64,000 nucleotides of DNA from an uncultured Bacteroidales bacterium (GCA_963813405.1 CAWEYU010000004.1:324814-388813); one strand, 5' to 3'. Shown: positions 1 to 64,000, counted from the stretch's first letter. The notes: generated by a model from the sequence alone, not told the origin. Program-made: numbers and translations.

Positions 1-221
1 TGAGTTATGATACCATAAAGAAATGATAGTCCGGCTCCTGCCGCATTTATCTGTTTAATCATGCTTTTAGTACATACCCGGTGGGAATAGTGAAGAAAGA
101 TATAAAATATTTTAGATTCAGGTATAGGGTTCAATGGCAACTTTCAGGTCATGAGTTTGAAAAGAAACAAATTTAGTAGTGGAAAATGTTAATTTATATT
201 AAAAACTCAAAAATGTGTGCC

Positions 222-1535
222 ATGAAAACTATTATGAAAGTTCCGGTAATTGCAGTTTTCCTTCTTGCGGTTTTTTCGCTCCAGACGGCTTCGGGAATTA
301 ACAAGGAGAAAAAGAAAAACGATCAACAAACCTTTACCTCACTAAAAGGAAAGGTGGTTGATAAAGAAACCCTTAATGCCCTGGTGTTCGCATCAGTTAC
401 TGTTAAGGAAACCAATATTGCCACTATTACAAATATAGATGGTGAATTCATTATCAAAGTTCCGGAAAATGAGACATCAAAGAGTCTCGAGATATCATTT
501 CTGGGCTATAAGAACAAAATTGTTCCAATAAGCGAAATGAGGAATAACGGATATAAAAATATAATTGCAATGGAGACAGCTCCGATCCCGATAAAGGAGA
601 TAATTGTCAAGCCTATTATGCCGAATGAGATAATTGAAAAAGCAATAGGTTCTATTAGTAAAAATTACCCGGAAGTTCCAAATCTTATGACCTCCTTCTA
701 TCGGGAGACTATCCGCAAAAACAGAACCTATGTTTCTATAGGCGAGGCAGTTGTTGAAATATTCAAAGCCCCCTACGTAAGCGACCTCAGGTTTGACGGA
801 GCTCGTATCTATAAAGGAAGAAAGAGTACCGATATCGAAAAAGTTGATACAGTATTATTCAAACTTCAGGGAGGACCGGTAACTTCTCTTGAACTGGATA
901 TTGTTAAGAATCCTGAGGCAATTTTGACCAAAGATGCCATGAAGTACTATGATTATACATTATCAGGAGTAGTTGAGATAGATAACAAACCTCACTTTGT
1001 AATTGATTTCATTCAGAAACCTGGTGTTGAAATTCCCCTTTTCATGGGCAAATTATATATAGAGACTACCAGCTTTGCAGTAACCAGTGCTGAGTTTGGA
1101 TTCAATCTCGCAAACAAAGAGGAAGCTGCATCGCTGTTTATCAGAAAGAAACCTCTTGGCATGAATGTTACTCCCGAAGTAGCAACATATATGGTAAGAT
1201 ATCGTGAGCAGGGTGGGAAGTATTACTTTGCATATTCAAGAGCTGAAGTAAAATTCAAAGTCAGCTGGAAGAAGAGACTTTTTCACACAAACTACACAAC
1301 TATGTCTGAAATTGCCGTAACTGACAGAACTGACCAGGAAGTTATTAAATTTGCAGGAAAGGATAAGATAAAATACTCTGACGTCTTTTCGGACAAAGTA
1401 TCGGCATTTACAGATCCGGAATACTGGGGAGAATATAATGTTATCGAACCCGATCAGAGTATTGAATCGGCTATAAGGAGACTTGCAAGAAAACTAAAAT
1501 TCAGCGACAGACAGGGACAAAGCAGTGAAAATTAA
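222..1535 (+). CDS. Exported CarboxypepD_reg-like domain protein without TonB plug or barrel
   Basis: ORF 186..1535. A signal-peptide-like MKTIMKVPVIAVFLLAVFSLQTASG starts at ATG 222. LKGKVVDKET...ITNIDGEFIIKV fits the carboxypeptidase-regulatory-like fold pattern. The C-terminal ~300 aa is paralogous to ORF 3437..4633 (FYRETIRKN vs FYREAVIKK; IDFIQKPGVEIPLFMGKLYI vs IEFVQKPGIEIPLFKGSIYI). Confidence 0.7.
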   Translation: MKTIMKVPVIAVFLLAVFSLQTASGINKEKKKNDQQTFTSLKGKVVDKETLNALVFASVTVKETNIATITNIDGEFIIKVPENETSKSLEISFLGYKNKIVPISEMRNNGYKNIIAMETAPIPIKEIIVKPIMPNEIIEKAIGSISKNYPEVPNLMTSFYRETIRKNRTYVSIGEAVVEIFKAPYVSDLRFDGARIYKGRKSTDIEKVDTVLFKLQGGPVTSLELDIVKNPEAILTKDAMKYYDYTLSGVVEIDNKPHFVIDFIQKPGVEIPLFMGKLYIETTSFAVTSAEFGFNLANKEEAASLFIRKKPLGMNVTPEVATYMVRYREQGGKYYFAYSRAEVKFKVSWKKRLFHTNYTTMSEIAVTDRTDQEVIKFAGKDKIKYSDVFSDKVSAFTDPEYWGEYNVIEPDQSIESAIRRLARKLKFSDRQGQSSEN

Positions 1536-1537
1536 AT

Positions 1538-2068
1538 ATGATCAGGGATAATGAAATAATCGGGAGGATCCGGCAGGGTGACTTAAATCAGTTTGAAACA
1601 CTCTTCAGATCCTCCTATTCCTCCCTGGTTAAATATGCCAGGACTCTTATAAAAGATCATGATATGGCAGAAGAGATAGTGCAGGATCTATTCTTCAGAG
1701 TCTGGCAAAATAAGGAAAAAATAAAGATCGAGAGTTCTTTGAATGGTTATCTGTTCAGATCGGTCCACAACCGGTGCCTTCATTATATTGATCATTTAAA
1801 GGTTATGGAACGACATGAAAATGAGATGGCTGAACAGACAATCTATGCAGAAAACCCGGCGGATATACTACAGTACAAAGAGCTTCAGGCAAGAATAGCC
1901 AGAATACTGGAAAAGCTTCCTGAAAGATGCGGACAGATTTTCTGCATGAGCAGATATGAAGGATTAAAATATTCAGAAATAGCTGAAAAGCTTTCAGTTT
2001 CAATCAAAACAGTTGAAGCTAATATGGGAAGAGCACTCAAAGAATTCAGAAAAGCATTGGCAGAATAA
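1538..2068 (+). CDS. ECF-type RNA polymerase sigma-70 factor (Bacteroidetes expansion type)
   Basis: 176 aa. Region 2 (DMAEEIVQDLFFRVWQN) and region 4 HTH (RYEGLKYSEIAEKLSVSIKTVEANMGRAL) patterns. Starts 2 nt after the upstream stop. Confidence 0.9.
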   Translation: MIRDNEIIGRIRQGDLNQFETLFRSSYSSLVKYARTLIKDHDMAEEIVQDLFFRVWQNKEKIKIESSLNGYLFRSVHNRCLHYIDHLKVMERHENEMAEQTIYAENPADILQYKELQARIARILEKLPERCGQIFCMSRYEGLKYSEIAEKLSVSIKTVEANMGRALKEFRKALAE

Positions 2069-2076
2069 CAATAGAT

Positions 2077-3072
2077 ATGAATAACAAAGAAAAATATACG
2101 GATAAAGATTGGGAAAAGTTTGCTTCACTACTCTCAGATGAAACAACTTACTCCTCTGAAGAGCTTCACCGATTCAGGGAAGAAGATCATCTCGGTATAG
2201 AAAGACAATGGAAAGATATGGCGACAAACGGTAATAATAAAGAAATTGATGTGGATAAAGCCTGGGATAGCATATATTCAAGGTTGGAAGAGAGTGGATT
2301 GTTATCAAAAAAAGTAACTATTGAGAAAAGATTCAGAATGAAGACTATAATAAGGATTGCTGCATCTTTGCTCATAATTATCGGCCTTGGTATAACCATG
2401 TTATACCTGAATAATACTGGCGTTCTGTCTGGAAAAATAGTAGTTTCTTCAAGCTCCGGCGAAAGAAATAAAGAAGTCTCACTTCCTGATGGAAGCAAGG
2501 TATTCCTTAACCGTAACTCTGAGTTATCTTATTTTAAGAATCCGGAAAAGTCTTCCAGAAATGTATCCCTTAAGGGAGAAGCCTTCTTTGAGGTGCAACA
2601 TGATCCTTCAAGACCATTTATTATCAATGCAGGAAAAGCAAGTGTCAAGGTTCTGGGAACGTCCTTCAATGTGTTAACAAATAATTCCAGCAATGCTGTG
2701 GAGGTATTTGTCAAAACCGGAAGTGTGATGCTAAGCGATAGTTCAGGAATTCAGAACATAGTTCTGGAACCCGGGTATATTGGAACAATGGATTCAAAAT
2801 CCTCTGCAAAAGCTGTTAACGAAGATCCTAATTATCTCTCGTGGAATACTGATCTGCTCGTTTATAAAAATACTCTGCTTGATAAAGTCTTTGCAGACCT
2901 TAAAAAAGTTTATAATATTGATGTTGTTGCTGATAATCCTGAAATACTTAAAAATCCGCTCACAGCCACATACGAAAAAGAACCGGAGGAGACAATAATA
3001 CAGCTTCTTTGTACTACCTTTACTCTTAGTTATAAGAAAGATGGGGCTGTTTACCATCTCTCAAAAAAATAA
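2077..3072 (+). CDS. FecR-family anti-sigma factor / transmembrane sensor
   Basis: 331 aa. Single TM segment IIRIAASLLIIIGLGITMLYL. FecR core pattern LPDGSKVFLNRNSELSY...LKGEAFFEV...VKVLGTSFNV. Lies immediately downstream of the ECF sigma gene. Confidence 0.9.
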   Translation: MNNKEKYTDKDWEKFASLLSDETTYSSEELHRFREEDHLGIERQWKDMATNGNNKEIDVDKAWDSIYSRLEESGLLSKKVTIEKRFRMKTIIRIAASLLIIIGLGITMLYLNNTGVLSGKIVVSSSSGERNKEVSLPDGSKVFLNRNSELSYFKNPEKSSRNVSLKGEAFFEVQHDPSRPFIINAGKASVKVLGTSFNVLTNNSSNAVEVFVKTGSVMLSDSSGIQNIVLEPGYIGTMDSKSSAKAVNEDPNYLSWNTDLLVYKNTLLDKVFADLKKVYNIDVVADNPEILKNPLTATYEKEPEETIIQLLCTTFTLSYKKDGAVYHLSKK

Positions 3073-3087
3073 TTTACTACCTGAAAG

Positions 3088-4633
3088 ATGTTGTCATCCT
3101 CTGACCACATTATCAAAAGACTTTCAGGCATTGTTTTTTTACTTTTCATTTTATCTTCACCAGATTCACTGAGTCAGGTGAATATTCTTGATTCTCTGTT
3201 CACATTCAGGGCAGGAACAGTAAAAACGGGCAATGCGCTGGATATGATTAGTCGCCAGACAGGTTACCATTTTACATTCGACAGCAGGCTTATCGACCCG
3301 GAAAGAAAGACAATGATGTCATTCACCGGGATCAAACTAAGGAACCTGCTTGACTCTATCTTTAAAAATGATTCACTCAGGTATTCAATAATCAATAAGT
3401 ATATTATAGTATATAAATTCAGTCCTGCCCAGGTAGTTGTTGAACAGGAGTGTGTGGGACGTAAAAAATATTACTGGGCTTGTTACCGATGCGGAATCCG
3501 GAGAACCACTCCCTTTTGCCACTATTGCAATAATGAGCAAAGGAAAGGGGACCGTAACAAATAACAATGGGGAATTTGGATTAAAGATTACCCGCGATTG
3601 TATCGGTGATTCACTGCAGGTATCATATCTTGGTTATTATAACAGGCAAATACCTGTACGGCAGACCATTGATAACAATTTCGACATTAAAATGATGAGG
3701 GAATATATACCTATTCCTGAAATAATAATCCGGAATCAGGCTCCGCAGGAAATACTTAGAAAAGCCTATAATGCGATTCCGGCAAACTATGGAACGACAC
3801 CTGCAAATTTGACAGCTTTTTACAGGGAAGCAGTAATAAAGAAATCCGAGCTCCAGATCTATTCTGAAGCAATACTTCAGATCTTTAAAAGTGCGTACAC
3901 CGGTTCTTTGTTGGGTGACCAGATTAAAGTTGTAAAAAGTCGTAAAATTGAAAATATTGACAGAAAAGATACTCTGACTGTGCGACTCAGGGGTGGTCTG
4001 AACAGCTGTCTGCTGCTGGATGGAGCCCGCAATACTTTCGACTTTCTTCTTCCTGAAAACTATTCACAGTATGATTACCGTATGACTGATATAGTTACAC
4101 TGGATGATGAATCAGCTTATGTTATTGAATTTGTTCAGAAGCCGGGAATTGAGATCCCTCTGTTTAAAGGGTCAATCTACATTAATATAAACAATTTTGC
4201 TATTCAGCAGGCCGAATTTGAAGTAAATCCGAACTATATACAAAAAAGTAAAGAAGATTATGTCTCGTTTCAATCTAAAGGTTTCATTTTGTGGCCGGTT
4301 GATGTAAAATACAGCGTCGGTTACCGGAAAATTAATGGCAGATATTTTCTGAATCACGTACGAGGAGACCTGGTCTTTGAAGCCAAACAGAAGAAAAGAT
4401 TATTCAAATCTTCTTTTAAAGTATTCTTTGAAACTGCCATTACAGACATCAGCCTTAAAAATGTCTCAAGGTTCGACAGGGAAGAGATAGCTCCTGTTCA
4501 TTCGGTTTTCTCGAGGACTATAAAGAGCTATGATCCGGCCTTCTGGGGTAACCTGGATTTTTTGAAACCGGAAGATAATCTCTTACAGGCTCTGAAAAAT
4601 ATGAATGTGAAACTGCAGGAATTCACGAAATAA
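3088..4633 (+). pseudogene. STN-like N-terminal domain + CarboxypepD_reg protein split over two frames (3088..3564 and 3437..4633): frameshifted gene, sequencing error or recoding
   Basis: Frame 1 encodes a signal peptide plus an STN-like segment (ALDMISRQTGYHFTFDSRLI...LLDSIF...LRYSI) and then runs into non-homologous sequence. Frame 2 is closed by TAG 3434-3436 and opens at TTG 3437, directly into the CarboxypepD_reg motif (ITGLVTDAESGEPLPFATIAI...NNNGEFGLKI). It continues with the domain shared with ORF 222..1535. Confidence 0.55.
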
Positions 4634-4644
4634 TTGCGGAATCT

Positions 4645-5658
4645 TTAGTATTTATCTATCAGCCTGTATAATTCCGTCAGATCAGGTGTTAACACAATCT
4701 CCGTTCTTCTGTTCTTCTGCCTGGCATCAGTGGTATTGCGATCATCGACCGGCAGATACTGACTTCTTCCTGAAGCAGTAAGGCGTTTGGCATCTATTCT
4801 GGCACTCTCAAGCAGCACTCTTACCACTGTTGTCGCTCTTTTTACACTCAGATCCCAGTTATCTTTGAGCTGCCCGCCGCTGGGATTATACGGTACATTA
4901 TCTGTATGACCTTCAATGGTGATCTGTATATCGGGATTTTTCTCAAGTACACCCGCAAGGTTCTTCAGAGCACTTCTGCCATTTGCATCGATATCCCAGC
5001 TTGCTGTCCTGAAAAGCAGCTTCTCCTCCAGTGATACATATACTTTCCCGTTTTTCATAGTTACCGTAAGTCCTTTATTTTCGAAACCTAACAAAGCTTC
5101 AGAAACCTTATTTTTCAGATCCTGCACGATTTTCTTCTGACCATCCAGGATTTGCTGCAATTCAGTCATCTTTGCATTCTTCTTTTCTAGTTCAAATGAC
5201 AGCTCATCAAGCGAAGCCTTTTTAGCATCAAGGTTTTGTTCCAGCTGACGCAGGAGATCCTCTTTTTTCTGCAAATTTTCCTGTGCTGTTTTTAATTCTG
5301 CAAGAAGCTTGCGTGTTTCATTTACATTGCCTTTGATAAGATCTTCCTGCGCATTCTGAAGGTCGTTGACCTGTCCAAGAAGCTTATTGTAATCTTCCTT
5401 ATATTTGTCACGCTCTTTTTGTGCTTTCAAGAGCTCTTCCTTCATCGCTGCTGCATCTTTTTCCAATAATTCCGCTTTAGCCTCAAGCTCTTTTTTATTC
5501 ATCGAAAGACTTATATTCTCTGACTTCAACGCGTCTCTTTCATTGACGTACTGTTTGCTTGAATCCTCCAGTGACCTGAATTTTTTCCCCGGAACACAGG
5601 AAACAGAAAACAAAATTGTTGCTGCAAATAACAGAAAGAATATTGATGTCCTTTTCAT
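4645..5658 (-). CDS. OmpA-family lipoprotein with a long N-terminal coiled coil
   Basis: Signal/lipobox LFSVSC. A Lys/Glu/Leu-rich coiled coil. C-terminal OmpA/MotB peptidoglycan-binding pattern TIEGHTDNVPY...NWDLSVKRA...NRRTEIVL. Confidence 0.9.
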   Translation of the reverse strand: MKRTSIFFLLFAATILFSVSCVPGKKFRSLEDSSKQYVNERDALKSENISLSMNKKELEAKAELLEKDAAAMKEELLKAQKERDKYKEDYNKLLGQVNDLQNAQEDLIKGNVNETRKLLAELKTAQENLQKKEDLLRQLEQNLDAKKASLDELSFELEKKNAKMTELQQILDGQKKIVQDLKNKVSEALLGFENKGLTVTMKNGKVYVSLEEKLLFRTASWDIDANGRSALKNLAGVLEKNPDIQITIEGHTDNVPYNPSGGQLKDNWDLSVKRATTVVRVLLESARIDAKRLTASGRSQYLPVDDRNTTDARQKNRRTEIVLTPDLTELYRLIDKY

Positions 5659-5785
5659 GATAATAAGTGATTACATTGATTACAACCTCTTTTCCCATGC
5701 TTTATTGTAAGAGAATGGGATAATATGTAACAAAAATAAGAAAATCCCGAGTCTGGCTGAACAATCTCATAGGAATAATAATTAT

Positions 5786-5793
5786 TATCTTTG
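5786..5793 (+). promoter_or_regulatory. Candidate Bacteroidetes -7 promoter element (TAtcTTTG) for dxs
   Basis: Exact match to the TAnnTTTG consensus, 28 nt upstream of ATG 5822. Confidence 0.4.
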
Positions 5794-5821
5794 CACCCGC
5801 AATTGTTATAAACGGACAAAG

Positions 5822-7789
5822 ATGATTACTGAGGATAGCCTGTTAGACAAAATTTCTTCACCAGCCGATTTAAGGAAGCTGGATGCTTCAGATCTTGTCA
5901 GGCTGAGTGCTGAGCTTCGTCAGTTCATTATTGACGAGGTAAGTTCAAATCCGGGCCATTTGGGAGCAAGTCTTGGTGTAGTGGAACTCACTGTGGCACT
6001 TCATTATGTATTCAATACTCCTTATGATAAAATAATATGGGATGTCGGACATCAGGCATACGGCCATAAAATACTTACCGGAAGAAAAGATAGTTTCAAT
6101 ACAAACAGGAAATATAAAGGTATCAGCGGATTTCCAAGAATGTCGGAAAGTGAATATGATTCTTTTGGTGTGGGACATTCATCCACCTCCATTTCTGCTG
6201 CTTTAGGTATGGCAGTGGCAGCTCAGAGAAAGGGTGAAAACAGAAATGTGGTTGCAATAATAGGAGATGGAGCGATGACTGCAGGACTTGCTTTTGAGGG
6301 ACTGAACAATGCCGGCATGGAAAAATCCAACATTATCGTAATTCTGAACGATAACAATATGGCTATCGATGCAAATGTTGGAGCCCTTAAGGAATACCTG
6401 CTCGACATCACAACCAGTAAAACCTATAACAGGCTCAAGGATGATGTCTGGAAATTCCTTGGTAAAATTGGGAAACTCGGGCCAAATGCACGATCACTGG
6501 CTTCGCAGCTGGAGGCTGGTTTTAAGAGCACTATCCTTGACAAGAGCAACCTTTTCGAAGGTTTGAACTTCAGATATTTCGGACCTATCGATGGCCACGA
6601 TGTTCTTCACCTTACTAATGTATTAAATGATCTCAAAAGAATACCAGGTCCAAAATTACTTCATTGCCTGACAATCAAGGGAAAAGGATTCAGGCATGCT
6701 GAAGAGAATCAGACCAGGTATCATGCTCCGGGTATATTTGATAAAGAGACCGGTGAAATTCTGACCCCGGCCAAAACTGATGGCCCTCCTGTGTACCAGG
6801 AGGTTTTCGGACAAACTCTTCTTGAACTGGCAAGAATGAATGAAAAGATAATGGGCATAACTCCGGCGATGCCGACAGGCTGCTCTCTGTGTATTATGAT
6901 GAAAGAAATGCCTGAAAGAACATTTGACGTGGGGATTGCAGAACAGCATGCCGTCACCTTCTCAGCGGGTCTGGCCACGCAGGGATTTATACCATTCTGT
7001 AATATATATTCATCATTCCTTCAAAGATCATATGACCAGATAATTCATGATGTCGCACTGCAGAATGTTCATGTTGTTTTTTGCATTGACAGAGGAGGCC
7101 TGGTTGGTTCGGATGGAGCCACACATCATGGATTTTTTGATCTTGCCTTTATGCGTAACATCCCCAACATGATTGTCAGCGCTCCGATGGATGAAGTGGA
7201 GCTAAGGAACCTTATGTATACGGCACAGCTTGGGAAAAACAAATCGCCCTTCAGCATAAGATATCCGAGAGGTCACGGGATGCATACTGACTGGAAGAGG
7301 CCATTTGAAGAGATTGAAACAGGAAAAGCCAGAAGACTAAGCGAGGGAAAGGATATAGCTGTTTTAAGTATCGGCCACCCGGGAAATTTTGTTCTTCCCA
7401 TAGTTGAGAAACTCAAATCAGAAAATATTTTAGTGGAACACTGGGATATGCGCTTTGCAGCTCCGATTGATGCCGAAGCTCTTCATTCTGTATTCAAGGG
7501 GTTCAATAAAATAATTACGGTAGAGGATGGTATCCTGAAGGGTGGATTCGGAAGTGCCGTCATAGAATTCATGAGTGACAACGGGTATGCGGCAAAAATA
7601 ACACGGTTAGGAATTCCCGATTATTTTGTTGAACATGGTACGCAGGAGGAGCTGATCGCTGAATGTGGATTTAACGCTGAAGGGATTGAGAAAACTATCA
7701 GGGGGATGATAGGTGTTGAGGGGAAAAAGGGAGATGGGGAGAAAGGGAGAAGAGGAGAAAAAAGACAAAAGACAAAAGTAAAAAGATAA
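5822..7789 (+). CDS. dxs: 1-deoxy-D-xylulose-5-phosphate synthase with an unusual Gly/Lys/Glu/Arg-rich C-terminal tail
   Basis: 655 aa. Characteristic GHLGASLGVVELT, DVGHQAYGHKILTGR, IIGDGAMTAG and GIAEQHAVTFSAGLA motifs. The last ~25 aa (GVEGKKGDGEKGRRGEKRQKTKVKR) are encoded by a polypurine tract. Confidence 0.95.
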   Translation: MITEDSLLDKISSPADLRKLDASDLVRLSAELRQFIIDEVSSNPGHLGASLGVVELTVALHYVFNTPYDKIIWDVGHQAYGHKILTGRKDSFNTNRKYKGISGFPRMSESEYDSFGVGHSSTSISAALGMAVAAQRKGENRNVVAIIGDGAMTAGLAFEGLNNAGMEKSNIIVILNDNNMAIDANVGALKEYLLDITTSKTYNRLKDDVWKFLGKIGKLGPNARSLASQLEAGFKSTILDKSNLFEGLNFRYFGPIDGHDVLHLTNVLNDLKRIPGPKLLHCLTIKGKGFRHAEENQTRYHAPGIFDKETGEILTPAKTDGPPVYQEVFGQTLLELARMNEKIMGITPAMPTGCSLCIMMKEMPERTFDVGIAEQHAVTFSAGLATQGFIPFCNIYSSFLQRSYDQIIHDVALQNVHVVFCIDRGGLVGSDGATHHGFFDLAFMRNIPNMIVSAPMDEVELRNLMYTAQLGKNKSPFSIRYPRGHGMHTDWKRPFEEIETGKARRLSEGKDIAVLSIGHPGNFVLPIVEKLKSENILVEHWDMRFAAPIDAEALHSVFKGFNKIITVEDGILKGGFGSAVIEFMSDNGYAAKITRLGIPDYFVEHGTQEELIAECGFNAEGIEKTIRGMIGVEGKKGDGEKGRRGEKRQKTKVKR

Positions 7790-7792
7790 AAG
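7718..7792 (+). repeat. Polypurine (GA-rich) tract containing a canonical G-quadruplex motif (7720..7747)
   Basis: gaggggaaaaagggagatggggagaaagggagaagaggagaaaaaagacaaaagacaaaagtaaaaagataaaag is almost all purine. GGGG-N5-GGG-N4-GGGG-N5-GGG. Confidence 0.8.
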
Positions 7793-7834
7793 TTTTTTCT
7801 ACTTTCGCAATCCCTTTGCAAAGGTGATCTACCT

Positions 7835-7918
7835 GCCCGGATGGCGGAACTGGTAGACGCGCTGGTCTCAAACACCAGTGGTAGCAATACTGTGCCGGTT
7901 CGACCCCGGCTCCGGGTA
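7835..7918 (+). tRNA. tRNA-Leu (anticodon CAA), type II with a long variable arm; CCA not encoded
   Basis: Manual fold. Acceptor gcccgga/tccgggt (G1-U72 wobble). D stem gcg/cgc. Anticodon stem ctggt/accag with loop cuCAAac. 15-nt variable arm. T arm gccgg-ttcgacc-ccggc. Discriminator A. Confidence 0.9.
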
Positions 7919-7933
7919 CTATTTTAAACAACT

Positions 7934-7969
7934 AAAGCCTTGATATACAAATGTGTCAAGGCTTTTTTC
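7934..7969 (+). terminator. Rho-independent terminator after tRNA-Leu
   Basis: 10-bp stem aaagccttga / tcaaggcttt, a 12-nt loop, followed by a T-run. Confidence 0.65.
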
Positions 7970-8092
7970 TTATAAGCTACTGAAACATAGCTGAAACTTT
8001 TTAAGAGTTTATAGCTATTATGTATTTATATCCCAAGTACCTTTAGTAGGTGAAATAAGGGATTTTTAGTTTAAAGAAGCTAGTATACACTT

Positions 8093-8659
8093 CTAATAGA
8101 TAAACTTTTTAATATCATAAACATCAGGTGCATATTTAGCATTAATATAGTGAGGGACTAAGCTATTATATTTATATACTAATGTACTTAATTCTATTTT
8201 CTCAGCGAAGAGCCAATTCTCAGGCATGCATTTGAAGCTTAGTACATAACTTCCCATATCATTAATTCCTCCTATTTCAATTGTCGCAACAACTCCCTTC
8301 TTTTCATTCTTAACCGTTTCGGAAATATCGAGGTTTAGGCAAACGGGCAAATAGGGAATAACAGGAAAAGTATTTTTTAATTTAATCCTTCTTTGTTGAT
8401 TATCAGCGGAATCAGATCTAAAAAAGCAGCTGTTATCACTGACATTGAATGCAAGCCAATTAATTACAGGAAAAGAGTATCCAGTTCCCGTAGAATTTAG
8501 TTGCCACGTTATGATAATTGGATCTCCAAGAATTAATTCAAAACAATATTGAGCATCAAGTAATTTTTTTTGTTTCTTAAGAAACAAATTGTTATTGTAT
8601 TTTAGTATAATTGGTTCTATTGAATAGAATCGGAGAATTTCCTGCTGGTGTGACTGCAA
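8093..8659 (-). CDS. Hypothetical cytoplasmic protein, very AT-rich; the true start may be TTG 8587
   Basis: 188-aa ORF with no signal peptide and no recognisable motif. The track start (TTG 8659) overlaps the upstream gene by 68 nt. An in-frame TTG at 8587 lies 4 nt after that gene's stop. Confidence 0.5.
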   Translation of the reverse strand: MQSHQQEILRFYSIEPIILKYNNNLFLKKQKKLLDAQYCFELILGDPIIITWQLNSTGTGYSFPVINWLAFNVSDNSCFFRSDSADNQQRRIKLKNTFPVIPYLPVCLNLDISETVKNEKKGVVATIEIGGINDMGSYVLSFKCMPENWLFAEKIELSTLVYKYNSLVPHYINAKYAPDVYDIKKFIY

Positions 8660-10178
8660 GCGTTCCGCTAAGATATGAGCCTGAAATAGTCCAGTTCCAG
8701 TTCCCGGTAGTTGAACCAGTTACACGTACTATCACCCACACCCAATATGTATTCCAGGTATTTGCCTCATAAAAATATGTAATTTTACAAAAAGGGCTTG
8801 AAGTGGGACAACTAAATGGTGGGACAAAGACTGCTTCCCATAATCCCATCCCGATATAGACATAGTAGTCGGGTCCAATAGTAATATCGAATTTCATAGA
8901 TTGTCCAGGAGCAATACTTGATCCTGGTAAGCTTCGGCATTCGGCAGGGTCATTTGCGAGAAGGTCGCTCCTTGAACAAACGCCACTCTCAGAATTTGCA
9001 ATCTTTACCTGAACGATATCTTTTAACCTCACTGATGTAGGACCATTATTAATCAATGTTATGCTTCTCGATGTTGCAGCCAGGATTGTAAAAGTAACAT
9101 TTATGTATTGAGGACTGTTAGTAGCATTTGTAGAAAAGATGGCAATACGTGTCGTATAGGTTCCGGGACCATAGGTTCCTCCAAGTGGATTCGACATCGA
9201 TACAGTTATGGTTAGTACTGACGGTGCTGTAGTTTGGCTAAGGCCAGCAGATAACCATAGAGGCGTTCCGTCGGGGAAGGATCTAGACAGCCCGCTCAGA
9301 GTTCCGCTGCCACCATTCGTGATATTAACGGTTTGTGAGGCGGGTACTGCTCCGCCTGAGGTTGCAGTGAAAGTAAGGTTCGTTTTTGAAAGTTGGATCA
9401 GCGGATTCGTGACTGCACTAAAAACCGCTGTTACATTCTTGTTATTGTTCATTGTAACCGTCGTTGAACTTGAGGTACCAGTCGCATCTCCTTCCCACTG
9501 TGTGAACTGATATCCAGAGGCAGGAACTGCAGTAAGCGTCACGGTTGTTCCTGAGGTATATTGATTCTGGTTAGGTGATTTTGTAACACTTCCTCCATTT
9601 GTAGGCGAAACTGCTATGGCGAGCGTGTACTGGTTTGTGGTTGCTGTAAAAACCGCCGTTAGATTCTTGTTACCGTCCATCATGACTGTCGTTGAACTTG
9701 ACGTTCCAGTCGCATCTCCTTCCCACCGGGTGAACTGATATCCAGAGGCAGGAACTGCAGTAAGCGTCACGGTTGTTCCTGAGTTATATTGATTCTGGTT
9801 AGGTGATTTTGTAACACTTCCTCCATTTGTGGGAGCAACTGTTATGGTGACTGTATATTGGTTTGAGGCTGCACTAAAAACCGCTGTTACATTCTTTTTA
9901 CTGTTCATTGTGACCGTTGTTGGATTTGACGTTCCAGTAACATCGCCCTCCCATCGGGTGAACTGATATCCGGAGGCAGGTATTGCAGTAAGGGTCACGG
10001 TCGTTCCTGGCGTATATTTATTCTGGTTGGGTGACCTGGTAACACTACTTCCTCCTGCAGGCTTGACCTCTATGTTAAGGATGTAAAATTCATCCTTTGG
10101 CCCTGGACAAGAAGTAAAACAGATTGTGCAAAAGATTAACAGTGAATACAGTACTGGGATTTTAGTTAAACGATTCAT
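8592..10178 (-). CDS. Lipoprotein with three tandem InlB B-repeat-like (Listeria-Bacteroides repeat) domains, a BACON-like beta domain and an unknown Cys-containing C-terminal domain
   Basis: Lipobox ICFTSC. Three 76-aa repeats (Y..I.V.P..GGSVT.SPNQN.Y..GTTVTLTA.PASGYQFT.WEGD.TGTS). Then LSKTNLTFTATSGGAVPASQTVNITNGGSGTLSG. Confidence 0.75.
   Translation of the reverse strand: MNRLTKIPVLYSLLIFCTICFTSCPGPKDEFYILNIEVKPAGGSSVTRSPNQNKYTPGTTVTLTAIPASGYQFTRWEGDVTGTSNPTTVTMNSKKNVTAVFSAASNQYTVTITVAPTNGGSVTKSPNQNQYNSGTTVTLTAVPASGYQFTRWEGDATGTSSSTTVMMDGNKNLTAVFTATTNQYTLAIAVSPTNGGSVTKSPNQNQYTSGTTVTLTAVPASGYQFTQWEGDATGTSSSTTVTMNNNKNVTAVFSAVTNPLIQLSKTNLTFTATSGGAVPASQTVNITNGGSGTLSGLSRSFPDGTPLWLSAGLSQTTAPSVLTITVSMSNPLGGTYGPGTYTTRIAIFSTNATNSPQYINVTFTILAATSRSITLINNGPTSVRLKDIVQVKIANSESGVCSRSDLLANDPAECRSLPGSSIAPGQSMKFDITIGPDYYVYIGMGLWEAVFVPPFSCPTSSPFCKITYFYEANTWNTYWVWVIVRVTGSTTGNWNWTISGSYLSGTLAVTPAGNSPILFNRTNYTKIQ
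9402..10085 (-). repeat. Three tandem 228-bp in-frame repeats inside the lipoprotein gene
   Basis: The anchor gtcgcatctcc recurs at 9481 and 9709, and a diverged copy gtaacatcgcc at 9937, giving a period of 228 bp. The two promoter-distal copies are nearly identical at DNA level over >100 bp. Confidence 0.9.
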
Positions 10179-10264
10179 GACAGTATATTTTTTAGATTAA
10201 AAAATAGCCTTTGGAATCAATTATATATAAGTTAAATTTAGAATTAAATGCTAGCATTTATAAT

Positions 10265-10714
10265 TCAGGATATTAGATTAGTCCTGAAGATTAAATTGTA
10301 TGTACCAACAACAGATCCATCGTAAGTAAAAATACTTTGAAATGGTTCAGTACCTGAACCGTCAGTAGAAAGAGAATTTGCAGTCGTTGGATTTAAATGA
10401 GTATCCCAGCAAACACCTCGTGAAATTAATTCTGAATCCCGATCATATGTAATAATTCCCCCTAAATTAGCAATAAGTTTACTAACTGAAGGAGAAATAG
10501 TTGTCGCGATACCGGTAACCCCCTTTATTGTAAAGGTTGGAACAACACTTGTTTTGAAAGTTACATTGCCCCCTAATATGGCACTTTTCCTTGTAAGATT
10601 TGGGACTTCATCAGTTGTAGTATAAGACAATGTGATTTTCTTGCAAGATTTCATATTAGTAGTAATGCAAATTGGAAACAGAGAAATAGTTATGATTCCT
10701 AGGATGCCTTTCAT
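10265..10714 (-). CDS. Small exported hypothetical protein
   Basis: ORF 10265..10759. A signal-like MKGILGIITISLFPICITT starts at ATG 10714. RGVCWDTHLNPT resembles the small beta domain seen at N-termini of Bacteroidetes surface proteins. Confidence 0.5.
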   Translation of the reverse strand: MKGILGIITISLFPICITTNMKSCKKITLSYTTTDEVPNLTRKSAILGGNVTFKTSVVPTFTIKGVTGIATTISPSVSKLIANLGGIITYDRDSELISRGVCWDTHLNPTTANSLSTDGSGTEPFQSIFTYDGSVVGTYNLIFRTNLIS

Positions 10715-10805
10715 GGCAATAATCTTTAAATCAAGAAAATCCCTGGTTAGTATTGACAAAGTTACACTAGTAAAAAGCCAAAGTCAATTTTATTTTATAA
10801 TGTTC

Positions 10806-11117
10806 TCATTCCTTTTCTTTAGAATAGAAACTATATGGATGGAAATAATGTTGAAACAAATGAAATTGAAATACTTCAACGGGTATCAATTCTTCACGAA
10901 TACCACGAAATAGTTTTATATTTTTTTCACTTTTAAAAGAGACTTCCCCTTCTCCTAAATTAACTGTTTCCGAATTAGTTATAGTTTGTCCAAATTTATC
11001 TATGTATGATTTAAACCTTGTTGTTTTGCCACTAAAATTATAAACTCCTTCATATAGATAATGTCTTGGTATTTTGTCCAATCTCATTATTTCTTCTTTT
11101 CTGCGTTCTTCAGCCAA
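10806..11117 (-). CDS. Hypothetical protein; the upstream in-frame sequence encodes a TM anchor behind a TAA at codon 3 (possible pseudogene 10806..11210)
   Basis: The track ORF starts at TTG 11117. Reading upstream in frame gives ATG(11210) AAG TAA(11204-11202) LIIYIIISVGIVIVAYITYINSDSYNLK. Confidence 0.4.
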   Translation of the reverse strand: MAEERRKEEIMRLDKIPRHYLYEGVYNFSGKTTRFKSYIDKFGQTITNSETVNLGEGEVSFKSEKNIKLFRGIREELIPVEVFQFHLFQHYFHPYSFYSKEKE

Positions 11118-11277
11118 TTTTAAATTATAACTATCTGAATTAATATACGTTATATAAGCTACAATTACGATTCCAACCGAAATGATTATATAGATTATAA
11201 GTTACTTCATATTGTATATATTATTGAATTGCATTTAGTTTAAAAATAATCCCTATCGATGATCTAAAGGAATGCCT

Positions 11278-11601
11278 TTACTTAAAATAAACAACGTTTT
11301 CATTTGTTGTGGCGTTGAAGTATCCCATAGACGTTAACGGCGGCTTCCAAATTCGTTGATTGGATAAGAGAACTAACATACATTGTAGCCCTGAACTTGT
11401 CTTGCATGCAAATCTGGTAGTGATACTCACTCCATTTGATTGTTTTTCTTCTTCCGCCGGGAATGCTTGAGTGATACTATAGGATTTGGTAGTACCCTCC
11501 TTGATTACTTGAATGGTCTTCTTTTCCAACTCGATTTGAAACCTCGTGTTCTTATATACATATGTATTTCCTTTATCTGTATTATAGTTCGTCGTTTTCA
11601 A
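11278..11601 (-). CDS. Hypothetical protein
   Basis: 107-aa ORF, same strand as its neighbours, no recognisable motif. Confidence 0.4.
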   Translation of the reverse strand: MKTTNYNTDKGNTYVYKNTRFQIELEKKTIQVIKEGTTKSYSITQAFPAEEEKQSNGVSITTRFACKTSSGLQCMLVLLSNQRIWKPPLTSMGYFNATTNENVVYFK

Positions 11602-11930
11602 ATAGTATTGGGGAAAGATATTGATTAGAAAAAGTGTAAATTGATATCAGTATTTAATTATTAATCTGTTAACTTTTTTTAGGACGAGTCACTGTTTTCT
11701 CGCACTCACTCTTAGTCTTATTTAAAATAAGTATGTTCAATGTGCAGAATGTTTGCTTCGGAACTACCCGGACTTTTATCTCTAATTTTTATCGGAGAGA
11801 AAGAAATCTCCTGATTCATAAAACTAATTTATTCTTTTTTTGTTTAACATGCAATGCTTTAATCTCAAGTAATTGGAAGTTTACAGCAAATTCAAATTCT
11901 AAGTTTTTTCACAAAAAGTAAGTTATCGAA

Positions 11931-12479
11931 ATGACACCAACAGCAATTTTCTCATTGATTTTGGGAATAAGTTTATTGTTCTTTGGAAGGCGGCTATTCT
12001 GGCTTTTTGTTGGCGTGGCAGGTTTTATAGCAGGATTGACCCTTGCCCCTCAATTGATAAGCAGCCAACCGGAGTCAGTCCTTCTGATCATAGCTATAAT
12101 CTTTGGTATAATTGGTGCCTTCCTTGCGATTTTCCTTGAGGGATTAGCAATTCTGATAGCCGGTTTCCTTGCAGGTGGTTATTTAATGACAACATTAGTA
12201 GTCTCCCTCGGAGCTTCTGTCAGTGCTGACCCTACTATAAATTACATCATCGGTGGTATTATCGGACTTTTGCTGGTTGCGGTCCTTTTCGGCTGGGCAA
12301 TCATCTTCTTGTCTGCATTAATGGGGGCTGAAATCATTATGCCTGTCTTGCACGTCAATGCATCCTTCCATTGGGGGGTTTTAATTGTATTAGTGGTTGT
12401 TGGTATAGCGGTTCAGGCTGGTATCTGGCATCGTCGTTATCCTGTCAAGCATACATGGGGCCGCCGCCCCTTGTATTAA
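11931..12479 (+). CDS. Multi-pass integral membrane protein of unknown function
   Basis: 182 aa, almost entirely hydrophobic Gly/Ala/Ile/Leu-rich helices, with a basic C-terminus WHRRYPVKHTWGRRP. Confidence 0.7.
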   Translation: MTPTAIFSLILGISLLFFGRRLFWLFVGVAGFIAGLTLAPQLISSQPESVLLIIAIIFGIIGAFLAIFLEGLAILIAGFLAGGYLMTTLVVSLGASVSADPTINYIIGGIIGLLLVAVLFGWAIIFLSALMGAEIIMPVLHVNASFHWGVLIVLVVVGIAVQAGIWHRRYPVKHTWGRRPLY

Positions 12480-12494
12480 CATTTGAAATCAGTT

Positions 12495-13805
12495 CTAATC
12501 GGAGTTCTTACGATAGAATACCGTGCTGCTATTCCATTGTTTAGCTATCAGGGTTCCATTGTGATCTATAAAAAGATTATCGATATTGCTGTTCTCATAA
12601 TAATGATCAAAATGTTCCAAATCCTGTGTTCTGAGGATCCCAAAACCAGGGATCATGATGTAATACAGACCTTTCCATTTATTGAAAACATGGTCCATGG
12701 TTGTTCTGAAGGCAACCCCTACCCCCTCAATAGGATTGAATGTTGCTCCCATATCGGATGACTTATAAATGTAAACTCCATTTTGCTGACCACAGACAAA
12801 TATCTCATCCTTTTCGTTAACAAAAAGTTTGTTAGAATATGCAGGTGTCTCAATCCTTGTCCAGGTTATACCATCATCATCAGACCTGAGAATGAAACAG
12901 CAAGCTGAGGTGCAAAAAAGAATAGAACCGTTTTTTAACCTGAAAACGTCACCAATGCTGGTAGAATTCAACGCACTTCCTGCTGTATTCCAGGTCTTAC
13001 CTCCATCCTTTGAAAACAGTGTGGGATAATTAAATTTAGCGACCCAGATATAATTATCGTTCGAAACGTACATAAAGATATAATACGGATTATCTGCGTA
13101 AGGCTTGGTGCAATAGCTCCAGGATACTCCCTGATCGGTACTTTTTACAATTTCGCCCTTCCAGGTACTGATATATACAACTCCATCTTTGTCAATCTCA
13201 ATTGTCCTTGGAGAAACAAGATTCGGATGAATAATTTCTTCCCAGATATAATATCTCTCTCCCTGCCTGTACAAATGACTGTTGGTAATCATTAATGTGT
13301 AGCCACGAACTGTATCAGCAACCATACCTGTTATGTCACTTTCAGGATATCCTGAAAAAGTATCCCAGGTGTTTGTTCTGAAACCATAGGCAGTTAAATC
13401 GGTAGATGTCAGATATTTCCCGGAGATGTCATAGGAAGATGCTCTTAAAACCTGCTCGAACGACTGCGTTCCCAGCTTCCAGTTTGTAGTAACTGTTCCT
13501 TTCTGGTCGGTGTAACCTGAATCGACAGAAATAGTGCCCCCACCTGAAAAAACTTTAAAAACCACTTTTAGAGGATCATATCCCTTTGACGATGCATTGG
13601 TTACTTTATATTTTATTGTATCATTAAAAGCTTCCCCTGCAAAATATTTCTGACCCGACTGATTTTCAAACCTGAATGAATATTGCTTAAGAGTCTTAAT
13701 TGATGGATCAGGATATCTGTCACATGATAATAAAACAACCAGAATCAATATTAGATAAAAATATCCGGGCATCTGGATTCGCAGGGCTCCCTCAGGTCGG
13801 TTCAT
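12495..13805 (-). CDS. BNR/Asp-box repeat beta-propeller protein, probably a lipoprotein
   Basis: Four Asp-box motifs: STDQGVSW, SKDGGKTW, SDDDGITW, SSDMGATF. Lipobox-like VLLSC. An alternative start ATG lies at 13772. Confidence 0.75.
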   Translation of the reverse strand: MNRPEGALRIQMPGYFYLILILVVLLSCDRYPDPSIKTLKQYSFRFENQSGQKYFAGEAFNDTIKYKVTNASSKGYDPLKVVFKVFSGGGTISVDSGYTDQKGTVTTNWKLGTQSFEQVLRASSYDISGKYLTSTDLTAYGFRTNTWDTFSGYPESDITGMVADTVRGYTLMITNSHLYRQGERYYIWEEIIHPNLVSPRTIEIDKDGVVYISTWKGEIVKSTDQGVSWSYCTKPYADNPYYIFMYVSNDNYIWVAKFNYPTLFSKDGGKTWNTAGSALNSTSIGDVFRLKNGSILFCTSACCFILRSDDDGITWTRIETPAYSNKLFVNEKDEIFVCGQQNGVYIYKSSDMGATFNPIEGVGVAFRTTMDHVFNKWKGLYYIMIPGFGILRTQDLEHFDHYYENSNIDNLFIDHNGTLIAKQWNSSTVFYRKNSD

Positions 13806-13840
13806 TTAATCATTTGTATTTAGTACACTGTTCAAATTAA

Positions 13841-15193
13841 TTACTCGATTCCAGAACGTTTTAAAGCCGGAACTCTTAATCCTATCCGAAGCGACAATAC
13901 ACCATTCCTGATAGTATTTTCAGTTCGGGCAGACTCTGTAAAAAATTGCTTATTGAATACGTTGATCATGCCGGCTTTATACTGCAATCCAAGATCAACC
14001 GCCATTTTGTTTGAAAACGGAACTGTCACGCCACCTCCAAATATCCATCCGAAATCACAATTTTTAATTGCTCCCTCCATATCATCATATACTGTAGTCT
14101 TTTCATACGTGTATTGATTGTTGGTTTGTAATGCATGATAGGCTTCACCGGTGCACTTTGCATTCAGTTTTACACCTAAATAGGGACCGGTGTTGAAAAA
14201 GAACCTTCCAGATCTGCCAATAGTGAAATTGACTATAGCGGGCAATACAATATAATCTATTGTCATCCTTGTATCGACATAATACCTTGCACCATTGTCA
14301 ATATATCCGTAAAACACATTGCTTGAATCTTTTAAAGAATACCCCGTCCGTTCAAACGACAACCCGGTTTGAAATGATGATTTTGGTGACCACTGAAGGT
14401 TCAGCAAAAATCCAAGTGAAGGGCTGAAATTTGAAGAATACCTTCCATGATCTTCTTTCCCGGAATTCCACAACAGGCTTATCCCGCCAAAGTAAACTAC
14501 ATAGACCTTCGGATTAACTGAATCCCGGACAGGTTTTCCTATTTTTTCCCTATTCTTTAGAAAACCATTATACGTTATTCCGATCATAAAGTCCATGGAA
14601 CCATTCTTCAAATTCAGGCTTTTATAAATATTTTTACGTCCGGTTAAGTAATTTGTATTTAATGATACCTTCAGATTATCCTTCAATGGATAAGAAAGCC
14701 CTACAGAATAAATATATCCATAATCATTTTCAGCTGGTTTGGTTACATTTTCATAGCTCGGACCATAACCAAGGAGAAATGAATAAAACATCCCGGCAGA
14801 AAGATCAAGTTGTGGTTTTGAAGGAATTGAGATCTTCAACTGTGCAGGGAGTGTGAAATAGCTGAAGTTCATCATCTCAAAAGATTGGTAGGGATAATAT
14901 GAACCTGAACCGGAATAATCTATCCAGATGCTCCCGTTAGGGTAAGATTTATGTTCATAATTTATTACGGAATAATTTAAGCCTGTCTGAACTCCAAATA
15001 TTCCGTTGAATGAATAGTTTACATTTATACCTGTAGCTGGTCCTGGTTTAAACTTCCATTTTCCCGAAATATCGTTGCCATGGATATCAGAAAAATTTAT
15101 TCCACTGAAGAATCCGGTTGAAAGCTCTTGTGAATAGGCTGAGGGAACGAAAATTACAAAAATAAGGATCGCAAAAGCCTTAATTTCTTTCAT
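13841..15193 (-). CDS. Outer-membrane beta-barrel (porin-family) protein
   Basis: Signal peptide ending SAYSQ. Alternating aromatic/Gly-rich beta-strand pattern throughout (GINVNYSF, GLNYSV, GLQYKAG). Confidence 0.7.
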   Translation of the reverse strand: MKEIKAFAILIFVIFVPSAYSQELSTGFFSGINFSDIHGNDISGKWKFKPGPATGINVNYSFNGIFGVQTGLNYSVINYEHKSYPNGSIWIDYSGSGSYYPYQSFEMMNFSYFTLPAQLKISIPSKPQLDLSAGMFYSFLLGYGPSYENVTKPAENDYGYIYSVGLSYPLKDNLKVSLNTNYLTGRKNIYKSLNLKNGSMDFMIGITYNGFLKNREKIGKPVRDSVNPKVYVVYFGGISLLWNSGKEDHGRYSSNFSPSLGFLLNLQWSPKSSFQTGLSFERTGYSLKDSSNVFYGYIDNGARYYVDTRMTIDYIVLPAIVNFTIGRSGRFFFNTGPYLGVKLNAKCTGEAYHALQTNNQYTYEKTTVYDDMEGAIKNCDFGWIFGGGVTVPFSNKMAVDLGLQYKAGMINVFNKQFFTESARTENTIRNGVLSLRIGLRVPALKRSGIE

Positions 15194-15334
15194 AGGTTAA
15201 CGGTTAGACTCAATCTGGCTAACCACAAATATCATGCCAGATATTTGAGTATGAGACAATTATTGAATCATCTTTTTTAATGACCGGTGAAATAGCAGGC
15301 AAAAATATTTTAATGGAGATTTTATAAATATATT

Positions 15335-15342
15335 GTATGTTT
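15335..15342 (+). promoter_or_regulatory. Candidate -7 promoter element (TAtgTTTG)
   Basis: Exact TAnnTTTG match, 44 nt upstream of ATG 15387. Confidence 0.35.
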
Positions 15343-15386
15343 GTTAGCTGTTAAAAGATCTTTTGAATAACTAAAATAAGATTACA

Positions 15387-15803
15387 ATGGACAAGAATGA
15401 AATTTTAAAGTATCTGAATGACTGTAAGATTTTCTGGCTGGCAACAACCGAAGGTGACACGCCACATGTAAGAGGCATTTTCCTTCATAAAGCCGATGAA
15501 ACCGGAATCAGCTTCACTACCGCCAAGTTCCGCGACGTTTACAAGCAACTCAAAGCAAATCCTAAAGTTGAATTGTGTTTTTCTCAGGAAAAATCATCAA
15601 TAAGGGTAAGCGGAAGAGTTGTTGAACTCGATGAAGATATGGATCTTAAGAAGGAGATCGTTGCGTCACGTCCTTTCATGAAACCATGGATTGATGCTGC
15701 CGGTTATGCACCTATGGCTGTGTTTAAAGTAGTTGATTGCGTTGCTACCACCTGGCGTTTTGATCAGACTCTGGCGCCAAAAACTTTTGTTTCGCTGAGT
15801 TAA
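15387..15803 (+). CDS. Pyridoxamine 5'-phosphate oxidase-like FMN-binding split-barrel protein
   Basis: 138 aa. FWLATTEGDTPHVRGIF...NPKVELCF pattern. Its 3' end overlaps the convergent radical SAM gene by 4 nt. Confidence 0.75.
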   Translation: MDKNEILKYLNDCKIFWLATTEGDTPHVRGIFLHKADETGISFTTAKFRDVYKQLKANPKVELCFSQEKSSIRVSGRVVELDEDMDLKKEIVASRPFMKPWIDAAGYAPMAVFKVVDCVATTWRFDQTLAPKTFVSLS

Positions 15804-17215
15804 TTTACAGCTCTCATCGTTTTCCTTAACCTGAGCAGGGTGCGGAACATGGGCTCTTTTACGTCCATCTTCGATTGCAGATCCATTGCCTGAATCAACA
15901 TCTCCCTGGGAGGTGTTGTTTCGTAAGAGGGAACGCAGAAATGACGTTTCCCGGCTGCATCCTTTATCATAGCTGCCAGTTTATCTATTCCAAGTTCCGG
16001 AGATACATAATATACAGGCGTAAGAAGGTTATCTTCGGCGCTTATGACCCTCTCTTTAATTGCAACTTTATGTAATGTTGTTCCGGGGTAGATCCTCAAT
16101 CCTGTCGTCATGTGTACCATATCTTCAGGATTAATATAGTTGTCGATAAAATCGAAAGTCTCTCCAAAAGTCTGCTCATTTTCTCCAGGTCCGCCGAACA
16201 GGAAAAACCACATAGTAGGCAGGTTATTATCACTGATCAGTTTAGCCGTCTTGATTAACTGCCCAAGTGTAAAATTCTTTTTTATATTCTTTAACATTTT
16301 TGGTGATGCACTGTCAGGTGTGCAATCGATCTGCGAAAAGCCAGCTCTTATCATCAGATCGAATAACTCTTTGCTCGAATTCCTCGGATTAATCCCCATT
16401 GTCCGTAATCTGGGCCGGATCTCTTTTTTTATAATTTCACGACAGATGTTTTCTGCATGACCTGCAGGATCATTAAAAGTGGAATCGACAAACTCAAAAG
16501 TAACATCCCCAAGACGATGGTAAGCCTGTTCGATCTCATCAGCAACATTTTTCGCATCACGTATCTTATAATTGTGGCCTTCAATAAGTGGATATGTGCA
16601 ATATATACATTTATGTGAACAACCTCTTTTTGTCTGCACCGGGTACGAACCTCTTGATCTGTACGGATCAAAAGAGATAAAACGGTCAACATCGGCAAAA
16701 GGCAGACTTAATATTTCTGCAGGTTTAACGGGAGTTGCTGTACGGGTTTTGTAGCCGTGTATAGCAACATTTGGCAAATCGGCCAGATCCATCTTATTAT
16801 CAAGATGTTCAAGAAGTATTGGGAAGCTCTCATTAGCTTCACCTACGATGCCAATATTTATTCCAAGGTACTCCAGGATGGCTTCAGGGTAGATACTGAA
16901 TCCACTTCCTCCAAGTATGAATATTGCGTTTGATATTTTTCTCAAAGGCTCAGTGAAGTCTGCCTTTATCCTATTGAAATAAACCATGGGATTTTCAAAT
17001 ACCATGTTATCTATATTCCTGATGCCAAAGCCAATATAATCAGGATTAAACTCCTCAACAAGGTTGCAAAGAACTTCAGTGGTACCAAATGTTCCGTCAA
17101 ATACCTTTACAGTGTATTTGTTTTCAATCTGTGCGGCAAGAAGACACAAACCAATAGGGGGAACAGGATAGGGTTGTGTTTCAGTATTGGTGTTTATGAG
17201 AAGAACTTTTTTCAT
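15800..17215 (-). CDS. B12-binding domain radical SAM protein (class B)
   Basis: 471 aa. N-terminal Rossmann-like cobalamin-binding pattern (KVLLINTN...PPIGLCLLAA...DYIGFG). Radical SAM cluster motif CSHKCIYC (CxxxCxxC). Confidence 0.9.
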   Translation of the reverse strand: MKKVLLINTNTETQPYPVPPIGLCLLAAQIENKYTVKVFDGTFGTTEVLCNLVEEFNPDYIGFGIRNIDNMVFENPMVYFNRIKADFTEPLRKISNAIFILGGSGFSIYPEAILEYLGINIGIVGEANESFPILLEHLDNKMDLADLPNVAIHGYKTRTATPVKPAEILSLPFADVDRFISFDPYRSRGSYPVQTKRGCSHKCIYCTYPLIEGHNYKIRDAKNVADEIEQAYHRLGDVTFEFVDSTFNDPAGHAENICREIIKKEIRPRLRTMGINPRNSSKELFDLMIRAGFSQIDCTPDSASPKMLKNIKKNFTLGQLIKTAKLISDNNLPTMWFFLFGGPGENEQTFGETFDFIDNYINPEDMVHMTTGLRIYPGTTLHKVAIKERVISAEDNLLTPVYYVSPELGIDKLAAMIKDAAGKRHFCVPSYETTPPREMLIQAMDLQSKMDVKEPMFRTLLRLRKTMRAVN

Positions 17216-17345
17216 ATCGCCAAATTTACATAATCAACCTGAAGATTTATTTTATTGCGATATGATTTTTATCCTCGCCTATAGGTAGGCATATAAATAC
17301 TCCGGACATTTTATATATTTACTGCTCAGAAAATAATTCTACTGG

Positions 17346-18686
17346 ATGAAAATTTTACTTATTAATCCTCCCCGCTCTCCGGAAAATAAAATTCTTGAAT
17401 ACGCGCCTGAAGATGCAAAACAATTCATTCACAGAAAACTTATCGGGCCTCCCCTCGGACTTTTGACTATTGCTGCTGCAGTAAAAGATTTTGATGTTAC
17501 AGTTATAGATCTGAAGGGAGAATATGATCTTCATCCTGACGCTCCGGGATTAAATGAACTGGTCTTATCATTTCTGAACGAACACAAACCTGATATTATA
17601 GGAGTCACATTTATAGCATCGGAATTCAACTATGGAATAGAGATTTTTCGAACTGCAAAAAAATATAATCCGAAAATCCTCACTGTCGCCGGAGGGCTTC
17701 ATGTTACTATTTGTACCGATGATTTTACAGATCCATCTGTTGACATTTTATGTCCCGGCCATTCAGCAGGGATATTCCGTGACGTTGTTATTGCACATGA
17801 GAAAAGATTGGCTTATGAGAACATTGAGGGCATTATCCTCAATACTAAAAACGGACACAAACGCTCGCCGGCTGTTTCTTCGAAATGGGATGCAGCAAAA
17901 GAGAACTTCATTATGCCCGACCGGAATCACCTAAAACCCTGGTTGTCGACCTATAAGGCAGGTGGTGACACGAAGCCTGCTACATATCTGTTCACATCGC
18001 TTGGCTGTCCTTACGAGTGTATATTCTGCTCAATCTGGCCCCAGCATGATAAAAAATATTATGTCCGTAAAGTAGAGTCCATTATTGATGAGCTAAAACA
18101 GCTTGACGATTATAGTGTTGTAAGGTTTGCGGATGCCAATACCATAGTTGAAATTGGTTTTATTCATTCCCTTTTTGACAGAATAAAAGAGGAAGGAATT
18201 AAGAAAACCTTCATTATGGATATCCGTTTTGATACTGCAGTCAGGCATCCTGACCTTATCGAAAAGCTGGCAGAAGGAGGTCTCAAGGTGGTCATTTGTG
18301 GCTTTGAATCATTCCGTGAAGAGGAATTGAAAAATTATAACAAGAAGTCATCTGCAAAATATATTGAAGAAGCTATTGAAATTTTTCATCGAAACCATAT
18401 TATGCTCAGGGGAAATTATATCATTCCGAGTGATTACCTTCAGGATGATTTCAAGGCACTGGCTGATTATGCCGGTTCGCATAAAGTGGTGTATGCCGGA
18501 TACACTATTCTGACTCCAATGCCCGGAACAATCTTCTATAAAGAGATACAGAATGATATAATCGATTTTGATCTTTCAAAATATAACTTTTTCAATTGCG
18601 TCCTGAAAACGAAATTACCCCTTGAAAAGTTTTATGAAAATGTCGGGAATCTCTGGAAAATAAAGATAGGAAAGGATATTATCTGA
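17346..18686 (+). CDS. B12-binding domain radical SAM protein (class B), paralog of 15800..17215
   Basis: 446 aa. KILLINPP...GPPLGLLTIAAA...DIIGVT N-terminal pattern. CPYECIFC CxxxCxxC motif. Confidence 0.9.
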   Translation: MKILLINPPRSPENKILEYAPEDAKQFIHRKLIGPPLGLLTIAAAVKDFDVTVIDLKGEYDLHPDAPGLNELVLSFLNEHKPDIIGVTFIASEFNYGIEIFRTAKKYNPKILTVAGGLHVTICTDDFTDPSVDILCPGHSAGIFRDVVIAHEKRLAYENIEGIILNTKNGHKRSPAVSSKWDAAKENFIMPDRNHLKPWLSTYKAGGDTKPATYLFTSLGCPYECIFCSIWPQHDKKYYVRKVESIIDELKQLDDYSVVRFADANTIVEIGFIHSLFDRIKEEGIKKTFIMDIRFDTAVRHPDLIEKLAEGGLKVVICGFESFREEELKNYNKKSSAKYIEEAIEIFHRNHIMLRGNYIIPSDYLQDDFKALADYAGSHKVVYAGYTILTPMPGTIFYKEIQNDIIDFDLSKYNFFNCVLKTKLPLEKFYENVGNLWKIKIGKDII

Positions 18687-18695
18687 AAAATAATT

Positions 18696-19610
18696 TTATC
18701 CTTTGACAGTTTCCAGGAATTTGTCAAATTTGGCCACAGAAAATGATTTAAAACTTCCTTCAATAAATCTTGCATTTCGGGTAAGACCGTCACCCGCGCC
18801 ACATTCAAAAAAAATTTCTGTCCCCTGACCTGTTAAAAAGCTCATAGTTTTAAGCCAGTTCATTCTGGAGCTGAGATTCCTGATAACTTCATTCCTGAGG
18901 TCATCATGTGTTTCAATTATTTTCTGATCTATTGCAGAGATATATTTAAAAAGCGGTGGTCTGAAAGATATTTTCTCAATCAGCCGCATAAACTCAGGAG
19001 CAGTGCCAATAAGGAATTGCGAATGATAAGGCTTTGATACTGCGATTGCATTTGCCCTCATGGCTCCTTCGTTTGCAGCAGATGTCAAAACACTTTTCAC
19101 TCCATTGAGCGATCCTGAAATTATGAATGTATGCTTATTATTCTGGTTGCATATTTCAACATCAGGTGCATTACCAATCAACTTCAGGAGGTCTGATTCT
19201 TCTAACCCTATGATCATTCCCATACCGTATGAGCCATCTCCCGCCGCAGCTGATATTACATCCCATGCGCCTCTCACCATTGACAGTCCATCGTTAAAAG
19301 ATACTGATCCGCAATAGTACAGGGCGGCATAAATGCCCATACTATAGCCCGAAACGAAGGAAGAATTGACTTTTTTTGTTTTCAGAATATCGGCCACAGA
19401 ACAGCTGAACAAATAACTGATGTACTGTGATTTTAATTCATCGTTCAGAAAATTATTTTTTTGAAAATCGAATCCGGTAAGATCTGTCTCCAGAAAATTT
19501 GATGCATTTTCAAGCAAATCAATAAAATTATTGTCAAAGAGAGCCAGCAGCTGCTCTTCTGACCCCATATATTCACTTACAAATGCCGGGAATATGATAC
19601 TGGCTTTCAA
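18696..19610 (-). CDS. FabD-like acyl-carrier-protein S-malonyltransferase / acyltransferase
   Basis: 304 aa. Nucleophile elbow GYSMGIYAA (GxSxG). A downstream Arg in MVRGAW. VSKPYHSQF His motif. Confidence 0.8.
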   Translation of the reverse strand: MKASIIFPAFVSEYMGSEEQLLALFDNNFIDLLENASNFLETDLTGFDFQKNNFLNDELKSQYISYLFSCSVADILKTKKVNSSFVSGYSMGIYAALYYCGSVSFNDGLSMVRGAWDVISAAAGDGSYGMGMIIGLEESDLLKLIGNAPDVEICNQNNKHTFIISGSLNGVKSVLTSAANEGAMRANAIAVSKPYHSQFLIGTAPEFMRLIEKISFRPPLFKYISAIDQKIIETHDDLRNEVIRNLSSRMNWLKTMSFLTGQGTEIFFECGAGDGLTRNARFIEGSFKSFSVAKFDKFLETVKG

Positions 19611-19621
19611 GGTTACATGGA

Positions 19622-20020
19622 TTAGGAGAGTAAAACAACCTGAAAAATAACGTAAGTATCTGTATATTCTAAAGAAGATTCGATGCTACGACATTTTTTT
19701 TCATGAAACAGTTCCTGTGCATAGCCAGTTAATCTGATAGAGTATTTTTGAAGGTCTTTCGTGGTCTTAAAGAGTAATTCAATATCCTTCCATGAAATTT
19801 TACTATTAGTCCAGCTTACACCAAAAGCTTTAAAAAACGCCTCTTTACATGAAAAACATAATGGAAAGGTAAGTCCGGGGATGATATTAAGATTAACGTT
19901 AATCTCTGAAGGAGTATATACCAGGTCAGAAAAACCCTTATTGCTCTCCCGGGAAGGTATCTTGGATCTGAATCTGATGATTTCTTCAATATCAATTCCG
20001 CACCCAACAACTTCTTTCAT
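19622..20020 (-). CDS. acpS: Holo-ACP synthase (AcpS-type 4'-phosphopantetheinyl transferase)
   Basis: 132 aa. GCGIDIEEIIRF (Mg ligand Asp) and SCKEAFFKAFG (Glu ligand) motifs are intact. Confidence 0.85.
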   Translation of the reverse strand: MKEVVGCGIDIEEIIRFRSKIPSRESNKGFSDLVYTPSEINVNLNIIPGLTFPLCFSCKEAFFKAFGVSWTNSKISWKDIELLFKTTKDLQKYSIRLTGYAQELFHEKKCRSIESSLEYTDTYVIFQVVLLS

Positions 20021-20043
20021 TCTCCTTAAGTTCCGGAATGTTA

Positions 20044-20358
20044 TTATGCAAGCTCCACGATCTTATTTTCATGCACAATCATCAGCATTTGAGTATCAAT
20101 CAATTGTCCGATTGTTTCAACAGGGTGCTTAACAATATATTTTGCAATTGTTTTTAATTCAATATTAAGATCATATTTCTTCTTAAATATTTCAATCAGT
20201 TCGAGAAACATAAGAGAATCACCCTCAATGTCAGAAATGATATTCGTGGTTTCACTGATCTGGTTGATGTCAACTTCGCATTCTTCAGAAAAGAAATTAT
20301 ATACAATATTTTTTACCTCTTCTCTTGTATTTTCTGTAATTTTCCCCATTTGATACAA
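20044..20358 (-). CDS. Dedicated acyl carrier protein
   Basis: 104 aa, acidic. Phosphopantetheine attachment motif GDSLMFLEL (DSL). Confidence 0.85.
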   Translation of the reverse strand: MYQMGKITENTREEVKNIVYNFFSEECEVDINQISETTNIISDIEGDSLMFLELIEIFKKKYDLNIELKTIAKYIVKHPVETIGQLIDTQMLMIVHENKIVELA

Positions 20359-20397
20359 TATTATTATTATAAAGATCTGAAAAATTCCTGCCGAAAT

Positions 20398-21612
20398 TTA
20401 AGAATATTTTTTTAAAACCAATGATGCATTGTGCCCTCCGAAAGCAAAAGAGTTCGAAATGGCGGTTTTAACGTCATGTTTTCTGCCAATATTTGGAACG
20501 TAATCCAGGTCAAGTTCAGGATCGGGAAAATCGTAGTGAATAGTAGGTGTTACAAAACCATTAATGATACTCATAATGGTTACAACTCCTTCAATTGCTC
20601 CTGCAGCACCAATCGTATGTCCGATCATTGATTTTGTTGATGAAACCGGAATCTTTAAAGCACGGTTACCAAATACTTTTTTTATAGCCATGGTTTCATA
20701 CTTATCATTCAGAGTAGTAGAAGTACCATGCGCATTAATGTAATCTACCTCATCAGGTTGTACTTTTGCATTTTTAAGAGCTTTCTCAATTGTCAGCATT
20801 ATACCTTCACCATCCTTCATAGGTGCCATGATGTTGTATGCTTCGCTTGTCAGTGCATATCCTGCAAGCTCGGCATATATTTTAGCATTTCTTCGCAGGG
20901 CCGACTCTTCAGATTCAAGAATCATAATACCGGCGCCTTCCCCTATCACAAATCCATCTCTGTCTCTTGAGAATGGACGACATGCTTTTTCAGGGTCGCC
21001 GTTAACCGAAAGTGCATACAGTTCGTTGAATCCTTCAATTTCCTCCCTGTTAATTGCCGAATCAGCCCCACCGGTAATTATTATGTCTGCAAAGCCATTT
21101 CGTATCATGTCAAAAGCTATACCTATTGCATATGCCGATGAAGCGCAGGCAGACGCAACTGTAAAATTAGGTCCCAGCAGCTTATAATCGAGCGATATCC
21201 ATGCAGACATTGAATTATTCATGCTCTTAAGCACCCTGTTCTTTGAAGTGGTTCCCTTTTCTGTGCTTGTATTGGCCGTACTTACAACACCCAGAATCAC
21301 GGCACATCTGGTTTTGTCAAGCAACTCAAAATCAATAGCTGCACTAAGTACAGCATCTCTTGCACATACATAGCACATTTTAGTTACCCTTGTAGTCTGA
21401 TCTGCCATTCTTTTCTTAATGTAATTACTGGCATATTCTTCAAATGTATCAGGCAACTGCGCGGCGATCCGGGTCTGTAAGCCTTCCGGATCAAACAAAG
21501 TAATTTGCTTTACACCGTTCTTCCCGGAAATCATATTTTCCCAGTTTGTCTTCAAATCAAGCCCCAGAGATGTTATTACATTAATTCCTGTTACTACTAC
21601 TTTTTTATCCAT
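20398..21612 (-). CDS. Beta-ketoacyl-ACP synthase (FabF/KAS II-like) with an intact Cys-His-His triad
   Basis: 404 aa. ASACASSAYAIG (Cys), NAHGTSTTLND (His), GHTIGAAGAIE (His), and C-terminal NSFAFGGHNASL. Confidence 0.92.
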   Translation of the reverse strand: MDKKVVVTGINVITSLGLDLKTNWENMISGKNGVKQITLFDPEGLQTRIAAQLPDTFEEYASNYIKKRMADQTTRVTKMCYVCARDAVLSAAIDFELLDKTRCAVILGVVSTANTSTEKGTTSKNRVLKSMNNSMSAWISLDYKLLGPNFTVASACASSAYAIGIAFDMIRNGFADIIITGGADSAINREEIEGFNELYALSVNGDPEKACRPFSRDRDGFVIGEGAGIMILESEESALRRNAKIYAELAGYALTSEAYNIMAPMKDGEGIMLTIEKALKNAKVQPDEVDYINAHGTSTTLNDKYETMAIKKVFGNRALKIPVSSTKSMIGHTIGAAGAIEGVVTIMSIINGFVTPTIHYDFPDPELDLDYVPNIGRKHDVKTAISNSFAFGGHNASLVLKKYS

Positions 21613-21637
21613 TTTACTAAATTCATGAAGGAAGTCT

Positions 21638-21645
21638 CAAAAGTA
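21638..21645 (-). promoter_or_regulatory. Candidate -7 promoter element (TActTTTG on the minus strand) for the KS-ACP-AcpS-FabD operon
   Basis: Plus-strand caaaagta is the reverse complement of TAnnTTTG. It lies 26 nt upstream of the minus-strand ATG at 21612. Confidence 0.4.
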
Positions 21646-21736
21646 AGAACTTTTCTAAATCTAATTGCAATATCATTTACTATCACTTTTTCTTATCATC
21701 ATGGTCACTCTATATAGATAATACGGACGAAAACTA

Positions 21737-21744
21737 TATTTTTG
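21737..21744 (+). promoter_or_regulatory. Candidate -7 promoter element (TAttTTTG) for the thioesterase-ECH-KAS III operon
   Basis: Exact TAnnTTTG match, 55 nt upstream of ATG 21800, in the divergent intergenic region. Confidence 0.4.
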
Positions 21745-21799
21745 TCATGTTAATGGAGATTGGGATGCAAAATTAATGAACTCATAATAAAAAACAGCA

Positions 21800-22183
21800 A
21801 TGTTTAATTATAAACTCAATGTACGCGGATATGAACTTGATTCTTATGGTCATGTCAATAATGCCGTGTACCTCAACTACTTTGAACAGGCACGTTGGGA
21901 AATTTTCCGGCAGCTTGATCTGACAGACTACTTCCGCGATAATAAATTATTTCTGGTAGTAACAGAGATAAAAGCAAGGTATAGCAATGAAGCAAAATTA
22001 TTTGATGAGCTCCTGATACGTACAAAAGTAGAGAAAGAGGCACCCTATCTTGTTTTCTATCAAAAAATGTATTTTGGCGATTCAAAGGTAAAATCCTGTT
22101 CAGCTATAATAAAAACACTGCTGCGAGATAAGGAAAAACACACACTCGATATCCCGGAGGATCTTCTGAATAAACTGAAATGA
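21800..22183 (+). CDS. Hotdog-fold acyl-CoA/acyl-ACP thioesterase (4HBT/YbgC type)
   Basis: 127 aa. VRGYELDSYGHVNNAVYLNYFEQAR catalytic Asp region. Confidence 0.8.
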   Translation: MFNYKLNVRGYELDSYGHVNNAVYLNYFEQARWEIFRQLDLTDYFRDNKLFLVVTEIKARYSNEAKLFDELLIRTKVEKEAPYLVFYQKMYFGDSKVKSCSAIIKTLLRDKEKHTLDIPEDLLNKLK

Positions 22184-22926
22184 TGATGAAAGATCAAAAA
22201 AACTATACCTGGGAAAAAACCGGAGAAATTGGCATTTTATCACTTAATAATCCCCCTGAGAATTTCATCGATGAACCTGAATTTATTGGTAAAGATCAAA
22301 TAAAAGAGATATTAAATGATAGCTCTTTAAAGGGGATAATAATTAACGGCACCGGACGTCATTTTTCTGCAGGTGCAAACCTTGATAAGCTGCAGCTTTT
22401 GGCTCAGGATGAAGTTTTTCTGAACAAAAAAATGTCAGAAGGTAAAGATCTTGTTACTATTATCGGGAACATGAATATCCCTGTGATTGCTGCCATCAGA
22501 GGAGTTTGTTTTGGAGCGGGTTTTGAGATTGCTCTTGCCTGTCATATACGTATCTGCAGTGAAAACGCATTGTTTTCATTTCCCGAGGCAAATCATGGCA
22601 TTATGCCGGGTCTTGGTGGCACCGTAATGCTTACAAAGCTTTTAGGTGAAGGAAAATCCGCTGAAATAATTCTTACAAGTGAAATAGTAAATTCACAAAA
22701 AGCTCTCCATCTGAAATTAGTTGATTATGTTGTTCCGGTAAAAGAACTAAAGGCCTTTTCATTAAGTCTGCTGGAAAGGATGACTTCAGACAGAGAGATA
22801 GATGTGATACATTCTGTAATGAAATCTATTCATAACTCCCGAAATTTATCATTTGAAAATGCCCTCAAAGAGGAGACTAAATTGTTCTGCTCACTGGTAC
22901 TGAAGAGAATGCAGGATAAACAATAG
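22180..22926 (+). CDS. Enoyl-CoA hydratase/isomerase (crotonase) family protein
   Basis: 248 aa. Oxyanion-hole pattern GTGRHFSAGANL, then CFGAGFEIALACHIRI...FSFPEANHGIMPGLGGT. ATGA overlap with the thioesterase stop. Confidence 0.85.
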   Translation: MMMKDQKNYTWEKTGEIGILSLNNPPENFIDEPEFIGKDQIKEILNDSSLKGIIINGTGRHFSAGANLDKLQLLAQDEVFLNKKMSEGKDLVTIIGNMNIPVIAAIRGVCFGAGFEIALACHIRICSENALFSFPEANHGIMPGLGGTVMLTKLLGEGKSAEIILTSEIVNSQKALHLKLVDYVVPVKELKAFSLSLLERMTSDREIDVIHSVMKSIHNSRNLSFENALKEETKLFCSLVLKRMQDKQ

Positions 22927-22933
22927 GAACTGA

Positions 22934-23299
22934 ATGAAGCAAAAACATGCATACAGCAAATATGTTGAGACAATTAGAAGGGAAGATTTCTTTTCTCTTT
23001 ATGAATGCTGCAAACCAGAATCTTTATTTTCAAAAAGAGAAATGCTTGCATTCTCCTTCCCGAAGGATGCAAGAAGCCTGGCAGGAAGATATCTGATTAA
23101 AAAAGCAATCTGCAACTACCTGAACAAGCCCGGGAGCATGAGTGAAATTGAAATACTGAATAATGATTCCGGAAAACCAGAGGTAATACTTGGGGATCAA
23201 TTGTTTAATACGATTGAGGTTGCCGGAATAAAAAAGATACTTTGCTCCATATCACATTCAAAAAATCTTATAGCTGGAATGACAATAATCTGCTTCTAG
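22934..23299 (+). CDS. AcpS-like protein lacking both metal-ligand residues (probable pseudoenzyme)
   Basis: 121 aa. By eye it aligns with AcpS over LAGRYLIKKAICNYL...EILNNDSGKPEV...SISHSKNLIAGMTII. The GxDxxE N-terminal motif is replaced by SKYVETIRR, and the KEAF Glu is Lys (KKAI). Confidence 0.6.
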   Translation: MKQKHAYSKYVETIRREDFFSLYECCKPESLFSKREMLAFSFPKDARSLAGRYLIKKAICNYLNKPGSMSEIEILNNDSGKPEVILGDQLFNTIEVAGIKKILCSISHSKNLIAGMTIICF

Positions 23300-23923
23300 A
23301 TGCTGAAGACAATTACCTGGAAAACTGAAAATGAAATTGGCCACCTGATTCTTAATCAGCCTCCGGCAAATACAATGACTCGACTTTTTTTTGATGAGCT
23401 GAGCATTATCACCTCAAGAATAGTTGCACAGTCTTCTGTTAAGGCCATTATTATTTACGGTAGTGGCAGACATTTCTCCGCCGGTGCTGACCCTTCTGAA
23501 CTCAGAAAAAGGATAGTTGAGAACTTGCCTTCTGATTATCCGAATGAACTTCCATCATTCCTTGAAGAAAACACCCGGAGTTTTCTTTTTTTCGAACAAC
23601 TGCGGATACCCTCCTTTGCAGCTATCAGAGGAGCATGCTTTGGATCTGCAATGGAACTTGCATTATTCTGCAAATTCAGGATCTGTGCTGAAGGAGCTGT
23701 TCTCGGTTTTCCTGAAACCTCTTTCGGATTAATGCCGGGATGTGGTGGTACAGTTAAACTTCCTGCAATTGCAGGACAGGCAAAAGCGATGGAGATCATT
23801 ATTGGGGGAAGGAATTTTTCGGCTGAAGAGGCCTATAAGTGGGGAATAATCCATAAAATAGTTGACAGGAAAGTATTGATCAGCGAGACTGTGAAACTAG
23901 CCAGAGATATTATCAGCAGGTAA
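23300..23923 (+). CDS. Short enoyl-CoA hydratase/isomerase (crotonase) family protein
   Basis: 207 aa. GSGRHFSAGADP, CFGSAMELALFCKFRI, GFPETSFGLMPGCGGT. Starts immediately after the upstream TAG. Confidence 0.8.
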   Translation: MLKTITWKTENEIGHLILNQPPANTMTRLFFDELSIITSRIVAQSSVKAIIIYGSGRHFSAGADPSELRKRIVENLPSDYPNELPSFLEENTRSFLFFEQLRIPSFAAIRGACFGSAMELALFCKFRICAEGAVLGFPETSFGLMPGCGGTVKLPAIAGQAKAMEIIIGGRNFSAEEAYKWGIIHKIVDRKVLISETVKLARDIISR

Positions 23924-23933
23924 AAGACAATAT

Positions 23934-25055
23934 ATGGATAATGCCAGAAACAACGAAGTGAAAATTACGGGATCAGGAAGTTTTCTGCCCGGATCACCTA
24001 TCTCTATTGATAATGTAGATCATTACCTGGGTGAACTGACTGAGGCACCAAAAAAAATAAGGGAATGGCTTCAGCGGATGAAGCTGATGATGAAAGAAAT
24101 GCTTGAAGTGGAAAATTATTATTATGCCATTGATCCGGTCACCAGGGAGTTTACTGAAGACAACGTTTCAATGTCATTTAAGGCTGCTGAAAAGGCACTG
24201 AAAATGGCAAATATTCCGGCAAGTGAAATCGAATTCATAGCTTATGGAAGTGCCCACCAGAATCAGATGCCCACTGCCTCGGTAAGGATCCAGGAAGCGT
24301 TGGGTATAGAGAGATGCGGCGAAATCTCCATTCATGCCAATTGTACCTCTGCATACAAAGCATTGCTGGTTGCATTTGACTTTATAAAAAGCGGCAGGTA
24401 TAAAAATGCACTTGTCATTTCATCAGGTATTTCATCATCCGAACTTCGCGCAGAATATTATAATCAACCGATAGTAAAGAAAGAGGAATTGTTCCTTCGG
24501 TATTTTCTTTCTGATGGTGCAGGAGCAATTGTCCTTCAGGCCGATACTCCGGGAAAAGGCGGATTATATATCGAAAATGTATATATTGAATCTGCAGGAG
24601 GGAAGAAGCCGAGTGCCATGAAGAACAAGCGGCCTGCATACTTTATGAATCCAAGGGAGGAGTTTGAGAAGGGATTACATCATCTGTCCCAAATGTTTCA
24701 GAATGAGTTAAGAAATAATTTTCATGAACATGACGGCACCATTTTCTTTAACGGTCTCAAACGTATGCTCGAAATATATCCGGCAGACCTCTCCAGGCTT
24801 AAGTACTTCCAGGTAAACTTCCCTTCAAAACATATCGCAGAAATGGTGATCGAAGAGTGTGCAGCACTTGGGGTAGCAAAAGAGACTCTTTACACAAAAA
24901 TGTCCAGTATGGGTTATGCAGGACCTCCGATGGTATTTATATGTCTCGATAAATTAATGCGCGAAGAGCCGTTTGTGAGCGGGGATCTTGTTCTGAGTTT
25001 TGTGACGGAGGTGAGTAAGTTTATGCAAGCAGGGTTTACTTTAAAATTTAAATAA
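23934..25055 (+). CDS. KAS III (FabH)/thiolase-fold-like condensing enzyme or acyltransferase, atypical active site
   Basis: 373 aa. Cys region ISIHANCTSAYKALLVAFDFIKSG and GDLVLSF near the C-terminus fit the FabH-like fold. The positions where I expect HQAN and GNTS read FQVN and GYAG. Confidence 0.65.
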   Translation: MDNARNNEVKITGSGSFLPGSPISIDNVDHYLGELTEAPKKIREWLQRMKLMMKEMLEVENYYYAIDPVTREFTEDNVSMSFKAAEKALKMANIPASEIEFIAYGSAHQNQMPTASVRIQEALGIERCGEISIHANCTSAYKALLVAFDFIKSGRYKNALVISSGISSSELRAEYYNQPIVKKEELFLRYFLSDGAGAIVLQADTPGKGGLYIENVYIESAGGKKPSAMKNKRPAYFMNPREEFEKGLHHLSQMFQNELRNNFHEHDGTIFFNGLKRMLEIYPADLSRLKYFQVNFPSKHIAEMVIEECAALGVAKETLYTKMSSMGYAGPPMVFICLDKLMREEPFVSGDLVLSFVTEVSKFMQAGFTLKFK

Positions 25056-25100
25056 CCTAAGTTGCCGGTTTTAAAATTTATTATAATTTGGACTATGATA

Positions 25101-25236
25101 TTCCCTTCCCTTAAATATTTCTTAACCCATCCCCAACCCTTCCCTTAAGCATAAGGGAAGGGAGATCTAATTAATAATCATTGGTTTACACCCCCTTCCC
25201 TTAACCTTAAGGGAAGGGGGATGGGGGGATGGGTTC
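25101..25236. repeat. Nested GC-rich palindromic element: unit cccttcccttaa x3 plus its complement x2, two hairpins, an outer inverted repeat and G4/i-motif tracts
   Basis: Hairpin 1 at 25137..25162 (cccttccctta-agca-taagggaaggg). Hairpin 2 at 25191..25220 (cccccttcccttaa-cc-ttaagggaaggggg). Outer inverted repeat aacccatcccc (25124..25134) / ggggatgggtt (25225..25235). GGGAAGGGGGATGGGGGGATGGG at 25211..25233. Confidence 0.9.
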
Positions 25237-25331
25237 AGAAGATATCTAATGAGAATGGAATATATTTGAACTTAAATAATAATCAGCAACTTGAGTTAAA
25301 TAGAAGTACTTAAAGTGAACTAAAGTTTGGA

Positions 25332-26402
25332 GTGACTAAAGTTATAAAAAAAATAGGGGTGGTCGGAGAAGGTAAGATGGGTTCATCAATCTTCCTTTAT
25401 CTGAATGGCTTCGATTTCAACCTCATCTGGCTTTGCAGTTCAGAAACTGAAACAGAAAAGGCAAGGAAAACATTCCTGAAAAAACTGAGGCTTCAGTTTC
25501 AATGCGGAGTATTAAATGAACAGGAATATGCATTAAAGTCAGACAATACCAAAATCACGGCCAGTATCAAAGATCTGGAAGATTGCGATCTGATAATTGA
25601 AGCCATCTCAGAAGATATTGACAGCAAGAAACTTCTGTTTGAATCTCTTAATAAAGCTGTTAATGAATCGTGCATTTTCACCAGTAACTCATCATCATAT
25701 ACACCTTCACAAATATTCTCAACCGGAATAAGGCCTAAGCGTATTGCAGGTCTGCACTTTTTCTTTCCCGTGACAATGAAAAACACTGTAGAAATGATTT
25801 CCGGATCACAAACATCTCTTGAAACCAAAGAATCTCTGAATCAGTTCCTGATAAAAATCAAGAAAAGACCGTTTCACCAGAATGACTCAAATGCTTTTAT
25901 ACTGAACCGGTTACTGGTTGATTTTCAGGCTGATGCTTTTAATGTTATCTGTGAAGGCAAACTATCCTTTAAGGAGATCGATGAGATTGTAAAACAACGA
26001 TTTTTCCCGATAGGAGTATTTGAATTCTTTGATCATGTAGGGATCGATGTGATGCTATCTTCTATCAGGTCGTACACTCATAATTGCATTAACAAAGTAT
26101 TCTACGAGTCACTTTTTCAAAAGCTGGAAGAACTGGTAAACCTGAACTTCCTGGGGATAAAAACGAAACGTGGTATCTATGATTATTCAACTCCGCCGGA
26201 GATATTACAACCACAAAGTGCTAAAACTGAAAACTTATCAGAATATAAAAATAATGTTGCTGATCGTCTATGGGGCTGTTACATCGGGTCCGTTAATTCA
26301 GTAATAGAGTCCGGAATCTGCTCACGGGAAGAACTTGCCTTCTATGTGAAAGACTATTTAGGAATGGATACAGATCCTTTTACATTGAGCGGGAAGGAGT
26401 AA
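25332..26402 (+). CDS. 3-hydroxyacyl-CoA dehydrogenase family protein (NAD-binding)
   Basis: 356 aa, GTG start. Rossmann IGVVGEGKMGSSI, TSNSSS, GLHFFFPV motifs. Confidence 0.85.
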   Translation: MTKVIKKIGVVGEGKMGSSIFLYLNGFDFNLIWLCSSETETEKARKTFLKKLRLQFQCGVLNEQEYALKSDNTKITASIKDLEDCDLIIEAISEDIDSKKLLFESLNKAVNESCIFTSNSSSYTPSQIFSTGIRPKRIAGLHFFFPVTMKNTVEMISGSQTSLETKESLNQFLIKIKKRPFHQNDSNAFILNRLLVDFQADAFNVICEGKLSFKEIDEIVKQRFFPIGVFEFFDHVGIDVMLSSIRSYTHNCINKVFYESLFQKLEELVNLNFLGIKTKRGIYDYSTPPEILQPQSAKTENLSEYKNNVADRLWGCYIGSVNSVIESGICSREELAFYVKDYLGMDTDPFTLSGKE

Positions 26403-28165
26403 AGTCCTTTTTTACCGGATGTTGTTATCCCCTTCACAATAATTGTATAAATACCTGCTTCATCGGAGGTAAAAAACTCTACTGATGTTTTGCCCTCTGC
26501 AGCTGATTTTAAATCTGGTTTCCAGAAAAGAGTATTGCGAAAATCCGGGATATGGCTCACCCTTAATGAATCTATGTCGTAATCCGGAGAATAAAAATCC
26601 AATTCCGGGTTATATCCTTCAAATATCTGTCGGTATACAAATTTATCAGATTCAAAAGCGCTCATATCGCCTTTCTTCGTAATAAAACTCAGGATCCCGT
26701 CAAAAATATAATCCGAAAAATAATATCGTCGGTTTATAATATCTATTCGTTCAAGGTCCTTTGAATTGACACTCAGTAGATTTTCAATATCATATACCGG
26801 AACGCCGTCGACAAGTATTAATGCCTGATTTTCAAATGGCTGGAAGGGATAATTGTTTGTAATTTTAAAACTATATTTTTTGTTTCTTCTAACTACATTT
26901 ATTTCAGGGAGAATCTCTTTCACAATCTCTCTAACATCTCGCAGTTCAATATAATCCGACATTAAAATTCTTCGGTCAGGTTCGCCATAAAAGTCTCTTG
27001 CTTTACCACTCACTGGCATTGCATGAATCCTTTGCCGGAATGGCTCATAAATATTGTTAACCTGCATGCTGATAACGGCATTATTAATTCTTTCAATCCT
27101 GCTGCTGTCGAGATAAAATGATCGGGGCCTGGTCCCATTAAAGATTGTACTGAACGGCTGATTTAGCTCTACATAACTCTCTGACATTTCCGGGGACAAT
27201 GGCTGAATAACCAGATCACTCAAATCCAGCTGGTCTCTCAGTACAAAATTAAACTCACCTTTATCGTTTGTTTTAACAAACTGACATCTGGCAGATTTCC
27301 CGACGAAAGAAAGAGACAAGTCTATATTCTTCAGCGGTTCATTGGTTTTGGAGCTTTTAATTATCCCCGATAATAATGGCGCTTCGATTTCCGGCAGATT
27401 AACATTAACCGATTTGATAGCTTCATTTAAAGTTTCCGTATTCCCCTCATGACTCATATTCTCCCCGTAGAGCAGAACAGGTTTTACAACAGAAACAGAC
27501 AAATCCGCTTCAACGGGATTACCAGCAAGATCTGTGACCGAAATATCGACCATAACTTTTTCCCGTGCCTGATACTCATTCTTTTGAGGTGTAGCTTTAA
27601 TATTAATCTGGTTTTCATTTTCATTGGCGGGTAACTTTGCTGCAGGTTGATTTCCTATCTGTGATAAAATAGCTTTATTATTCTGCCCTGCTGAAGAAAT
27701 TATCAGACGATCTATATTTTTGAACGGATTAATGATGGTAATGGTCTTATAATAAAAAAGGTCTGCAGAATAATTAGTCATCCATTTCGTATAGGCCCGG
27801 ATCAGGTAGTTACCAGAGCTCAAAGTATCAGAAAGTCTTAACATCGTTGATCCAGAGGTTCCGGAAACCAATGTTTTTACCTGGGAAACAGTATTATTTG
27901 AATTATCAAGTAACTCAAGATAAACTACTTTACTTAAGTCACCCGGAGCACCGGTAAGTCTGTTCATTTTATACACTTTCACCCATACCTGTTCCCCGGT
28001 GATGTAAATATCACGGTCAGTATGAATAGAAATCTTTTCCTGACAGTCAGAAAGCTTTAATGTATCGATATAATTATCAGAACTTTGACTGAATACTGTA
28101 CAGTTCAATAAAATAAATAAAAATGAAAATAAACTTTGCAGGATGCGATATCTAATATTTTCCAT
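26354..28165 (-). CDS. Exported hypothetical protein with MG2-like N-terminal and plug-like C-terminal segments, no barrel
   Basis: 603 aa with a signal peptide. HTDRDIYITGEQVWVKVY resembles MG2 domains. ALILVDGVPVYDIENLLSVNSKDLERIDI resembles a TonB plug motif. Its 3' end overlaps the convergent gene by 49 nt. Confidence 0.55.
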   Translation of the reverse strand: MENIRYRILQSLFSFLFILLNCTVFSQSSDNYIDTLKLSDCQEKISIHTDRDIYITGEQVWVKVYKMNRLTGAPGDLSKVVYLELLDNSNNTVSQVKTLVSGTSGSTMLRLSDTLSSGNYLIRAYTKWMTNYSADLFYYKTITIINPFKNIDRLIISSAGQNNKAILSQIGNQPAAKLPANENENQINIKATPQKNEYQAREKVMVDISVTDLAGNPVEADLSVSVVKPVLLYGENMSHEGNTETLNEAIKSVNVNLPEIEAPLLSGIIKSSKTNEPLKNIDLSLSFVGKSARCQFVKTNDKGEFNFVLRDQLDLSDLVIQPLSPEMSESYVELNQPFSTIFNGTRPRSFYLDSSRIERINNAVISMQVNNIYEPFRQRIHAMPVSGKARDFYGEPDRRILMSDYIELRDVREIVKEILPEINVVRRNKKYSFKITNNYPFQPFENQALILVDGVPVYDIENLLSVNSKDLERIDIINRRYYFSDYIFDGILSFITKKGDMSAFESDKFVYRQIFEGYNPELDFYSPDYDIDSLRVSHIPDFRNTLFWKPDLKSAAEGKTSVEFFTSDEAGIYTIIVKGITTSGKKGLYSFPLNVKGSVSIPK

Positions 28166-28178
28166 AAAATTATTCAGA

Positions 28179-29411
28179 CTAATTTAAGTCGACCCAGAAA
28201 TCAGGTTTCACAAGTGTGCCAGTCAGTTCGCAATTTCCACAAATTCCGGGAGCAAATACAAGTTTGAGTAATTTTTGTGTTTCCGGAACGAATAAAGCCT
28301 CTATAAAAGTATAGCCTTTGTCAGTCCACATAGTATATAGTTCATCCCATGTGGGCGGCATACAAAAATTTACACCACGACAATAGTCTGATGGAGATGT
28401 CTCATATCTTTTACAATCATAATGAAAAAATGGAAGATCCAGAGCTTTCAGCTCCATGAATGTTATGTACTTCCTTTTTTGATTTACAGCTGAAACCTGG
28501 AAAAAGCCTAAAACCTGCTCCCCTGCATTATTAATGTTATGTATATTGCTGGTCACCGGAAAAGGTTGTGAACCAAATATATCTCCACTATTTTCACTCA
28601 CTTTTTTCAGATTGCTCCAGAAGTTATACTCTTCTTTTGATATTGAATATTGCTTTACCAGGATACTATACTGCACCGTAAGGCGGTCCGTTTTATCAGG
28701 GGTAATAAAACAAAGCGCTTCTCTTTTTATAGAATTTGCTTCACCCGGCGAAGTTGAACTGATTAATATTTCAGATGACTTTTGATTCTTCCAGCAAAAT
28801 TCTTTAAAATATGTAATTGGCAGGACAGTTGAGTCGTTTATATAACTGAATTTTTGAGGATTAGGCACTTTGAATTTCCATGTCTCATCAAATTCCCATC
28901 TGTAGTATTTATTGCTTTCATCTCCCGGTTTGGAATCAAGATACACAGTTATTCCTGTATGTGTTTCACTCTGGTTGTTGGTAAATCCAACCTCCTTTTC
29001 ATAATAAAGAGTGTCGATTTCGGGAACCGGCAACATAATGCCCGGATCCGACTTATATTCCTTACCATCTCTGGTAACTATATCCAGAACATAGGTTTTC
29101 CCGACTGATCCCCTGAAAACAGTGTTATCTGATCTGTATATTCCTTCCCCAATATTCTTAAACATGGATTGCTTCCCACTTTCATCTGTTACTGAAACAA
29201 TTGCATCCGATACCATCTCTCCTATCAAGTCTTTACTTTGCCTTGACTTCGACAATTTGATTTCGTATGGAACGTTTTCATTGGTAATAAGACCCTCAAC
29301 TACAAGCAGAGATTGATAACCATTTAGTTTCGGAAAATATGGATCAATACAGGTACAAAGAGTAGCCACAAATATGACTGAAATTATTGCTTTTAGCTTT
29401 GTTTTTAACAT
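28179..29411 (-). CDS. DUF4249-family lipoprotein
   Basis: 410 aa. Lipobox ATLCTC, then IDPYFPKLNGYQSLLVVEGLITNENVPYEIKLSKS, typical of DUF4249 proteins that accompany CarboxypepD_reg TonB receptors. Confidence 0.7.
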   Translation of the reverse strand: MLKTKLKAIISVIFVATLCTCIDPYFPKLNGYQSLLVVEGLITNENVPYEIKLSKSRQSKDLIGEMVSDAIVSVTDESGKQSMFKNIGEGIYRSDNTVFRGSVGKTYVLDIVTRDGKEYKSDPGIMLPVPEIDTLYYEKEVGFTNNQSETHTGITVYLDSKPGDESNKYYRWEFDETWKFKVPNPQKFSYINDSTVLPITYFKEFCWKNQKSSEILISSTSPGEANSIKREALCFITPDKTDRLTVQYSILVKQYSISKEEYNFWSNLKKVSENSGDIFGSQPFPVTSNIHNINNAGEQVLGFFQVSAVNQKRKYITFMELKALDLPFFHYDCKRYETSPSDYCRGVNFCMPPTWDELYTMWTDKGYTFIEALFVPETQKLLKLVFAPGICGNCELTGTLVKPDFWVDLN

Positions 29412-29594
29412 TCACCAACTTTAAATAGTCTGCTCCTGACACGTAGGGTTCTTTAATTTGAAAAACAAAAGTAAGACAATTTATATACCATGACTATCTG
29501 CCAGCAGAAAATTTTATGAAAATAAAATTCAATTAATCTTACCATCTAATAGACAATTTATTAATTTGGCGGATTAAAAAACATCTTACCACTG

Positions 29595-30392
29595 ATGAAA
29601 TTTATTTTCCCCGCGTTACTCTTGATCTTTTCAATTCTTCTTTCTGGAAAAGCCATTGGACAGCAAAAAATTGATCTCCCTGGAAATACAATCAAAGAAA
29701 ATGATCTGCAATTAACAATTCTCCAGACCGATTATATCAACAAACTTTACTACCAGGTTATTGCAACTCCAAAAGATATTATTAATGGTAAGGAATGCCT
29801 GCCTTATTCTTTCAGAAGCGAGACAACTCCAATGTTTCATTCCAGGGATCAGCTAAGTGGAACCTTAAATGTAAATAACAGGCTTTATAAAAATATCAAA
29901 TTGCAGTATGACACTTACCTTGACGAACTTATTTATACCGACACAAGCAGAATAATAAATAATGAATTCCCAAGGATTAACCTGAATAAAGATATTATCG
30001 AAGGATTCACTCTGTTTGTCGATGGCAGCATTATTAATTTCAGGCATCTGCGGTTTAATGGGAAGCAAGAAAGCAAACTGGCAGATGGCTTTTATGAAAT
30101 AGCTTATGATGGGCCATCACAATTAATTATTAAACATCTTTCAACTCTTTACAACAAGCAGGGATTAAATGAATATAAATATTCTTCTGTAAGATATATT
30201 TTATCGGAAAATAAATACCATAAAATTACAAATGAAAAGAACCTTATACTGTTATTCAGCGATCATTCCCAGGAAATGAAAAACTTCCTCCATAAATCGC
30301 AAATAAGAACTAAAAAAGCGATGAAAGATCAATTAGTTGGAATTGTGAAATATTATGATTCGCTTAAAGCATCTGAAAGTCATCTGCAATGA
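29595..30392 (+). CDS. Exported hypothetical protein
   Basis: 265 aa with a signal peptide (LLLIFSILLSGKAIGQ). 4-nt overlap with the downstream receptor gene. Confidence 0.6.
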   Translation: MKFIFPALLLIFSILLSGKAIGQQKIDLPGNTIKENDLQLTILQTDYINKLYYQVIATPKDIINGKECLPYSFRSETTPMFHSRDQLSGTLNVNNRLYKNIKLQYDTYLDELIYTDTSRIINNEFPRINLNKDIIEGFTLFVDGSIINFRHLRFNGKQESKLADGFYEIAYDGPSQLIIKHLSTLYNKQGLNEYKYSSVRYILSENKYHKITNEKNLILLFSDHSQEMKNFLHKSQIRTKKAMKDQLVGIVKYYDSLKASESHLQ

Positions 30393-33169
30393 AGAAATTT
30401 CCAGGTATTATCTTTTTTTTGTTTATATCACTCCGGCTGGTTGCACAGGACAATAAATTATCACTGCAATTCAGCCGTATATTATTTAGAGAGCTTGCTG
30501 ATACGCTTGAAAAAACAATTCCTGTAAAAATCTATTACTCAAACAAATGGGTGGATAGTCTATATCTTGATATCCATGCAAACAATGATTCATTGGCAAG
30601 TCTGTTTGATAAATCTCTTGAAAATACCGGATACTTCTTCATTATAACTGATAAGAACAAACTTATTCTTTCAAAGGGGTTCCGCATTAAAACCAATTTC
30701 AGCAAAGAATATTACGAACAGCTGAAAAAGAAGACTACGCCGCCGGATACAGCTCAATATTTTCAACTTACCACCGAAAACAAAGAATCGGGTATAAATG
30801 AAGAATTCAAAATATTTAAAATTGGAAATCCCTCAGCATTAAGAAATGGAGGTTTTGCTACCATCTCCGGCATTATAAAAGATCCGGTTAAAGGTGAACC
30901 ACTTCCCGGAGTAGTTGTATATGTAGAAAAGCTGAAACTGGGTGCAATTTCAAATGCCATCGGATATTATACTCTGGAATTACCTAAAGGACAATATCAG
31001 ATCGAATACAGGATGGTAGGATTAAAATCATTAAAAAGGAATGTTCTGTTGTATTCCAGCGGTGCGCTTGATGTAGAAATGGTTCAAAGTACAAAACAGC
31101 TTAATGAGGTTTTTGTTTCTGCCAATAGGGAAAACAGGGTTCAGGATGTAAGAATGGGAATTGAAAAGATCAGTATGAAAATGATTAAACAAATTCCAAT
31201 GGGTATGGGAGAAGCTGACCTTGTTAAAAGCTCATTGTTATTACCCGGAGTACAAACAGTAGGAGAAGCATCAAATGGTTTTAATATCCGCGGAGGAAGC
31301 ATTGACCAGAATCTTATATTGCTGGATGGTGCCCCTATAATAAATCCGTCACATTTCTTTGGCTTCTTTTCAGCATTTAATTCTGACGTAGTCGAAGATG
31401 TAACTCTTTATAAAAGCGGTACCCCGGCCAGGTATGGGGGAAGAGTATCGTCGGTTATGGATATTTCTCTTAAACAGGGTTCAAAAGAAAAGCTAAATAT
31501 CAGCGGAGGAATAAGTCCTTTTACCGGCAGGATAATGGTTGAGGCGCCAATAATAAAGAAAAAAAGCTCATTCATTCTTGGCGCAAGAACAACATATTCA
31601 GATTGGATACTGGGATTGATGAAAGATATGCGTCTCCAGAAAAGTAATGCAGATTTTAATGATTTTCAGGGATTATTTACATTCGATATTAACCACAAAA
31701 ATTCTGTTTCCGTTTCAGGTTATTTAAGTAATGACAATTTTGATTATTACAGAGAATATGGCATTAAATACATGAATTTATCTTCTACCATCAAGTGGAA
31801 CCATACCTTTAATTCAAGGCTCTCATCCCAAATAACCGGTATTTTAAGCAACTATTCATATGAACTGGATTCAAAAACAGACTCAACACAATATAATTCT
31901 CTGAACTATAAACTAAACCAAAGAATCTTTAAAACCGATTTCACTTACTTCCCGGCAGAAAAACACAAAGTTGAATTCGGCTTAAGTGTGACTGATTATT
32001 CATTATCACCCGGTATACAAAAACCTTTTGGGAAATTTTCCAAAATAGAGCCAAGATCCCTTGAGGATGAACAGGGACTTGAATCATCATTGTACCTCAG
32101 TGATGAATTTGAATACTCACCGATATTTTTGATTTCAGGTGGCCTGCGTTTTAATCTCTTTACCTCTTTCGGACCGGAATCTCAGACCATATATCTTCCC
32201 AACGCCTCCAGGTCTCTCGATAATATTACCGATACAATCTATTTCAAAAAGGGACAAATTATTCAAGTCTATCCTGGTCTCGAATTCAGACTATCTTCCC
32301 GCCTTATTATTGCACCTGATCTGTCAGTTAAAGCAGGGATTCAGAGAAATTTTCAATATCTTAATATGATTTCCAATACCACTTCAATGGCACCAACTGA
32401 TATCTGGAAACTTAGCGACAGTTATATAAAGCCACAAAGGGGTGATCAGTATTCATTAGGCATTTATAAAAATTTCAGGACCAAAGCAATAGAAACTTCA
32501 ATTGAAGTTTATTACAAGTCATTAAAAAACATACTCGACTACAAAGGTGGTGCAGACCTGCTTATGAATAATCACCTCGAGACCGATATATTGAATTGTA
32601 AAGGGAAAGCATATGGAATTGAGCTAATGGTTAAAAAACAAATGGGGATCCTGACAGGCTGGATAAGCTATACTTATTCGAGGTCATTACTTAAGATTGA
32701 TGGATCATTTGAAGATGAGAAAGTTAACGGGGGAAAATATTTTCCTGCAAATTTCGACAAACCTCATGATTTAAAAATTGTATCCAATATCAAGATGTCG
32801 AGACGGCTGAATTTTACTTCAAATCTTATATATAATACAGGACGCCCCATCACATTTCCGGTAGCATATTTTGATTTTTATAATGTGTCACGGGTATATT
32901 ATTCAAACAGAAATGAATTCCGGATACCAGATTATCTCAGAGTCGATTTTTCGGCTACTTTGAATGGAAACCTTAAAGCCAAAAAGTTAAGTCACTCATC
33001 TTTGACTTTTACTGTTTATAATGTTCTTGGCAGAAAAAATCCATATTCAATATTTTTTAAGGTGGAGGATGGAGTTGTTAACGGCTATCAGATGTCGATT
33101 TTCGGTAAACCCATCGTAATGCTTACTTACAGTTTCAGAATTCGCGGAAATGCATCAAGTGATTTATAA
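30389..33169 (+). CDS. TonB-dependent receptor with STN-like N-terminal extension, CarboxypepD_reg domain, plug and barrel
   Basis: 926 aa. ISGIIKDPVKGEPLPGVVVYV...GYYTLELPKGQY. Plug: LLPGVQTVGEASNGFNIRGGSIDQNLILLDGAPI. Long beta-barrel. Confidence 0.9.
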   Translation: MKKFPGIIFFLFISLRLVAQDNKLSLQFSRILFRELADTLEKTIPVKIYYSNKWVDSLYLDIHANNDSLASLFDKSLENTGYFFIITDKNKLILSKGFRIKTNFSKEYYEQLKKKTTPPDTAQYFQLTTENKESGINEEFKIFKIGNPSALRNGGFATISGIIKDPVKGEPLPGVVVYVEKLKLGAISNAIGYYTLELPKGQYQIEYRMVGLKSLKRNVLLYSSGALDVEMVQSTKQLNEVFVSANRENRVQDVRMGIEKISMKMIKQIPMGMGEADLVKSSLLLPGVQTVGEASNGFNIRGGSIDQNLILLDGAPIINPSHFFGFFSAFNSDVVEDVTLYKSGTPARYGGRVSSVMDISLKQGSKEKLNISGGISPFTGRIMVEAPIIKKKSSFILGARTTYSDWILGLMKDMRLQKSNADFNDFQGLFTFDINHKNSVSVSGYLSNDNFDYYREYGIKYMNLSSTIKWNHTFNSRLSSQITGILSNYSYELDSKTDSTQYNSLNYKLNQRIFKTDFTYFPAEKHKVEFGLSVTDYSLSPGIQKPFGKFSKIEPRSLEDEQGLESSLYLSDEFEYSPIFLISGGLRFNLFTSFGPESQTIYLPNASRSLDNITDTIYFKKGQIIQVYPGLEFRLSSRLIIAPDLSVKAGIQRNFQYLNMISNTTSMAPTDIWKLSDSYIKPQRGDQYSLGIYKNFRTKAIETSIEVYYKSLKNILDYKGGADLLMNNHLETDILNCKGKAYGIELMVKKQMGILTGWISYTYSRSLLKIDGSFEDEKVNGGKYFPANFDKPHDLKIVSNIKMSRRLNFTSNLIYNTGRPITFPVAYFDFYNVSRVYYSNRNEFRIPDYLRVDFSATLNGNLKAKKLSHSSLTFTVYNVLGRKNPYSIFFKVEDGVVNGYQMSIFGKPIVMLTYSFRIRGNASSDL

Positions 33170-33231
33170 TTTTTTCATAAATTTAGGGTGAAATTAACAG
33201 GATTATCTTTTTTAATCTAAACCTGAATAAT

Positions 33232-34074
33232 ATGGAAAAAGAAATTGCACATCTATTTGGTGAATTCAGAAAAGGTGGTATTGATCGGCGTGAGTTTTTC
33301 AAAAGACTGACTGCAGTGGCAGGAAGTACTGCTGCCGCAATGGCTTTAATCCCATCAGCAGAATGGTCATCACTTCAGGAAACTGATCCGGATCTGGTGA
33401 CCGAATTTATTAAATACCCGGGTGCTTCGGGTGAGGTTAAAGCTTACCTGGCAAGACCTAAAGAAAACAAAAAGTATCCTGCTGTAATTGTTATTCATGA
33501 GAACAGGGGTCTGGTGCCACACATAAGGGATGTAAACAGGAGAATGGCAAAAGAAGGATTTCTTGCCCTTGCTCCTGATGCTCTTTCTCCTGTCGGAGGA
33601 ACTCCTGACGATATAAGTAATGTCGGGGAATTATTCAGTAAGTTAAAATCTGAAGAGACAACGAGGAACTTCGTTGCCGCAGTCAAATACCTGAAAACTC
33701 ATCCTAACTCAAATGGTAAGGTAGGATGTACCGGATTTTGCTGGGGAGGTGCAATGACAAACCAGGTAGCAGTTAACTCCTCCGACCTGAATGCTGCTGT
33801 TCCATATTATGGAAGACAGCCGTCAGCTGAAGATGTTGCAAAGATAAAGGCTCCTTTAATGGCCCATTATGCTGAGAATGATCCTGGTATCGATGCCGGT
33901 ATCCCGGCTTTTGAAGAGGCTCTCAAAAAAGCCGGTATAAAATATCAGATATTCACTTACCCGGGAACGCAGCATGCCTTTAATAACGACACAAACCCAA
34001 CGAGGTATAATGAGCAGGCAGCGAAACTGGCGTGGAAGAGGACTGTCGATTTCTTTAAGCAGAATTTGAAGTAA
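33232..34074 (+). CDS. Dienelactone hydrolase family protein with a twin-arginine signal
   Basis: 280 aa. Tat motif DRREFFKRL + AGSTAAAMAL. VIVIHENRGL, GCTGFCWGG nucleophile elbow, GTQHAF. Confidence 0.85.
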   Translation: MEKEIAHLFGEFRKGGIDRREFFKRLTAVAGSTAAAMALIPSAEWSSLQETDPDLVTEFIKYPGASGEVKAYLARPKENKKYPAVIVIHENRGLVPHIRDVNRRMAKEGFLALAPDALSPVGGTPDDISNVGELFSKLKSEETTRNFVAAVKYLKTHPNSNGKVGCTGFCWGGAMTNQVAVNSSDLNAAVPYYGRQPSAEDVAKIKAPLMAHYAENDPGIDAGIPAFEEALKKAGIKYQIFTYPGTQHAFNNDTNPTRYNEQAAKLAWKRTVDFFKQNLK

Positions 34075-35194
34075 GTTGAGCTATTGCTTCCACGAACGGT
34101 TTTACATGTTTGAAGAACCTCTTGTAACCCGGACACAAATAGTTTAACCCGGGTTTGCCATCCGGAGTATTAACAAACCTGTTCTTCGGACATTCGCCAT
34201 TACACATTTCTCTTACCTCGCATTTAAGACAAAATTCGGGCAGATTATTCAACTTTTCCTGTCCGAATTTTTTTTGCCTTTCACTGTCAAGCAATTCAGC
34301 GAGTGAGATTTCATTGATATTACCTATCAGGTGCTCTTTGTCAGTGAAGTGATCGCAGGAATAGAAATCGCCATTATGTTCAACAACTGGCACACCACCG
34401 CAGGTTTTTTTAAAAATGCAAAGAGTATGCTCCTGGTTAAATGCTGTTCTGGCCGCCTCTTCAATAATCTGAATTTTTAATCTGCCAATATCGTGTACTA
34501 TCCATTCATCAAATACTGTGGAAAGGAAAGTACCGAATGCTTCTGCAGGCACTGAAACAGGACTTACACCGGAATCCGACCTGGTATCTCTTTGCACCAA
34601 TGGCAGAAAGGTGATATATTCCGATCGGAGATTTTTTATATATCCGTAAACTTCAATGGGAAAAACAACATTTGCTGCACTTACTACAGTAAGTATTTCT
34701 GTTGTCACATTATGTTTCTTCAGAAGGTCATATCCCTCAAGCGTCTTCTTAAATGACCCTTTCCTGTCTTTAAAAACCCGGAATTTATCGTGCATCTCTT
34801 CCGGTCCGTCAATGCTTATACCGACAAAAAATCCTTCATCTGAAAGAAATCTGCACCAGTCATCATTCAGGAGTGTGGCATTGGTTTGTATCCCATTTAC
34901 GATCCTGCTGCCAGCCGGCTGGTATTCCTTCTGCAGTTTCACAGCTTTCCTGAAGAAATTTAAGCCTGTCAGAGTTGGTTCTCCTCCATGCCATGAAAAA
35001 AAGATATCCTTTTCAGTGCTTGCTTCGACCAGTCCGATGATATATTTTTTAAGTACTTCATCAGACATCCTTAAGAGTTTCATATCCTCATAGAGAGAAG
35101 CCTTTTCCAGATAGTAGCAATATCTGCAACGCAGATTGCAGTCTGCACCTGCCGGCTTAACAAATACCTGGAATTCTCTGTATGGTTTTTTCAT
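34055..35194 (-). CDS. Anaerobic sulfatase-maturating enzyme-type radical SAM/SPASM protein
   Basis: 379 aa. VKPAGADCNLRCRYCYY (CxxxCxxC), WHGGEPTL, and C-terminal Cys clusters (CGGVPVVEHNGDFYSCDHF, CLKCEVREMCNGECPKN). Confidence 0.85.
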   Translation of the reverse strand: MKKPYREFQVFVKPAGADCNLRCRYCYYLEKASLYEDMKLLRMSDEVLKKYIIGLVEASTEKDIFFSWHGGEPTLTGLNFFRKAVKLQKEYQPAGSRIVNGIQTNATLLNDDWCRFLSDEGFFVGISIDGPEEMHDKFRVFKDRKGSFKKTLEGYDLLKKHNVTTEILTVVSAANVVFPIEVYGYIKNLRSEYITFLPLVQRDTRSDSGVSPVSVPAEAFGTFLSTVFDEWIVHDIGRLKIQIIEEAARTAFNQEHTLCIFKKTCGGVPVVEHNGDFYSCDHFTDKEHLIGNINEISLAELLDSERQKKFGQEKLNNLPEFCLKCEVREMCNGECPKNRFVNTPDGKPGLNYLCPGYKRFFKHVKPFVEAIAQLTSNSA

Positions 35195-35237
35195 GACCCG
35201 TGAAAAAATTGAATTTATGTAAATTATATGGCTATCT

Positions 35238-36581
35238 TCAATTGTCTGATGGTTTGACAGTTGGTTCTGAAGCAGTCTGTATACCGGTAATCACTTCCGG
35301 AATAATTCCCAGTTTCACATAGATCGGATGCACCAAATTCTTCAAGTCAGGAAGTCTCCTGAAGAAAAACAGTGCTCCGATTATGCAGACAATTCCGCCT
35401 GCCAGAATTGTGTTTGGTGCACCAATTATTTTTGCCAGACCGCCTGCCATAAGACTTCCGAACGGTGCGGTTCCCATAATTGCCATAGTGTAAATGCTCA
35501 TCACTCTTCCGCGTTTATCTTCTTCAACTATTGTTTGCAGTATTGTGTTGCTTGAAGCAGTGTGAAGCATCATTCCCGAACCTGCAACGATCATTGAAAA
35601 CAATGATAGAGGAAAAAACCTTGAAAATGAAAATGCAATGAGACCAATCCCCGATACCGCAGCAGAGATCGGAACCAGGCTGCTCATTCTCAGAATTGTC
35701 CTTCGTGAAGCCAGGTAGAGTCCTCCAAGAAGTGCTCCAAAACCTGCACCTCCCATAAGGTATCCAAATGTATTTGAACCCCCATGTAATATCTCCTTTG
35801 CAAATACAGGCATCAGGACAACATATGGCATAACCATAAGACTGACAATAGCCAGAAGCAGGATAAGGTGTTTAATAGGGGCAAATCCAAAAGCGTAATT
35901 AAATCCCTCCTGCATATCTCGTAAAATATGAGTTTTACTCTTCAGTTTTTTGCGAAGCGGAACTTTCATAAATAATAGCGAGGCAATGACAAACAGATAG
36001 CTTATTGCATTTGACAGAAAACAGATCCCCTCTCCCGCTGACGCAAGTAAAACTCCGGCAAGAGGTGGTCCTATAAGCCTGGCACCGTTAAACATCAATG
36101 AATTCAGAGCAATTGCATTTCCAAGATCTTCTTTCCTTTCAACCAGATCTATAACAAGTGCTTGTCTTGAAGGTACATCAAAAGCATTGAATATACCAAG
36201 AACCATATTAAGAACGACGATATGCCAGACTTGAATTGTCCCGGTGTAAAATAGCCCGGTAAGGATAATCGCCTGTATCATTGCAACTACCTGTGATACA
36301 ATTAAAACGTAATACCTGTTCCATCTGTCTGAAAGTACTCCGGCAAGGGGTGCGAGAATAAATGTCGGGATCTGCCCGGCAAAACCTACTAATCCCAGAA
36401 GAAATACAGAGCCGGTAATATGATAGACAAGCCATGGCAAGGCAATGCGTTGCATCCAGGTGCCGATAAGTGAAATACTCTGACCGCTGAAAAAAAGCCT
36501 GTAGTTCCTGTACTGAAGTGACCGGAAGATAATTTTTAATCTGTTTGTATTATTATTGGTATTTATTCCGGCATTTGCCAT
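35238..36581 (-). CDS. MFS transporter (EntS/MFS_3-like)
   Basis: 12-TM-like hydrophobic profile. LSDRWNR loop motif. Start placed at ATG 36581 because the longer ORF start (36641) would overlap the upstream terminator hairpin. Confidence 0.8.
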   Translation of the reverse strand: MANAGINTNNNTNRLKIIFRSLQYRNYRLFFSGQSISLIGTWMQRIALPWLVYHITGSVFLLGLVGFAGQIPTFILAPLAGVLSDRWNRYYVLIVSQVVAMIQAIILTGLFYTGTIQVWHIVVLNMVLGIFNAFDVPSRQALVIDLVERKEDLGNAIALNSLMFNGARLIGPPLAGVLLASAGEGICFLSNAISYLFVIASLLFMKVPLRKKLKSKTHILRDMQEGFNYAFGFAPIKHLILLLAIVSLMVMPYVVLMPVFAKEILHGGSNTFGYLMGGAGFGALLGGLYLASRRTILRMSSLVPISAAVSGIGLIAFSFSRFFPLSLFSMIVAGSGMMLHTASSNTILQTIVEEDKRGRVMSIYTMAIMGTAPFGSLMAGGLAKIIGAPNTILAGGIVCIIGALFFFRRLPDLKNLVHPIYVKLGIIPEVITGIQTASEPTVKPSDN

Positions 36582-36622
36582 CAGAATTCTTTTCTCTAAA
36601 AATACCTTCTTTTTCAATAAAT

Positions 36623-36652
36623 AAAAAAGAGGCCGTCTCAAAAGCCCCTTTT
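36623..36652 (-). terminator. Candidate rho-independent terminator for the beta-propeller gene
   Basis: Minus strand reads aaaaggggc-ttttgagacg-gcctctttt followed by a T-run. 9-bp stem with one mismatch. Confidence 0.5.
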
Positions 36653-36672
36653 CTTATAAAAACTACCAATTC

Positions 36673-37713
36673 CTATTTTAAATATGCTATATCCAACAAG
36701 GTAAATGAATCCGCCTTCATGGTCCTTCTCGGACGCGGATTCTCGGTTGTAGCTGCAGGTGCAGCTTCGTACTCAGCTGATGGTAAATAAATATGATGCG
36801 TTCTGTTATCAACTGCAAGGGTCCTGGCTCCGGACATTGTCGGTATGTTTTCCAGAACCTTGTAACTGTCTTTATTAATTTCCTGAACAACAGTTACTGT
36901 TCCTTCACCGTTGGAACTATAAGCACGTTTTAAACCCGGATCAAATTTAACTCCGTCACATCCACTACCGATTGGCAGAGTAGTAACTACTTTCCCGTTA
37001 ACAGCATCAACCACTACCATTAATTTGTTACCGCAAACTGAGAACAGGCGATGTGTTTCATTATCTAATGCAAGGCCGCTCGGACCATCTCCCGGGGCAA
37101 TAGACCATGATGCTTCGACTTTCAGAGTGGTTGTATTAATAACCGAAATAAGGCTCTTGTCTTCAATATTGACATACATTTTACCTTTCCCGTCCGGTGC
37201 AGGAAATTCTGGCTTCCCGGCCAGAGGAATAGTACCAACTATCTTATTCGTTTTGGCATCAATCACTGTTGAATTTGATGATCTCCCGTTAAAAGTAAAC
37301 ACCTTTGAAGAGAACTGATCATACATTATTGCATCAGGATTCTGACCGGTTCCGGTGATTTTAGTAATGACCGCCAGTGTTTTCAGATCGATAACGGTAA
37401 CTGAAGAGTCCCTTCCGTTGCTTATAAAAGCTTTGTTAAGTTCTGGAGCTAATGCAATACCATGAACACCAGGAGTATCCTTAATAGTTCCAAGCACATT
37501 CCCGGTTTTCAGATCCAGAACAACGACCATTGTTTGGTGCGAGACAAAAACTCGCCCTGTAGGCTCATCTACAGTCAGATAATCCCAACTTCCGGTTTCG
37601 GGCATCTTGAATTTATTTACGATTTTGTACTCCGAAGCAGGACCTTGCCCGTAAAGATTCAATCCTGCAAAGAATAACATCAGGCAACTTAAAAAAATCA
37701 CTGGTTTTTTCAT
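36673..37713 (-). CDS. YVTN/YncE-like beta-propeller repeat protein, exported
   Basis: Signal peptide MKKPVIFLSCLMLFFAGLNLYG at ATG 37713. Repeated ...V.VID..T.KV..TI..G..P.G.A.. units. Confidence 0.75.
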   Translation of the reverse strand: MKKPVIFLSCLMLFFAGLNLYGQGPASEYKIVNKFKMPETGSWDYLTVDEPTGRVFVSHQTMVVVLDLKTGNVLGTIKDTPGVHGIALAPELNKAFISNGRDSSVTVIDLKTLAVITKITGTGQNPDAIMYDQFSSKVFTFNGRSSNSTVIDAKTNKIVGTIPLAGKPEFPAPDGKGKMYVNIEDKSLISVINTTTLKVEASWSIAPGDGPSGLALDNETHRLFSVCGNKLMVVVDAVNGKVVTTLPIGSGCDGVKFDPGLKRAYSSNGEGTVTVVQEINKDSYKVLENIPTMSGARTLAVDNRTHHIYLPSAEYEAAPAATTENPRPRRTMKADSFTLLDIAYLK

Positions 37714-37872
37714 AATAATGACTATTGGTTTAAAATAGAATTGATACAACAACATACACCTCGCTTAAGCAATTTATTTCAGTTACTTGAAAATAAAGCT
37801 TAAACTACCTGGTTATCCTTTATAATAAATATTATAAAAGAGGTTTTTGTTCAACAGAAGCAAAAGAATTAT

Positions 37873-38316
37873 TCAAATAATTCTTAATAAAGCCAGCACA
37901 GCTATAATTATTATAGTAAGAGAAGAGACACCGATCGGGAACCATACAGGTGCGATCCATGGTTTCGGTATAAGGAACAACACATCAATTGTTGTAAACT
38001 TCGGAGGCCATTTGATCAGTATAAAGAGCGAGAGGTAATAAAACAGGTCCCAGAATGCAAATGTCCACAAGAAGAAAATGCCCTTTTCAGTCCATGACCC
38101 TCCAACCAGGTAAGCTAATACGATAAGCATTACAATTGTTGCAGCTTCTCTGGTCATTTCAATAAATAAATAATGCTTCGGAAATTTTTCAAGTGAAACT
38201 TTATTGGATTCATTATCAAGAATCCCGAGGGCTTTTCTCAGGTATACGACCACGACTCCTTCCAGATGAGCCATAGCAATCCCAAAAACTGCAAGCAGAA
38301 AAAAAGTGGTAAGCAT
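37873..38316 (-). CDS. Small integral membrane protein of unknown function
   Basis: 147 aa with four hydrophobic helices. Lies immediately downstream of the carotenoid gene pair. Confidence 0.55.
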   Translation of the reverse strand: MLTTFFLLAVFGIAMAHLEGVVVVYLRKALGILDNESNKVSLEKFPKHYLFIEMTREAATIVMLIVLAYLVGGSWTEKGIFFLWTFAFWDLFYYLSLFILIKWPPKFTTIDVLFLIPKPWIAPVWFPIGVSSLTIIIIAVLALLRII

Positions 38317-38354
38317 AGTTTTAATCTTAAATTATACTGATCAGCGCTATCAGG

Positions 38355-39305
38355 TCAAACAACAAGAATCCTGATTGATCTTGAATTCATGATTGTATCA
38401 AATACTTTTTGTCTCGTTTCGGTCGGCAATGGATTCAACTCTGCAGTTGTAAAGTTACCCTTCTCAATATCGATTCTTTCGAACACCATGAGATATAAAC
38501 CAAAAATAATTTCAAGACTTAACTGATAACGTGGTTCCAGATAGGGCCAGATTGCCCGTATGCAATCATAGGTTTTCTGACGGTACTCGTCAGCCAGAAT
38601 ATAATATTCTTTCATGAGCCCGCGGAAACCAGAGGAAACCAGTGCCCCTTTTGCAATTGCCGAAAGGTCGGTCCTGGTCAGTCTATATTTTGCAATAAGA
38701 TCGTCTGCAAAATAATTGAGATTATTAAGCTGATCCTTCTGAAAATCGCGAATAATATGAACCAGATAACTAAATATGGCACAGGTTGTTGCAGCTTCCC
38801 TTACATTAAATGCAGGTGCTGAATACTTGTGTTCAAGTTCACGCAGACCAGCAAGATGAACGAAGATAGCAGCGGGGGCTACAGAGGCCCCTCCCGAATA
38901 TTCAATAAATGTGTCCATATCCGGAAATCCATCATTATTTATATCGTAGATCATTGATCTGGCAAAAGCTTCCAGGGGCCATGAAGGGATCCGGAATTTC
39001 GTTAATGTTTCGGTCAGTTCTTGCTGCAAAGGGCTGTCACTTTTCCCATCCAGAATCATTTTCAGCCAGTTCTCTACATAAAGAGTGAAACGCTGCCTTT
39101 CGTCTGTTGAAATAATTTTATTGGTTGCCTTATGATTATCTATAAGATCATCCACTTCCCTCATAAATTTATAAAAGGTTCTGGCTGCAGCATATCTTTT
39201 TTCATCCCAGAATCTGGCAGCTATTAAGATATTAGGATGATCTTTGATCTGTTCAAAATCAATTGAATTGAAGATTTCCAGATATTTTTCCTGCAGTGCA
39301 TTCAT
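38355..39305 (-). CDS. Phytoene/squalene synthase family protein (CrtB/CrtM-like)
   Basis: 316 aa. Asp-rich motifs FMREVDDLIDN and YLVHIIRDFQKD. Confidence 0.8.
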   Translation of the reverse strand: MNALQEKYLEIFNSIDFEQIKDHPNILIAARFWDEKRYAAARTFYKFMREVDDLIDNHKATNKIISTDERQRFTLYVENWLKMILDGKSDSPLQQELTETLTKFRIPSWPLEAFARSMIYDINNDGFPDMDTFIEYSGGASVAPAAIFVHLAGLRELEHKYSAPAFNVREAATTCAIFSYLVHIIRDFQKDQLNNLNYFADDLIAKYRLTRTDLSAIAKGALVSSGFRGLMKEYYILADEYRQKTYDCIRAIWPYLEPRYQLSLEIIFGLYLMVFERIDIEKGNFTTAELNPLPTETRQKVFDTIMNSRSIRILVV

Positions 39306-40798
39306 TTCCTTCTTTTTTCTTCTTTGATTACTCTTTCTGCTGTAAGTTTCGCCGATAACAGGACTAAAGGGATCCCATTCCCGGGATGAGTACTTCCACC
39401 TACAAAGTAAAGATTTTTATAATTATTATGCCTGTTATGGGGGCGAAAATATCCCATCTGAAACAGGCTGTGGCTGAGACTGCCAAAAACTGATCCCTTT
39501 GAGACATGATAGGCAGATTCCCATGTTTTGGGAGTATAGCATCTTTCATGGATAATATGTTCTTCAAAATCCGATAATCCTGCCTTCTTTAACCTGTTGA
39601 TTACAGCCTCTCTGGAGATCTTTTTCAGGTTGTTCCAATCTTGTTCCCTGGTTTCATCAAGATGACCTATACCGACAATTACAGAAATAGTATCATGCCC
39701 ATCAGGTGCTGCTGTTGGGTCTGTCCGGGCAGGTGCGTGAACATAGAAACTTGGGTTGGGATCTGCAGATTTGTCTTTGAAGATAACCCGGAGCCCGGTA
39801 CGGAATCCATCATTTAAAAAGACATTATGATGAGCAAGCTGCTGATACTTCTTGTCAAGCCCCCAATGAAAAACCATTGCTGAACAAGAATATTTTTTCT
39901 TTTCGAGCCTTTTCGATTTTTTTTTATCGGGCAACAGCTCACGGTATACATATGGCAGATCTGCATTCGCGACTATCAGATCTGCATCTATGATTTCACC
40001 GTCGGTCAAAGTGATTGACTCTGCCTTGATCCGGTTGACCTGTATAGCGGATACCTCTTTATCGAAATAGAATTTCACTCCTGATTTTATGGCTTCTGAT
40101 TTAAGTTTTTCCACAACACTGAAAATTCCACCTTTCGGAAAATAAGATCCTTCAATCAGTTCAATAGCAGGAATCATTGAGAAAAAAGCAGGTGCATCGA
40201 AAGGACTTTGTCCTACATAGATGTTCTGGAACGTATAAGCCATTTGAAGATGCGGATTCTTAAAGAATCTTTGAATATATTTCTGATGGGTAAGATAGGT
40301 CTTAAGCCTGATCAGCATAGCCATGTTTTTCAGGGTGGCAAATTCAAAGAAATTATAGAAATTCCTTCCAATTAGTTTCTTATGCGCAATTTTATAAAAA
40401 TCGTATCCTTCATTGATATACTTTTCAGATTTCCTGTAACTGCCCTCTTCAATTGCCTCAAGCTGTTCTTTCATTTTTCCTCCGTCGGTCGAAAAAACGA
40501 TCTCCTCCCCATCATCAAAATAAAGCTTATAAAGATCATCAAGCGGCTTAATCTCAAGTAATTCATCAAAATTCAGACCCAGGCTTTCAAAAACTTCCCT
40601 GTAAACCCCTGGCATAAGAAGCATTGTCGCTCCCAAGTCGAACCGGTGTCCTTCATGGATCAGCTGTCCGCAGCGTCCCCCGCAAGTATTGTTCTTTTCA
40701 TAAATACTCACATCATATCCGTTTTTTGCCAGAAAGATTGAAGTTGCTATTCCACCGATACCTGCTCCAATTATAATAGCTGATTTATTATTCACCAT
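39302..40798 (-). CDS. Phytoene desaturase family oxidoreductase (CrtI/CrtN-like)
   Basis: FAD dinucleotide fold AIIIGAGIGGIATSIFLAKNGYDVSIYEKNNTCGGR. C-terminal FVGGSTHPGNGIP. Its stop overlaps the downstream start by 4 nt. Confidence 0.88.
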   Translation of the reverse strand: MVNNKSAIIIGAGIGGIATSIFLAKNGYDVSIYEKNNTCGGRCGQLIHEGHRFDLGATMLLMPGVYREVFESLGLNFDELLEIKPLDDLYKLYFDDGEEIVFSTDGGKMKEQLEAIEEGSYRKSEKYINEGYDFYKIAHKKLIGRNFYNFFEFATLKNMAMLIRLKTYLTHQKYIQRFFKNPHLQMAYTFQNIYVGQSPFDAPAFFSMIPAIELIEGSYFPKGGIFSVVEKLKSEAIKSGVKFYFDKEVSAIQVNRIKAESITLTDGEIIDADLIVANADLPYVYRELLPDKKKSKRLEKKKYSCSAMVFHWGLDKKYQQLAHHNVFLNDGFRTGLRVIFKDKSADPNPSFYVHAPARTDPTAAPDGHDTISVIVGIGHLDETREQDWNNLKKISREAVINRLKKAGLSDFEEHIIHERCYTPKTWESAYHVSKGSVFGSLSHSLFQMGYFRPHNRHNNYKNLYFVGGSTHPGNGIPLVLLSAKLTAERVIKEEKRRK

Positions 40799-40907
40799 TC
40801 TGAATATATAAGATAAGCACAAAAATACTTTATTATTAATAATCAGGAAGAGATTTTTAAAAGTTATCGAGAGATGCTAGTATGTGCAGCCAGGAGGTAA
40901 AACGGTT

Positions 40908-41750
40908 CTATCGTGATAGAAATATTCTAACAGACAGGAAGCCAAAGTAAAAGCCAAGAAGCCAAAGCAATATTCCCAGACCTCTGATCAAAGCAGAAAT
41001 TACCTTAACATTGATACGTCGCCGGAACCGGACAATAAGAAATGCCATAAGAGATAACCAGATAATTATACCTGCTGAAAGAAAAAATGCATAGCAGATA
41101 CTAATTATCAGATGAAAGAATTTCGGGTAAATGGTTTGGTCGGGAGGATGTTCTTTTCTTTTTCGTTCCTGAAAATCTTCAAATTTCTTAATAGTTAAAC
41201 TTTGACTGTTATCAGTTTTTTTGCCCTTAATGGTAACAATTTCATCTTTTTGCTGGTCCATATTCACCGACAGTCCGCCGGTATGCAGCCCCATTGATGA
41301 AATAAAAGTAATTACGAAAAAAGATGATGTAAGAGCTCCGACAAACAAAGTCGGGTTAAGGGCATTAATCATGAACCCGGTATAAAAGCCTCCCTGTTCC
41401 TTTTTTTCAATCTTTTTAGTAAGCCTGCTTTTTTCATCAAGATGTTCTATATCAATTCTTGTCCTGAAAATCTTATATCCCAGATAAAGAAAAAGCGCAC
41501 AACCTCCTGCATATATATAAGGTACAGCAGGTTCGTAATAGGAATAAAGTTTTGTCAAACCGAACACTGCAATAAACACATATATAAAATCTGCAATAGA
41601 GGCTCCAAGACTTACAAAGTTGCAGTAGCGCAGTTTCCCTTTCAATGCATTGGAGGCAATAAGAATGCTTATAGGACCTGCAATTGGAATTGAGAACATG
41701 AATCCGGCCAACAGGCCGGTAATCGAAACTGTTACAAGACTTTCAATCAT
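40908..41750 (-). CDS. LysE/RhtB-type translocator-like membrane protein with an inserted charged loop
   Basis: 280 aa. N-terminal GLLAGFMFSIPIAGPISIL..., ASIADFIY and NALNPTLF fit LysE-family patterns. Central ~70-aa Lys/Glu-rich insert. Confidence 0.5.
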   Translation of the reverse strand: MIESLVTVSITGLLAGFMFSIPIAGPISILIASNALKGKLRYCNFVSLGASIADFIYVFIAVFGLTKLYSYYEPAVPYIYAGGCALFLYLGYKIFRTRIDIEHLDEKSRLTKKIEKKEQGGFYTGFMINALNPTLFVGALTSSFFVITFISSMGLHTGGLSVNMDQQKDEIVTIKGKKTDNSQSLTIKKFEDFQERKRKEHPPDQTIYPKFFHLIISICYAFFLSAGIIIWLSLMAFLIVRFRRRINVKVISALIRGLGILLWLLGFYFGFLSVRIFLSR

Positions 41751-41988
41751 GAAACCATATTTCTCTTATCATGAGTAGCTTAACAACAGGTATTCATCGT
41801 TTCTGCTGTGTCTCACATGGGCAGGGGACTGCTTTTATTTTCTTGTATTTATGCTGAGTGGCACAACCAGCCATAAATAAGAAAACCCAAAATATAATAA
41901 CCAATAAGTATGCACTTCTTGTTTTGTGTATTCTATGACAACCGAAGGTTCTGATCAACGACATTATAAGAAATGTATAAATGCAGGT

Positions 41989-42564
41989 TTATTTCTTAAT
42001 ACAGCGAACAGAATATCTATTGATTTTTTCTGCTCCGTGGATATCTGCAATGTCATCTTTGCGGGAGACATCGACAACCGGTGTTTTAACGACGACCACA
42101 TAACTAAAATATTCTGCATTATCCTTATCGTATTCGGTTGAAGTCCAGAAGTAAGCACTCTCATCCATTTCAGTAAATGTTCCTTCATAATCCTGCATTC
42201 CGCCAAGCTGAATGCCAAACGAGGTTGTATCAGATGCTTTACTTTCCCATTCTTCTTTCTTTTCAAAACGATTCACAAGAGCTTGAAATTCAGCCCCTGT
42301 AGGAAGACGCCAACCATCAGGACAAACTTTAATAGCTGTTTTCCAATCATATAAAATTCCATATCCAAGCTTGTTATTGGAATCATTGTCAAAATAATTG
42401 GCGCCCTCCTTCGGTTTGTACCTCAGGTTTTCAGCCATCCAGGTAATTTTATTTATAATTATTGTCCTATAAACATTACCATCACGGGGATCTGTGAATT
42501 TTCCCTGACCCGCTAAATTAAGCAATATTGAATAAAATATTACGAGTGAAACCGCCTTCTTCAT
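41989..42564 (-). CDS. FISUMP (Fibrobacter succinogenes major paralogous) domain protein
   Basis: 191 aa. FTDPRDGNVYRTIIINKITWMAENL...GILYDW...CPDGWRLPTGAEFQAL. Confidence 0.85.
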   Translation of the reverse strand: MKKAVSLVIFYSILLNLAGQGKFTDPRDGNVYRTIIINKITWMAENLRYKPKEGANYFDNDSNNKLGYGILYDWKTAIKVCPDGWRLPTGAEFQALVNRFEKKEEWESKASDTTSFGIQLGGMQDYEGTFTEMDESAYFWTSTEYDKDNAEYFSYVVVVKTPVVDVSRKDDIADIHGAEKINRYSVRCIKK

Positions 42565-42737
42565 AGATATAGTTATTTTAAATCACACTTAAAACGAAAT
42601 AAACAGACTACAAATATTATACCACACTCATTATTTCTTCTTCACAATCTGAAGTGCTGCCTCTATCTTTCCCGGGCGGTATTCGGAGAATGTCGTTTGG
42701 CTGAGATTCTCAATACCAGCAAGAGCTAAAATGGTGA

Positions 42738-43361
42738 TTAAGCAACTATAAATTTATCCTTCTTTGTCATGCAGAAATCACAAGCTGGTGTAACTGTAGC
42801 CCCATCATAGGTGTTTCCACAGACGGGACAGACGTACCACTGGGCCTGCAGGGATTTTTCTCCACCGGCATTTAAAGCCACCAGAGTTGTATTGAAAAAT
42901 TCCTTATGCTTCTTTTCTGTATCAACTGCCCAGGTAAAGGATTTTACTGCATCAGTGGCTTTCTGTTCTTTTGCTGTCGTAATGAATTCGGGATACATCA
43001 CCTGAATTTCATACGTTTCCCCCTTCTCAGCGTCAGCCAGATTCTCGGCCGTAGAAAGAACCGTAAATGTACCAATCTTTGGTCCTTCAATTTTTTCACC
43101 AAGCTTTTCAAGCACTTTCAGATGGTTTCCTGCATGGATAGCTTCAGCTTTTGAAATTGCGGTAAACATTATTGCAACCGTATCGAATCCTTCAGCTTTA
43201 GCTTTCTCAGCAAATGCTGCATATTTTGCACTGGCTGTAGATTCACCGTTGAATGCTGCTTTGAGATTTTCAATGGTCTTAACGGGTTTTTGTGCACAAC
43301 CATACATCAAACATAAAGCTGACACAATTAAAGCAAGTTTAATGACATTTTTCATATTCAA
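42738..43361 (-). CDS. Rubrerythrin (diiron ferritin-like domain + C-terminal rubredoxin-like CxxC...CxxC), possibly with an N-terminal lipoprotein signal
   Basis: ENLKAAFNGESTASAKY, EAIHAGNH, GETYE, TEKKHKEF and CPVCGN...CDFC. The N-terminal 22 aa (ending LMYGC) look like a lipoprotein signal. An alternative start ATG at 43307 would remove it. Confidence 0.85.
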   Translation of the reverse strand: MNMKNVIKLALIVSALCLMYGCAQKPVKTIENLKAAFNGESTASAKYAAFAEKAKAEGFDTVAIMFTAISKAEAIHAGNHLKVLEKLGEKIEGPKIGTFTVLSTAENLADAEKGETYEIQVMYPEFITTAKEQKATDAVKSFTWAVDTEKKHKEFFNTTLVALNAGGEKSLQAQWYVCPVCGNTYDGATVTPACDFCMTKKDKFIVA

Positions 43362-43417
43362 AAGTTTAGTTTAAAATGGTACTATATTTAATACTATTTC
43401 AAGAGCCGGGAAACGAT

Positions 43418-43849
43418 TCAAAGGGATAACATGAAATCATATACCATCTTGCCGCCCATAAATGCTGTGAATGCCACAGCCGCAAATCCGAGAAAATAAA
43501 ACCCAAAAACAACCCACTTCCATTGAGTCTCCTCTTTCTTCTTGATAAATATAAAAATCCTTAATGCGGCACCTATTAACATGATTATCATTGTTATTAA
43601 TGCTCCTGTTTCATGGTTTTCAAAAACCCGCGCTATCTCTCCCTCTTCAGGATGTCCGGTAAATAACTGACCTGTAGTCCAGGCTGCAACAGCTGCAATT
43701 GCTCCAAGTACCATCAAATAAAATCCGGTTTTGGAAAGACATTTTTCGTTTCTGAAGACCAAAGATAAGACCTCAGCAAGAAATCCGACAAGTATAAGTG
43801 CAACCGGAAAGTGCACAATCATGGGGTGAAGATGAGCTGTGTTTATCAT
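43418..43849 (-). CDS. DUF2231-like membrane protein
   Basis: 143 aa. LHPMIVHFPVALILVGFL N-terminal signature and four TM helices. Confidence 0.65.
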   Translation of the reverse strand: MINTAHLHPMIVHFPVALILVGFLAEVLSLVFRNEKCLSKTGFYLMVLGAIAAVAAWTTGQLFTGHPEEGEIARVFENHETGALITMIIMLIGAALRIFIFIKKKEETQWKWVVFGFYFLGFAAVAFTAFMGGKMVYDFMLSL

Positions 43850-43964
43850 GTTTCTTTATATAAGGTTATTCTTCTCATCAAATATAAAAAAAATATGTGT
43901 AACGCAAAACATGAAACAAGAAGCAACGATCTTAAGTTAGTTGGTAAAACAATCATAAATTAAT

Positions 43965-43972
43965 TAACTTTG
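43965..43972 (+). promoter_or_regulatory. Candidate -7 promoter element (TAacTTTG)
   Basis: Exact TAnnTTTG match overlapping the ORF-track TTG start (43970). This argues that the real start of the deaminase gene is a downstream ATG. Confidence 0.4.
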
Positions 43973-44005
43973 TGCGCTTTAAATCAGAGTGTAACTTTCT
44001 GGAAA

Positions 44006-44476
44006 ATGGCTGTTAAAGATATTCTCAGACCGTATGGCGAAAAACAAATGGCCTTTGATAAAAGGTACCTTGAAATGGCTCTTATCTGGGCCCGTAATTC
44101 ATATTGCATCAGACGACAGGTAGGAGCTCTGATTGTTAAAGAAAAGATGATTATTTCTGACGGTTATAATGGTACACCTTCAGGATTTGAAAATGTTTGT
44201 GAGGATGAGAATAATGTAACTAAACCATATGTTCTTCATGCTGAGGCAAATGCAATAACGAAAGTGGCTAAATCACACAATTCGAGTGAAAATTCAACAC
44301 TATATGTCACCACTTCTCCATGTATGGAGTGTGCCAAACTAATAATCCAATCGGGAATAAAAAGAGTTGTGTATTGCAACAGATATCACAAAACCGACGG
44401 TCTGGATCTTCTAAAACGTGCAAACATCGAACTGGTTTATATTGACCCTGAAAATAACATTTATGAATTACAATAA
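44006..44476 (+). CDS. Deoxycytidylate (dCMP) deaminase
   Basis: Zinc motifs HAEANAI and SPCMECAKLI. The start is either ATG 44006 or ATG 44048. Confidence 0.88.
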   Translation: MAVKDILRPYGEKQMAFDKRYLEMALIWARNSYCIRRQVGALIVKEKMIISDGYNGTPSGFENVCEDENNVTKPYVLHAEANAITKVAKSHNSSENSTLYVTTSPCMECAKLIIQSGIKRVVYCNRYHKTDGLDLLKRANIELVYIDPENNIYELQ

Positions 44477-46067
44477 TCCAAAAAGAACTTTTACGATTCC
44501 TTTATTCATTGCAATATCTGTGGCTGCCGGAATACTAATTGGCATCTATTTACCCGGCAAAAATAATGTTCCTGCAAATGCCAGCATAAGATTTAGCAAT
44601 GACAAGCTCAGCAGCATCGTCAGAATCATTGAAGAACGCTATGTAGATTCTGTAAACAAAAGAGATCTCGAAGAGGCTGCGATACCTACAATGCTAAAGA
44701 GGCTTGATCCGCACTCAATATATATTCCGGCAAAAGATTTCAAAAGAGCTAATGAACCACTCCAGGGCAACTTTGAAGGAATAGGTATCTCTTTTAGCAT
44801 GATAACAGATACTATTTTGGTTATCAGCACGATACCTGGCGGTCCATCAGAAAAAGTCGGCCTGGAACCCGGGGATAAGATAATTTACGTTAATGATTCT
44901 GTGGTAGCAGGGAAGAAAATCTCCGAAGATGATGTATTGAAATTGCTTAAAGGACCCAGAGGAACAACTGTAAAACTTAAAATTCTCAGAAGGAATCAGA
45001 ACGAACTTCTTCCATTTGAAATAACACGTGACAAGATTCCTATATTTAGTGTTGATGTGGCATATATGTTAAATGGTACTACTGGGTACATTAAGGTGAA
45101 CACTTTTGCATTGACCACATTTGAAGAATTTATGACAGGGATGCGGGAACTTAAGTCGAAAGGAATGACAAAACTTGTTCTTGATCTCAGGCAAAATTCA
45201 GGAGGTGTTATGGAGGCTGCCATTCAGATGGCTAATCAGTTCCTGAAAGAAGGTGATCTGATAGTTTATACCAAAGGAAGGACGCAACCCCGGGATGATG
45301 CTAATGCGACGGGGAAGGGCGAATTTCAAAACCTCGATCTTGTCGTTCTCATTGATGAATTCAGTGCCTCTGCCAGCGAAATATTTGCAGGCGCCATTCA
45401 GGATAATGACAGAGGTACCATTATCGGCCGTCGTTCGTTTGGAAAAGGACTTGTCCAGGAACCGATTATGTTCACTGATGGCTCAGGGATGAGACTCACA
45501 GTTGCCAGATATTACACACCTACAGGCAGGTCAATTCAGAAGCCTTATAACCATGGTGTGGATAAATATAATGAAGACCTTAGCGACAGATACAACAGGG
45601 GGGAATTTGAAGTTTCTGACAGTATTCATTTTGCTGATTCTCTCAAATTTAAAACTCCTAAAGGCAGAATTGTTTATGGAGGGGGGGGTATTATGCCGGA
45701 CAAGTTTGTCCCGGCTGATACTGTTGGAGTATCCGGTTACTTTCTCAGAGTAAGAAATACCGGTCTTATATACCGGTATGCAATCAAATATACGGAAAGA
45801 AACAGAGATATTCTCAATAAGTTTAAAGAAGTAGGTGAGCTGGAAAAATATCTTGATAAACAGGGTCTCCTGGATCAGTTCGTTCAATTTGCCGCAGTTA
45901 ACGGAACTAAATCAGACAGAGCGGGTCTGAAAGCAGCTGGTAAAAGAATCCGTATAGAGCTCAAAGCATATATCGCAAGGAATATTCTCGACAATAAAGG
46001 ATTTTATCCTATTGCAGCTGAGATGGATACAACATTGAAGGTTGCAATTGACTATTTGAAGAAGTAG
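44463..46067 (+). CDS. S41-family carboxy-terminal processing peptidase
   Basis: TM anchor; PDZ segment GGPSEKVGLEPGDKII; catalytic region DEFSASASEIFAGAIQDNDRG. ATG 44463 is preferred over the GTG at 44418. Confidence 0.9.
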   Translation: MNYNNPKRTFTIPLFIAISVAAGILIGIYLPGKNNVPANASIRFSNDKLSSIVRIIEERYVDSVNKRDLEEAAIPTMLKRLDPHSIYIPAKDFKRANEPLQGNFEGIGISFSMITDTILVISTIPGGPSEKVGLEPGDKIIYVNDSVVAGKKISEDDVLKLLKGPRGTTVKLKILRRNQNELLPFEITRDKIPIFSVDVAYMLNGTTGYIKVNTFALTTFEEFMTGMRELKSKGMTKLVLDLRQNSGGVMEAAIQMANQFLKEGDLIVYTKGRTQPRDDANATGKGEFQNLDLVVLIDEFSASASEIFAGAIQDNDRGTIIGRRSFGKGLVQEPIMFTDGSGMRLTVARYYTPTGRSIQKPYNHGVDKYNEDLSDRYNRGEFEVSDSIHFADSLKFKTPKGRIVYGGGGIMPDKFVPADTVGVSGYFLRVRNTGLIYRYAIKYTERNRDILNKFKEVGELEKYLDKQGLLDQFVQFAAVNGTKSDRAGLKAAGKRIRIELKAYIARNILDNKGFYPIAAEMDTTLKVAIDYLKK

Positions 46068-46078
46068 GTATTGTATAA

Positions 46079-46092
46079 GGTGTAGGGTGTAG
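46079..46092 (+). repeat. Tandem heptamer GGTGTAG x2 just after the ctp stop codon
   Basis: ggtgtagggtgtag. Same heptamer family as G[G/T]TGCAG at 49685..49716. Confidence 0.7.
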
Positions 46093-46098
46093 TCGAGC

Positions 46099-46914
46099 CT
46101 AAGCCCGGGTAAAGGATAGGGATTGCTTCGCTATAAATCTGGTCAGTATCTTTATAGTTCGCTCTTCCTCCTCTATAAATCCCAGATGTCCCGAATTCTC
46201 CAGAACAACCAATTCCGCATTAGCCGGCAGATTGACTTTCTCCATGACGCTCTCACAAGGAATATAGCTGTCCATCCGACCTAAAATCCAAAGACAGGGT
46301 ATGCGCCCTTCTTCCATTAATGACAATCGTGAGGGCCTGGAAATCATCCCATTCAAAACTGAAATTATTCCTTCGGCGGATATTTTTGAAGCGATCTCCT
46401 TTGAACGCTTAAGTGCCTCCGAATATTTATTAATATTTTGATTGGCATACATCCTGATCACATTTTCCGGATACATCAGATCTTTTTTCCCGGCGCTGAC
46501 CAGTAATATTTCACGATTTCTTTTTTCTGTTGCTTCAGGTGTGTCGGCTAAAGGATGAGAATGGAAGAGACAATAACCTGTAAGGCTATCAGGAAAAAGT
46601 TCAAGGAAAGCAAGTGCCACATAACCGCCAAGCGAGTGTCCGATAAGGAATACTTTATCTATAGAAAGGGCATCCAGAAGACCTTTTGTAATAGTTGCAA
46701 AAAATTCCATTGAATTAGATGTTCCAATAATGTCTGAAAGCCCATGGCCTGGAAGGTCAATAGCCAATACCCTGAACTTCCCGGATAGTTTTTCGGAGAG
46801 TCCTCTCCATATTTCTGCCGATTCAAGATACCCGTGAATGAATAAAAGTGTCTCCCCATTCCCTGAATCAAAATAATGAATTTTATTTTTCTGAATTGTG
46901 ATAAAATTTTCCAT
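46099..46914 (-). CDS. Alpha/beta-fold hydrolase
   Basis: 271 aa. LLFIHGY oxyanion region, GHSLGG nucleophile elbow, C-terminal GH. Confidence 0.85.
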   Translation of the reverse strand: MENFITIQKNKIHYFDSGNGETLLFIHGYLESAEIWRGLSEKLSGKFRVLAIDLPGHGLSDIIGTSNSMEFFATITKGLLDALSIDKVFLIGHSLGGYVALAFLELFPDSLTGYCLFHSHPLADTPEATEKRNREILLVSAGKKDLMYPENVIRMYANQNINKYSEALKRSKEIASKISAEGIISVLNGMISRPSRLSLMEEGRIPCLWILGRMDSYIPCESVMEKVNLPANAELVVLENSGHLGFIEEEERTIKILTRFIAKQSLSFTRA

Positions 46915-47087
46915 GACCTTCTTTTCGCAAACTTAGCCATTTTACTAATAATGAGCATCGTCTATTCACGAAAAAGCAATTTGTGCTAATTAGCATGTAG
47001 GTATTAATTGCTATTCTGATTAAATCCAATTATTTTTATAATCTACAAATTTCCTTACTACAAATAATGATAAATATTTCATAACCA

Positions 47088-47732
47088 ATGAATAAAGTTT
47101 TGTTTTCCTCAATTTCCAAGAAGTTTATAATGGCGCTGGCGGGATTATTTTTGCTGACATTCCTTCCTGTTCATTTTTCAATCAACCTAATGCTGTTGAA
47201 AAGTAATCCGGAACCATTCAACAAAGCCGCACACTTTATGGCAACATTCCCGGTTATCAGGATTATTGAAGTAGTGCTGATAGCTTCTGTTCTGATTCAT
47301 ATTTCCTGGGGGATTTTTCTTCAAATACAAAACTGGCTCGCACGTCCTGTTGGTTATGCAAGCGGGCAGAAATCAGAAACCTCTTTTTTTTCAAAGTTTA
47401 TGATCTGGACCGGTGCAGCTGTATTGACTTTTCTGGTTCTTCATTTTACCAATTTCTACTTCATCAAACTTGGCCTGGTCGCCGGTAATCCTGAGGATTT
47501 TTATTCCACAGCGCATAAATTGTTCAAAATACCTGCGTATGACTATATTTATTTAACATGCTTTGCCCTGCTGGGATTGCACCTTTACCATGCATTTTCT
47601 TCAGCCTTTCAGACACTGGGTCTAAACCACAGGATATGGACTCCCATTGTAAAGGCGGTTGCTTTGATATACGCTGTTGCCATCCCTGCTGGCTTTGCGT
47701 TAATCTCGATCACCTTGTGGCAGTTCAGGTAG
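47088..47732 (+). CDS. sdhC: Succinate dehydrogenase / fumarate reductase cytochrome b subunit (b558 type)
   Basis: 214 aa, five hydrophobic helices with conserved His, immediately upstream of the flavoprotein subunit. Confidence 0.85.
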   Translation: MNKVLFSSISKKFIMALAGLFLLTFLPVHFSINLMLLKSNPEPFNKAAHFMATFPVIRIIEVVLIASVLIHISWGIFLQIQNWLARPVGYASGQKSETSFFSKFMIWTGAAVLTFLVLHFTNFYFIKLGLVAGNPEDFYSTAHKLFKIPAYDYIYLTCFALLGLHLYHAFSSAFQTLGLNHRIWTPIVKAVALIYAVAIPAGFALISITLWQFR

Positions 47733-47756
47733 AGTTAATTTATAAATAACCTAAAA

Positions 47757-49676
47757 ATGACAAAATTAGATTCAAAGATACCCGATGGTCCTCTTGCTCA
47801 GAAGTGGACAAACTACAAAGCTTCCGTGAAACTGGTCAACCCGGCCAACAAGAAAAAGCTTGAAATAATTGTAGTCGGAACCGGATTATCCGGAGCAAGT
47901 GCCGCTTCATCTCTCGGTGAACTGGGATATAGCGTAAAAAGTTTCTGTTACCAGGATTCTTCACGAAGGGCACATTCCGTTGCAGCCCAGGGCGGTATAA
48001 ATGCTGCCAAGAACTATCAGAACGACGGAGACAGTGTTTATCGCCTTTTTTATGATATTATAAAGGGAGGTGACTTCAGGGCGCGTGAAGCAAATGTATA
48101 CAGGGCAGCCGAGGTAAGTAATCAGGTTATCGATCACATGACTGCACTTGGGGTACCCTTTGCACGCGATTATGGAGGAACGCTTGATACACGATCTTTT
48201 GGAGGGGTACAGGTTTCCAGAACTTTCTATTCTTCAGGACAAACAGGCCAACAATGTCTTTTAGGTGCCTATTCTTCTCTTAACAGACAGATTAAAAAAG
48301 GGAACGTGACAATGTTTCCCCGCCGGGAGATGCTCGATCTTGTTTTAGTAGATGGCAGGGCTCGTGGAATTATTGCCCGGAACCTCCTCACAGGCGAAAT
48401 TGAAAGGCATGCTGCACATGCTGTTGTACTAGCTACAGGTGGCTATGGTACGGTATATTTTTTGTCTACTCTTGCTGTTAATTCAAATGCATCTGCAGCC
48501 TGGAAAGCACACAAAAAAGGAGCCCTTTTTGCCAATCCAAGCTTCGTTCAGATACACCCGACCTGTGTTCCTCAATTAAATGACTTTCAGGCTAAACTGA
48601 CTCTTATGTCTGAATCACTTCGTAACGACGGACGTGTATGGGTACCCAAAATGAAGGGTGATTCAAGACCAGCAAATGAAATAGCTGAAGATGAAAGAGA
48701 CTATTATCTTGAGAGGAGGTATCCGGCTTTTGGAAACCTCGTGCCACGAGATGTTGCATCAAGGGCAGCTAAAGAAAGATGTGATTCAGGTTTTGGTGTT
48801 GGTGAGACCGGATTAGCAGTAAATCTTGACTTCAGGGATGCAATTAAAAAACAGGGCAAGAAAGCCATTGAAAACAAATATGGCAATCTCTTTGAGATGT
48901 ATAAAACTATCACAGGGATTGACTCTTATGAAGAACCGATGCGGATCTACCCTGCCGGCCATTACACGATGGGCGGACTCTGGGTCGATTATGAACTTAT
49001 GACCACAATACCGGGACTTTATGCAATCGGGGAGGCAAATTTTTCAGATCATGGGGCCAATCGTCTGGGAGCAGGTTCCCTGATGCAGACCTCCTGCGAC
49101 GGATATTTCATCCTTCCTAATACAATATCCAATTACCTGGCTGATCAGATCCGGGTTCCGAAAATCGCTACAGACAAACCTGAATTTGAAGAGACCGAAA
49201 AAGCAGCAATAGAAAGACTTAATAAACTTATTTCAATAAAAGGTAAGCAAACAGCCTCTTCATTCCATAAGCGGCTGGGCAAGATAATGTGGGATTATTG
49301 CGGAATGGTAAGAAATGAAGCAGGCCTCAAAAAAGCACTTGTCCTTGTTAATGAACTTAAGGAAGAATTCTGGAAAGATCTGAATATCCCGGGTACTATA
49401 GGAGAACTGAATCCTGAACTTGAAAAAGCGGGAAGGGTGGCAGACTATTTTGAGCTTGCTTCACTTCTTATTACAGATGCGCTTAACCGGCAGGAATCCT
49501 GCGGCGCTCACTTCAGGGAGGAATATCAGACTGAAGATGGCGAAGCTCGCAGAAACGACGAAGAGTTTGCTTATGTGGCAGCCTGGGAATATGCCGGTGA
49601 AGAAAAGCCACATATTCTGCATAAAGAAGAGCTTAAGTTTGAGAATGTGGAGATGAAAGTCAGAAGCTATAAGTAA
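47757..49676 (+). CDS. sdhA: Succinate dehydrogenase / fumarate reductase flavoprotein subunit
   Basis: 639 aa. [16 protein letters not shown] fold, [13 protein letters not shown] (covalent FAD His), HYTMGG, and [10 protein letters not shown]. Confidence 0.95.
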
Positions 49677-49683
49677 AATTCAT

Positions 49684-49760
49684 GGGTGCAGGTTGCAGGG
49701 TGCAGGTTGCAGGGTGAATTTATTTAAAATTCCCCCCTTGAGGGGGGCCAGGGGGATGTA
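49684..49760 (+). repeat. G-rich repeat element in the sdhA-sdhB spacer: 14-nt direct repeat x2.4 (heptamers G[G/T]TGCAG) plus a CCCCCC-ttga-GGGGGG hairpin
   Basis: gggtgcaggttgca at 49684 and 49698, then gggtg. Hairpin stem 49732..49737 / 49742..49747. Followed by ccagggggatg. Confidence 0.9.
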
Positions 49761-49795
49761 ACTGAAGAACTAAAAATACAAAAAAAGAAAATTTT

Positions 49796-50530
49796 ATGAA
49801 GCTCACATTAAAAATATGGCGTCAGAAAAATGCAAAAGCAAAAGGCAGATTTGAAACCTACAAAATGGATGATGTATCTCCTAAAATGGCTTTTCTTGAG
49901 ATGCTCGATGCACTAAATAAAAAGCTTGTTGAAGAGGATAAAGATCCGGTTGCTTTTGACCATGACTGCCGTGAAGGTATTTGCGGGTCATGTGGAATGT
50001 ATATAAACGGCCACCCTCACGGGCCGGTTCCTGCAGTTACAACATGCCATCTTTCAATGAGATATTTCAAAGATGGTGAGACAGTATGGATCGAACCATG
50101 GAGGGCAAAGCCATTCCCGGTAATTAAAGATCTGATCGTCGACAGGAGCGCATTTGACAAGATCCAGACGGCTGGTGGATTTATTTCAATTAATGCCGGA
50201 GCAGCACCCGAAGCTAATTCAATACTTGTGAGCAAGAAAAAGGCTGATGAAGCATTCGATGCTTCTATATGCATCGGGTGCGGAGCTTGTGTGGCAGCCT
50301 GCAAAAATGCTTCGGCAATGCTATTTGTTTCAGCCAAGATAACTCAATTCGCATTGCTGCCCCAGGGCCGGATTGAAGCAAAAGACAGAGTTCAGGCAAT
50401 GGTAACAGCTATGGATGATGCAGGATTTGGAAACTGCTCTAATACAGGTGCATGTGAAGCCGAATGCCCTAAACAGATAAAACTGGTAAACATCGCCAGG
50501 TTGTTCCGCGAATTCTATAAAGCATATTGA
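49796..50530 (+). CDS. sdhB: Succinate dehydrogenase / fumarate reductase iron-sulfur subunit
   Basis: 244 aa. Cys clusters [22 protein letters not shown] and [12 protein letters not shown]. Confidence 0.95.
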
Positions 50531-50542
50531 TATTGACCCAAT

Positions 50543-51913
50543 ATGAAAAGAATCCTGTTTGTATTGTTGCTGATTCCTGTCTGTTGCTTCACTGAGGCTC
50601 AAACTATCATCAACCGAGATCCTGAAATTAAAAAGATGGTTGATGAAATATCGAGGGAAAGGATTGAACAACATGTCAGAAAACTGGTCAGCTTTTATAC
50701 AAGGCATAATATGAGTGAACAGAACGATCCGGTAAAAGGGATTGGCGCCTCCTGGAACTGGATTAAAACTGAAATGGAAAAGTATATACCGCAATCGGAA
50801 GGCAGACTTCATGTCAATTTTGAGGAGTATTCAGTTGGCGGACAGGGACAGAGAATACCACAGGAGATTAAATTAAAAAATGTTGTTGCCACGTTGAAAG
50901 GAACAGATCCCAACGATGACAGAATAATAATAATAAGTGCGCACCTTGACTCCAGGGCAGCAGCAGATAATGATAATCAGAGCTTTGCCCCTGGTGCCAA
51001 TGATGACGGCTCGGGGATTGCTGCAATACTTGAGATTATCCGTATAATGTCCACCAGAAAGTTCCCGGCAACTATTGTTTGTATGGCATTATCGGGAGAG
51101 GAACATGGTCTTTATGGCGCTAAATACATGGCTGCCAAAGCTAAAAAAGAAAACTGGAACATAATTGCAATGCTCAATAATGATATGATCGGGAACAGTG
51201 GTTCCAGTGAAACATTGCTGAATGATAATATGAAGTTAAGAGTATTCAGTGAAGGCGTACCTGCATTTGAGACAGAACAAATGGCTTTATCAAGAAAACA
51301 GACCTCCGGAGAAAATGATAGCAGGGCACGCCAGCTGGCCAGATATATTAAGGAAACAGGAGAAAGATATGTTGAGCAGATTAATGTTACACTCATCTTT
51401 CGTAATGACCGGTTCGGCCGTGGTGGTGATCATACACCTTTCTGTCAGGAGGGATTTACAGCAGTGAGATTAACAGAGTACAACGAGAACTATGACAGAA
51501 CTCACAAAGTACCCGGGGTTGTGAATGGAATCCAGCAGGGTGATCTCCCCGAATATGTCGATTATGAATATGTAAGGAAAAACACGGGCATCAACCTCTC
51601 CAGTATCGCTAATCTGGCACTGTCTCCCTATGGACCCTTGAACTGTGGAATGGTTACATCAGGGCTTACAAATAAAACTACCATGAGGTGGGCGGCTCCG
51701 GTAAAAGGGATAAAACCAGCAGGGTATTATATCCTCATCAGAGAAACTTATCAGCCTCTCTGGGAAAAGAAAATATTTGTCACGGGAACTGAAGTGACAC
51801 TGCCTTATTCAAAAGATAACTATTTCTTTGCTATCCAGTCTGTGGATACTTCAGGACATGAGAGTCTTGCTGAGTTTCCGGGTCAGACAAGAAGACAATC
51901 AGGAGCAAACTGA
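50543..51913 (+). CDS. M28-family metallopeptidase with a C-terminal Fn3-like domain
   Basis: 456 aa with a signal peptide. SAHLDS, GANDDGSG, LSGEEHGLYG and NNDMIG zinc-ligand patterns. Confidence 0.85.
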   Translation: MKRILFVLLLIPVCCFTEAQTIINRDPEIKKMVDEISRERIEQHVRKLVSFYTRHNMSEQNDPVKGIGASWNWIKTEMEKYIPQSEGRLHVNFEEYSVGGQGQRIPQEIKLKNVVATLKGTDPNDDRIIIISAHLDSRAAADNDNQSFAPGANDDGSGIAAILEIIRIMSTRKFPATIVCMALSGEEHGLYGAKYMAAKAKKENWNIIAMLNNDMIGNSGSSETLLNDNMKLRVFSEGVPAFETEQMALSRKQTSGENDSRARQLARYIKETGERYVEQINVTLIFRNDRFGRGGDHTPFCQEGFTAVRLTEYNENYDRTHKVPGVVNGIQQGDLPEYVDYEYVRKNTGINLSSIANLALSPYGPLNCGMVTSGLTNKTTMRWAAPVKGIKPAGYYILIRETYQPLWEKKIFVTGTEVTLPYSKDNYFFAIQSVDTSGHESLAEFPGQTRRQSGAN

Positions 51914-53284
51914 TTCTATTTCAGAGACTGTTTTTGGTATTGGTTTTCCAAGAAGTCTGTGTCCTTTTGGGGTTATAAGAATGTTATCCTCAACACGAAT
52001 ACCGCCAAGATCCCTGTAATTTCTAATTTTATCGTAGTTAATAAACTCTTTGAATTTCCCTTCTGAGTTCCACTGGTCTATTAATTCAGGAATGAAATAG
52101 CACCCTGGTTCTATTGTCAGTACATGTCCTGGTATAAATGGAAGTGCAAAGCGAAGGAAAGCGGTTCCAAATTGTGTGCTTCGTTTTATTTCATCATTAT
52201 ACCCGATAAAATTTTCACCCAGGGCTTCCATGTCGTGAACATCGAGTCCCATCATATGTCCCAGGCCATGAGGCATAAACAGGGCATGAGCTCCTGCTGC
52301 AACAGCCTCATCTACGTTACCTTTCATCATTCCAAGCTCTTTCATGCCGGAAGCTATTATCCGGCATGCCATAAAGTGGAGGTCACGATTTGAGATACCT
52401 GGTTTTGCAGCATTTATTGTTTCCATATTAGCATTCAGAACAACTTCATAGATCTCTCTCTGTCTGTCGTTGAACCTTCCACCCACAGGAGTTGTCCTGG
52501 TAATATCTGAAGCATAATGCAGTCTGGTTTCTGCCCCGCAATCGGTAACCATCATCCGGCCTTCCCTGAGAATATTATTATGAGAGTGGTTATGAAGAGT
52601 TTGACCGTTAATGCTTAGAATGATCGGGAAAGAAGTACCTCCTCCTTTTGCCAGGGCGATACCTTCTATCATTCCAAAAATATCCTGCTCTTTTATACCC
52701 GGCTTGCACATTTTCATTGCAGTCACATGCATATCGTACGCAATGCCCACAGCAACATCTATTTCTTCTATTTCCTCTTTTGCCTTGATTGATCTCAACG
52801 AAACCACAGCTTTAATAAGTTCTGTTGAAGCCAGTGTCTTCATCTGACATGGATTTTCCTTCAATAGCGATCCCAGGGTCATCTTTGTCTCACCTCTGTA
52901 AGGTGGAAGAAAATGCACTCTTCTGCCTTTTGAAATAGCCTCTCTTATTGTCTCCTCGAGCTTTGACATTTGAAAAGTTTTGCTTACACCGCACTTTTCA
53001 GCGAGATCCTTAACAGTCAGTTGTGGACCCATCCAGATAATATCATCCATATCCACGTCGTTCCCGAAAATAGTATCTTCGCCGGAATCAAAATCCATAA
53101 CACCGGCAAAACCCTGAAGATCAAGCCCAAAGAAATACAAAAAATCGCTGTCCTGCCGGAAATGGTATGTATTTGCAGGGTAGTTCATTGCAGAATCAAC
53201 GTTACCTAAGAAGAGTGCAAGGCCCGATCCTAATAAGCCATGCAACTTCTTTCTTCTTTCAGCATATATCTCACCTTTAAACAT
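51899..53284 (-). CDS. Xaa-Pro aminopeptidase (M24B family)
   Basis: 461 aa. VTDCGAE, HGLGHMMGLDVHD, LTIEPG and IRVEDN metal-ligand motifs. Confidence 0.9.
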   Translation of the reverse strand: MFKGEIYAERRKKLHGLLGSGLALFLGNVDSAMNYPANTYHFRQDSDFLYFFGLDLQGFAGVMDFDSGEDTIFGNDVDMDDIIWMGPQLTVKDLAEKCGVSKTFQMSKLEETIREAISKGRRVHFLPPYRGETKMTLGSLLKENPCQMKTLASTELIKAVVSLRSIKAKEEIEEIDVAVGIAYDMHVTAMKMCKPGIKEQDIFGMIEGIALAKGGGTSFPIILSINGQTLHNHSHNNILREGRMMVTDCGAETRLHYASDITRTTPVGGRFNDRQREIYEVVLNANMETINAAKPGISNRDLHFMACRIIASGMKELGMMKGNVDEAVAAGAHALFMPHGLGHMMGLDVHDMEALGENFIGYNDEIKRSTQFGTAFLRFALPFIPGHVLTIEPGCYFIPELIDQWNSEGKFKEFINYDKIRNYRDLGGIRVEDNILITPKGHRLLGKPIPKTVSEIESVCS

Positions 53285-53474
53285 CTTTCAAGAATTTATA
53301 TTTATATAATTTAACCCTGCTAAGGTAATACCTTAAAAGATGAAACAAAAGTTATGAGGTTATAAAAAACATGTGCAACATTTCTATTTCTGATCCGTAT
53401 AATGTGTTAACACTACTGAAACTAAGTAAAACTTTGAGGTACTTAATAATCATGAAAATAAAAATGCGAATAGA

Positions 53475-53482
53475 TATTTTTG
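53475..53482 (+). promoter_or_regulatory. Candidate -7 promoter element (TAttTTTG) inside an imperfect palindrome (53466..53506)
   Basis: Exact TAnnTTTG match. gcgaata...tattcgc arms flank it. Confidence 0.35.
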
Positions 53483-53540
53483 TTATGAAAATATTTTTAT
53501 ATTCGCATGTGTTCTCAACAATTTGTTAACAACCCTGTAT

Positions 53541-54269
53541 ATGCCTTACCGTAGATTACCCAACACTGACACCGCAAGAATCAGAGCAATGAAGATAGCT
53601 TTGGAAAAAGGGAAAGAGCTTCCCCCTAACAAAATGGCATTTTCTTCTAAAACGCTTGTGAAATTGCAGTCATTCCTGCCACATTTTGAACATGGAATTT
53701 ATCTTCAGAGACAATCCTCCACATTTCAGAATACGAAAAGCAAGAATTATAATGAGGCTGAGAGAAAAGCAAGAATTTACCTCACACATTTTATCAGGGT
53801 TATGAATATGGCAATATTCCGTGGCGACCTGCCTGTTGAAATAAGGGCATTTTACGGACTCCCAACAAACGAATCTCTCATGCCTTCGCTCAGTACGGAA
53901 AACGAACTGTTAAGCTGGGGCAAAAGGATAATTGAAGGCGAGGAATTCAGAATAAAACGAGGTGGCAGTCCAATTACAAATCCGACTATAGCTGTTGTAA
54001 AGGTGAGGTTTGAAAAGTTTCTTGAAGCGTTAACTTACAATCAGACACTTGAAAAGAAAGCTCACGACTATGTGATTAAAAACAATGAATTGCGAAAAGA
54101 AGCTGATAGTATTATTCTTTCAATCTGGAATGAAGTTGAGATCTGTTTCTCAGACCTTGCTGAAGAGGCTAAAAGGAAAGAATGTGAAGAGTATGGCATG
54201 ATATATTTCTTCAGGAAGGGAGAACTGGAAAAAGTCATTACACCTGAACCCCAAAACACCGCTTTATAA
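53541..54269 (+). CDS. Conserved-looking hypothetical protein
   Basis: ORF 53523..54269. ATG 53541 (MPYRRLPNTDTARIRAMK) is preferred. No motif recognised. Confidence 0.6.
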   Translation: MPYRRLPNTDTARIRAMKIALEKGKELPPNKMAFSSKTLVKLQSFLPHFEHGIYLQRQSSTFQNTKSKNYNEAERKARIYLTHFIRVMNMAIFRGDLPVEIRAFYGLPTNESLMPSLSTENELLSWGKRIIEGEEFRIKRGGSPITNPTIAVVKVRFEKFLEALTYNQTLEKKAHDYVIKNNELRKEADSIILSIWNEVEICFSDLAEEAKRKECEEYGMIYFFRKGELEKVITPEPQNTAL

Positions 54270-54372
54270 TAAAAGCATATCATCTCTGAATAAGCAATAT
54301 CTTTAAGCCCCCTAATCGTTATTATGATTACGGCAGGACAGGTTTCCCATTCAATAAATTGTTAAAATCAAT

Positions 54373-55383
54373 TTGAAAATAGGCAGTATAAATATCAGGG
54401 ACTTTCCTCTTTTCCTTGCTCCGATGGAGGATATCACTGACCCTTCATTCAGAATGGTCTGCAAAATGTTTGGAGCTGATTTTATGTACACTGAGTTCAT
54501 ATCTTCGGATGGACTCATAAGAGATGGTGAAAAAAGCTTCAGAAAACTCAATATTTATGATTTCGAACGACCTATCGGAATTCAGTTATACGGCCACCTG
54601 ATAGATGCTATGGTTGAAGCAGCACATATAGCCGAGGAAGCCGGACCCGAACTTATAGATATCAACTTTGGTTGCCCCGTGAAAAAAATTGCCAACAGAG
54701 GGGCTGGAGCCGGAATGCTACGCAATATTCCACTAATGATACAGATGACTGAGGCGATTGTAAAAGCAGTATCTCTTCCCGTGACTGTAAAAACAAGGCT
54801 TGGCTGGGATGAGCACAGCAAAAATATTGTTGATGTTGCCGAGAGATTACAGGATGTGGGAATCCAGGCTATCGCAATACATGGCCGAACAAGAGCCCAG
54901 ATTTACAAGGGAGCAGCCGACTGGACACTTATCGGAGAGGTAAAAAATAATCCGAGGATGAAAATACCTGTTATCGGCAATGGTGATATTGATAGCCCTG
55001 TCAGAGCCAGAGAGATGTTTGACAGATTCGGAGTGGATGGTATTATGATAGGGCGGGCTTCAGTTGGAAGACCATGGATATTCAGAGATATCAGGCATTA
55101 TCTCGATGAGGGTGAGCTTCTTTCTGAACCAGATGTAAACGAAAAAGTAGATATTGCCCTGTCCCACCTTGAAAAGTCCCTGAAGTTTAAAGAAGGGACA
55201 AGGTCAATATTTGAAATGCGCCGCCATCTCTCGAATTATTTTAAAGGGTTACCCCATTTTAAAGAGATGAGATTGAAACTTCTTACAACAACAGAGATCG
55301 ATGAGATTAAACAAATCCTGGAAGAGATAAGGCAAAAATGGGGTGATTACAGGACTGAAGACAGGTCCTCGATTTATATATAG
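54373..55383 (+). CDS. dusB: tRNA-dihydrouridine synthase
   Basis: 336 aa. FLAPMEDITDPSFR, INFGCP, HGRTR, and IGNGDI motifs. TTG start in the track. Confidence 0.9.
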   Translation: MKIGSINIRDFPLFLAPMEDITDPSFRMVCKMFGADFMYTEFISSDGLIRDGEKSFRKLNIYDFERPIGIQLYGHLIDAMVEAAHIAEEAGPELIDINFGCPVKKIANRGAGAGMLRNIPLMIQMTEAIVKAVSLPVTVKTRLGWDEHSKNIVDVAERLQDVGIQAIAIHGRTRAQIYKGAADWTLIGEVKNNPRMKIPVIGNGDIDSPVRAREMFDRFGVDGIMIGRASVGRPWIFRDIRHYLDEGELLSEPDVNEKVDIALSHLEKSLKFKEGTRSIFEMRRHLSNYFKGLPHFKEMRLKLLTTTEIDEIKQILEEIRQKWGDYRTEDRSSIYI

Positions 55384-55403
55384 GTAATGGTTGCTACCAT
55401 TCA

Positions 55404-56333
55404 TTACAGGTCGCGACGATTCCCTATAACAGAAAAATCCCATTTATAAATAATCTTCAGAACTACAATAAATATTACAGAGCCTATCAGCAGTCCGGTA
55501 AACTCCGTCCAGGGGTATATTTCTTTCTGCAGATAAAGTGCGGGCGTTTGAAGAGCCGATGAGCTGTTGGTTAGAAAGATGCAAAGGAAAATATTATTTG
55601 CGGTGTGTGCTCCCATTGCAGCTTCAATGCCATCATCCATTAAAGACGCAATACCAAAGACAAATCCGAACAGGAGATATTGCGGCATCATTGTGATGAA
55701 ACCATACTCTTTAACTTCAGGATTCAAAACATGCATAAGTGCAAACAATACTGATGTCATGATCAGTGGAAACCACCTGTTTCTTACCAGAACGGCGAAT
55801 CCCTGCATAAGATATCCGCGGAAGAGAACCTCCTCGAAGGCTGCCTGAAAAGGTATAAATAACAGAGAGATAGTTGTAAGATAAATAAGGGTGACAGAGC
55901 TATTATTTAATGTAAAGTTTGAAGGTTCAATTCCCATATAAACAATAAGATACAAGCCTGAAATTATGGCCCACACAAGTCCGGAAACAAAGAATCTGCC
56001 CCAACGGATTGAGCCGGTTCCGTTTATTGTCTGCTTTACAGTTCTCCAATGCAATGGTTTTACCAGGAGAATAAATGCAAAGATTCCGGTAACAAAAGGA
56101 AAGAGCATAATCAGCAAACCAACATTCAGGTCAAAATCAAGGGCGCTCATAATACCAGAGGGATTGGCAGCTATTTTACCGATGATCTCAGGATTGGCAG
56201 CTGCTTTTATACCATATCCTATGAACAAGGGAATGGCTCCAATAGTATTCACAACAACAATGATCGCCACAATCATTACGATGTACCTCCATAGAGCGTT
56301 TTTACCTTTTAATGCCGATTCTAGGTGATTCAT
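55404..56333 (-). CDS. CPBP-family intramembrane glutamic endopeptidase (CAAX protease-like)
   Basis: 309 aa, polytopic. EEVLFRGYL, FALMH and HTANN motifs. Confidence 0.85.
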   Translation of the reverse strand: MNHLESALKGKNALWRYIVMIVAIIVVVNTIGAIPLFIGYGIKAAANPEIIGKIAANPSGIMSALDFDLNVGLLIMLFPFVTGIFAFILLVKPLHWRTVKQTINGTGSIRWGRFFVSGLVWAIISGLYLIVYMGIEPSNFTLNNSSVTLIYLTTISLLFIPFQAAFEEVLFRGYLMQGFAVLVRNRWFPLIMTSVLFALMHVLNPEVKEYGFITMMPQYLLFGFVFGIASLMDDGIEAAMGAHTANNIFLCIFLTNSSSALQTPALYLQKEIYPWTEFTGLLIGSVIFIVVLKIIYKWDFSVIGNRRDL

Positions 56334-56345
56334 AAAGCCTATTTT

Positions 56346-57929
56346 TCAGAATTCAGAACTTGTCCTTTTCGGATAATCTATGGAATAGTGAAGCCCAACA
56401 CTTTCATGCCGGCTCTTTGCCATTTTAATTATAATATAACCAACATTTATAAGATTTCTTAATTCGCATATCTTTTTGGAAATAAGTGATTTCTTATAAA
56501 GGCTTTCGGTTTCTTCATATAGAATATCGAGGCGTACCATAGCTCTTTCAAGTCGTATGTCTGACCGGACAATTCCGACATAGTTGCTCATTATCATTTG
56601 TACCTCTTTGGTGCTCTGGGTAATGAGTACCATTTCCTCAAGATGCGTTGTGCCTTTATAGTCCCATACAGGTATCTTCTCTTCAAATGTCAGATCTTTC
56701 AGCCGGGACCCGGAATGTATTGCAGCCCGGTGAGAATATACTGCTGCTTCAATCAGTGAGTTTGATGCGAGCCTGTTAGCTCCATGTAAACCGGTGGAAG
56801 AAGCTTCACCCAATGAGTAGAGCCTGTCAATGTTGGTTTGTCCGTCGGTATCAACTTTAATACCACCACATGAATAATGGGCACACGGAACAACCGGAAT
56901 CATATCCCTGGTAATATCTATTCCGCGTTCGAGACAATGCTCGTAAACATTTGGAAAATGATCCCTGAGTCCTTCCTTCTTCAGGTGGGTGCAATCGAGC
57001 CATACATGATCATCTCCCCATATTTTCATCTCATTGTCGATAGCTCTAGCAACTATATCACGCGGAGCCAGTGATCCGCGACTATCGTACCGGTTCATAA
57101 ACTTTTCTCCTGAAAGATTCTTCAATACTGCCCCATAACCTCTCAGTGCTTCAGTAATAAGAAATGAAGGTTTTTTTTCCGGGTCGTATAATGAGGTGGG
57201 ATGAAACTGGATAAACTCCATATTCTCAATAGTGCCCTTTGCCCTATAAACCATGGCAACGCCATCGCCAGTTGCAATTTCCGGATTTGTAGTGGTAAGA
57301 TATACATTCCCAATTCCGCCCGTAGCCACAACTGTCACTTTCGCAAGAATAGTTATCACGTTCTGGTTTATAAGATCAGCAACATAGGCTCCGAAACACT
57401 TAATATCGGGATAACCTCTTTTAACTACTTCCCCAAGGTGGTGTTGTGTTAGAATCTCAATTGCAAAGTGGTGTTCAAGTATTTCGATATCAGGTTCGTT
57501 TCTGACCTGCTCCATTAATGTATATTGAATGCTTTCCCCGGTTCTGTCCTTATGATGAAGAATACGGTACTCGGTATGCCCTCCTTCTTTTGCCAGATCG
57601 TAAGTTCCGTCTGCCTTTTTATCGAATGACACTCCCAGATTAATGAGATCCTTAATTCTGTCAGGAGCTTCCTGAACAACCATTCTAACAACCTCCTCAT
57701 TGCAAAGTCCACCGCCTGCTATTAAAGTGTCACTTATATGCTTTTCAAAATTATCCGGTTCACTGAATACAGCCGCTATTCCTCCCTGGGCATAACGGGT
57801 ATTCGAATCTTCGAGTTTTGCTTTGGTCACAACAGTAACTTTCCCAAACTTCACAGCTTTAAGCGCAAAAGTAAGTCCTGCTATTCCTGAACCTATTACC
57901 AGAAAATCAGTTCTCTTTTTCATTATCAC
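56346..57929 (-). CDS. nadB: L-aspartate oxidase
   Basis: 527 aa. DFLVIGSGIAGL, RYAQGGIAA, HPT, GANRLASNSL patterns. Confidence 0.9.
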   Translation of the reverse strand: MIMKKRTDFLVIGSGIAGLTFALKAVKFGKVTVVTKAKLEDSNTRYAQGGIAAVFSEPDNFEKHISDTLIAGGGLCNEEVVRMVVQEAPDRIKDLINLGVSFDKKADGTYDLAKEGGHTEYRILHHKDRTGESIQYTLMEQVRNEPDIEILEHHFAIEILTQHHLGEVVKRGYPDIKCFGAYVADLINQNVITILAKVTVVATGGIGNVYLTTTNPEIATGDGVAMVYRAKGTIENMEFIQFHPTSLYDPEKKPSFLITEALRGYGAVLKNLSGEKFMNRYDSRGSLAPRDIVARAIDNEMKIWGDDHVWLDCTHLKKEGLRDHFPNVYEHCLERGIDITRDMIPVVPCAHYSCGGIKVDTDGQTNIDRLYSLGEASSTGLHGANRLASNSLIEAAVYSHRAAIHSGSRLKDLTFEEKIPVWDYKGTTHLEEMVLITQSTKEVQMIMSNYVGIVRSDIRLERAMVRLDILYEETESLYKKSLISKKICELRNLINVGYIIIKMAKSRHESVGLHYSIDYPKRTSSEF

Positions 57930-57978
57930 TTAGATGAAATGAGGATCAAAGATACAAATAGAATTAAAAAATTTGAAT

Positions 57979-57986
57979 TACTTTTG
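57979..57986 (+). promoter_or_regulatory. Candidate -7 promoter element (TActTTTG) for glyQS
   Basis: Exact TAnnTTTG match, 29 nt upstream of ATG 58016. Confidence 0.4.
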
Positions 57987-58015
57987 CCTTCCATTCGGAA
58001 CAAAACAAAATTAAT

Positions 58016-59566
58016 ATGGCTCAGGAAGATGTTTTTAAGAAGCTTGTCTCACACTGCAAGGAATACGGCTATGTTTTTCCTTCAAGTGAAATATACGACG
58101 GTTTGAGTGCAGTTTATGACTATGGCCAATATGGAGTAGAGCTTAAGAATAATATAAAAAAATACTGGTGGGACAGTATGGTTCTTCTGCACGATAATAT
58201 TGTTGGCATCGATTCTGCCATTTTCATGCATCCAACTATCTGGAAAGCTTCAGGCCATGTTGACGCATTTAATGATCCTTTGATAGATAATAAAGATTCG
58301 AAGAAGAGATACCGGGCCGATGTACTGATCGAGGAACATCTTGCAAAAATTGAAGAGAAGATAACAAAGGAGGTTGACAAAGCAAAGGAACGATTTGGCG
58401 ATGCCTTCGATGAGAAAAAATTCAGAGAGACAAATCCACGTGTACTTGCCAACCAGACAAAAATTGATGAGATTCATTTGCGCTTTACAAAAGCATTGAA
58501 TGAAACGAATCTCGTTGAGCTGAAACAGATTATTATTGATAATGAGATCGTCTGCCCGGTATCAGGGACAAGAAACTGGACAGATGTAAGACAGTTTAAC
58601 CTGATGTTCGCAACCGAGATCGGCTCTGCTTCTGACAGTTCGATGAAAATTTACCTCAGGCCGGAGACAGCACAGGGGATATTCGTAAATTTTCTGAATG
58701 TCCAGAAGACAGGAAGGATGAAAGTACCTTTTGGGATCGCACAAATAGGAAAAGCATTCCGGAACGAGATTGTAGCCAGACAGTTCATATTCAGAATGCG
58801 TGAATTTGAGCAAATGGAGATGCAGTACTTTGTTCAGCCCGGATCGGAGCTTGAATGGTTCAGACACTGGAAGGAGATTAGGATGAAATGGCATCAGGCA
58901 CTTGGCTTTGGTGCAGAAAATTACAGATTCCATGATCATGACAAACTTGCACATTATGCAAATGCGGCTAGTGATATTGAATATAGGTTCCCATTCGGAT
59001 TTAAAGAAGTTGAAGGAATACATTCCCGCACCGATTTTGATCTGAAGCAGCACCAGGAGTATAGCGGTAAAAAATTGCAGTACTACGATCCGGAAAAGAA
59101 TGAATCCTATGTTCCTTTTGTGATCGAGACCTCCATCGGAGTTGATAGAATGTTCCTGCAGGTGATATCTGCAGCCTACTTTGAAGAAGAGCTTAAGAAA
59201 GAAGATGGAACGTCCGATAGCCGCGTTGTACTGAGGTTACCGTCATTCCTTGCTCCTGTAAAGCTGGCGGTAATGCCCCTTGTAAGGAAAGACGGGCTTC
59301 CGGAGATTGCTGAAAAGATAATGCATGAGCTGAAGTTTGAATTCAATTGCCAGTACGATGATAAGGATTCTATCGGAAGACGATACCGACGACAGGATGC
59401 TATTGGTACACCTTACTGTATTACAATTGATCATCAGACAGTTGAGGACAATTCAGTTACAATCAGGTACCGTGATACAATGGAACAGGAACGTGTTAAT
59501 ATTAAAGAGTTAAAAGATATTATTTCCGAAAAAGTCAACATAAGAACTTTACTTAAGAAGCTCTAA
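58016..59566 (+). CDS. glyQS: Glycine--tRNA ligase (alpha2 type)
   Basis: 516 aa. YLRPETAQGIFVNF, FRNE, FRMREFEQMEMQYF, and C-terminal anticodon-binding DSIGRRYRRQDAIGTPY. Confidence 0.93.
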   Translation: MAQEDVFKKLVSHCKEYGYVFPSSEIYDGLSAVYDYGQYGVELKNNIKKYWWDSMVLLHDNIVGIDSAIFMHPTIWKASGHVDAFNDPLIDNKDSKKRYRADVLIEEHLAKIEEKITKEVDKAKERFGDAFDEKKFRETNPRVLANQTKIDEIHLRFTKALNETNLVELKQIIIDNEIVCPVSGTRNWTDVRQFNLMFATEIGSASDSSMKIYLRPETAQGIFVNFLNVQKTGRMKVPFGIAQIGKAFRNEIVARQFIFRMREFEQMEMQYFVQPGSELEWFRHWKEIRMKWHQALGFGAENYRFHDHDKLAHYANAASDIEYRFPFGFKEVEGIHSRTDFDLKQHQEYSGKKLQYYDPEKNESYVPFVIETSIGVDRMFLQVISAAYFEEELKKEDGTSDSRVVLRLPSFLAPVKLAVMPLVRKDGLPEIAEKIMHELKFEFNCQYDDKDSIGRRYRRQDAIGTPYCITIDHQTVEDNSVTIRYRDTMEQERVNIKELKDIISEKVNIRTLLKKL

Positions 59567-59567
59567 A

Positions 59568-60830
59568 ATGCCCAAGGTTTTAATCATCACTTACTATTGG
59601 CCGCCTGGATCGGGAGCTGGAGTTCAGAGATGGTTGAAATTCTCAAAATATCTTCCCTCATTCGGATGGGAACCGGTCATACTGACTGTCGATCCTCGAT
59701 TTGCTGCCTATCCTGCTATTGACAACTCAATGCAAGCTGAAATTTCACCCGATCTCAGGGTATTTAAAACGATGGCTACAGATTACTTCATCATCTATAA
59801 AAAAGACAAGAGAAAGATTCCTTCGGCAGGATTTGCAGCCAATGATGATAAAGGGATAAAAGGGAAGATTTTAAGGTTTATTCGGGGGAATTTCTTCATA
59901 CCTGATCCCAGAATAGGATGGAATAAACATGCGTTCAGAAAAGCATGTGAGATAATCGATAATGAAGATATTAAACATATAATTACAACCAGTCCGCCCC
60001 ATTCCACACAGCTGGTGGGACTAAAGCTAAAAAGGAAATACCCCGGACTTAAATGGATCGCAGACCTCCGTGACCCATGGACAGACATCTACTATTATAA
60101 TCAATTCTACCCGACATTCATCTCAAAGAGGATCGATGGGAATTATGAACATCGGGTCCTTCAATCTGCTGACAAAATTATTACTGTCGGTAAATCATTG
60201 AAGGAACTATTCGCCAACAGGGTTCAAGGGATCTCCGATAAAATTGAAGTTATTACCAATGGATTTGATGAAGATGATTTTAAGGGACTAAATCCCGTAA
60301 ATCCTGATAAGTTCACAATTTCATATATTGGTACACTTTCCGATGCATATCCTGTTAAAGGATTTCTTGATGCACTTCAGAGTTTTCATGAAAAAGGAAA
60401 CGACTTTAAGGTGAAATTTGTCGGTACAATTTCACCTGATCAAAAGAAGTTGCTGCTTTTAAAAATCCCGGCAGATAATGTGGAGTTCATTTCATATGTC
60501 AATCATGATACAGCAATAAAAAAGATGCTCGATTCATCTTTACTCCTTCTGATCATTCCTGATCATAAGAGTAATAAAAGCATAATAACCGGGAAGATAT
60601 TTGAATATATTGCATCCGGACGTCCAATAATCTGTCTTGGTCCTGAAGATGGAGATGCAGCGGATATTCTAAATTCCTGTCATAGCGGAGAAACATTCAG
60701 TTATTACGCTTCTCAATCAATTGAAGCATATATCACACAATTGTTCAATTCCGGTCACATTCCAGACAGCAAGTCCATCTCTGAATTCTCAAGGAGATCT
60801 GCCACAGAACATCTGGTAAGGATTTTGTAG
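59568..60830 (+). CDS. Glycosyltransferase (GT-B fold, GT4-like)
   Basis: 420 aa. N-terminal KVLIITYYWPPGSGAGVQRW pattern. Starts 2 nt after the glyQS stop. Confidence 0.7.
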   Translation: MPKVLIITYYWPPGSGAGVQRWLKFSKYLPSFGWEPVILTVDPRFAAYPAIDNSMQAEISPDLRVFKTMATDYFIIYKKDKRKIPSAGFAANDDKGIKGKILRFIRGNFFIPDPRIGWNKHAFRKACEIIDNEDIKHIITTSPPHSTQLVGLKLKRKYPGLKWIADLRDPWTDIYYYNQFYPTFISKRIDGNYEHRVLQSADKIITVGKSLKELFANRVQGISDKIEVITNGFDEDDFKGLNPVNPDKFTISYIGTLSDAYPVKGFLDALQSFHEKGNDFKVKFVGTISPDQKKLLLLKIPADNVEFISYVNHDTAIKKMLDSSLLLLIIPDHKSNKSIITGKIFEYIASGRPIICLGPEDGDAADILNSCHSGETFSYYASQSIEAYITQLFNSGHIPDSKSISEFSRRSATEHLVRIL

Positions 60831-60907
60831 GTAGAATTATATTTCATATTTTTATTGGTTACAACTATTGGTCTGGATATCGCGTATTATCATTATTAAA
60901 CAGTTTA

Positions 60908-62131
60908 ATGCTTCAAAAACTATATTTCCTTTCATTTTTGACTTTGTCGCTGTTCAGTTGCGGACAACTCTTTTCGCAGGAAGAGTCTTCTCAAATCTAC
61001 GGTTTCAAAAAAGGATTTATGGTAAAATCAAACGGCGATACCATAAGGGGTCGCATTTCAAATCCCTTTAAAGATGGTATTTCCGGTAGAGTATATTTTC
61101 GTGGTAAAGACGGTATTCGGATAAAATTTAGCCCATTTGAGGTTGCCAGATATGGGATCTACAAAACGGGTAAAGTTTATACCTCCAATGAAGTACCGGT
61201 GAAACAAGGTCTTGAGTTACTATTTGTAAGGATCCTGATTGATGGTGATTACGATTTATTGTATTATGATTTTCTCGGTACTCACCACTTTTTAATCAGA
61301 AGCCCCGGTGGGAAAATTACCGACCTTTCTGAAAAACAAAAAATTGATGCAAGTAGCTTCACAGGTAAATTATCAGATAGCCTCTTTACTCAAAACCTCA
61401 AAAGGGCTTTTGCAGATAAACCGGAAATGCTTTCCGGATATGATCATTATAAGCAGGATAAAAAATCACTCGTGAGATTATTAAGTAATTATTACTTTAA
61501 ATCTGGAAGTAAGTATGTGAATTATAATGGTTTCGGAAAGAAGATATACCCGGAAATAGTTTTAGGATCTGCTTTTAACAGATTTATTCCGTCTCCTTCC
61601 TTGAAAAACCTTCAATCTGTATATTCAACCTCACCATATGTAGGTTTAGGTCTTCTTGCAACTAACCTGAATACAGGATTTGGAATGATTTTCCAAAGTG
61701 TATTTGGCATGAATTCATATCATTTCAATTATTCCGGTAGTATCGCCACTGGTAAAGAATTTAATGAATCATTCATCAAATCATTTATTTCTACAACAAG
61801 GGCAGGATTCTTTTTGGAACCTGTTTCAAAAAACATGATTAAACCTTTTCTTGAAGCCGGTCCTGTAGCGTCTTTCGTAATCTCTCCAAAATATGAAAAC
61901 TATTTCGATATTCTGAGGGAGAGTTACGGAGTTGTATTTTCTTATCATAATCATGACAGGCTTTTCCCGGATGTTTATTTTGGAGCATTTGCGAGAACAG
62001 GAATATCTCTGTACATCAAAAAAATGAATCCTTTCAAGATTTCTATCGGATATGATTACCTGCTTAGTAATGGAGAGGCACGGATTAATGCTTTTGATCT
62101 GGCCTTAACTTACAGGCTTAAATTCAGATAG
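60908..62131 (+). CDS. Exported hypothetical protein, probably with a C-terminal outer-membrane beta-barrel
   Basis: 407 aa with a signal peptide LTLSLFSCGQLFSQ. The C-terminal half has an alternating beta-strand pattern ending LTYRLKFR. Confidence 0.55.
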   Translation: MLQKLYFLSFLTLSLFSCGQLFSQEESSQIYGFKKGFMVKSNGDTIRGRISNPFKDGISGRVYFRGKDGIRIKFSPFEVARYGIYKTGKVYTSNEVPVKQGLELLFVRILIDGDYDLLYYDFLGTHHFLIRSPGGKITDLSEKQKIDASSFTGKLSDSLFTQNLKRAFADKPEMLSGYDHYKQDKKSLVRLLSNYYFKSGSKYVNYNGFGKKIYPEIVLGSAFNRFIPSPSLKNLQSVYSTSPYVGLGLLATNLNTGFGMIFQSVFGMNSYHFNYSGSIATGKEFNESFIKSFISTTRAGFFLEPVSKNMIKPFLEAGPVASFVISPKYENYFDILRESYGVVFSYHNHDRLFPDVYFGAFARTGISLYIKKMNPFKISIGYDYLLSNGEARINAFDLALTYRLKFR

Positions 62132-62135
62132 TAAA

Positions 62136-64000
62136 ATGAAAAAAGTTGAAATAATAATATCAGTTGTTGTTCTCTTCCTGGCTATTACAACATGCAAGGA
62201 TGAATTTGCTTCAAGAGATTTTCCCAGTGTTATAACAACCGGAACCATAATAAAAGGCACAGAAGGAGTTGAATTATCAGGTGAGATTATCGGCCGCAAA
62301 TCAGGTAGTACAATTGAAGCAGGATTTATCTGGCGGAACGGAATAGATCCGGTGGAGAGCCCCGGATATAAAATCACTCTACCCGGACGGATAACTGAAG
62401 GGAAGTTCAATGTCTTGATCTGTACATCCTTAAAGAAGAATTTTGTATACTATGTAAGGGCTTATGCAAAAACAGAAAATACAATTATTTATGGAGATGT
62501 TCTGACATTTAAAAGCCCTGAAGATTTTATACCCGGTATTATATCTGTCAGTCCGCTGACAGGTCTTGTCGGTGACACCATAAATATTAAAGGTGGCATA
62601 TTTAATTCCGATTCTTCAAAGATCGTTGTCAGATTCAATGAACTAAGATCTAAAATAGTCTCCTGCTCAGATTCAATAATCCGCTGCCTCGTACCTCTTA
62701 CCCTTAGTTCAAAACAAAGCACTGTCAGCATTACTGATGAAGGTCCGGTTTCTGCTTTTGGAGAAAGTTTCATTTTGTCAACACCAACCATTAGTAGCAT
62801 TTCACCGGAAACAGCAGTTTTTAATGATACGATCTCTATAATTGGTACAGGATTCCATAAAAACATCCAGATTAACATTGTGAAATTCGGGGATATCCAG
62901 GCCCTGGTAATTTCAAATACTTCTACAATCATCAAAGTCAGGGTGCCTTACGTCACGGATTCTTTGAGCCTGGTTTCAGTTACAGTGTCGGGACAAACGG
63001 CAGTCAGCCAGAAAAAGGTTAAAGTAATTGCCCCGGCTTTTGATTTTTTTGAACCGGAATCAGCAAATTATCTCGATACGATAACAATCCATTGCAGGAA
63101 CATCCGGACTGGTGATATCAAGTCTGTTTTTCTCGATAATATTCAAACGAGGATAGTAAGGTCAGGCCTTTTAAGTATCTCGGTTGAGGTTCCAACCGGA
63201 CTCAAAAAAGAGCTGTCAGATCTAAGAATTAATCTTGGACTCAACAATTTTACATTTAATTATAAATTCCGGCTCAAACAGCCTGTAATTACAGGGCTAT
63301 CATCCGAAAAACTTTACAACCAGCAAGTTCTTACGATACTTGGCTCCGGTTTCAATCCTCTGGTAACAGGAAACCAGGTTGATCTCATTGATATAAATTA
63401 CAGGAAATATTCTTTCGTTCCATTGAATTCAAGTTCCGGTTCCCTTCAGATCCGAATACAGAATCCTTACGTTTCAGGTTCGGCATTACCTTCCGGGAAA
63501 TATACTGTCTCAGTTAAGACATGTGAGGTTGGGATTTTCTCAATTAATACAATTCTGGTTGCAGATTCCTGGAGGAAACTAGGCAATTTCCCTGTGGGAG
63601 ACCGATATAAGGGTGCAGGATTCTCTATTAACGGATATGGCTATGCCGGCCTGGGTACAAAAATGGGTAATGTTATTCAGAAAGACCTCTGGAAATTTGA
63701 TCCTGTGGCCGAATCCTGGACCAGGATGGCTGATCTCCCAGGCAATCCGAGACTATTACCTCATGTATTCGTAAATAGTAATTATGGGTTTGTCGGAGGC
63801 GGTGTAAATATTGACAATTACAGCCAGAGCATTTCTTATACTGATTTCTTTAAATATGATCCATCACAAAATGCCTGGTTGAGAATCGCGGATGCGCCTT
63901 CTGTGGATAAAAATTTCACCGGTATTAGTGGTTCTTCTTCTTCAAACTACCATATAGCAAATCTTGCGGCCGGAAAGTTTTTCAGATATTCTGAAGAAGC
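62136..64000 (+). CDS. Lipoprotein with repeated IPT/TIG-like domains and C-terminal Kelch-like repeats (3' partial; absent from the ORF track because it has no stop in the window)
   Basis: ATG 62136, MKKVEIIISVVVLFLAITTC lipobox. My manual translation stays open to 64000. Repeated units I.S.SP..G..GDTI.I.G.GF. Then GDRYKGAGFSINGYGYAGLG...DLWKFDPVAESWTRMADLP. Confidence 0.8.
   Translation, partial: MKKVEIIISVVVLFLAITTCKDEFASRDFPSVITTGTIIKGTEGVELSGEIIGRKSGSTIEAGFIWRNGIDPVESPGYKITLPGRITEGKFNVLICTSLKKNFVYYVRAYAKTENTIIYGDVLTFKSPEDFIPGIISVSPLTGLVGDTINIKGGIFNSDSSKIVVRFNELRSKIVSCSDSIIRCLVPLTLSSKQSTVSITDEGPVSAFGESFILSTPTISSISPETAVFNDTISIIGTGFHKNIQINIVKFGDIQALVISNTSTIIKVRVPYVTDSLSLVSVTVSGQTAVSQKKVKVIAPAFDFFEPESANYLDTITIHCRNIRTGDIKSVFLDNIQTRIVRSGLLSISVEVPTGLKKELSDLRINLGLNNFTFNYKFRLKQPVITGLSSEKLYNQQVLTILGSGFNPLVTGNQVDLIDINYRKYSFVPLNSSSGSLQIRIQNPYVSGSALPSGKYTVSVKTCEVGIFSINTILVADSWRKLGNFPVGDRYKGAGFSINGYGYAGLGTKMGNVIQKDLWKFDPVAESWTRMADLPGNPRLLPHVFVNSNYGFVGGGVNIDNYSQSISYTDFFKYDPSQNAWLRIADAPSVDKNFTGISGSSSSNYHIANLAAGKFFRYSEE

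Follow-up and report, generated by a model that had tools for sequence, protein, structure and literature searches.

What is made by an 11-kb block of genes that combines a dedicated carrier protein (ACP) with two cobalamin-binding radical SAM enzymes? The block lies at positions 15387-26402 of a 64,000-nucleotide stretch of DNA from an uncultured Bacteroidales bacterium, referred to here as the window. A sequence-only reading had described it as an orphan, ACP-dependent fatty acid/polyketide-like cluster whose product would plausibly be an unusual methylated, branched, cyclised or cross-linked acyl chain. We consider it highly probable that the block is a genuine, co-conserved and uncharacterised ACP-plus-B12-radical-SAM biosynthetic cluster. 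Most likely, it joins two fatty-acyl pieces head to head to give a ring-bearing lipid, which is then modified by the two B12 radical enzymes.

Gene content and organization of the block

All 13 of the 13 genes listed earlier were reproduced, with their coordinates, domains and catalytic motifs, by ORF calls and Pfam/NCBIfam scans. Given Pfam E-values down to 1e-46 and hundreds of metagenomic orthologues that are 50-98% identical, the genes are real and not chance ORFs. The tight packing with overlaps is evident from the intergenic gaps, which are, from the PNPOx-like gene to HBD: -4, 130, 9, 11, 23, 39, 187, -4, 7, 0, 10 and 276 bp; the overlapping PNPOx-like and rSAM1 genes are convergent and not co-transcribed. 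The GC content of the block (0.37-0.39) is the same as that of its surroundings. Ten genes form the core, in three groups: KS-ACP-AT-rSAM2, KAS3-ECHb-ECHa-TE and HBD-rSAM1.

On the minus strand, KS (20398-21612; 404 aa; Cys155, His295, His332) is a FabF-like elongating ketosynthase that fails the NCBIfam FabF cutoff (446 bits against 494) and passes that of PRK07314 (435 against 387); judged by its sequence, it is a single, near-canonical FabF without a chain-length-factor partner. The dedicated ACP (20044-20358; 101-104 aa with a C-terminal extension) has a PP-binding domain with the DSL motif at Ser48 and is 61-75% identical across phyla. The AcpS-type phosphopantetheinyl transferase (19622-20020; 132 aa; PF01648) retains the GIDIEE and CKEAF motifs, and is present in the window's lineage but undetected at most other loci. 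AT (18696-19610; 304 aa) is a malonyl-CoA:ACP transacylase-like protein with an Acyl_transf_1 domain. It keeps Ser90 of GYSMG, Arg113 and His196, lacks the N-terminal GQGSQ motif, and scores 147 bits with MdcH and 139 bits with FabD, below both cutoffs; it is of the malonyl type.

The plus strand carries TE (21800-22183; 127 aa), a hotdog acyl-thioester thioesterase with a 4HBT_2 domain that scores 65 bits with the YbgC/FadM family (cutoff 68.7); its top PDB match is E. coli YbaW (FadM). ECHa (22180-22926; 248 aa; ECH_1, 129 bits) is a crotonase-fold enoyl-thioester hydratase/dehydratase that has both catalytic Glu motifs (FE-IALAC and FPE) and generic short-chain enoyl-CoA hydratases as top PDB matches. 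The second crotonase, ECHb (23300-23923; 207 aa; ECH_1, 125 bits), is C-terminally short, covering profile positions 2-191 of 251; it also has both Glu motifs, and N-terminal hydratase domains of FadB-type proteins are among its PDB matches. HBD (25332-26402; 356 aa), an NAD-dependent 3-hydroxyacyl-thioester dehydrogenase, matches 3HCDH_N (127 bits), 3HCDH (62 bits) and, below cutoff, PRK08268 (181 bits). ECHa, ECHb, HBD and TE all look like ordinary CoA-dependent beta-oxidation enzymes, and their action on ACP thioesters is assumed here. Between the crotonase genes lies an AcpS-like pseudo-enzyme (22934-23299; 121 aa) with weak matches to AcpS models. It had been called a dead AcpS paralog, in agreement with the loss of GxDxxE and the replacement of the Mg-binding KE by KK. 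Homologues occupy the equivalent position at loci L085 (41% identical), L012 and L002, and the protein is possibly an ACP-docking subunit.

Outside the core, the plus-strand PNPOx-like small flavoprotein (15387-15803; 138 aa; PF01243, 48.5 bits) has a NimC/NimA family protein, 2ig6, as its top PDB match; by blastp, its orthologue adjoins rSAM1 in 13 of 80 loci from metagenome-assembled genomes (MAGs) and in both close-relative contigs. The KAS3-HBD spacer holds nested GC-rich palindromes (25103-25240, no strand assigned) and five copies of the 12-mer CCCTTCCCTTAA, which occurs nowhere else in the window (0.49 copies expected). In relatives, a third radical SAM gene is found at the position of this spacer. 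As had been claimed, Pfam scans of 15387-26402 found no FabG, FabZ/FabA, FabI or other enoyl-reductase domain.

Conservation and linkage in uncultured genomes

The core is co-localised in MAGs of Bacteroidales, Spirochaetota, Leptospirales, Fibrobacterota, Myxococcota and Desulfocapsaceae, and its hosts are uncultured anaerobes that span at least six phyla. None of the 80 retrieved loci is from a cultured isolate, and the hosts are mostly from low-oxygen habitats, such as lake hypolimnia, peat and digesters. Forty loci are well flanked, with at least 9 kb on either side of the rSAM1 homologue. At least one other core gene is present in 35 of these, and at least seven of nine in 29; HBD is found in 31 and rSAM2 in 32. 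Gene content is retained, but its order varies among Bacteroidales, Spirochaetota, Desulfocapsaceae, Fibrobacterota and the window. A contig whose rSAM1 is 83% identical has the same order as the window from KAS3 to PNPOx, its HBD side being truncated.

This co-localisation across phyla in varying orders supports the description of the block as an orphan cluster with two class-B radical SAM partners, and it contradicts the refuting case named earlier, in which radical SAM genes would never be co-conserved with the ACP/KS genes. We found no characterised cluster that matches the gene set and no publication characterising it. The block is best explained as a self-contained biosynthetic cluster that is horizontally mobile.

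Relatives carry further genes beside the core. Most Bacteroidales homologues have GT2-DUF2062, an MMPL-PlsC-methyltransferase fusion, a CrtI-like oxidase and a FabA-like dehydratase nearby; the missing export and anchoring set of aryl-polyene/flexirubin clusters, noted earlier, is a trait of this window and not of most Bacteroidales homologues. A BtrH-like gene of Spirochaetota scores 310 bits with the NCBIfam DarH equivalog, above the cutoff of 300; it adjoins a DarG-like gene (E 1e-15, below cutoff), and a second ACP gene (ACP2) comes next. In about a dozen Spirochaetota/Leptospirales loci, DarH and ACP2 are found together a few kb downstream of rSAM1, and in a Desulfocapsaceae locus (L082) the two stand directly upstream of it. 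Both genes are also present at L079, and a Pseudomonadota MAG (L040) has a DarH-like gene near rSAM1 with ACP2 undetected. COMT-type O-methyltransferases repeatedly adjoin the cluster in relatives. The 64-kb window itself has no DarH, DarG-like, O-methyltransferase or export genes, and a DarA/StlC aromatase was detected neither there nor in any scanned protein of relatives.

KAS3 is most similar to StlD/DarB

KAS3 (23934-25055, plus strand; 373 aa) is a thiolase-fold condensing enzyme and the most conserved core enzyme, 63-71% identical across phyla. Its NCBIfam scores are highest for the StlD/DarB family (120 bits, cutoff 450), followed by DarB (96 bits) and FabH (75 bits). The top PDB sequence match is StlD (E 3e-15; profile E 2e-21), and Foldseek places the predicted fold closer to StlD (TM 0.76-0.78, E 2e-29) than to FabH (TM about 0.67). 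StlD-specific insertions are present. In contrast to the Cys-His-Asn site of StlD, KAS3 has Cys137-Asn295-Tyr328: StlD His302, the residue mutated in entry 5gk2, aligns with the invariant Asn295, and the StlD Asn with the invariant Tyr328. His and Asn are kept in distant relatives, as in the aligned canonical-type relatives. The earlier label of an atypical KAS III-like protein was right as to atypical; more exactly, sequence and predicted fold suggest a head-to-head condensing enzyme most similar to StlD/DarB but with an altered triad, in a new Cys-Asn-Tyr branch of that clade. Since the His and Asn of StlD are lost, the reaction may differ. The resemblance points to a cyclohexanedione/resorcinol-type product instead of a modified linear chain.

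The cobalamin-binding radical SAM enzymes

rSAM1 (15800-17215, minus strand; 471 aa; C199xxxC203xxC206) and rSAM2 (17346-18686, plus strand; 446 aa; C221xxxC225xxC228) both have Pfam B12-binding and Radical_SAM domains. The top NCBIfam match of rSAM1 is TIGR04072 (310.9 bits, under the cutoff of 360), followed by BzaD (179) and TsrM (109). TIGR04072 is the curated ‘lipid biosynthesis B12-binding/radical SAM protein’ family mentioned in the sequence-only reading, and it does exist. The AF2 model of rSAM1 (pLDDT 91) has TsrM as its top Foldseek match (TM 0.82-0.85, E 6e-33). TsrM, a tryptophan C2-methyltransferase, and BzaD, a benzimidazole C-methylase, are both cobalamin-dependent radical SAM enzymes that methylate aromatic sp2 carbons. 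They are the closest characterised relatives of rSAM1, with a common predicted B12-binding and radical SAM core, but identity reaches only about 21%, TsrM is longer by about 100 residues, and the genomic context of rSAM1 is lipid/polyketide and not thiopeptide or cobamide synthesis. The invariant R66 of rSAM1 aligns with the cobalamin-face Arg69 of TsrM, and Thr246 with TsrM Glu273, the iron ligand behind the non-radical mechanism of TsrM; rSAM1 may methylate in another way, or not at all. About a quarter of rSAM1 homologues are surrounded by housekeeping genes. rSAM2, which is 59-68% identical across Bacteroidales and Spirochaetota, matches HpnR (125 bits) and BchE (98 bits) best, both far under cutoffs.

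Proposed pathway and alternatives

We tentatively favour a cyclohexanedione/resorcinol route, leading to a C-methylated lipid of cyclohexanedione or resorcinol type. The analysis shows which domains are encoded and how the genes are linked; all steps that follow are inferred. AcpS would activate the dedicated ACP, AT would load malonate, and KS would extend an acyl primer once to a 3-oxoacyl-ACP. Part of this 3-oxoacyl pool, or a pool bound to CoA, would be turned into a 2-enoyl thioester by HBD as ketoreductase and the crotonases as dehydratases, and the dead AcpS-like protein may dock the ACP. No enoyl reductase would be needed, because 3-oxoacyl and 2-enoyl thioesters are the two StlD/DarB-type substrates; the ‘beta-processing and release functions’ of the earlier description are better read as their supply. 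In a head-to-head reaction that combines a Michael addition with a Claisen condensation, KAS3 would then fuse these two thioesters into a carboxy-cyclohexane-1,3-dione with one or more alkyl chains, which the hotdog thioesterase would release. With DarA missing, oxidation of the ring towards a resorcinol may fall to the PNPOx-like flavoprotein. Finally, the TsrM/BzaD-like rSAM1 and the distantly HpnR/BchE-like rSAM2 would C-methylate or otherwise rework ring or chain. In relatives, DarH/C45-type acyltransferases, O-methyltransferases, and the glycosyltransferase and MMPL-PlsC module would decorate, anchor and export the product; the window has none of these genes.

KS, HBD and ECH genes without an enoyl reductase, a malonyl-type (MdcH/FabD) AT, the linkage of the core genes, the StlD-like sequence and predicted fold of KAS3, the dialkylresorcinol-type neighbours in relatives, and the TsrM/BzaD affinity of rSAM1 with its conserved Arg count for this route. 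Against it count the failed StlD/DarB cutoff, the lost His and Asn, the missing DarA/StlC, the lack of DarH, DarG-like, O-methyltransferase and export genes in the window, the beta-oxidation-like character of ECHa, ECHb, HBD and TE, the separability of the two halves, the rSAM1 homologues among housekeeping genes and the Thr at the position of TsrM Glu273.

Closest to the earlier proposal, and rather unlikely in our estimate, is a type II fatty acid/polyketide synthase without enoyl reductase, in which an iterating KS would yield hydroxy- or polyunsaturated acyl-ACP (a ladderane-like or anaerobic polyunsaturated fatty acid system). HBD would be the ketoreductase and the crotonases dehydratase/isomerase, KAS3 would just prime or shuttle acyl groups, and the radical SAM enzymes would methylate, cross-link or cyclise the chain. 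Crotonase-fold enzymes that act on ACP thioesters are precedented in FabM and RpfF. TIGR04072 as top rSAM1 family and the absent enoyl reductase fit this scheme, as do the Bacteroidales FabA-like dehydratase and CrtI/CrtD-like oxidase, which echo two genes of anammox Cluster I, amxFabZ and one that is phytoene-dehydrogenase-like. antiSMASH ‘ladderane’ clusters of unassigned role are also reported from several non-anammox phyla (PMC9902471). However, rSAM1 is under the TIGR04072 cutoff, a lone KS sets the cluster apart from polyene type II systems and from the KS/CLF pair of anammox bacteria, and the window has neither FabZ nor a homologue of the relatives' phytoene-dehydrogenase-like oxidase; its CrtI-like gene (39302-40822) has no tblastn similarity to that oxidase. 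The most conserved core enzyme, StlD-like, and the accompanying DarH/DarG-like genes would be left unexplained.

A doubtful alternative is a starter-unit module, in which a short acyl unit carried on CoA would be processed by ECHa, ECHb, HBD and TE and loaded onto the ACP by KAS3, as a Cys-dependent acyltransferase, for extension by KS; the radical SAM enzymes would add methyl branches at unactivated carbons, giving an unusual anaerobe membrane fatty acid. The His/Asn loss argues against malonyl decarboxylation by KAS3, and some KAS III-like proteins, such as DpsC and CerJ, are acyltransferases and not condensing enzymes. The sp3 C-methylase HpnR as top rSAM2 match and the FAS-like AT, ACP and KS also agree with this reading, and the occurrence in many free-living anaerobes would suit a membrane role. 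Yet known KAS III-type acyltransferases show other active-site patterns, KAS3 retains the StlD-specific insertions, no ketoreductase/dehydratase/enoyl-reductase set would finish saturated chains on the dedicated ACP, and the accessory genes of relatives are of the pigment/dialkylresorcinol type and not of phospholipid synthesis.

That a beta-oxidation-like operon (TE, two ECH, a thiolase-like gene and HBD) merely neighbours an ACP/radical SAM operon, with no common product, is very improbable. The resemblance of ECH, HBD and TE to ordinary beta-oxidation enzymes and the five transcription units in the window agree with it, and the modules are apart at two loci: at L084, rSAM/AT/AcpS/ACP are separate from KS/KAS3, and at L085 no rSAM gene lies within 10 kb of TE-ECH-KAS3-HBD-KS. 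However, both halves lie on one 82-kb contig in the organism of L084, KAS3 is not a thiolase, KS, which is part of the ACP half in the window, accompanies the ‘catabolic’ half at L085, and the modules are together, across phyla and in differing orders, in 29 of the 40 well-flanked loci.

An HMG-CoA-synthase (HMGS)-type beta-branching cassette (AT, ACP, decarboxylating KS, HMGS, ECH1 and ECH2), as in trans-AT polyketide synthases, has a similar list of AT, ACP, KS, a thiolase-fold enzyme and two crotonases, but is barely credible: KAS3 has no HMG_CoA_synt match and scores 20-39 bits with HMGS models against 120 with StlD/DarB, KS keeps the active-site Cys that is Ser in the decarboxylating KS of such cassettes, ECHa and ECHb, each with the two Glu residues, look like generic hydratases, and no polyketide synthase is nearby.

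Comparison with known systems

Anammox Cluster I, which has been proposed for ladderanes, TIGR04072 and antiSMASH ‘ladderane’ systems of non-anammox bacteria resemble this cluster in a dedicated ACP, a FabF-like KS and a B12-binding radical SAM enzyme, in TIGR04072 as top family model and in an orphan product; Bacteroidales relatives add the FabA-like dehydratase and phytoene-desaturase-like oxidase. The link drawn earlier to ladderane is weak, because rSAM1 is below cutoff (311 bits against 360) and Cluster I has a KS/CLF-like FabF pair, amxFabZ and a phytoene-dehydrogenase-like enzyme where the window has one intact KS and neither of the latter. The published gene list of Cluster I in turn lacks StlD-like, crotonase, HBD and thioesterase genes. 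A ladderane cluster was rejected.

Flexirubin and aryl-polyene clusters differ in their KS/CLF pair, ammonia-lyase, CoA ligase, SDR ketoreductase and LolA, in export and anchoring genes that are wholly missing from the window, and in described gene lists without radical SAM enzymes. On the other hand, most Bacteroidales MAG clusters have GT2-DUF2062 and a fusion of a PlsC-type acyltransferase with an MMPL exporter, together with a FabA-like dehydratase and a methyltransferase; their glycosyltransferase, PlsC acyltransferase and exporter set is that of flexirubin clusters (PMC3992019). Flexirubin itself holds a DarB-made dialkylresorcinol.

The DarAB(C)/StlCD pathways of Pseudomonas, Chitinophaga, Azoarcus and Photorhabdus, which make dialkylresorcinols, cyclohexanediones and stilbenes, have the DarA/StlC aromatase that this cluster lacks. 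KAS3 is far under their family cutoff with its Cys-Asn-Tyr site; the two crotonases, 3-hydroxyacyl dehydrogenase, thioesterase and two cobalamin radical SAM enzymes are outside described dar gene lists; and the hosts here are uncultured genomes of mostly low-oxygen habitats. Nevertheless, the StlD/DarB dialkylresorcinol pathway is a better analogue than ladderane: the condensing enzyme is nearest StlD by sequence and predicted fold, the encoded domains could supply 3-oxoacyl and 2-enoyl thioesters, relatives carry the DarH equivalog, a DarG-like gene and FlxJ-like methyltransferases, and a dedicated ACP and KS are present as in the Azoarcus dialkylresorcinol cluster, in which darB is accompanied by an ACP, a KS and a BtrH-like gene (PMC3949708).

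Gene content and organization of the cluster

Using an ORF listing together with Pfam and NCBIfam scans, we located every gene that the sequence-only reading had assigned to the 11-kb block at 15387-26402. The block begins with a PNPOx-like gene encoding a small flavoprotein (15387-15803, + strand), followed by the two B12-binding radical SAM enzymes, rSAM1 (15800-17215, - strand) and rSAM2 (17346-18686, + strand). On the - strand lie the FabD/MdcH-like acyltransferase AT (18696-19610), AcpS (19622-20020), ACP (20044-20358) and the FabF-like ketosynthase KS (20398-21612), while the + strand carries the hotdog thioesterase TE (21800-22183), the crotonase ECHa (22180-22926), an AcpS-like protein (22934-23299), the second crotonase ECHb (23300-23923), the KAS III-like condensing enzyme KAS3 (373 aa; 23934-25055) and the 3-hydroxyacyl-CoA dehydrogenase HBD (25332-26402). 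These genes form five transcription units with within-operon gaps of -4 to 39 bp, as tight as had been described, and the base composition of the block is like that of its surroundings. A scan for sigma-70 promoters and terminators was uninformative for the organism. The 3' end of HBD overlaps a convergent gene for a 603-aa MG2-domain protein by 49 bp (26354-26402).

KS is a nearly canonical FabF, and its Cys155/His295/His332 triad is present, as is the DSL motif of ACP, both as originally noted. AT is of the malonyl type (MdcH/FabD) and keeps its GYSMG motif, Arg and His. ECHa and ECHb keep both catalytic Glu residues and look like ordinary short-chain enoyl-CoA hydratases rather than the ECH1/ECH2 of polyketide beta-branching. 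TE most closely resembles E. coli YbaW (FadM). Domain scans of the block agree with the claimed lack of FabG, FabZ and FabI, revealing no FabG, FabZ/FabA, FabI or other enoyl-reductase. The AcpS-like protein, previously called a dead paralog, does lack the Mg-binding Asp and has Lys in place of the AcpS Glu. Since its positional homologues in other phyla also lack this Asp and carry the same Lys, it is a conserved pseudo-enzyme.

Two further loci of the window may be mentioned. At 34055-37755 (- strand), genes for a radical SAM-SPASM protein (379 aa), an MFS_3 transporter and a DUF5074 protein stand in tandem, adjoined by a dienelactone hydrolase gene (33232-34074), possibly a small locus for peptide modification or export. 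At 38355-40822 (- strand) there is an overlapping gene pair of carotenoid or squalene type, encoding a squalene/phytoene synthase and a CrtI/HpnE-like amine oxidase, in a genome that looks like that of an anaerobic member of the Bacteroidota. By tblastn, this pair bears no similarity to the PDH-like gene found in clusters of the type of L007, a Bacteroidales relative.

rSAM1 and rSAM2 are predicted cobalamin-dependent enzymes

In both rSAM1 and rSAM2 a B12-binding domain is fused to a radical SAM domain that keeps the CxxxCxxC motif, i.e. they have the architecture of class B (cobalamin-dependent) radical SAM enzymes and are predicted to bind cobalamin. rSAM1 matches PF02310 as well as PF04055, the motif being C199/C203/C206. 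Its top NCBIfam family is TIGR04072 at 310.9 bits, below the curated cutoff of 360, followed by BzaD and TsrM; the Spirochaetota orthologue of rSAM1 scores 311.8 bits against TIGR04072 and rSAM2 only 23.5 bits. rSAM2 is HpnR/BchE-like, and distantly so.

The predicted model of rSAM1 (pLDDT 91) is by far closest to TsrM (TM 0.82-0.85, E 6e-33), with the next structure at E 3e-23. TsrM Arg69 is aligned to the invariant R66 of rSAM1, and TsrM Glu273, the iron-ligating residue of that enzyme, to Thr246. The non-radical mechanism of TsrM should not be assumed for rSAM1, given that Arg69 is conserved and Glu273 is not.

KAS3 represents a derived branch beside StlD/DarB

KAS3 is among the most conserved of the core proteins, being 63-71% identical across phyla. 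Its top two NCBIfam matches are the StlD/DarB family (NF005293; 120.3 bits, cutoff 450) and the DarB exception model (96.4 bits, cutoff 550), both below threshold, with FabH at 74.7 bits, and its best PDB sequence match is StlD. The same enzyme is the best Foldseek match of the AlphaFold model of KAS3 (pLDDT 79; TM 0.76-0.78, E 2e-29), with FabH at a TM of about 0.67 (E 7e-24), and an FLRW/YxLSDGAGA segment is common to KAS3 and StlD. As modelled, KAS3 has an StlD-like fold that includes the clade-specific insertions.

Profile alignment shows that KAS3 keeps Cys137 and is without the catalytic Cys-His-Asn of StlD/DarB: StlD His302 (mutated in PDB entry 5gk2) is aligned to the invariant Asn295 of KAS3, and the StlD Asn to the invariant Tyr328. 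An exhaustive search with KAS3 yielded only 36 representative clusters at E < 1e-30. In alignment A4, the Cys...Tyr pattern was common to close and intermediate relatives of KAS3, whereas distant StlD-like relatives (25-27% identical) had the canonical His and Asn. Based on the scores, the fold and the active-site pattern, KAS3 belongs to a distinct, derived branch beside StlD/DarB, and by its sequence scores it falls outside the curated family.

The cluster is co-conserved across phyla

Homologues of rSAM1 number in the thousands. A scan with the rSAM1 alignment, using one genome per GTDB species, returned 80 loci, in which rSAM1 is at most 56% identical to that of the window. They span Bacteroidales (including Prolixibacteraceae and Draconibacterium), Spirochaetota, Leptospirales, Fibrobacterota, Myxococcota, Desulfocapsaceae and one member of the Pseudomonadota. 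No cultured host turned up among these 80 genome loci, all of which are from MAGs, and a 3.5-Mb contig proved to be a long-read metagenome assembly.

We defined a ten-gene core, namely rSAM1 plus KS, ACP, AT, rSAM2, KAS3, ECHb, ECHa, TE and HBD, detected by tblastn/blastp with the window proteins. In the 40 well-flanked loci (at least 9 kb on each side), rSAM1 is accompanied by at least one further core gene in 35 and by at least seven of the nine in 29; KAS3, KS and rSAM2 are each found in 32. The order of the core genes varies by lineage among Bacteroidales, Desulfocapsaceae, Fibrobacterota, Spirochaetota and the window; in Spirochaetota, for example, it is KS-ACP-AT-rSAM2, KAS3-ECHb-ECHa-TE and HBD-rSAM1. 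Because the content is kept while the order is shuffled, functional coupling is favoured over inherited synteny. Thus, the co-conservation of the radical SAM and ACP/KS genes, on which the sequence-only reading depended, holds across phyla.

A contig with an rSAM1 that is 83% identical keeps the gene order of the window from KAS3 to PNPOx, its HBD side being cut off. Since this contig retains the cluster order yet has different flanks, the block is a discrete unit. In the window, about 7 kb of surface-protein genes (8093-15193), encoding a Listeria-Bacteroides repeat protein, a BNR protein and an OMP beta-barrel protein, lie between the DXP synthase and PNPOx-like genes; they look like a lineage-specific insertion, because the DXP synthase gene directly adjoins the cluster in the contig just described.

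There are exceptions to the coupling of rSAM1 to the core. Roughly one in four rSAM1 homologues is located among housekeeping genes, and the halves of the cluster are apart in two loci, L084 and L085. In L084 (rSAM1 72% identical), rSAM2-DUF6498-rSAM1-PNPOx-DUF3078-AT-AcpS-ACP stand together at 7571-14530, and the KS and KAS3 operon is elsewhere on the same 82-kb contig, a split which shows that the cluster is made up of two modules. Four Fibrobacterota loci (Chitinivibrionales; L002, L003, L012 and L021) have a variant without rSAM2, and in all four a full-length histidinol-dehydrogenase gene is directly upstream of rSAM1. This neighbour is probably a housekeeping hisD kept by shared ancestry, as its product matches the Histidinol_dh Pfam model over its full length at 484 bits.

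A literature search for a characterised equivalent found none, in keeping with the orphan status first proposed. We are highly confident that this is a genuine, co-conserved and uncharacterised biosynthetic cluster combining an ACP with B12 radical SAM enzymes.

Accessory genes in related clusters

In most Bacteroidales versions of the cluster, HBD and KAS3 flank a third B12 radical SAM gene (L007 15387-16946), and there are further genes for a haem-binding-domain protein, a FabA-like dehydratase, a GT2-DUF2062 glycosyltransferase, an MMPL-PlsC-methyltransferase fusion, a CrtI/CrtD-like flavin oxidase and a C45-family acyltransferase. These correspond to the export/anchoring set described for flexirubin clusters (PMC3992019), and none is present within the 64-kb window. 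Hence, the claimed lack of the export/anchoring hallmarks of aryl-polyene/flexirubin clusters is true of the window and does not extend to most Bacteroidales loci, where that set stands beside the homologous cluster.

In the window, the 276-bp KAS3-HBD spacer contains a GC-rich palindrome of 26-30 nt in two copies (CCCTTCCCTTAA..TTAAGGGAAGGG; 25103-25240), which sit within an outer inverted repeat (25119-25134 / 25225-25240). A 12-mer occurs five times there and nowhere else in the window (0.49 expected). As this is the place of the third radical SAM gene in typical Bacteroidales relatives, the palindromes may mark a past deletion, or may act as a terminator or regulatory hairpin.

In Spirochaetota, conserved genes downstream of rSAM1 encode a BtrH-like protein scoring above the cutoff of the NCBIfam equivalog 'BtrH-related acyltransferase DarH' (310 vs. 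300 bits), a second ACP (ACP2), another B12 radical SAM enzyme (L001 17195-18604) and a COMT-type O-methyltransferase. Directly upstream of DarH is a DarG-family-like gene, which is sub-threshold (57.4 bits vs. a cutoff of 70, E 1e-15). A DarH-ACP2 pair lies directly upstream of rSAM1 in the Desulfocapsaceae locus L082 and is present also in L079, while a Pseudomonadota MAG (L040) has a DarH-like gene near rSAM1, with ACP2 undetected. DarH and the DarG family protein are absent from the window. The extra radical SAM enzymes of the relatives score 55-61 bits against TIGR04072, to which they are unrelated, and have HpnJ/BchE or MJ_0865-type methylases as their nearest matches; lineages thus differ in how many radical SAM tailoring steps they have.

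Proposed pathway and alternatives

DarB-type enzymes join a 3-oxoacyl thioester and a 2-enoyl thioester to give a carboxy-cyclohexanedione (PMC6836626). In the cluster, malonyl loading and the single KS would give 3-oxoacyl-ACP, and HBD and the hydratases would provide a 2-enoyl thioester, presuming that these CoA-type enzymes act on ACP substrates. With KS, HBD and hydratases present and enoyl reductase absent, the enzyme set would supply both DarB substrates and nothing more. KAS3 would then form the ring and TE would release the ring compound; the PNPOx-like flavoprotein may stand in for the missing DarA, and modification of the ring or chain, by C-methylation or otherwise, would fall to the cobalamin radical SAM enzymes. 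What the relatives carry in addition, namely DarH, DarG-like, O-methyltransferase and flexirubin-type export genes, is consistent with DarB-like ring chemistry. Against it stand the altered triad and sub-threshold family score of KAS3, the missing DarA, the lack of the decisive accessory genes in the window, the separable halves, and the CoA-type character of the enzymes presumed to act on ACP substrates. We put forward the DarB-like ring route tentatively, as the likeliest of the readings but one that may well be wrong.

The absence of an enoyl reductase is also part of another reading, in which a FAS/PKS makes an unsaturated chain that the radical SAM enzymes then modify. This ladderane-like possibility is somewhat unlikely: the sequence-only interpretation stands as regards an orphan ACP/B12 radical SAM cluster, and its ladderane link is weak, with rSAM1 sub-threshold and the hallmark genes absent. 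The changed active site of KAS3 touches on a starter-unit module, with KAS3 as an acyltransferase leading to methyl-branched fatty acids, which we judge improbable beside its StlD-like modelled fold. The halves do occur apart, and core content is nonetheless kept in shuffled order; that the block is merely two adjacent, unrelated operons is very improbable. An HMGS beta-branching cassette, suggested by the gene list, is rejected as scarcely credible, since HMGS models give 20-39 bits for KAS3, KS keeps Cys155 with no Cys-to-Ser decarboxylating KS, and the crotonases are generic. A link to membrane-spanning-lipid synthase was also considered, and nothing relevant was found in the paper examined.

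In its most specific form, the DarB-like ring route would work without oxygen and yield alkyl-cyclohexanedione or resorcinol (quinol-like) lipids methylated on the ring, via a Cys-Asn-Tyr branch of StlD/DarB and a TsrM-like cobalamin finishing enzyme that acts on a lipid. This version is unlikely as it stands. If true, it would mean a new class of lipid, made by uncultured anaerobes from six or more phyla and serving perhaps in the outer membrane, as a signal or as a redox carrier; a first defined function for the radical SAM group beside the 'ladderane' family; and a Cys-Asn-Tyr branch that had gone unrecognised. Were the product a distinctive methylated ring lipid of anoxic-lake, peat and digester bacteria, it could be of use as a biomarker.

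Comparison with known systems

According to a 2026 review (PMC13459092), modification by radical SAM enzymes has been proposed for only two fatty-acid-type lipids, ladderanes and the jawsamycin intermediate, and 'ladderane-like' clusters have been reported repeatedly, unexplained, in non-anammox bacteria and phyla (PMC9902471). The block represents a widespread family of orphan clusters in compact and self-sufficient form, and its 11-kb size and its own AcpS make it a tractable case. It links the orphan ladderane-like clusters to dialkylresorcinol-type chemistry, defines a new active-site variant of StlD/DarB enzymes, and gives the radical SAM family nearest TIGR04072 a class of substrates that can be tested.

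Anammox Cluster I has a B12 radical SAM enzyme, a KS/CLF-like FabF pair in which one member has a dead triad, and, in addition, amxFabZ and a phytoene-dehydrogenase-like enzyme. In contrast, the window has no such pair and a single KS whose Cys155-His295-His332 triad is intact; domain scans reveal no FabA/FabZ or amine-oxidase domain in 15387-26402, and the PDH-like and FabA-like genes of L007-type clusters have no tblastn match in the window. Membership in the ladderane family or cluster was rejected on the sub-threshold rSAM1 score and the missing hallmark genes. Of the features of dialkylresorcinol (dar) clusters, an adjacent DarA/StlC aromatase had no match when the 13 proteins of the cluster and accessory proteins from relatives were scanned with NCBIfam, while DarH and a sub-threshold DarG-family match are seen in Spirochaetota relatives and are absent from the window. 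In the Azoarcus dialkylresorcinol cluster (PMC3949708), darB is accompanied by an ACP, a KS and a BtrH-like gene. Compared with aryl-polyene/flexirubin clusters, domain scans show no KS/CLF pair, ammonia-lyase or CoA ligase, or SDR ketoreductase, and the set of glycosyltransferase, PlsC acyltransferase and MMPL exporter is absent from all 64 kb. Taken together, the block is distinct from anammox Cluster I, TIGR04072, the curated StlD/DarB family and the aryl-polyene/flexirubin clusters, and has parts in common with each of them.
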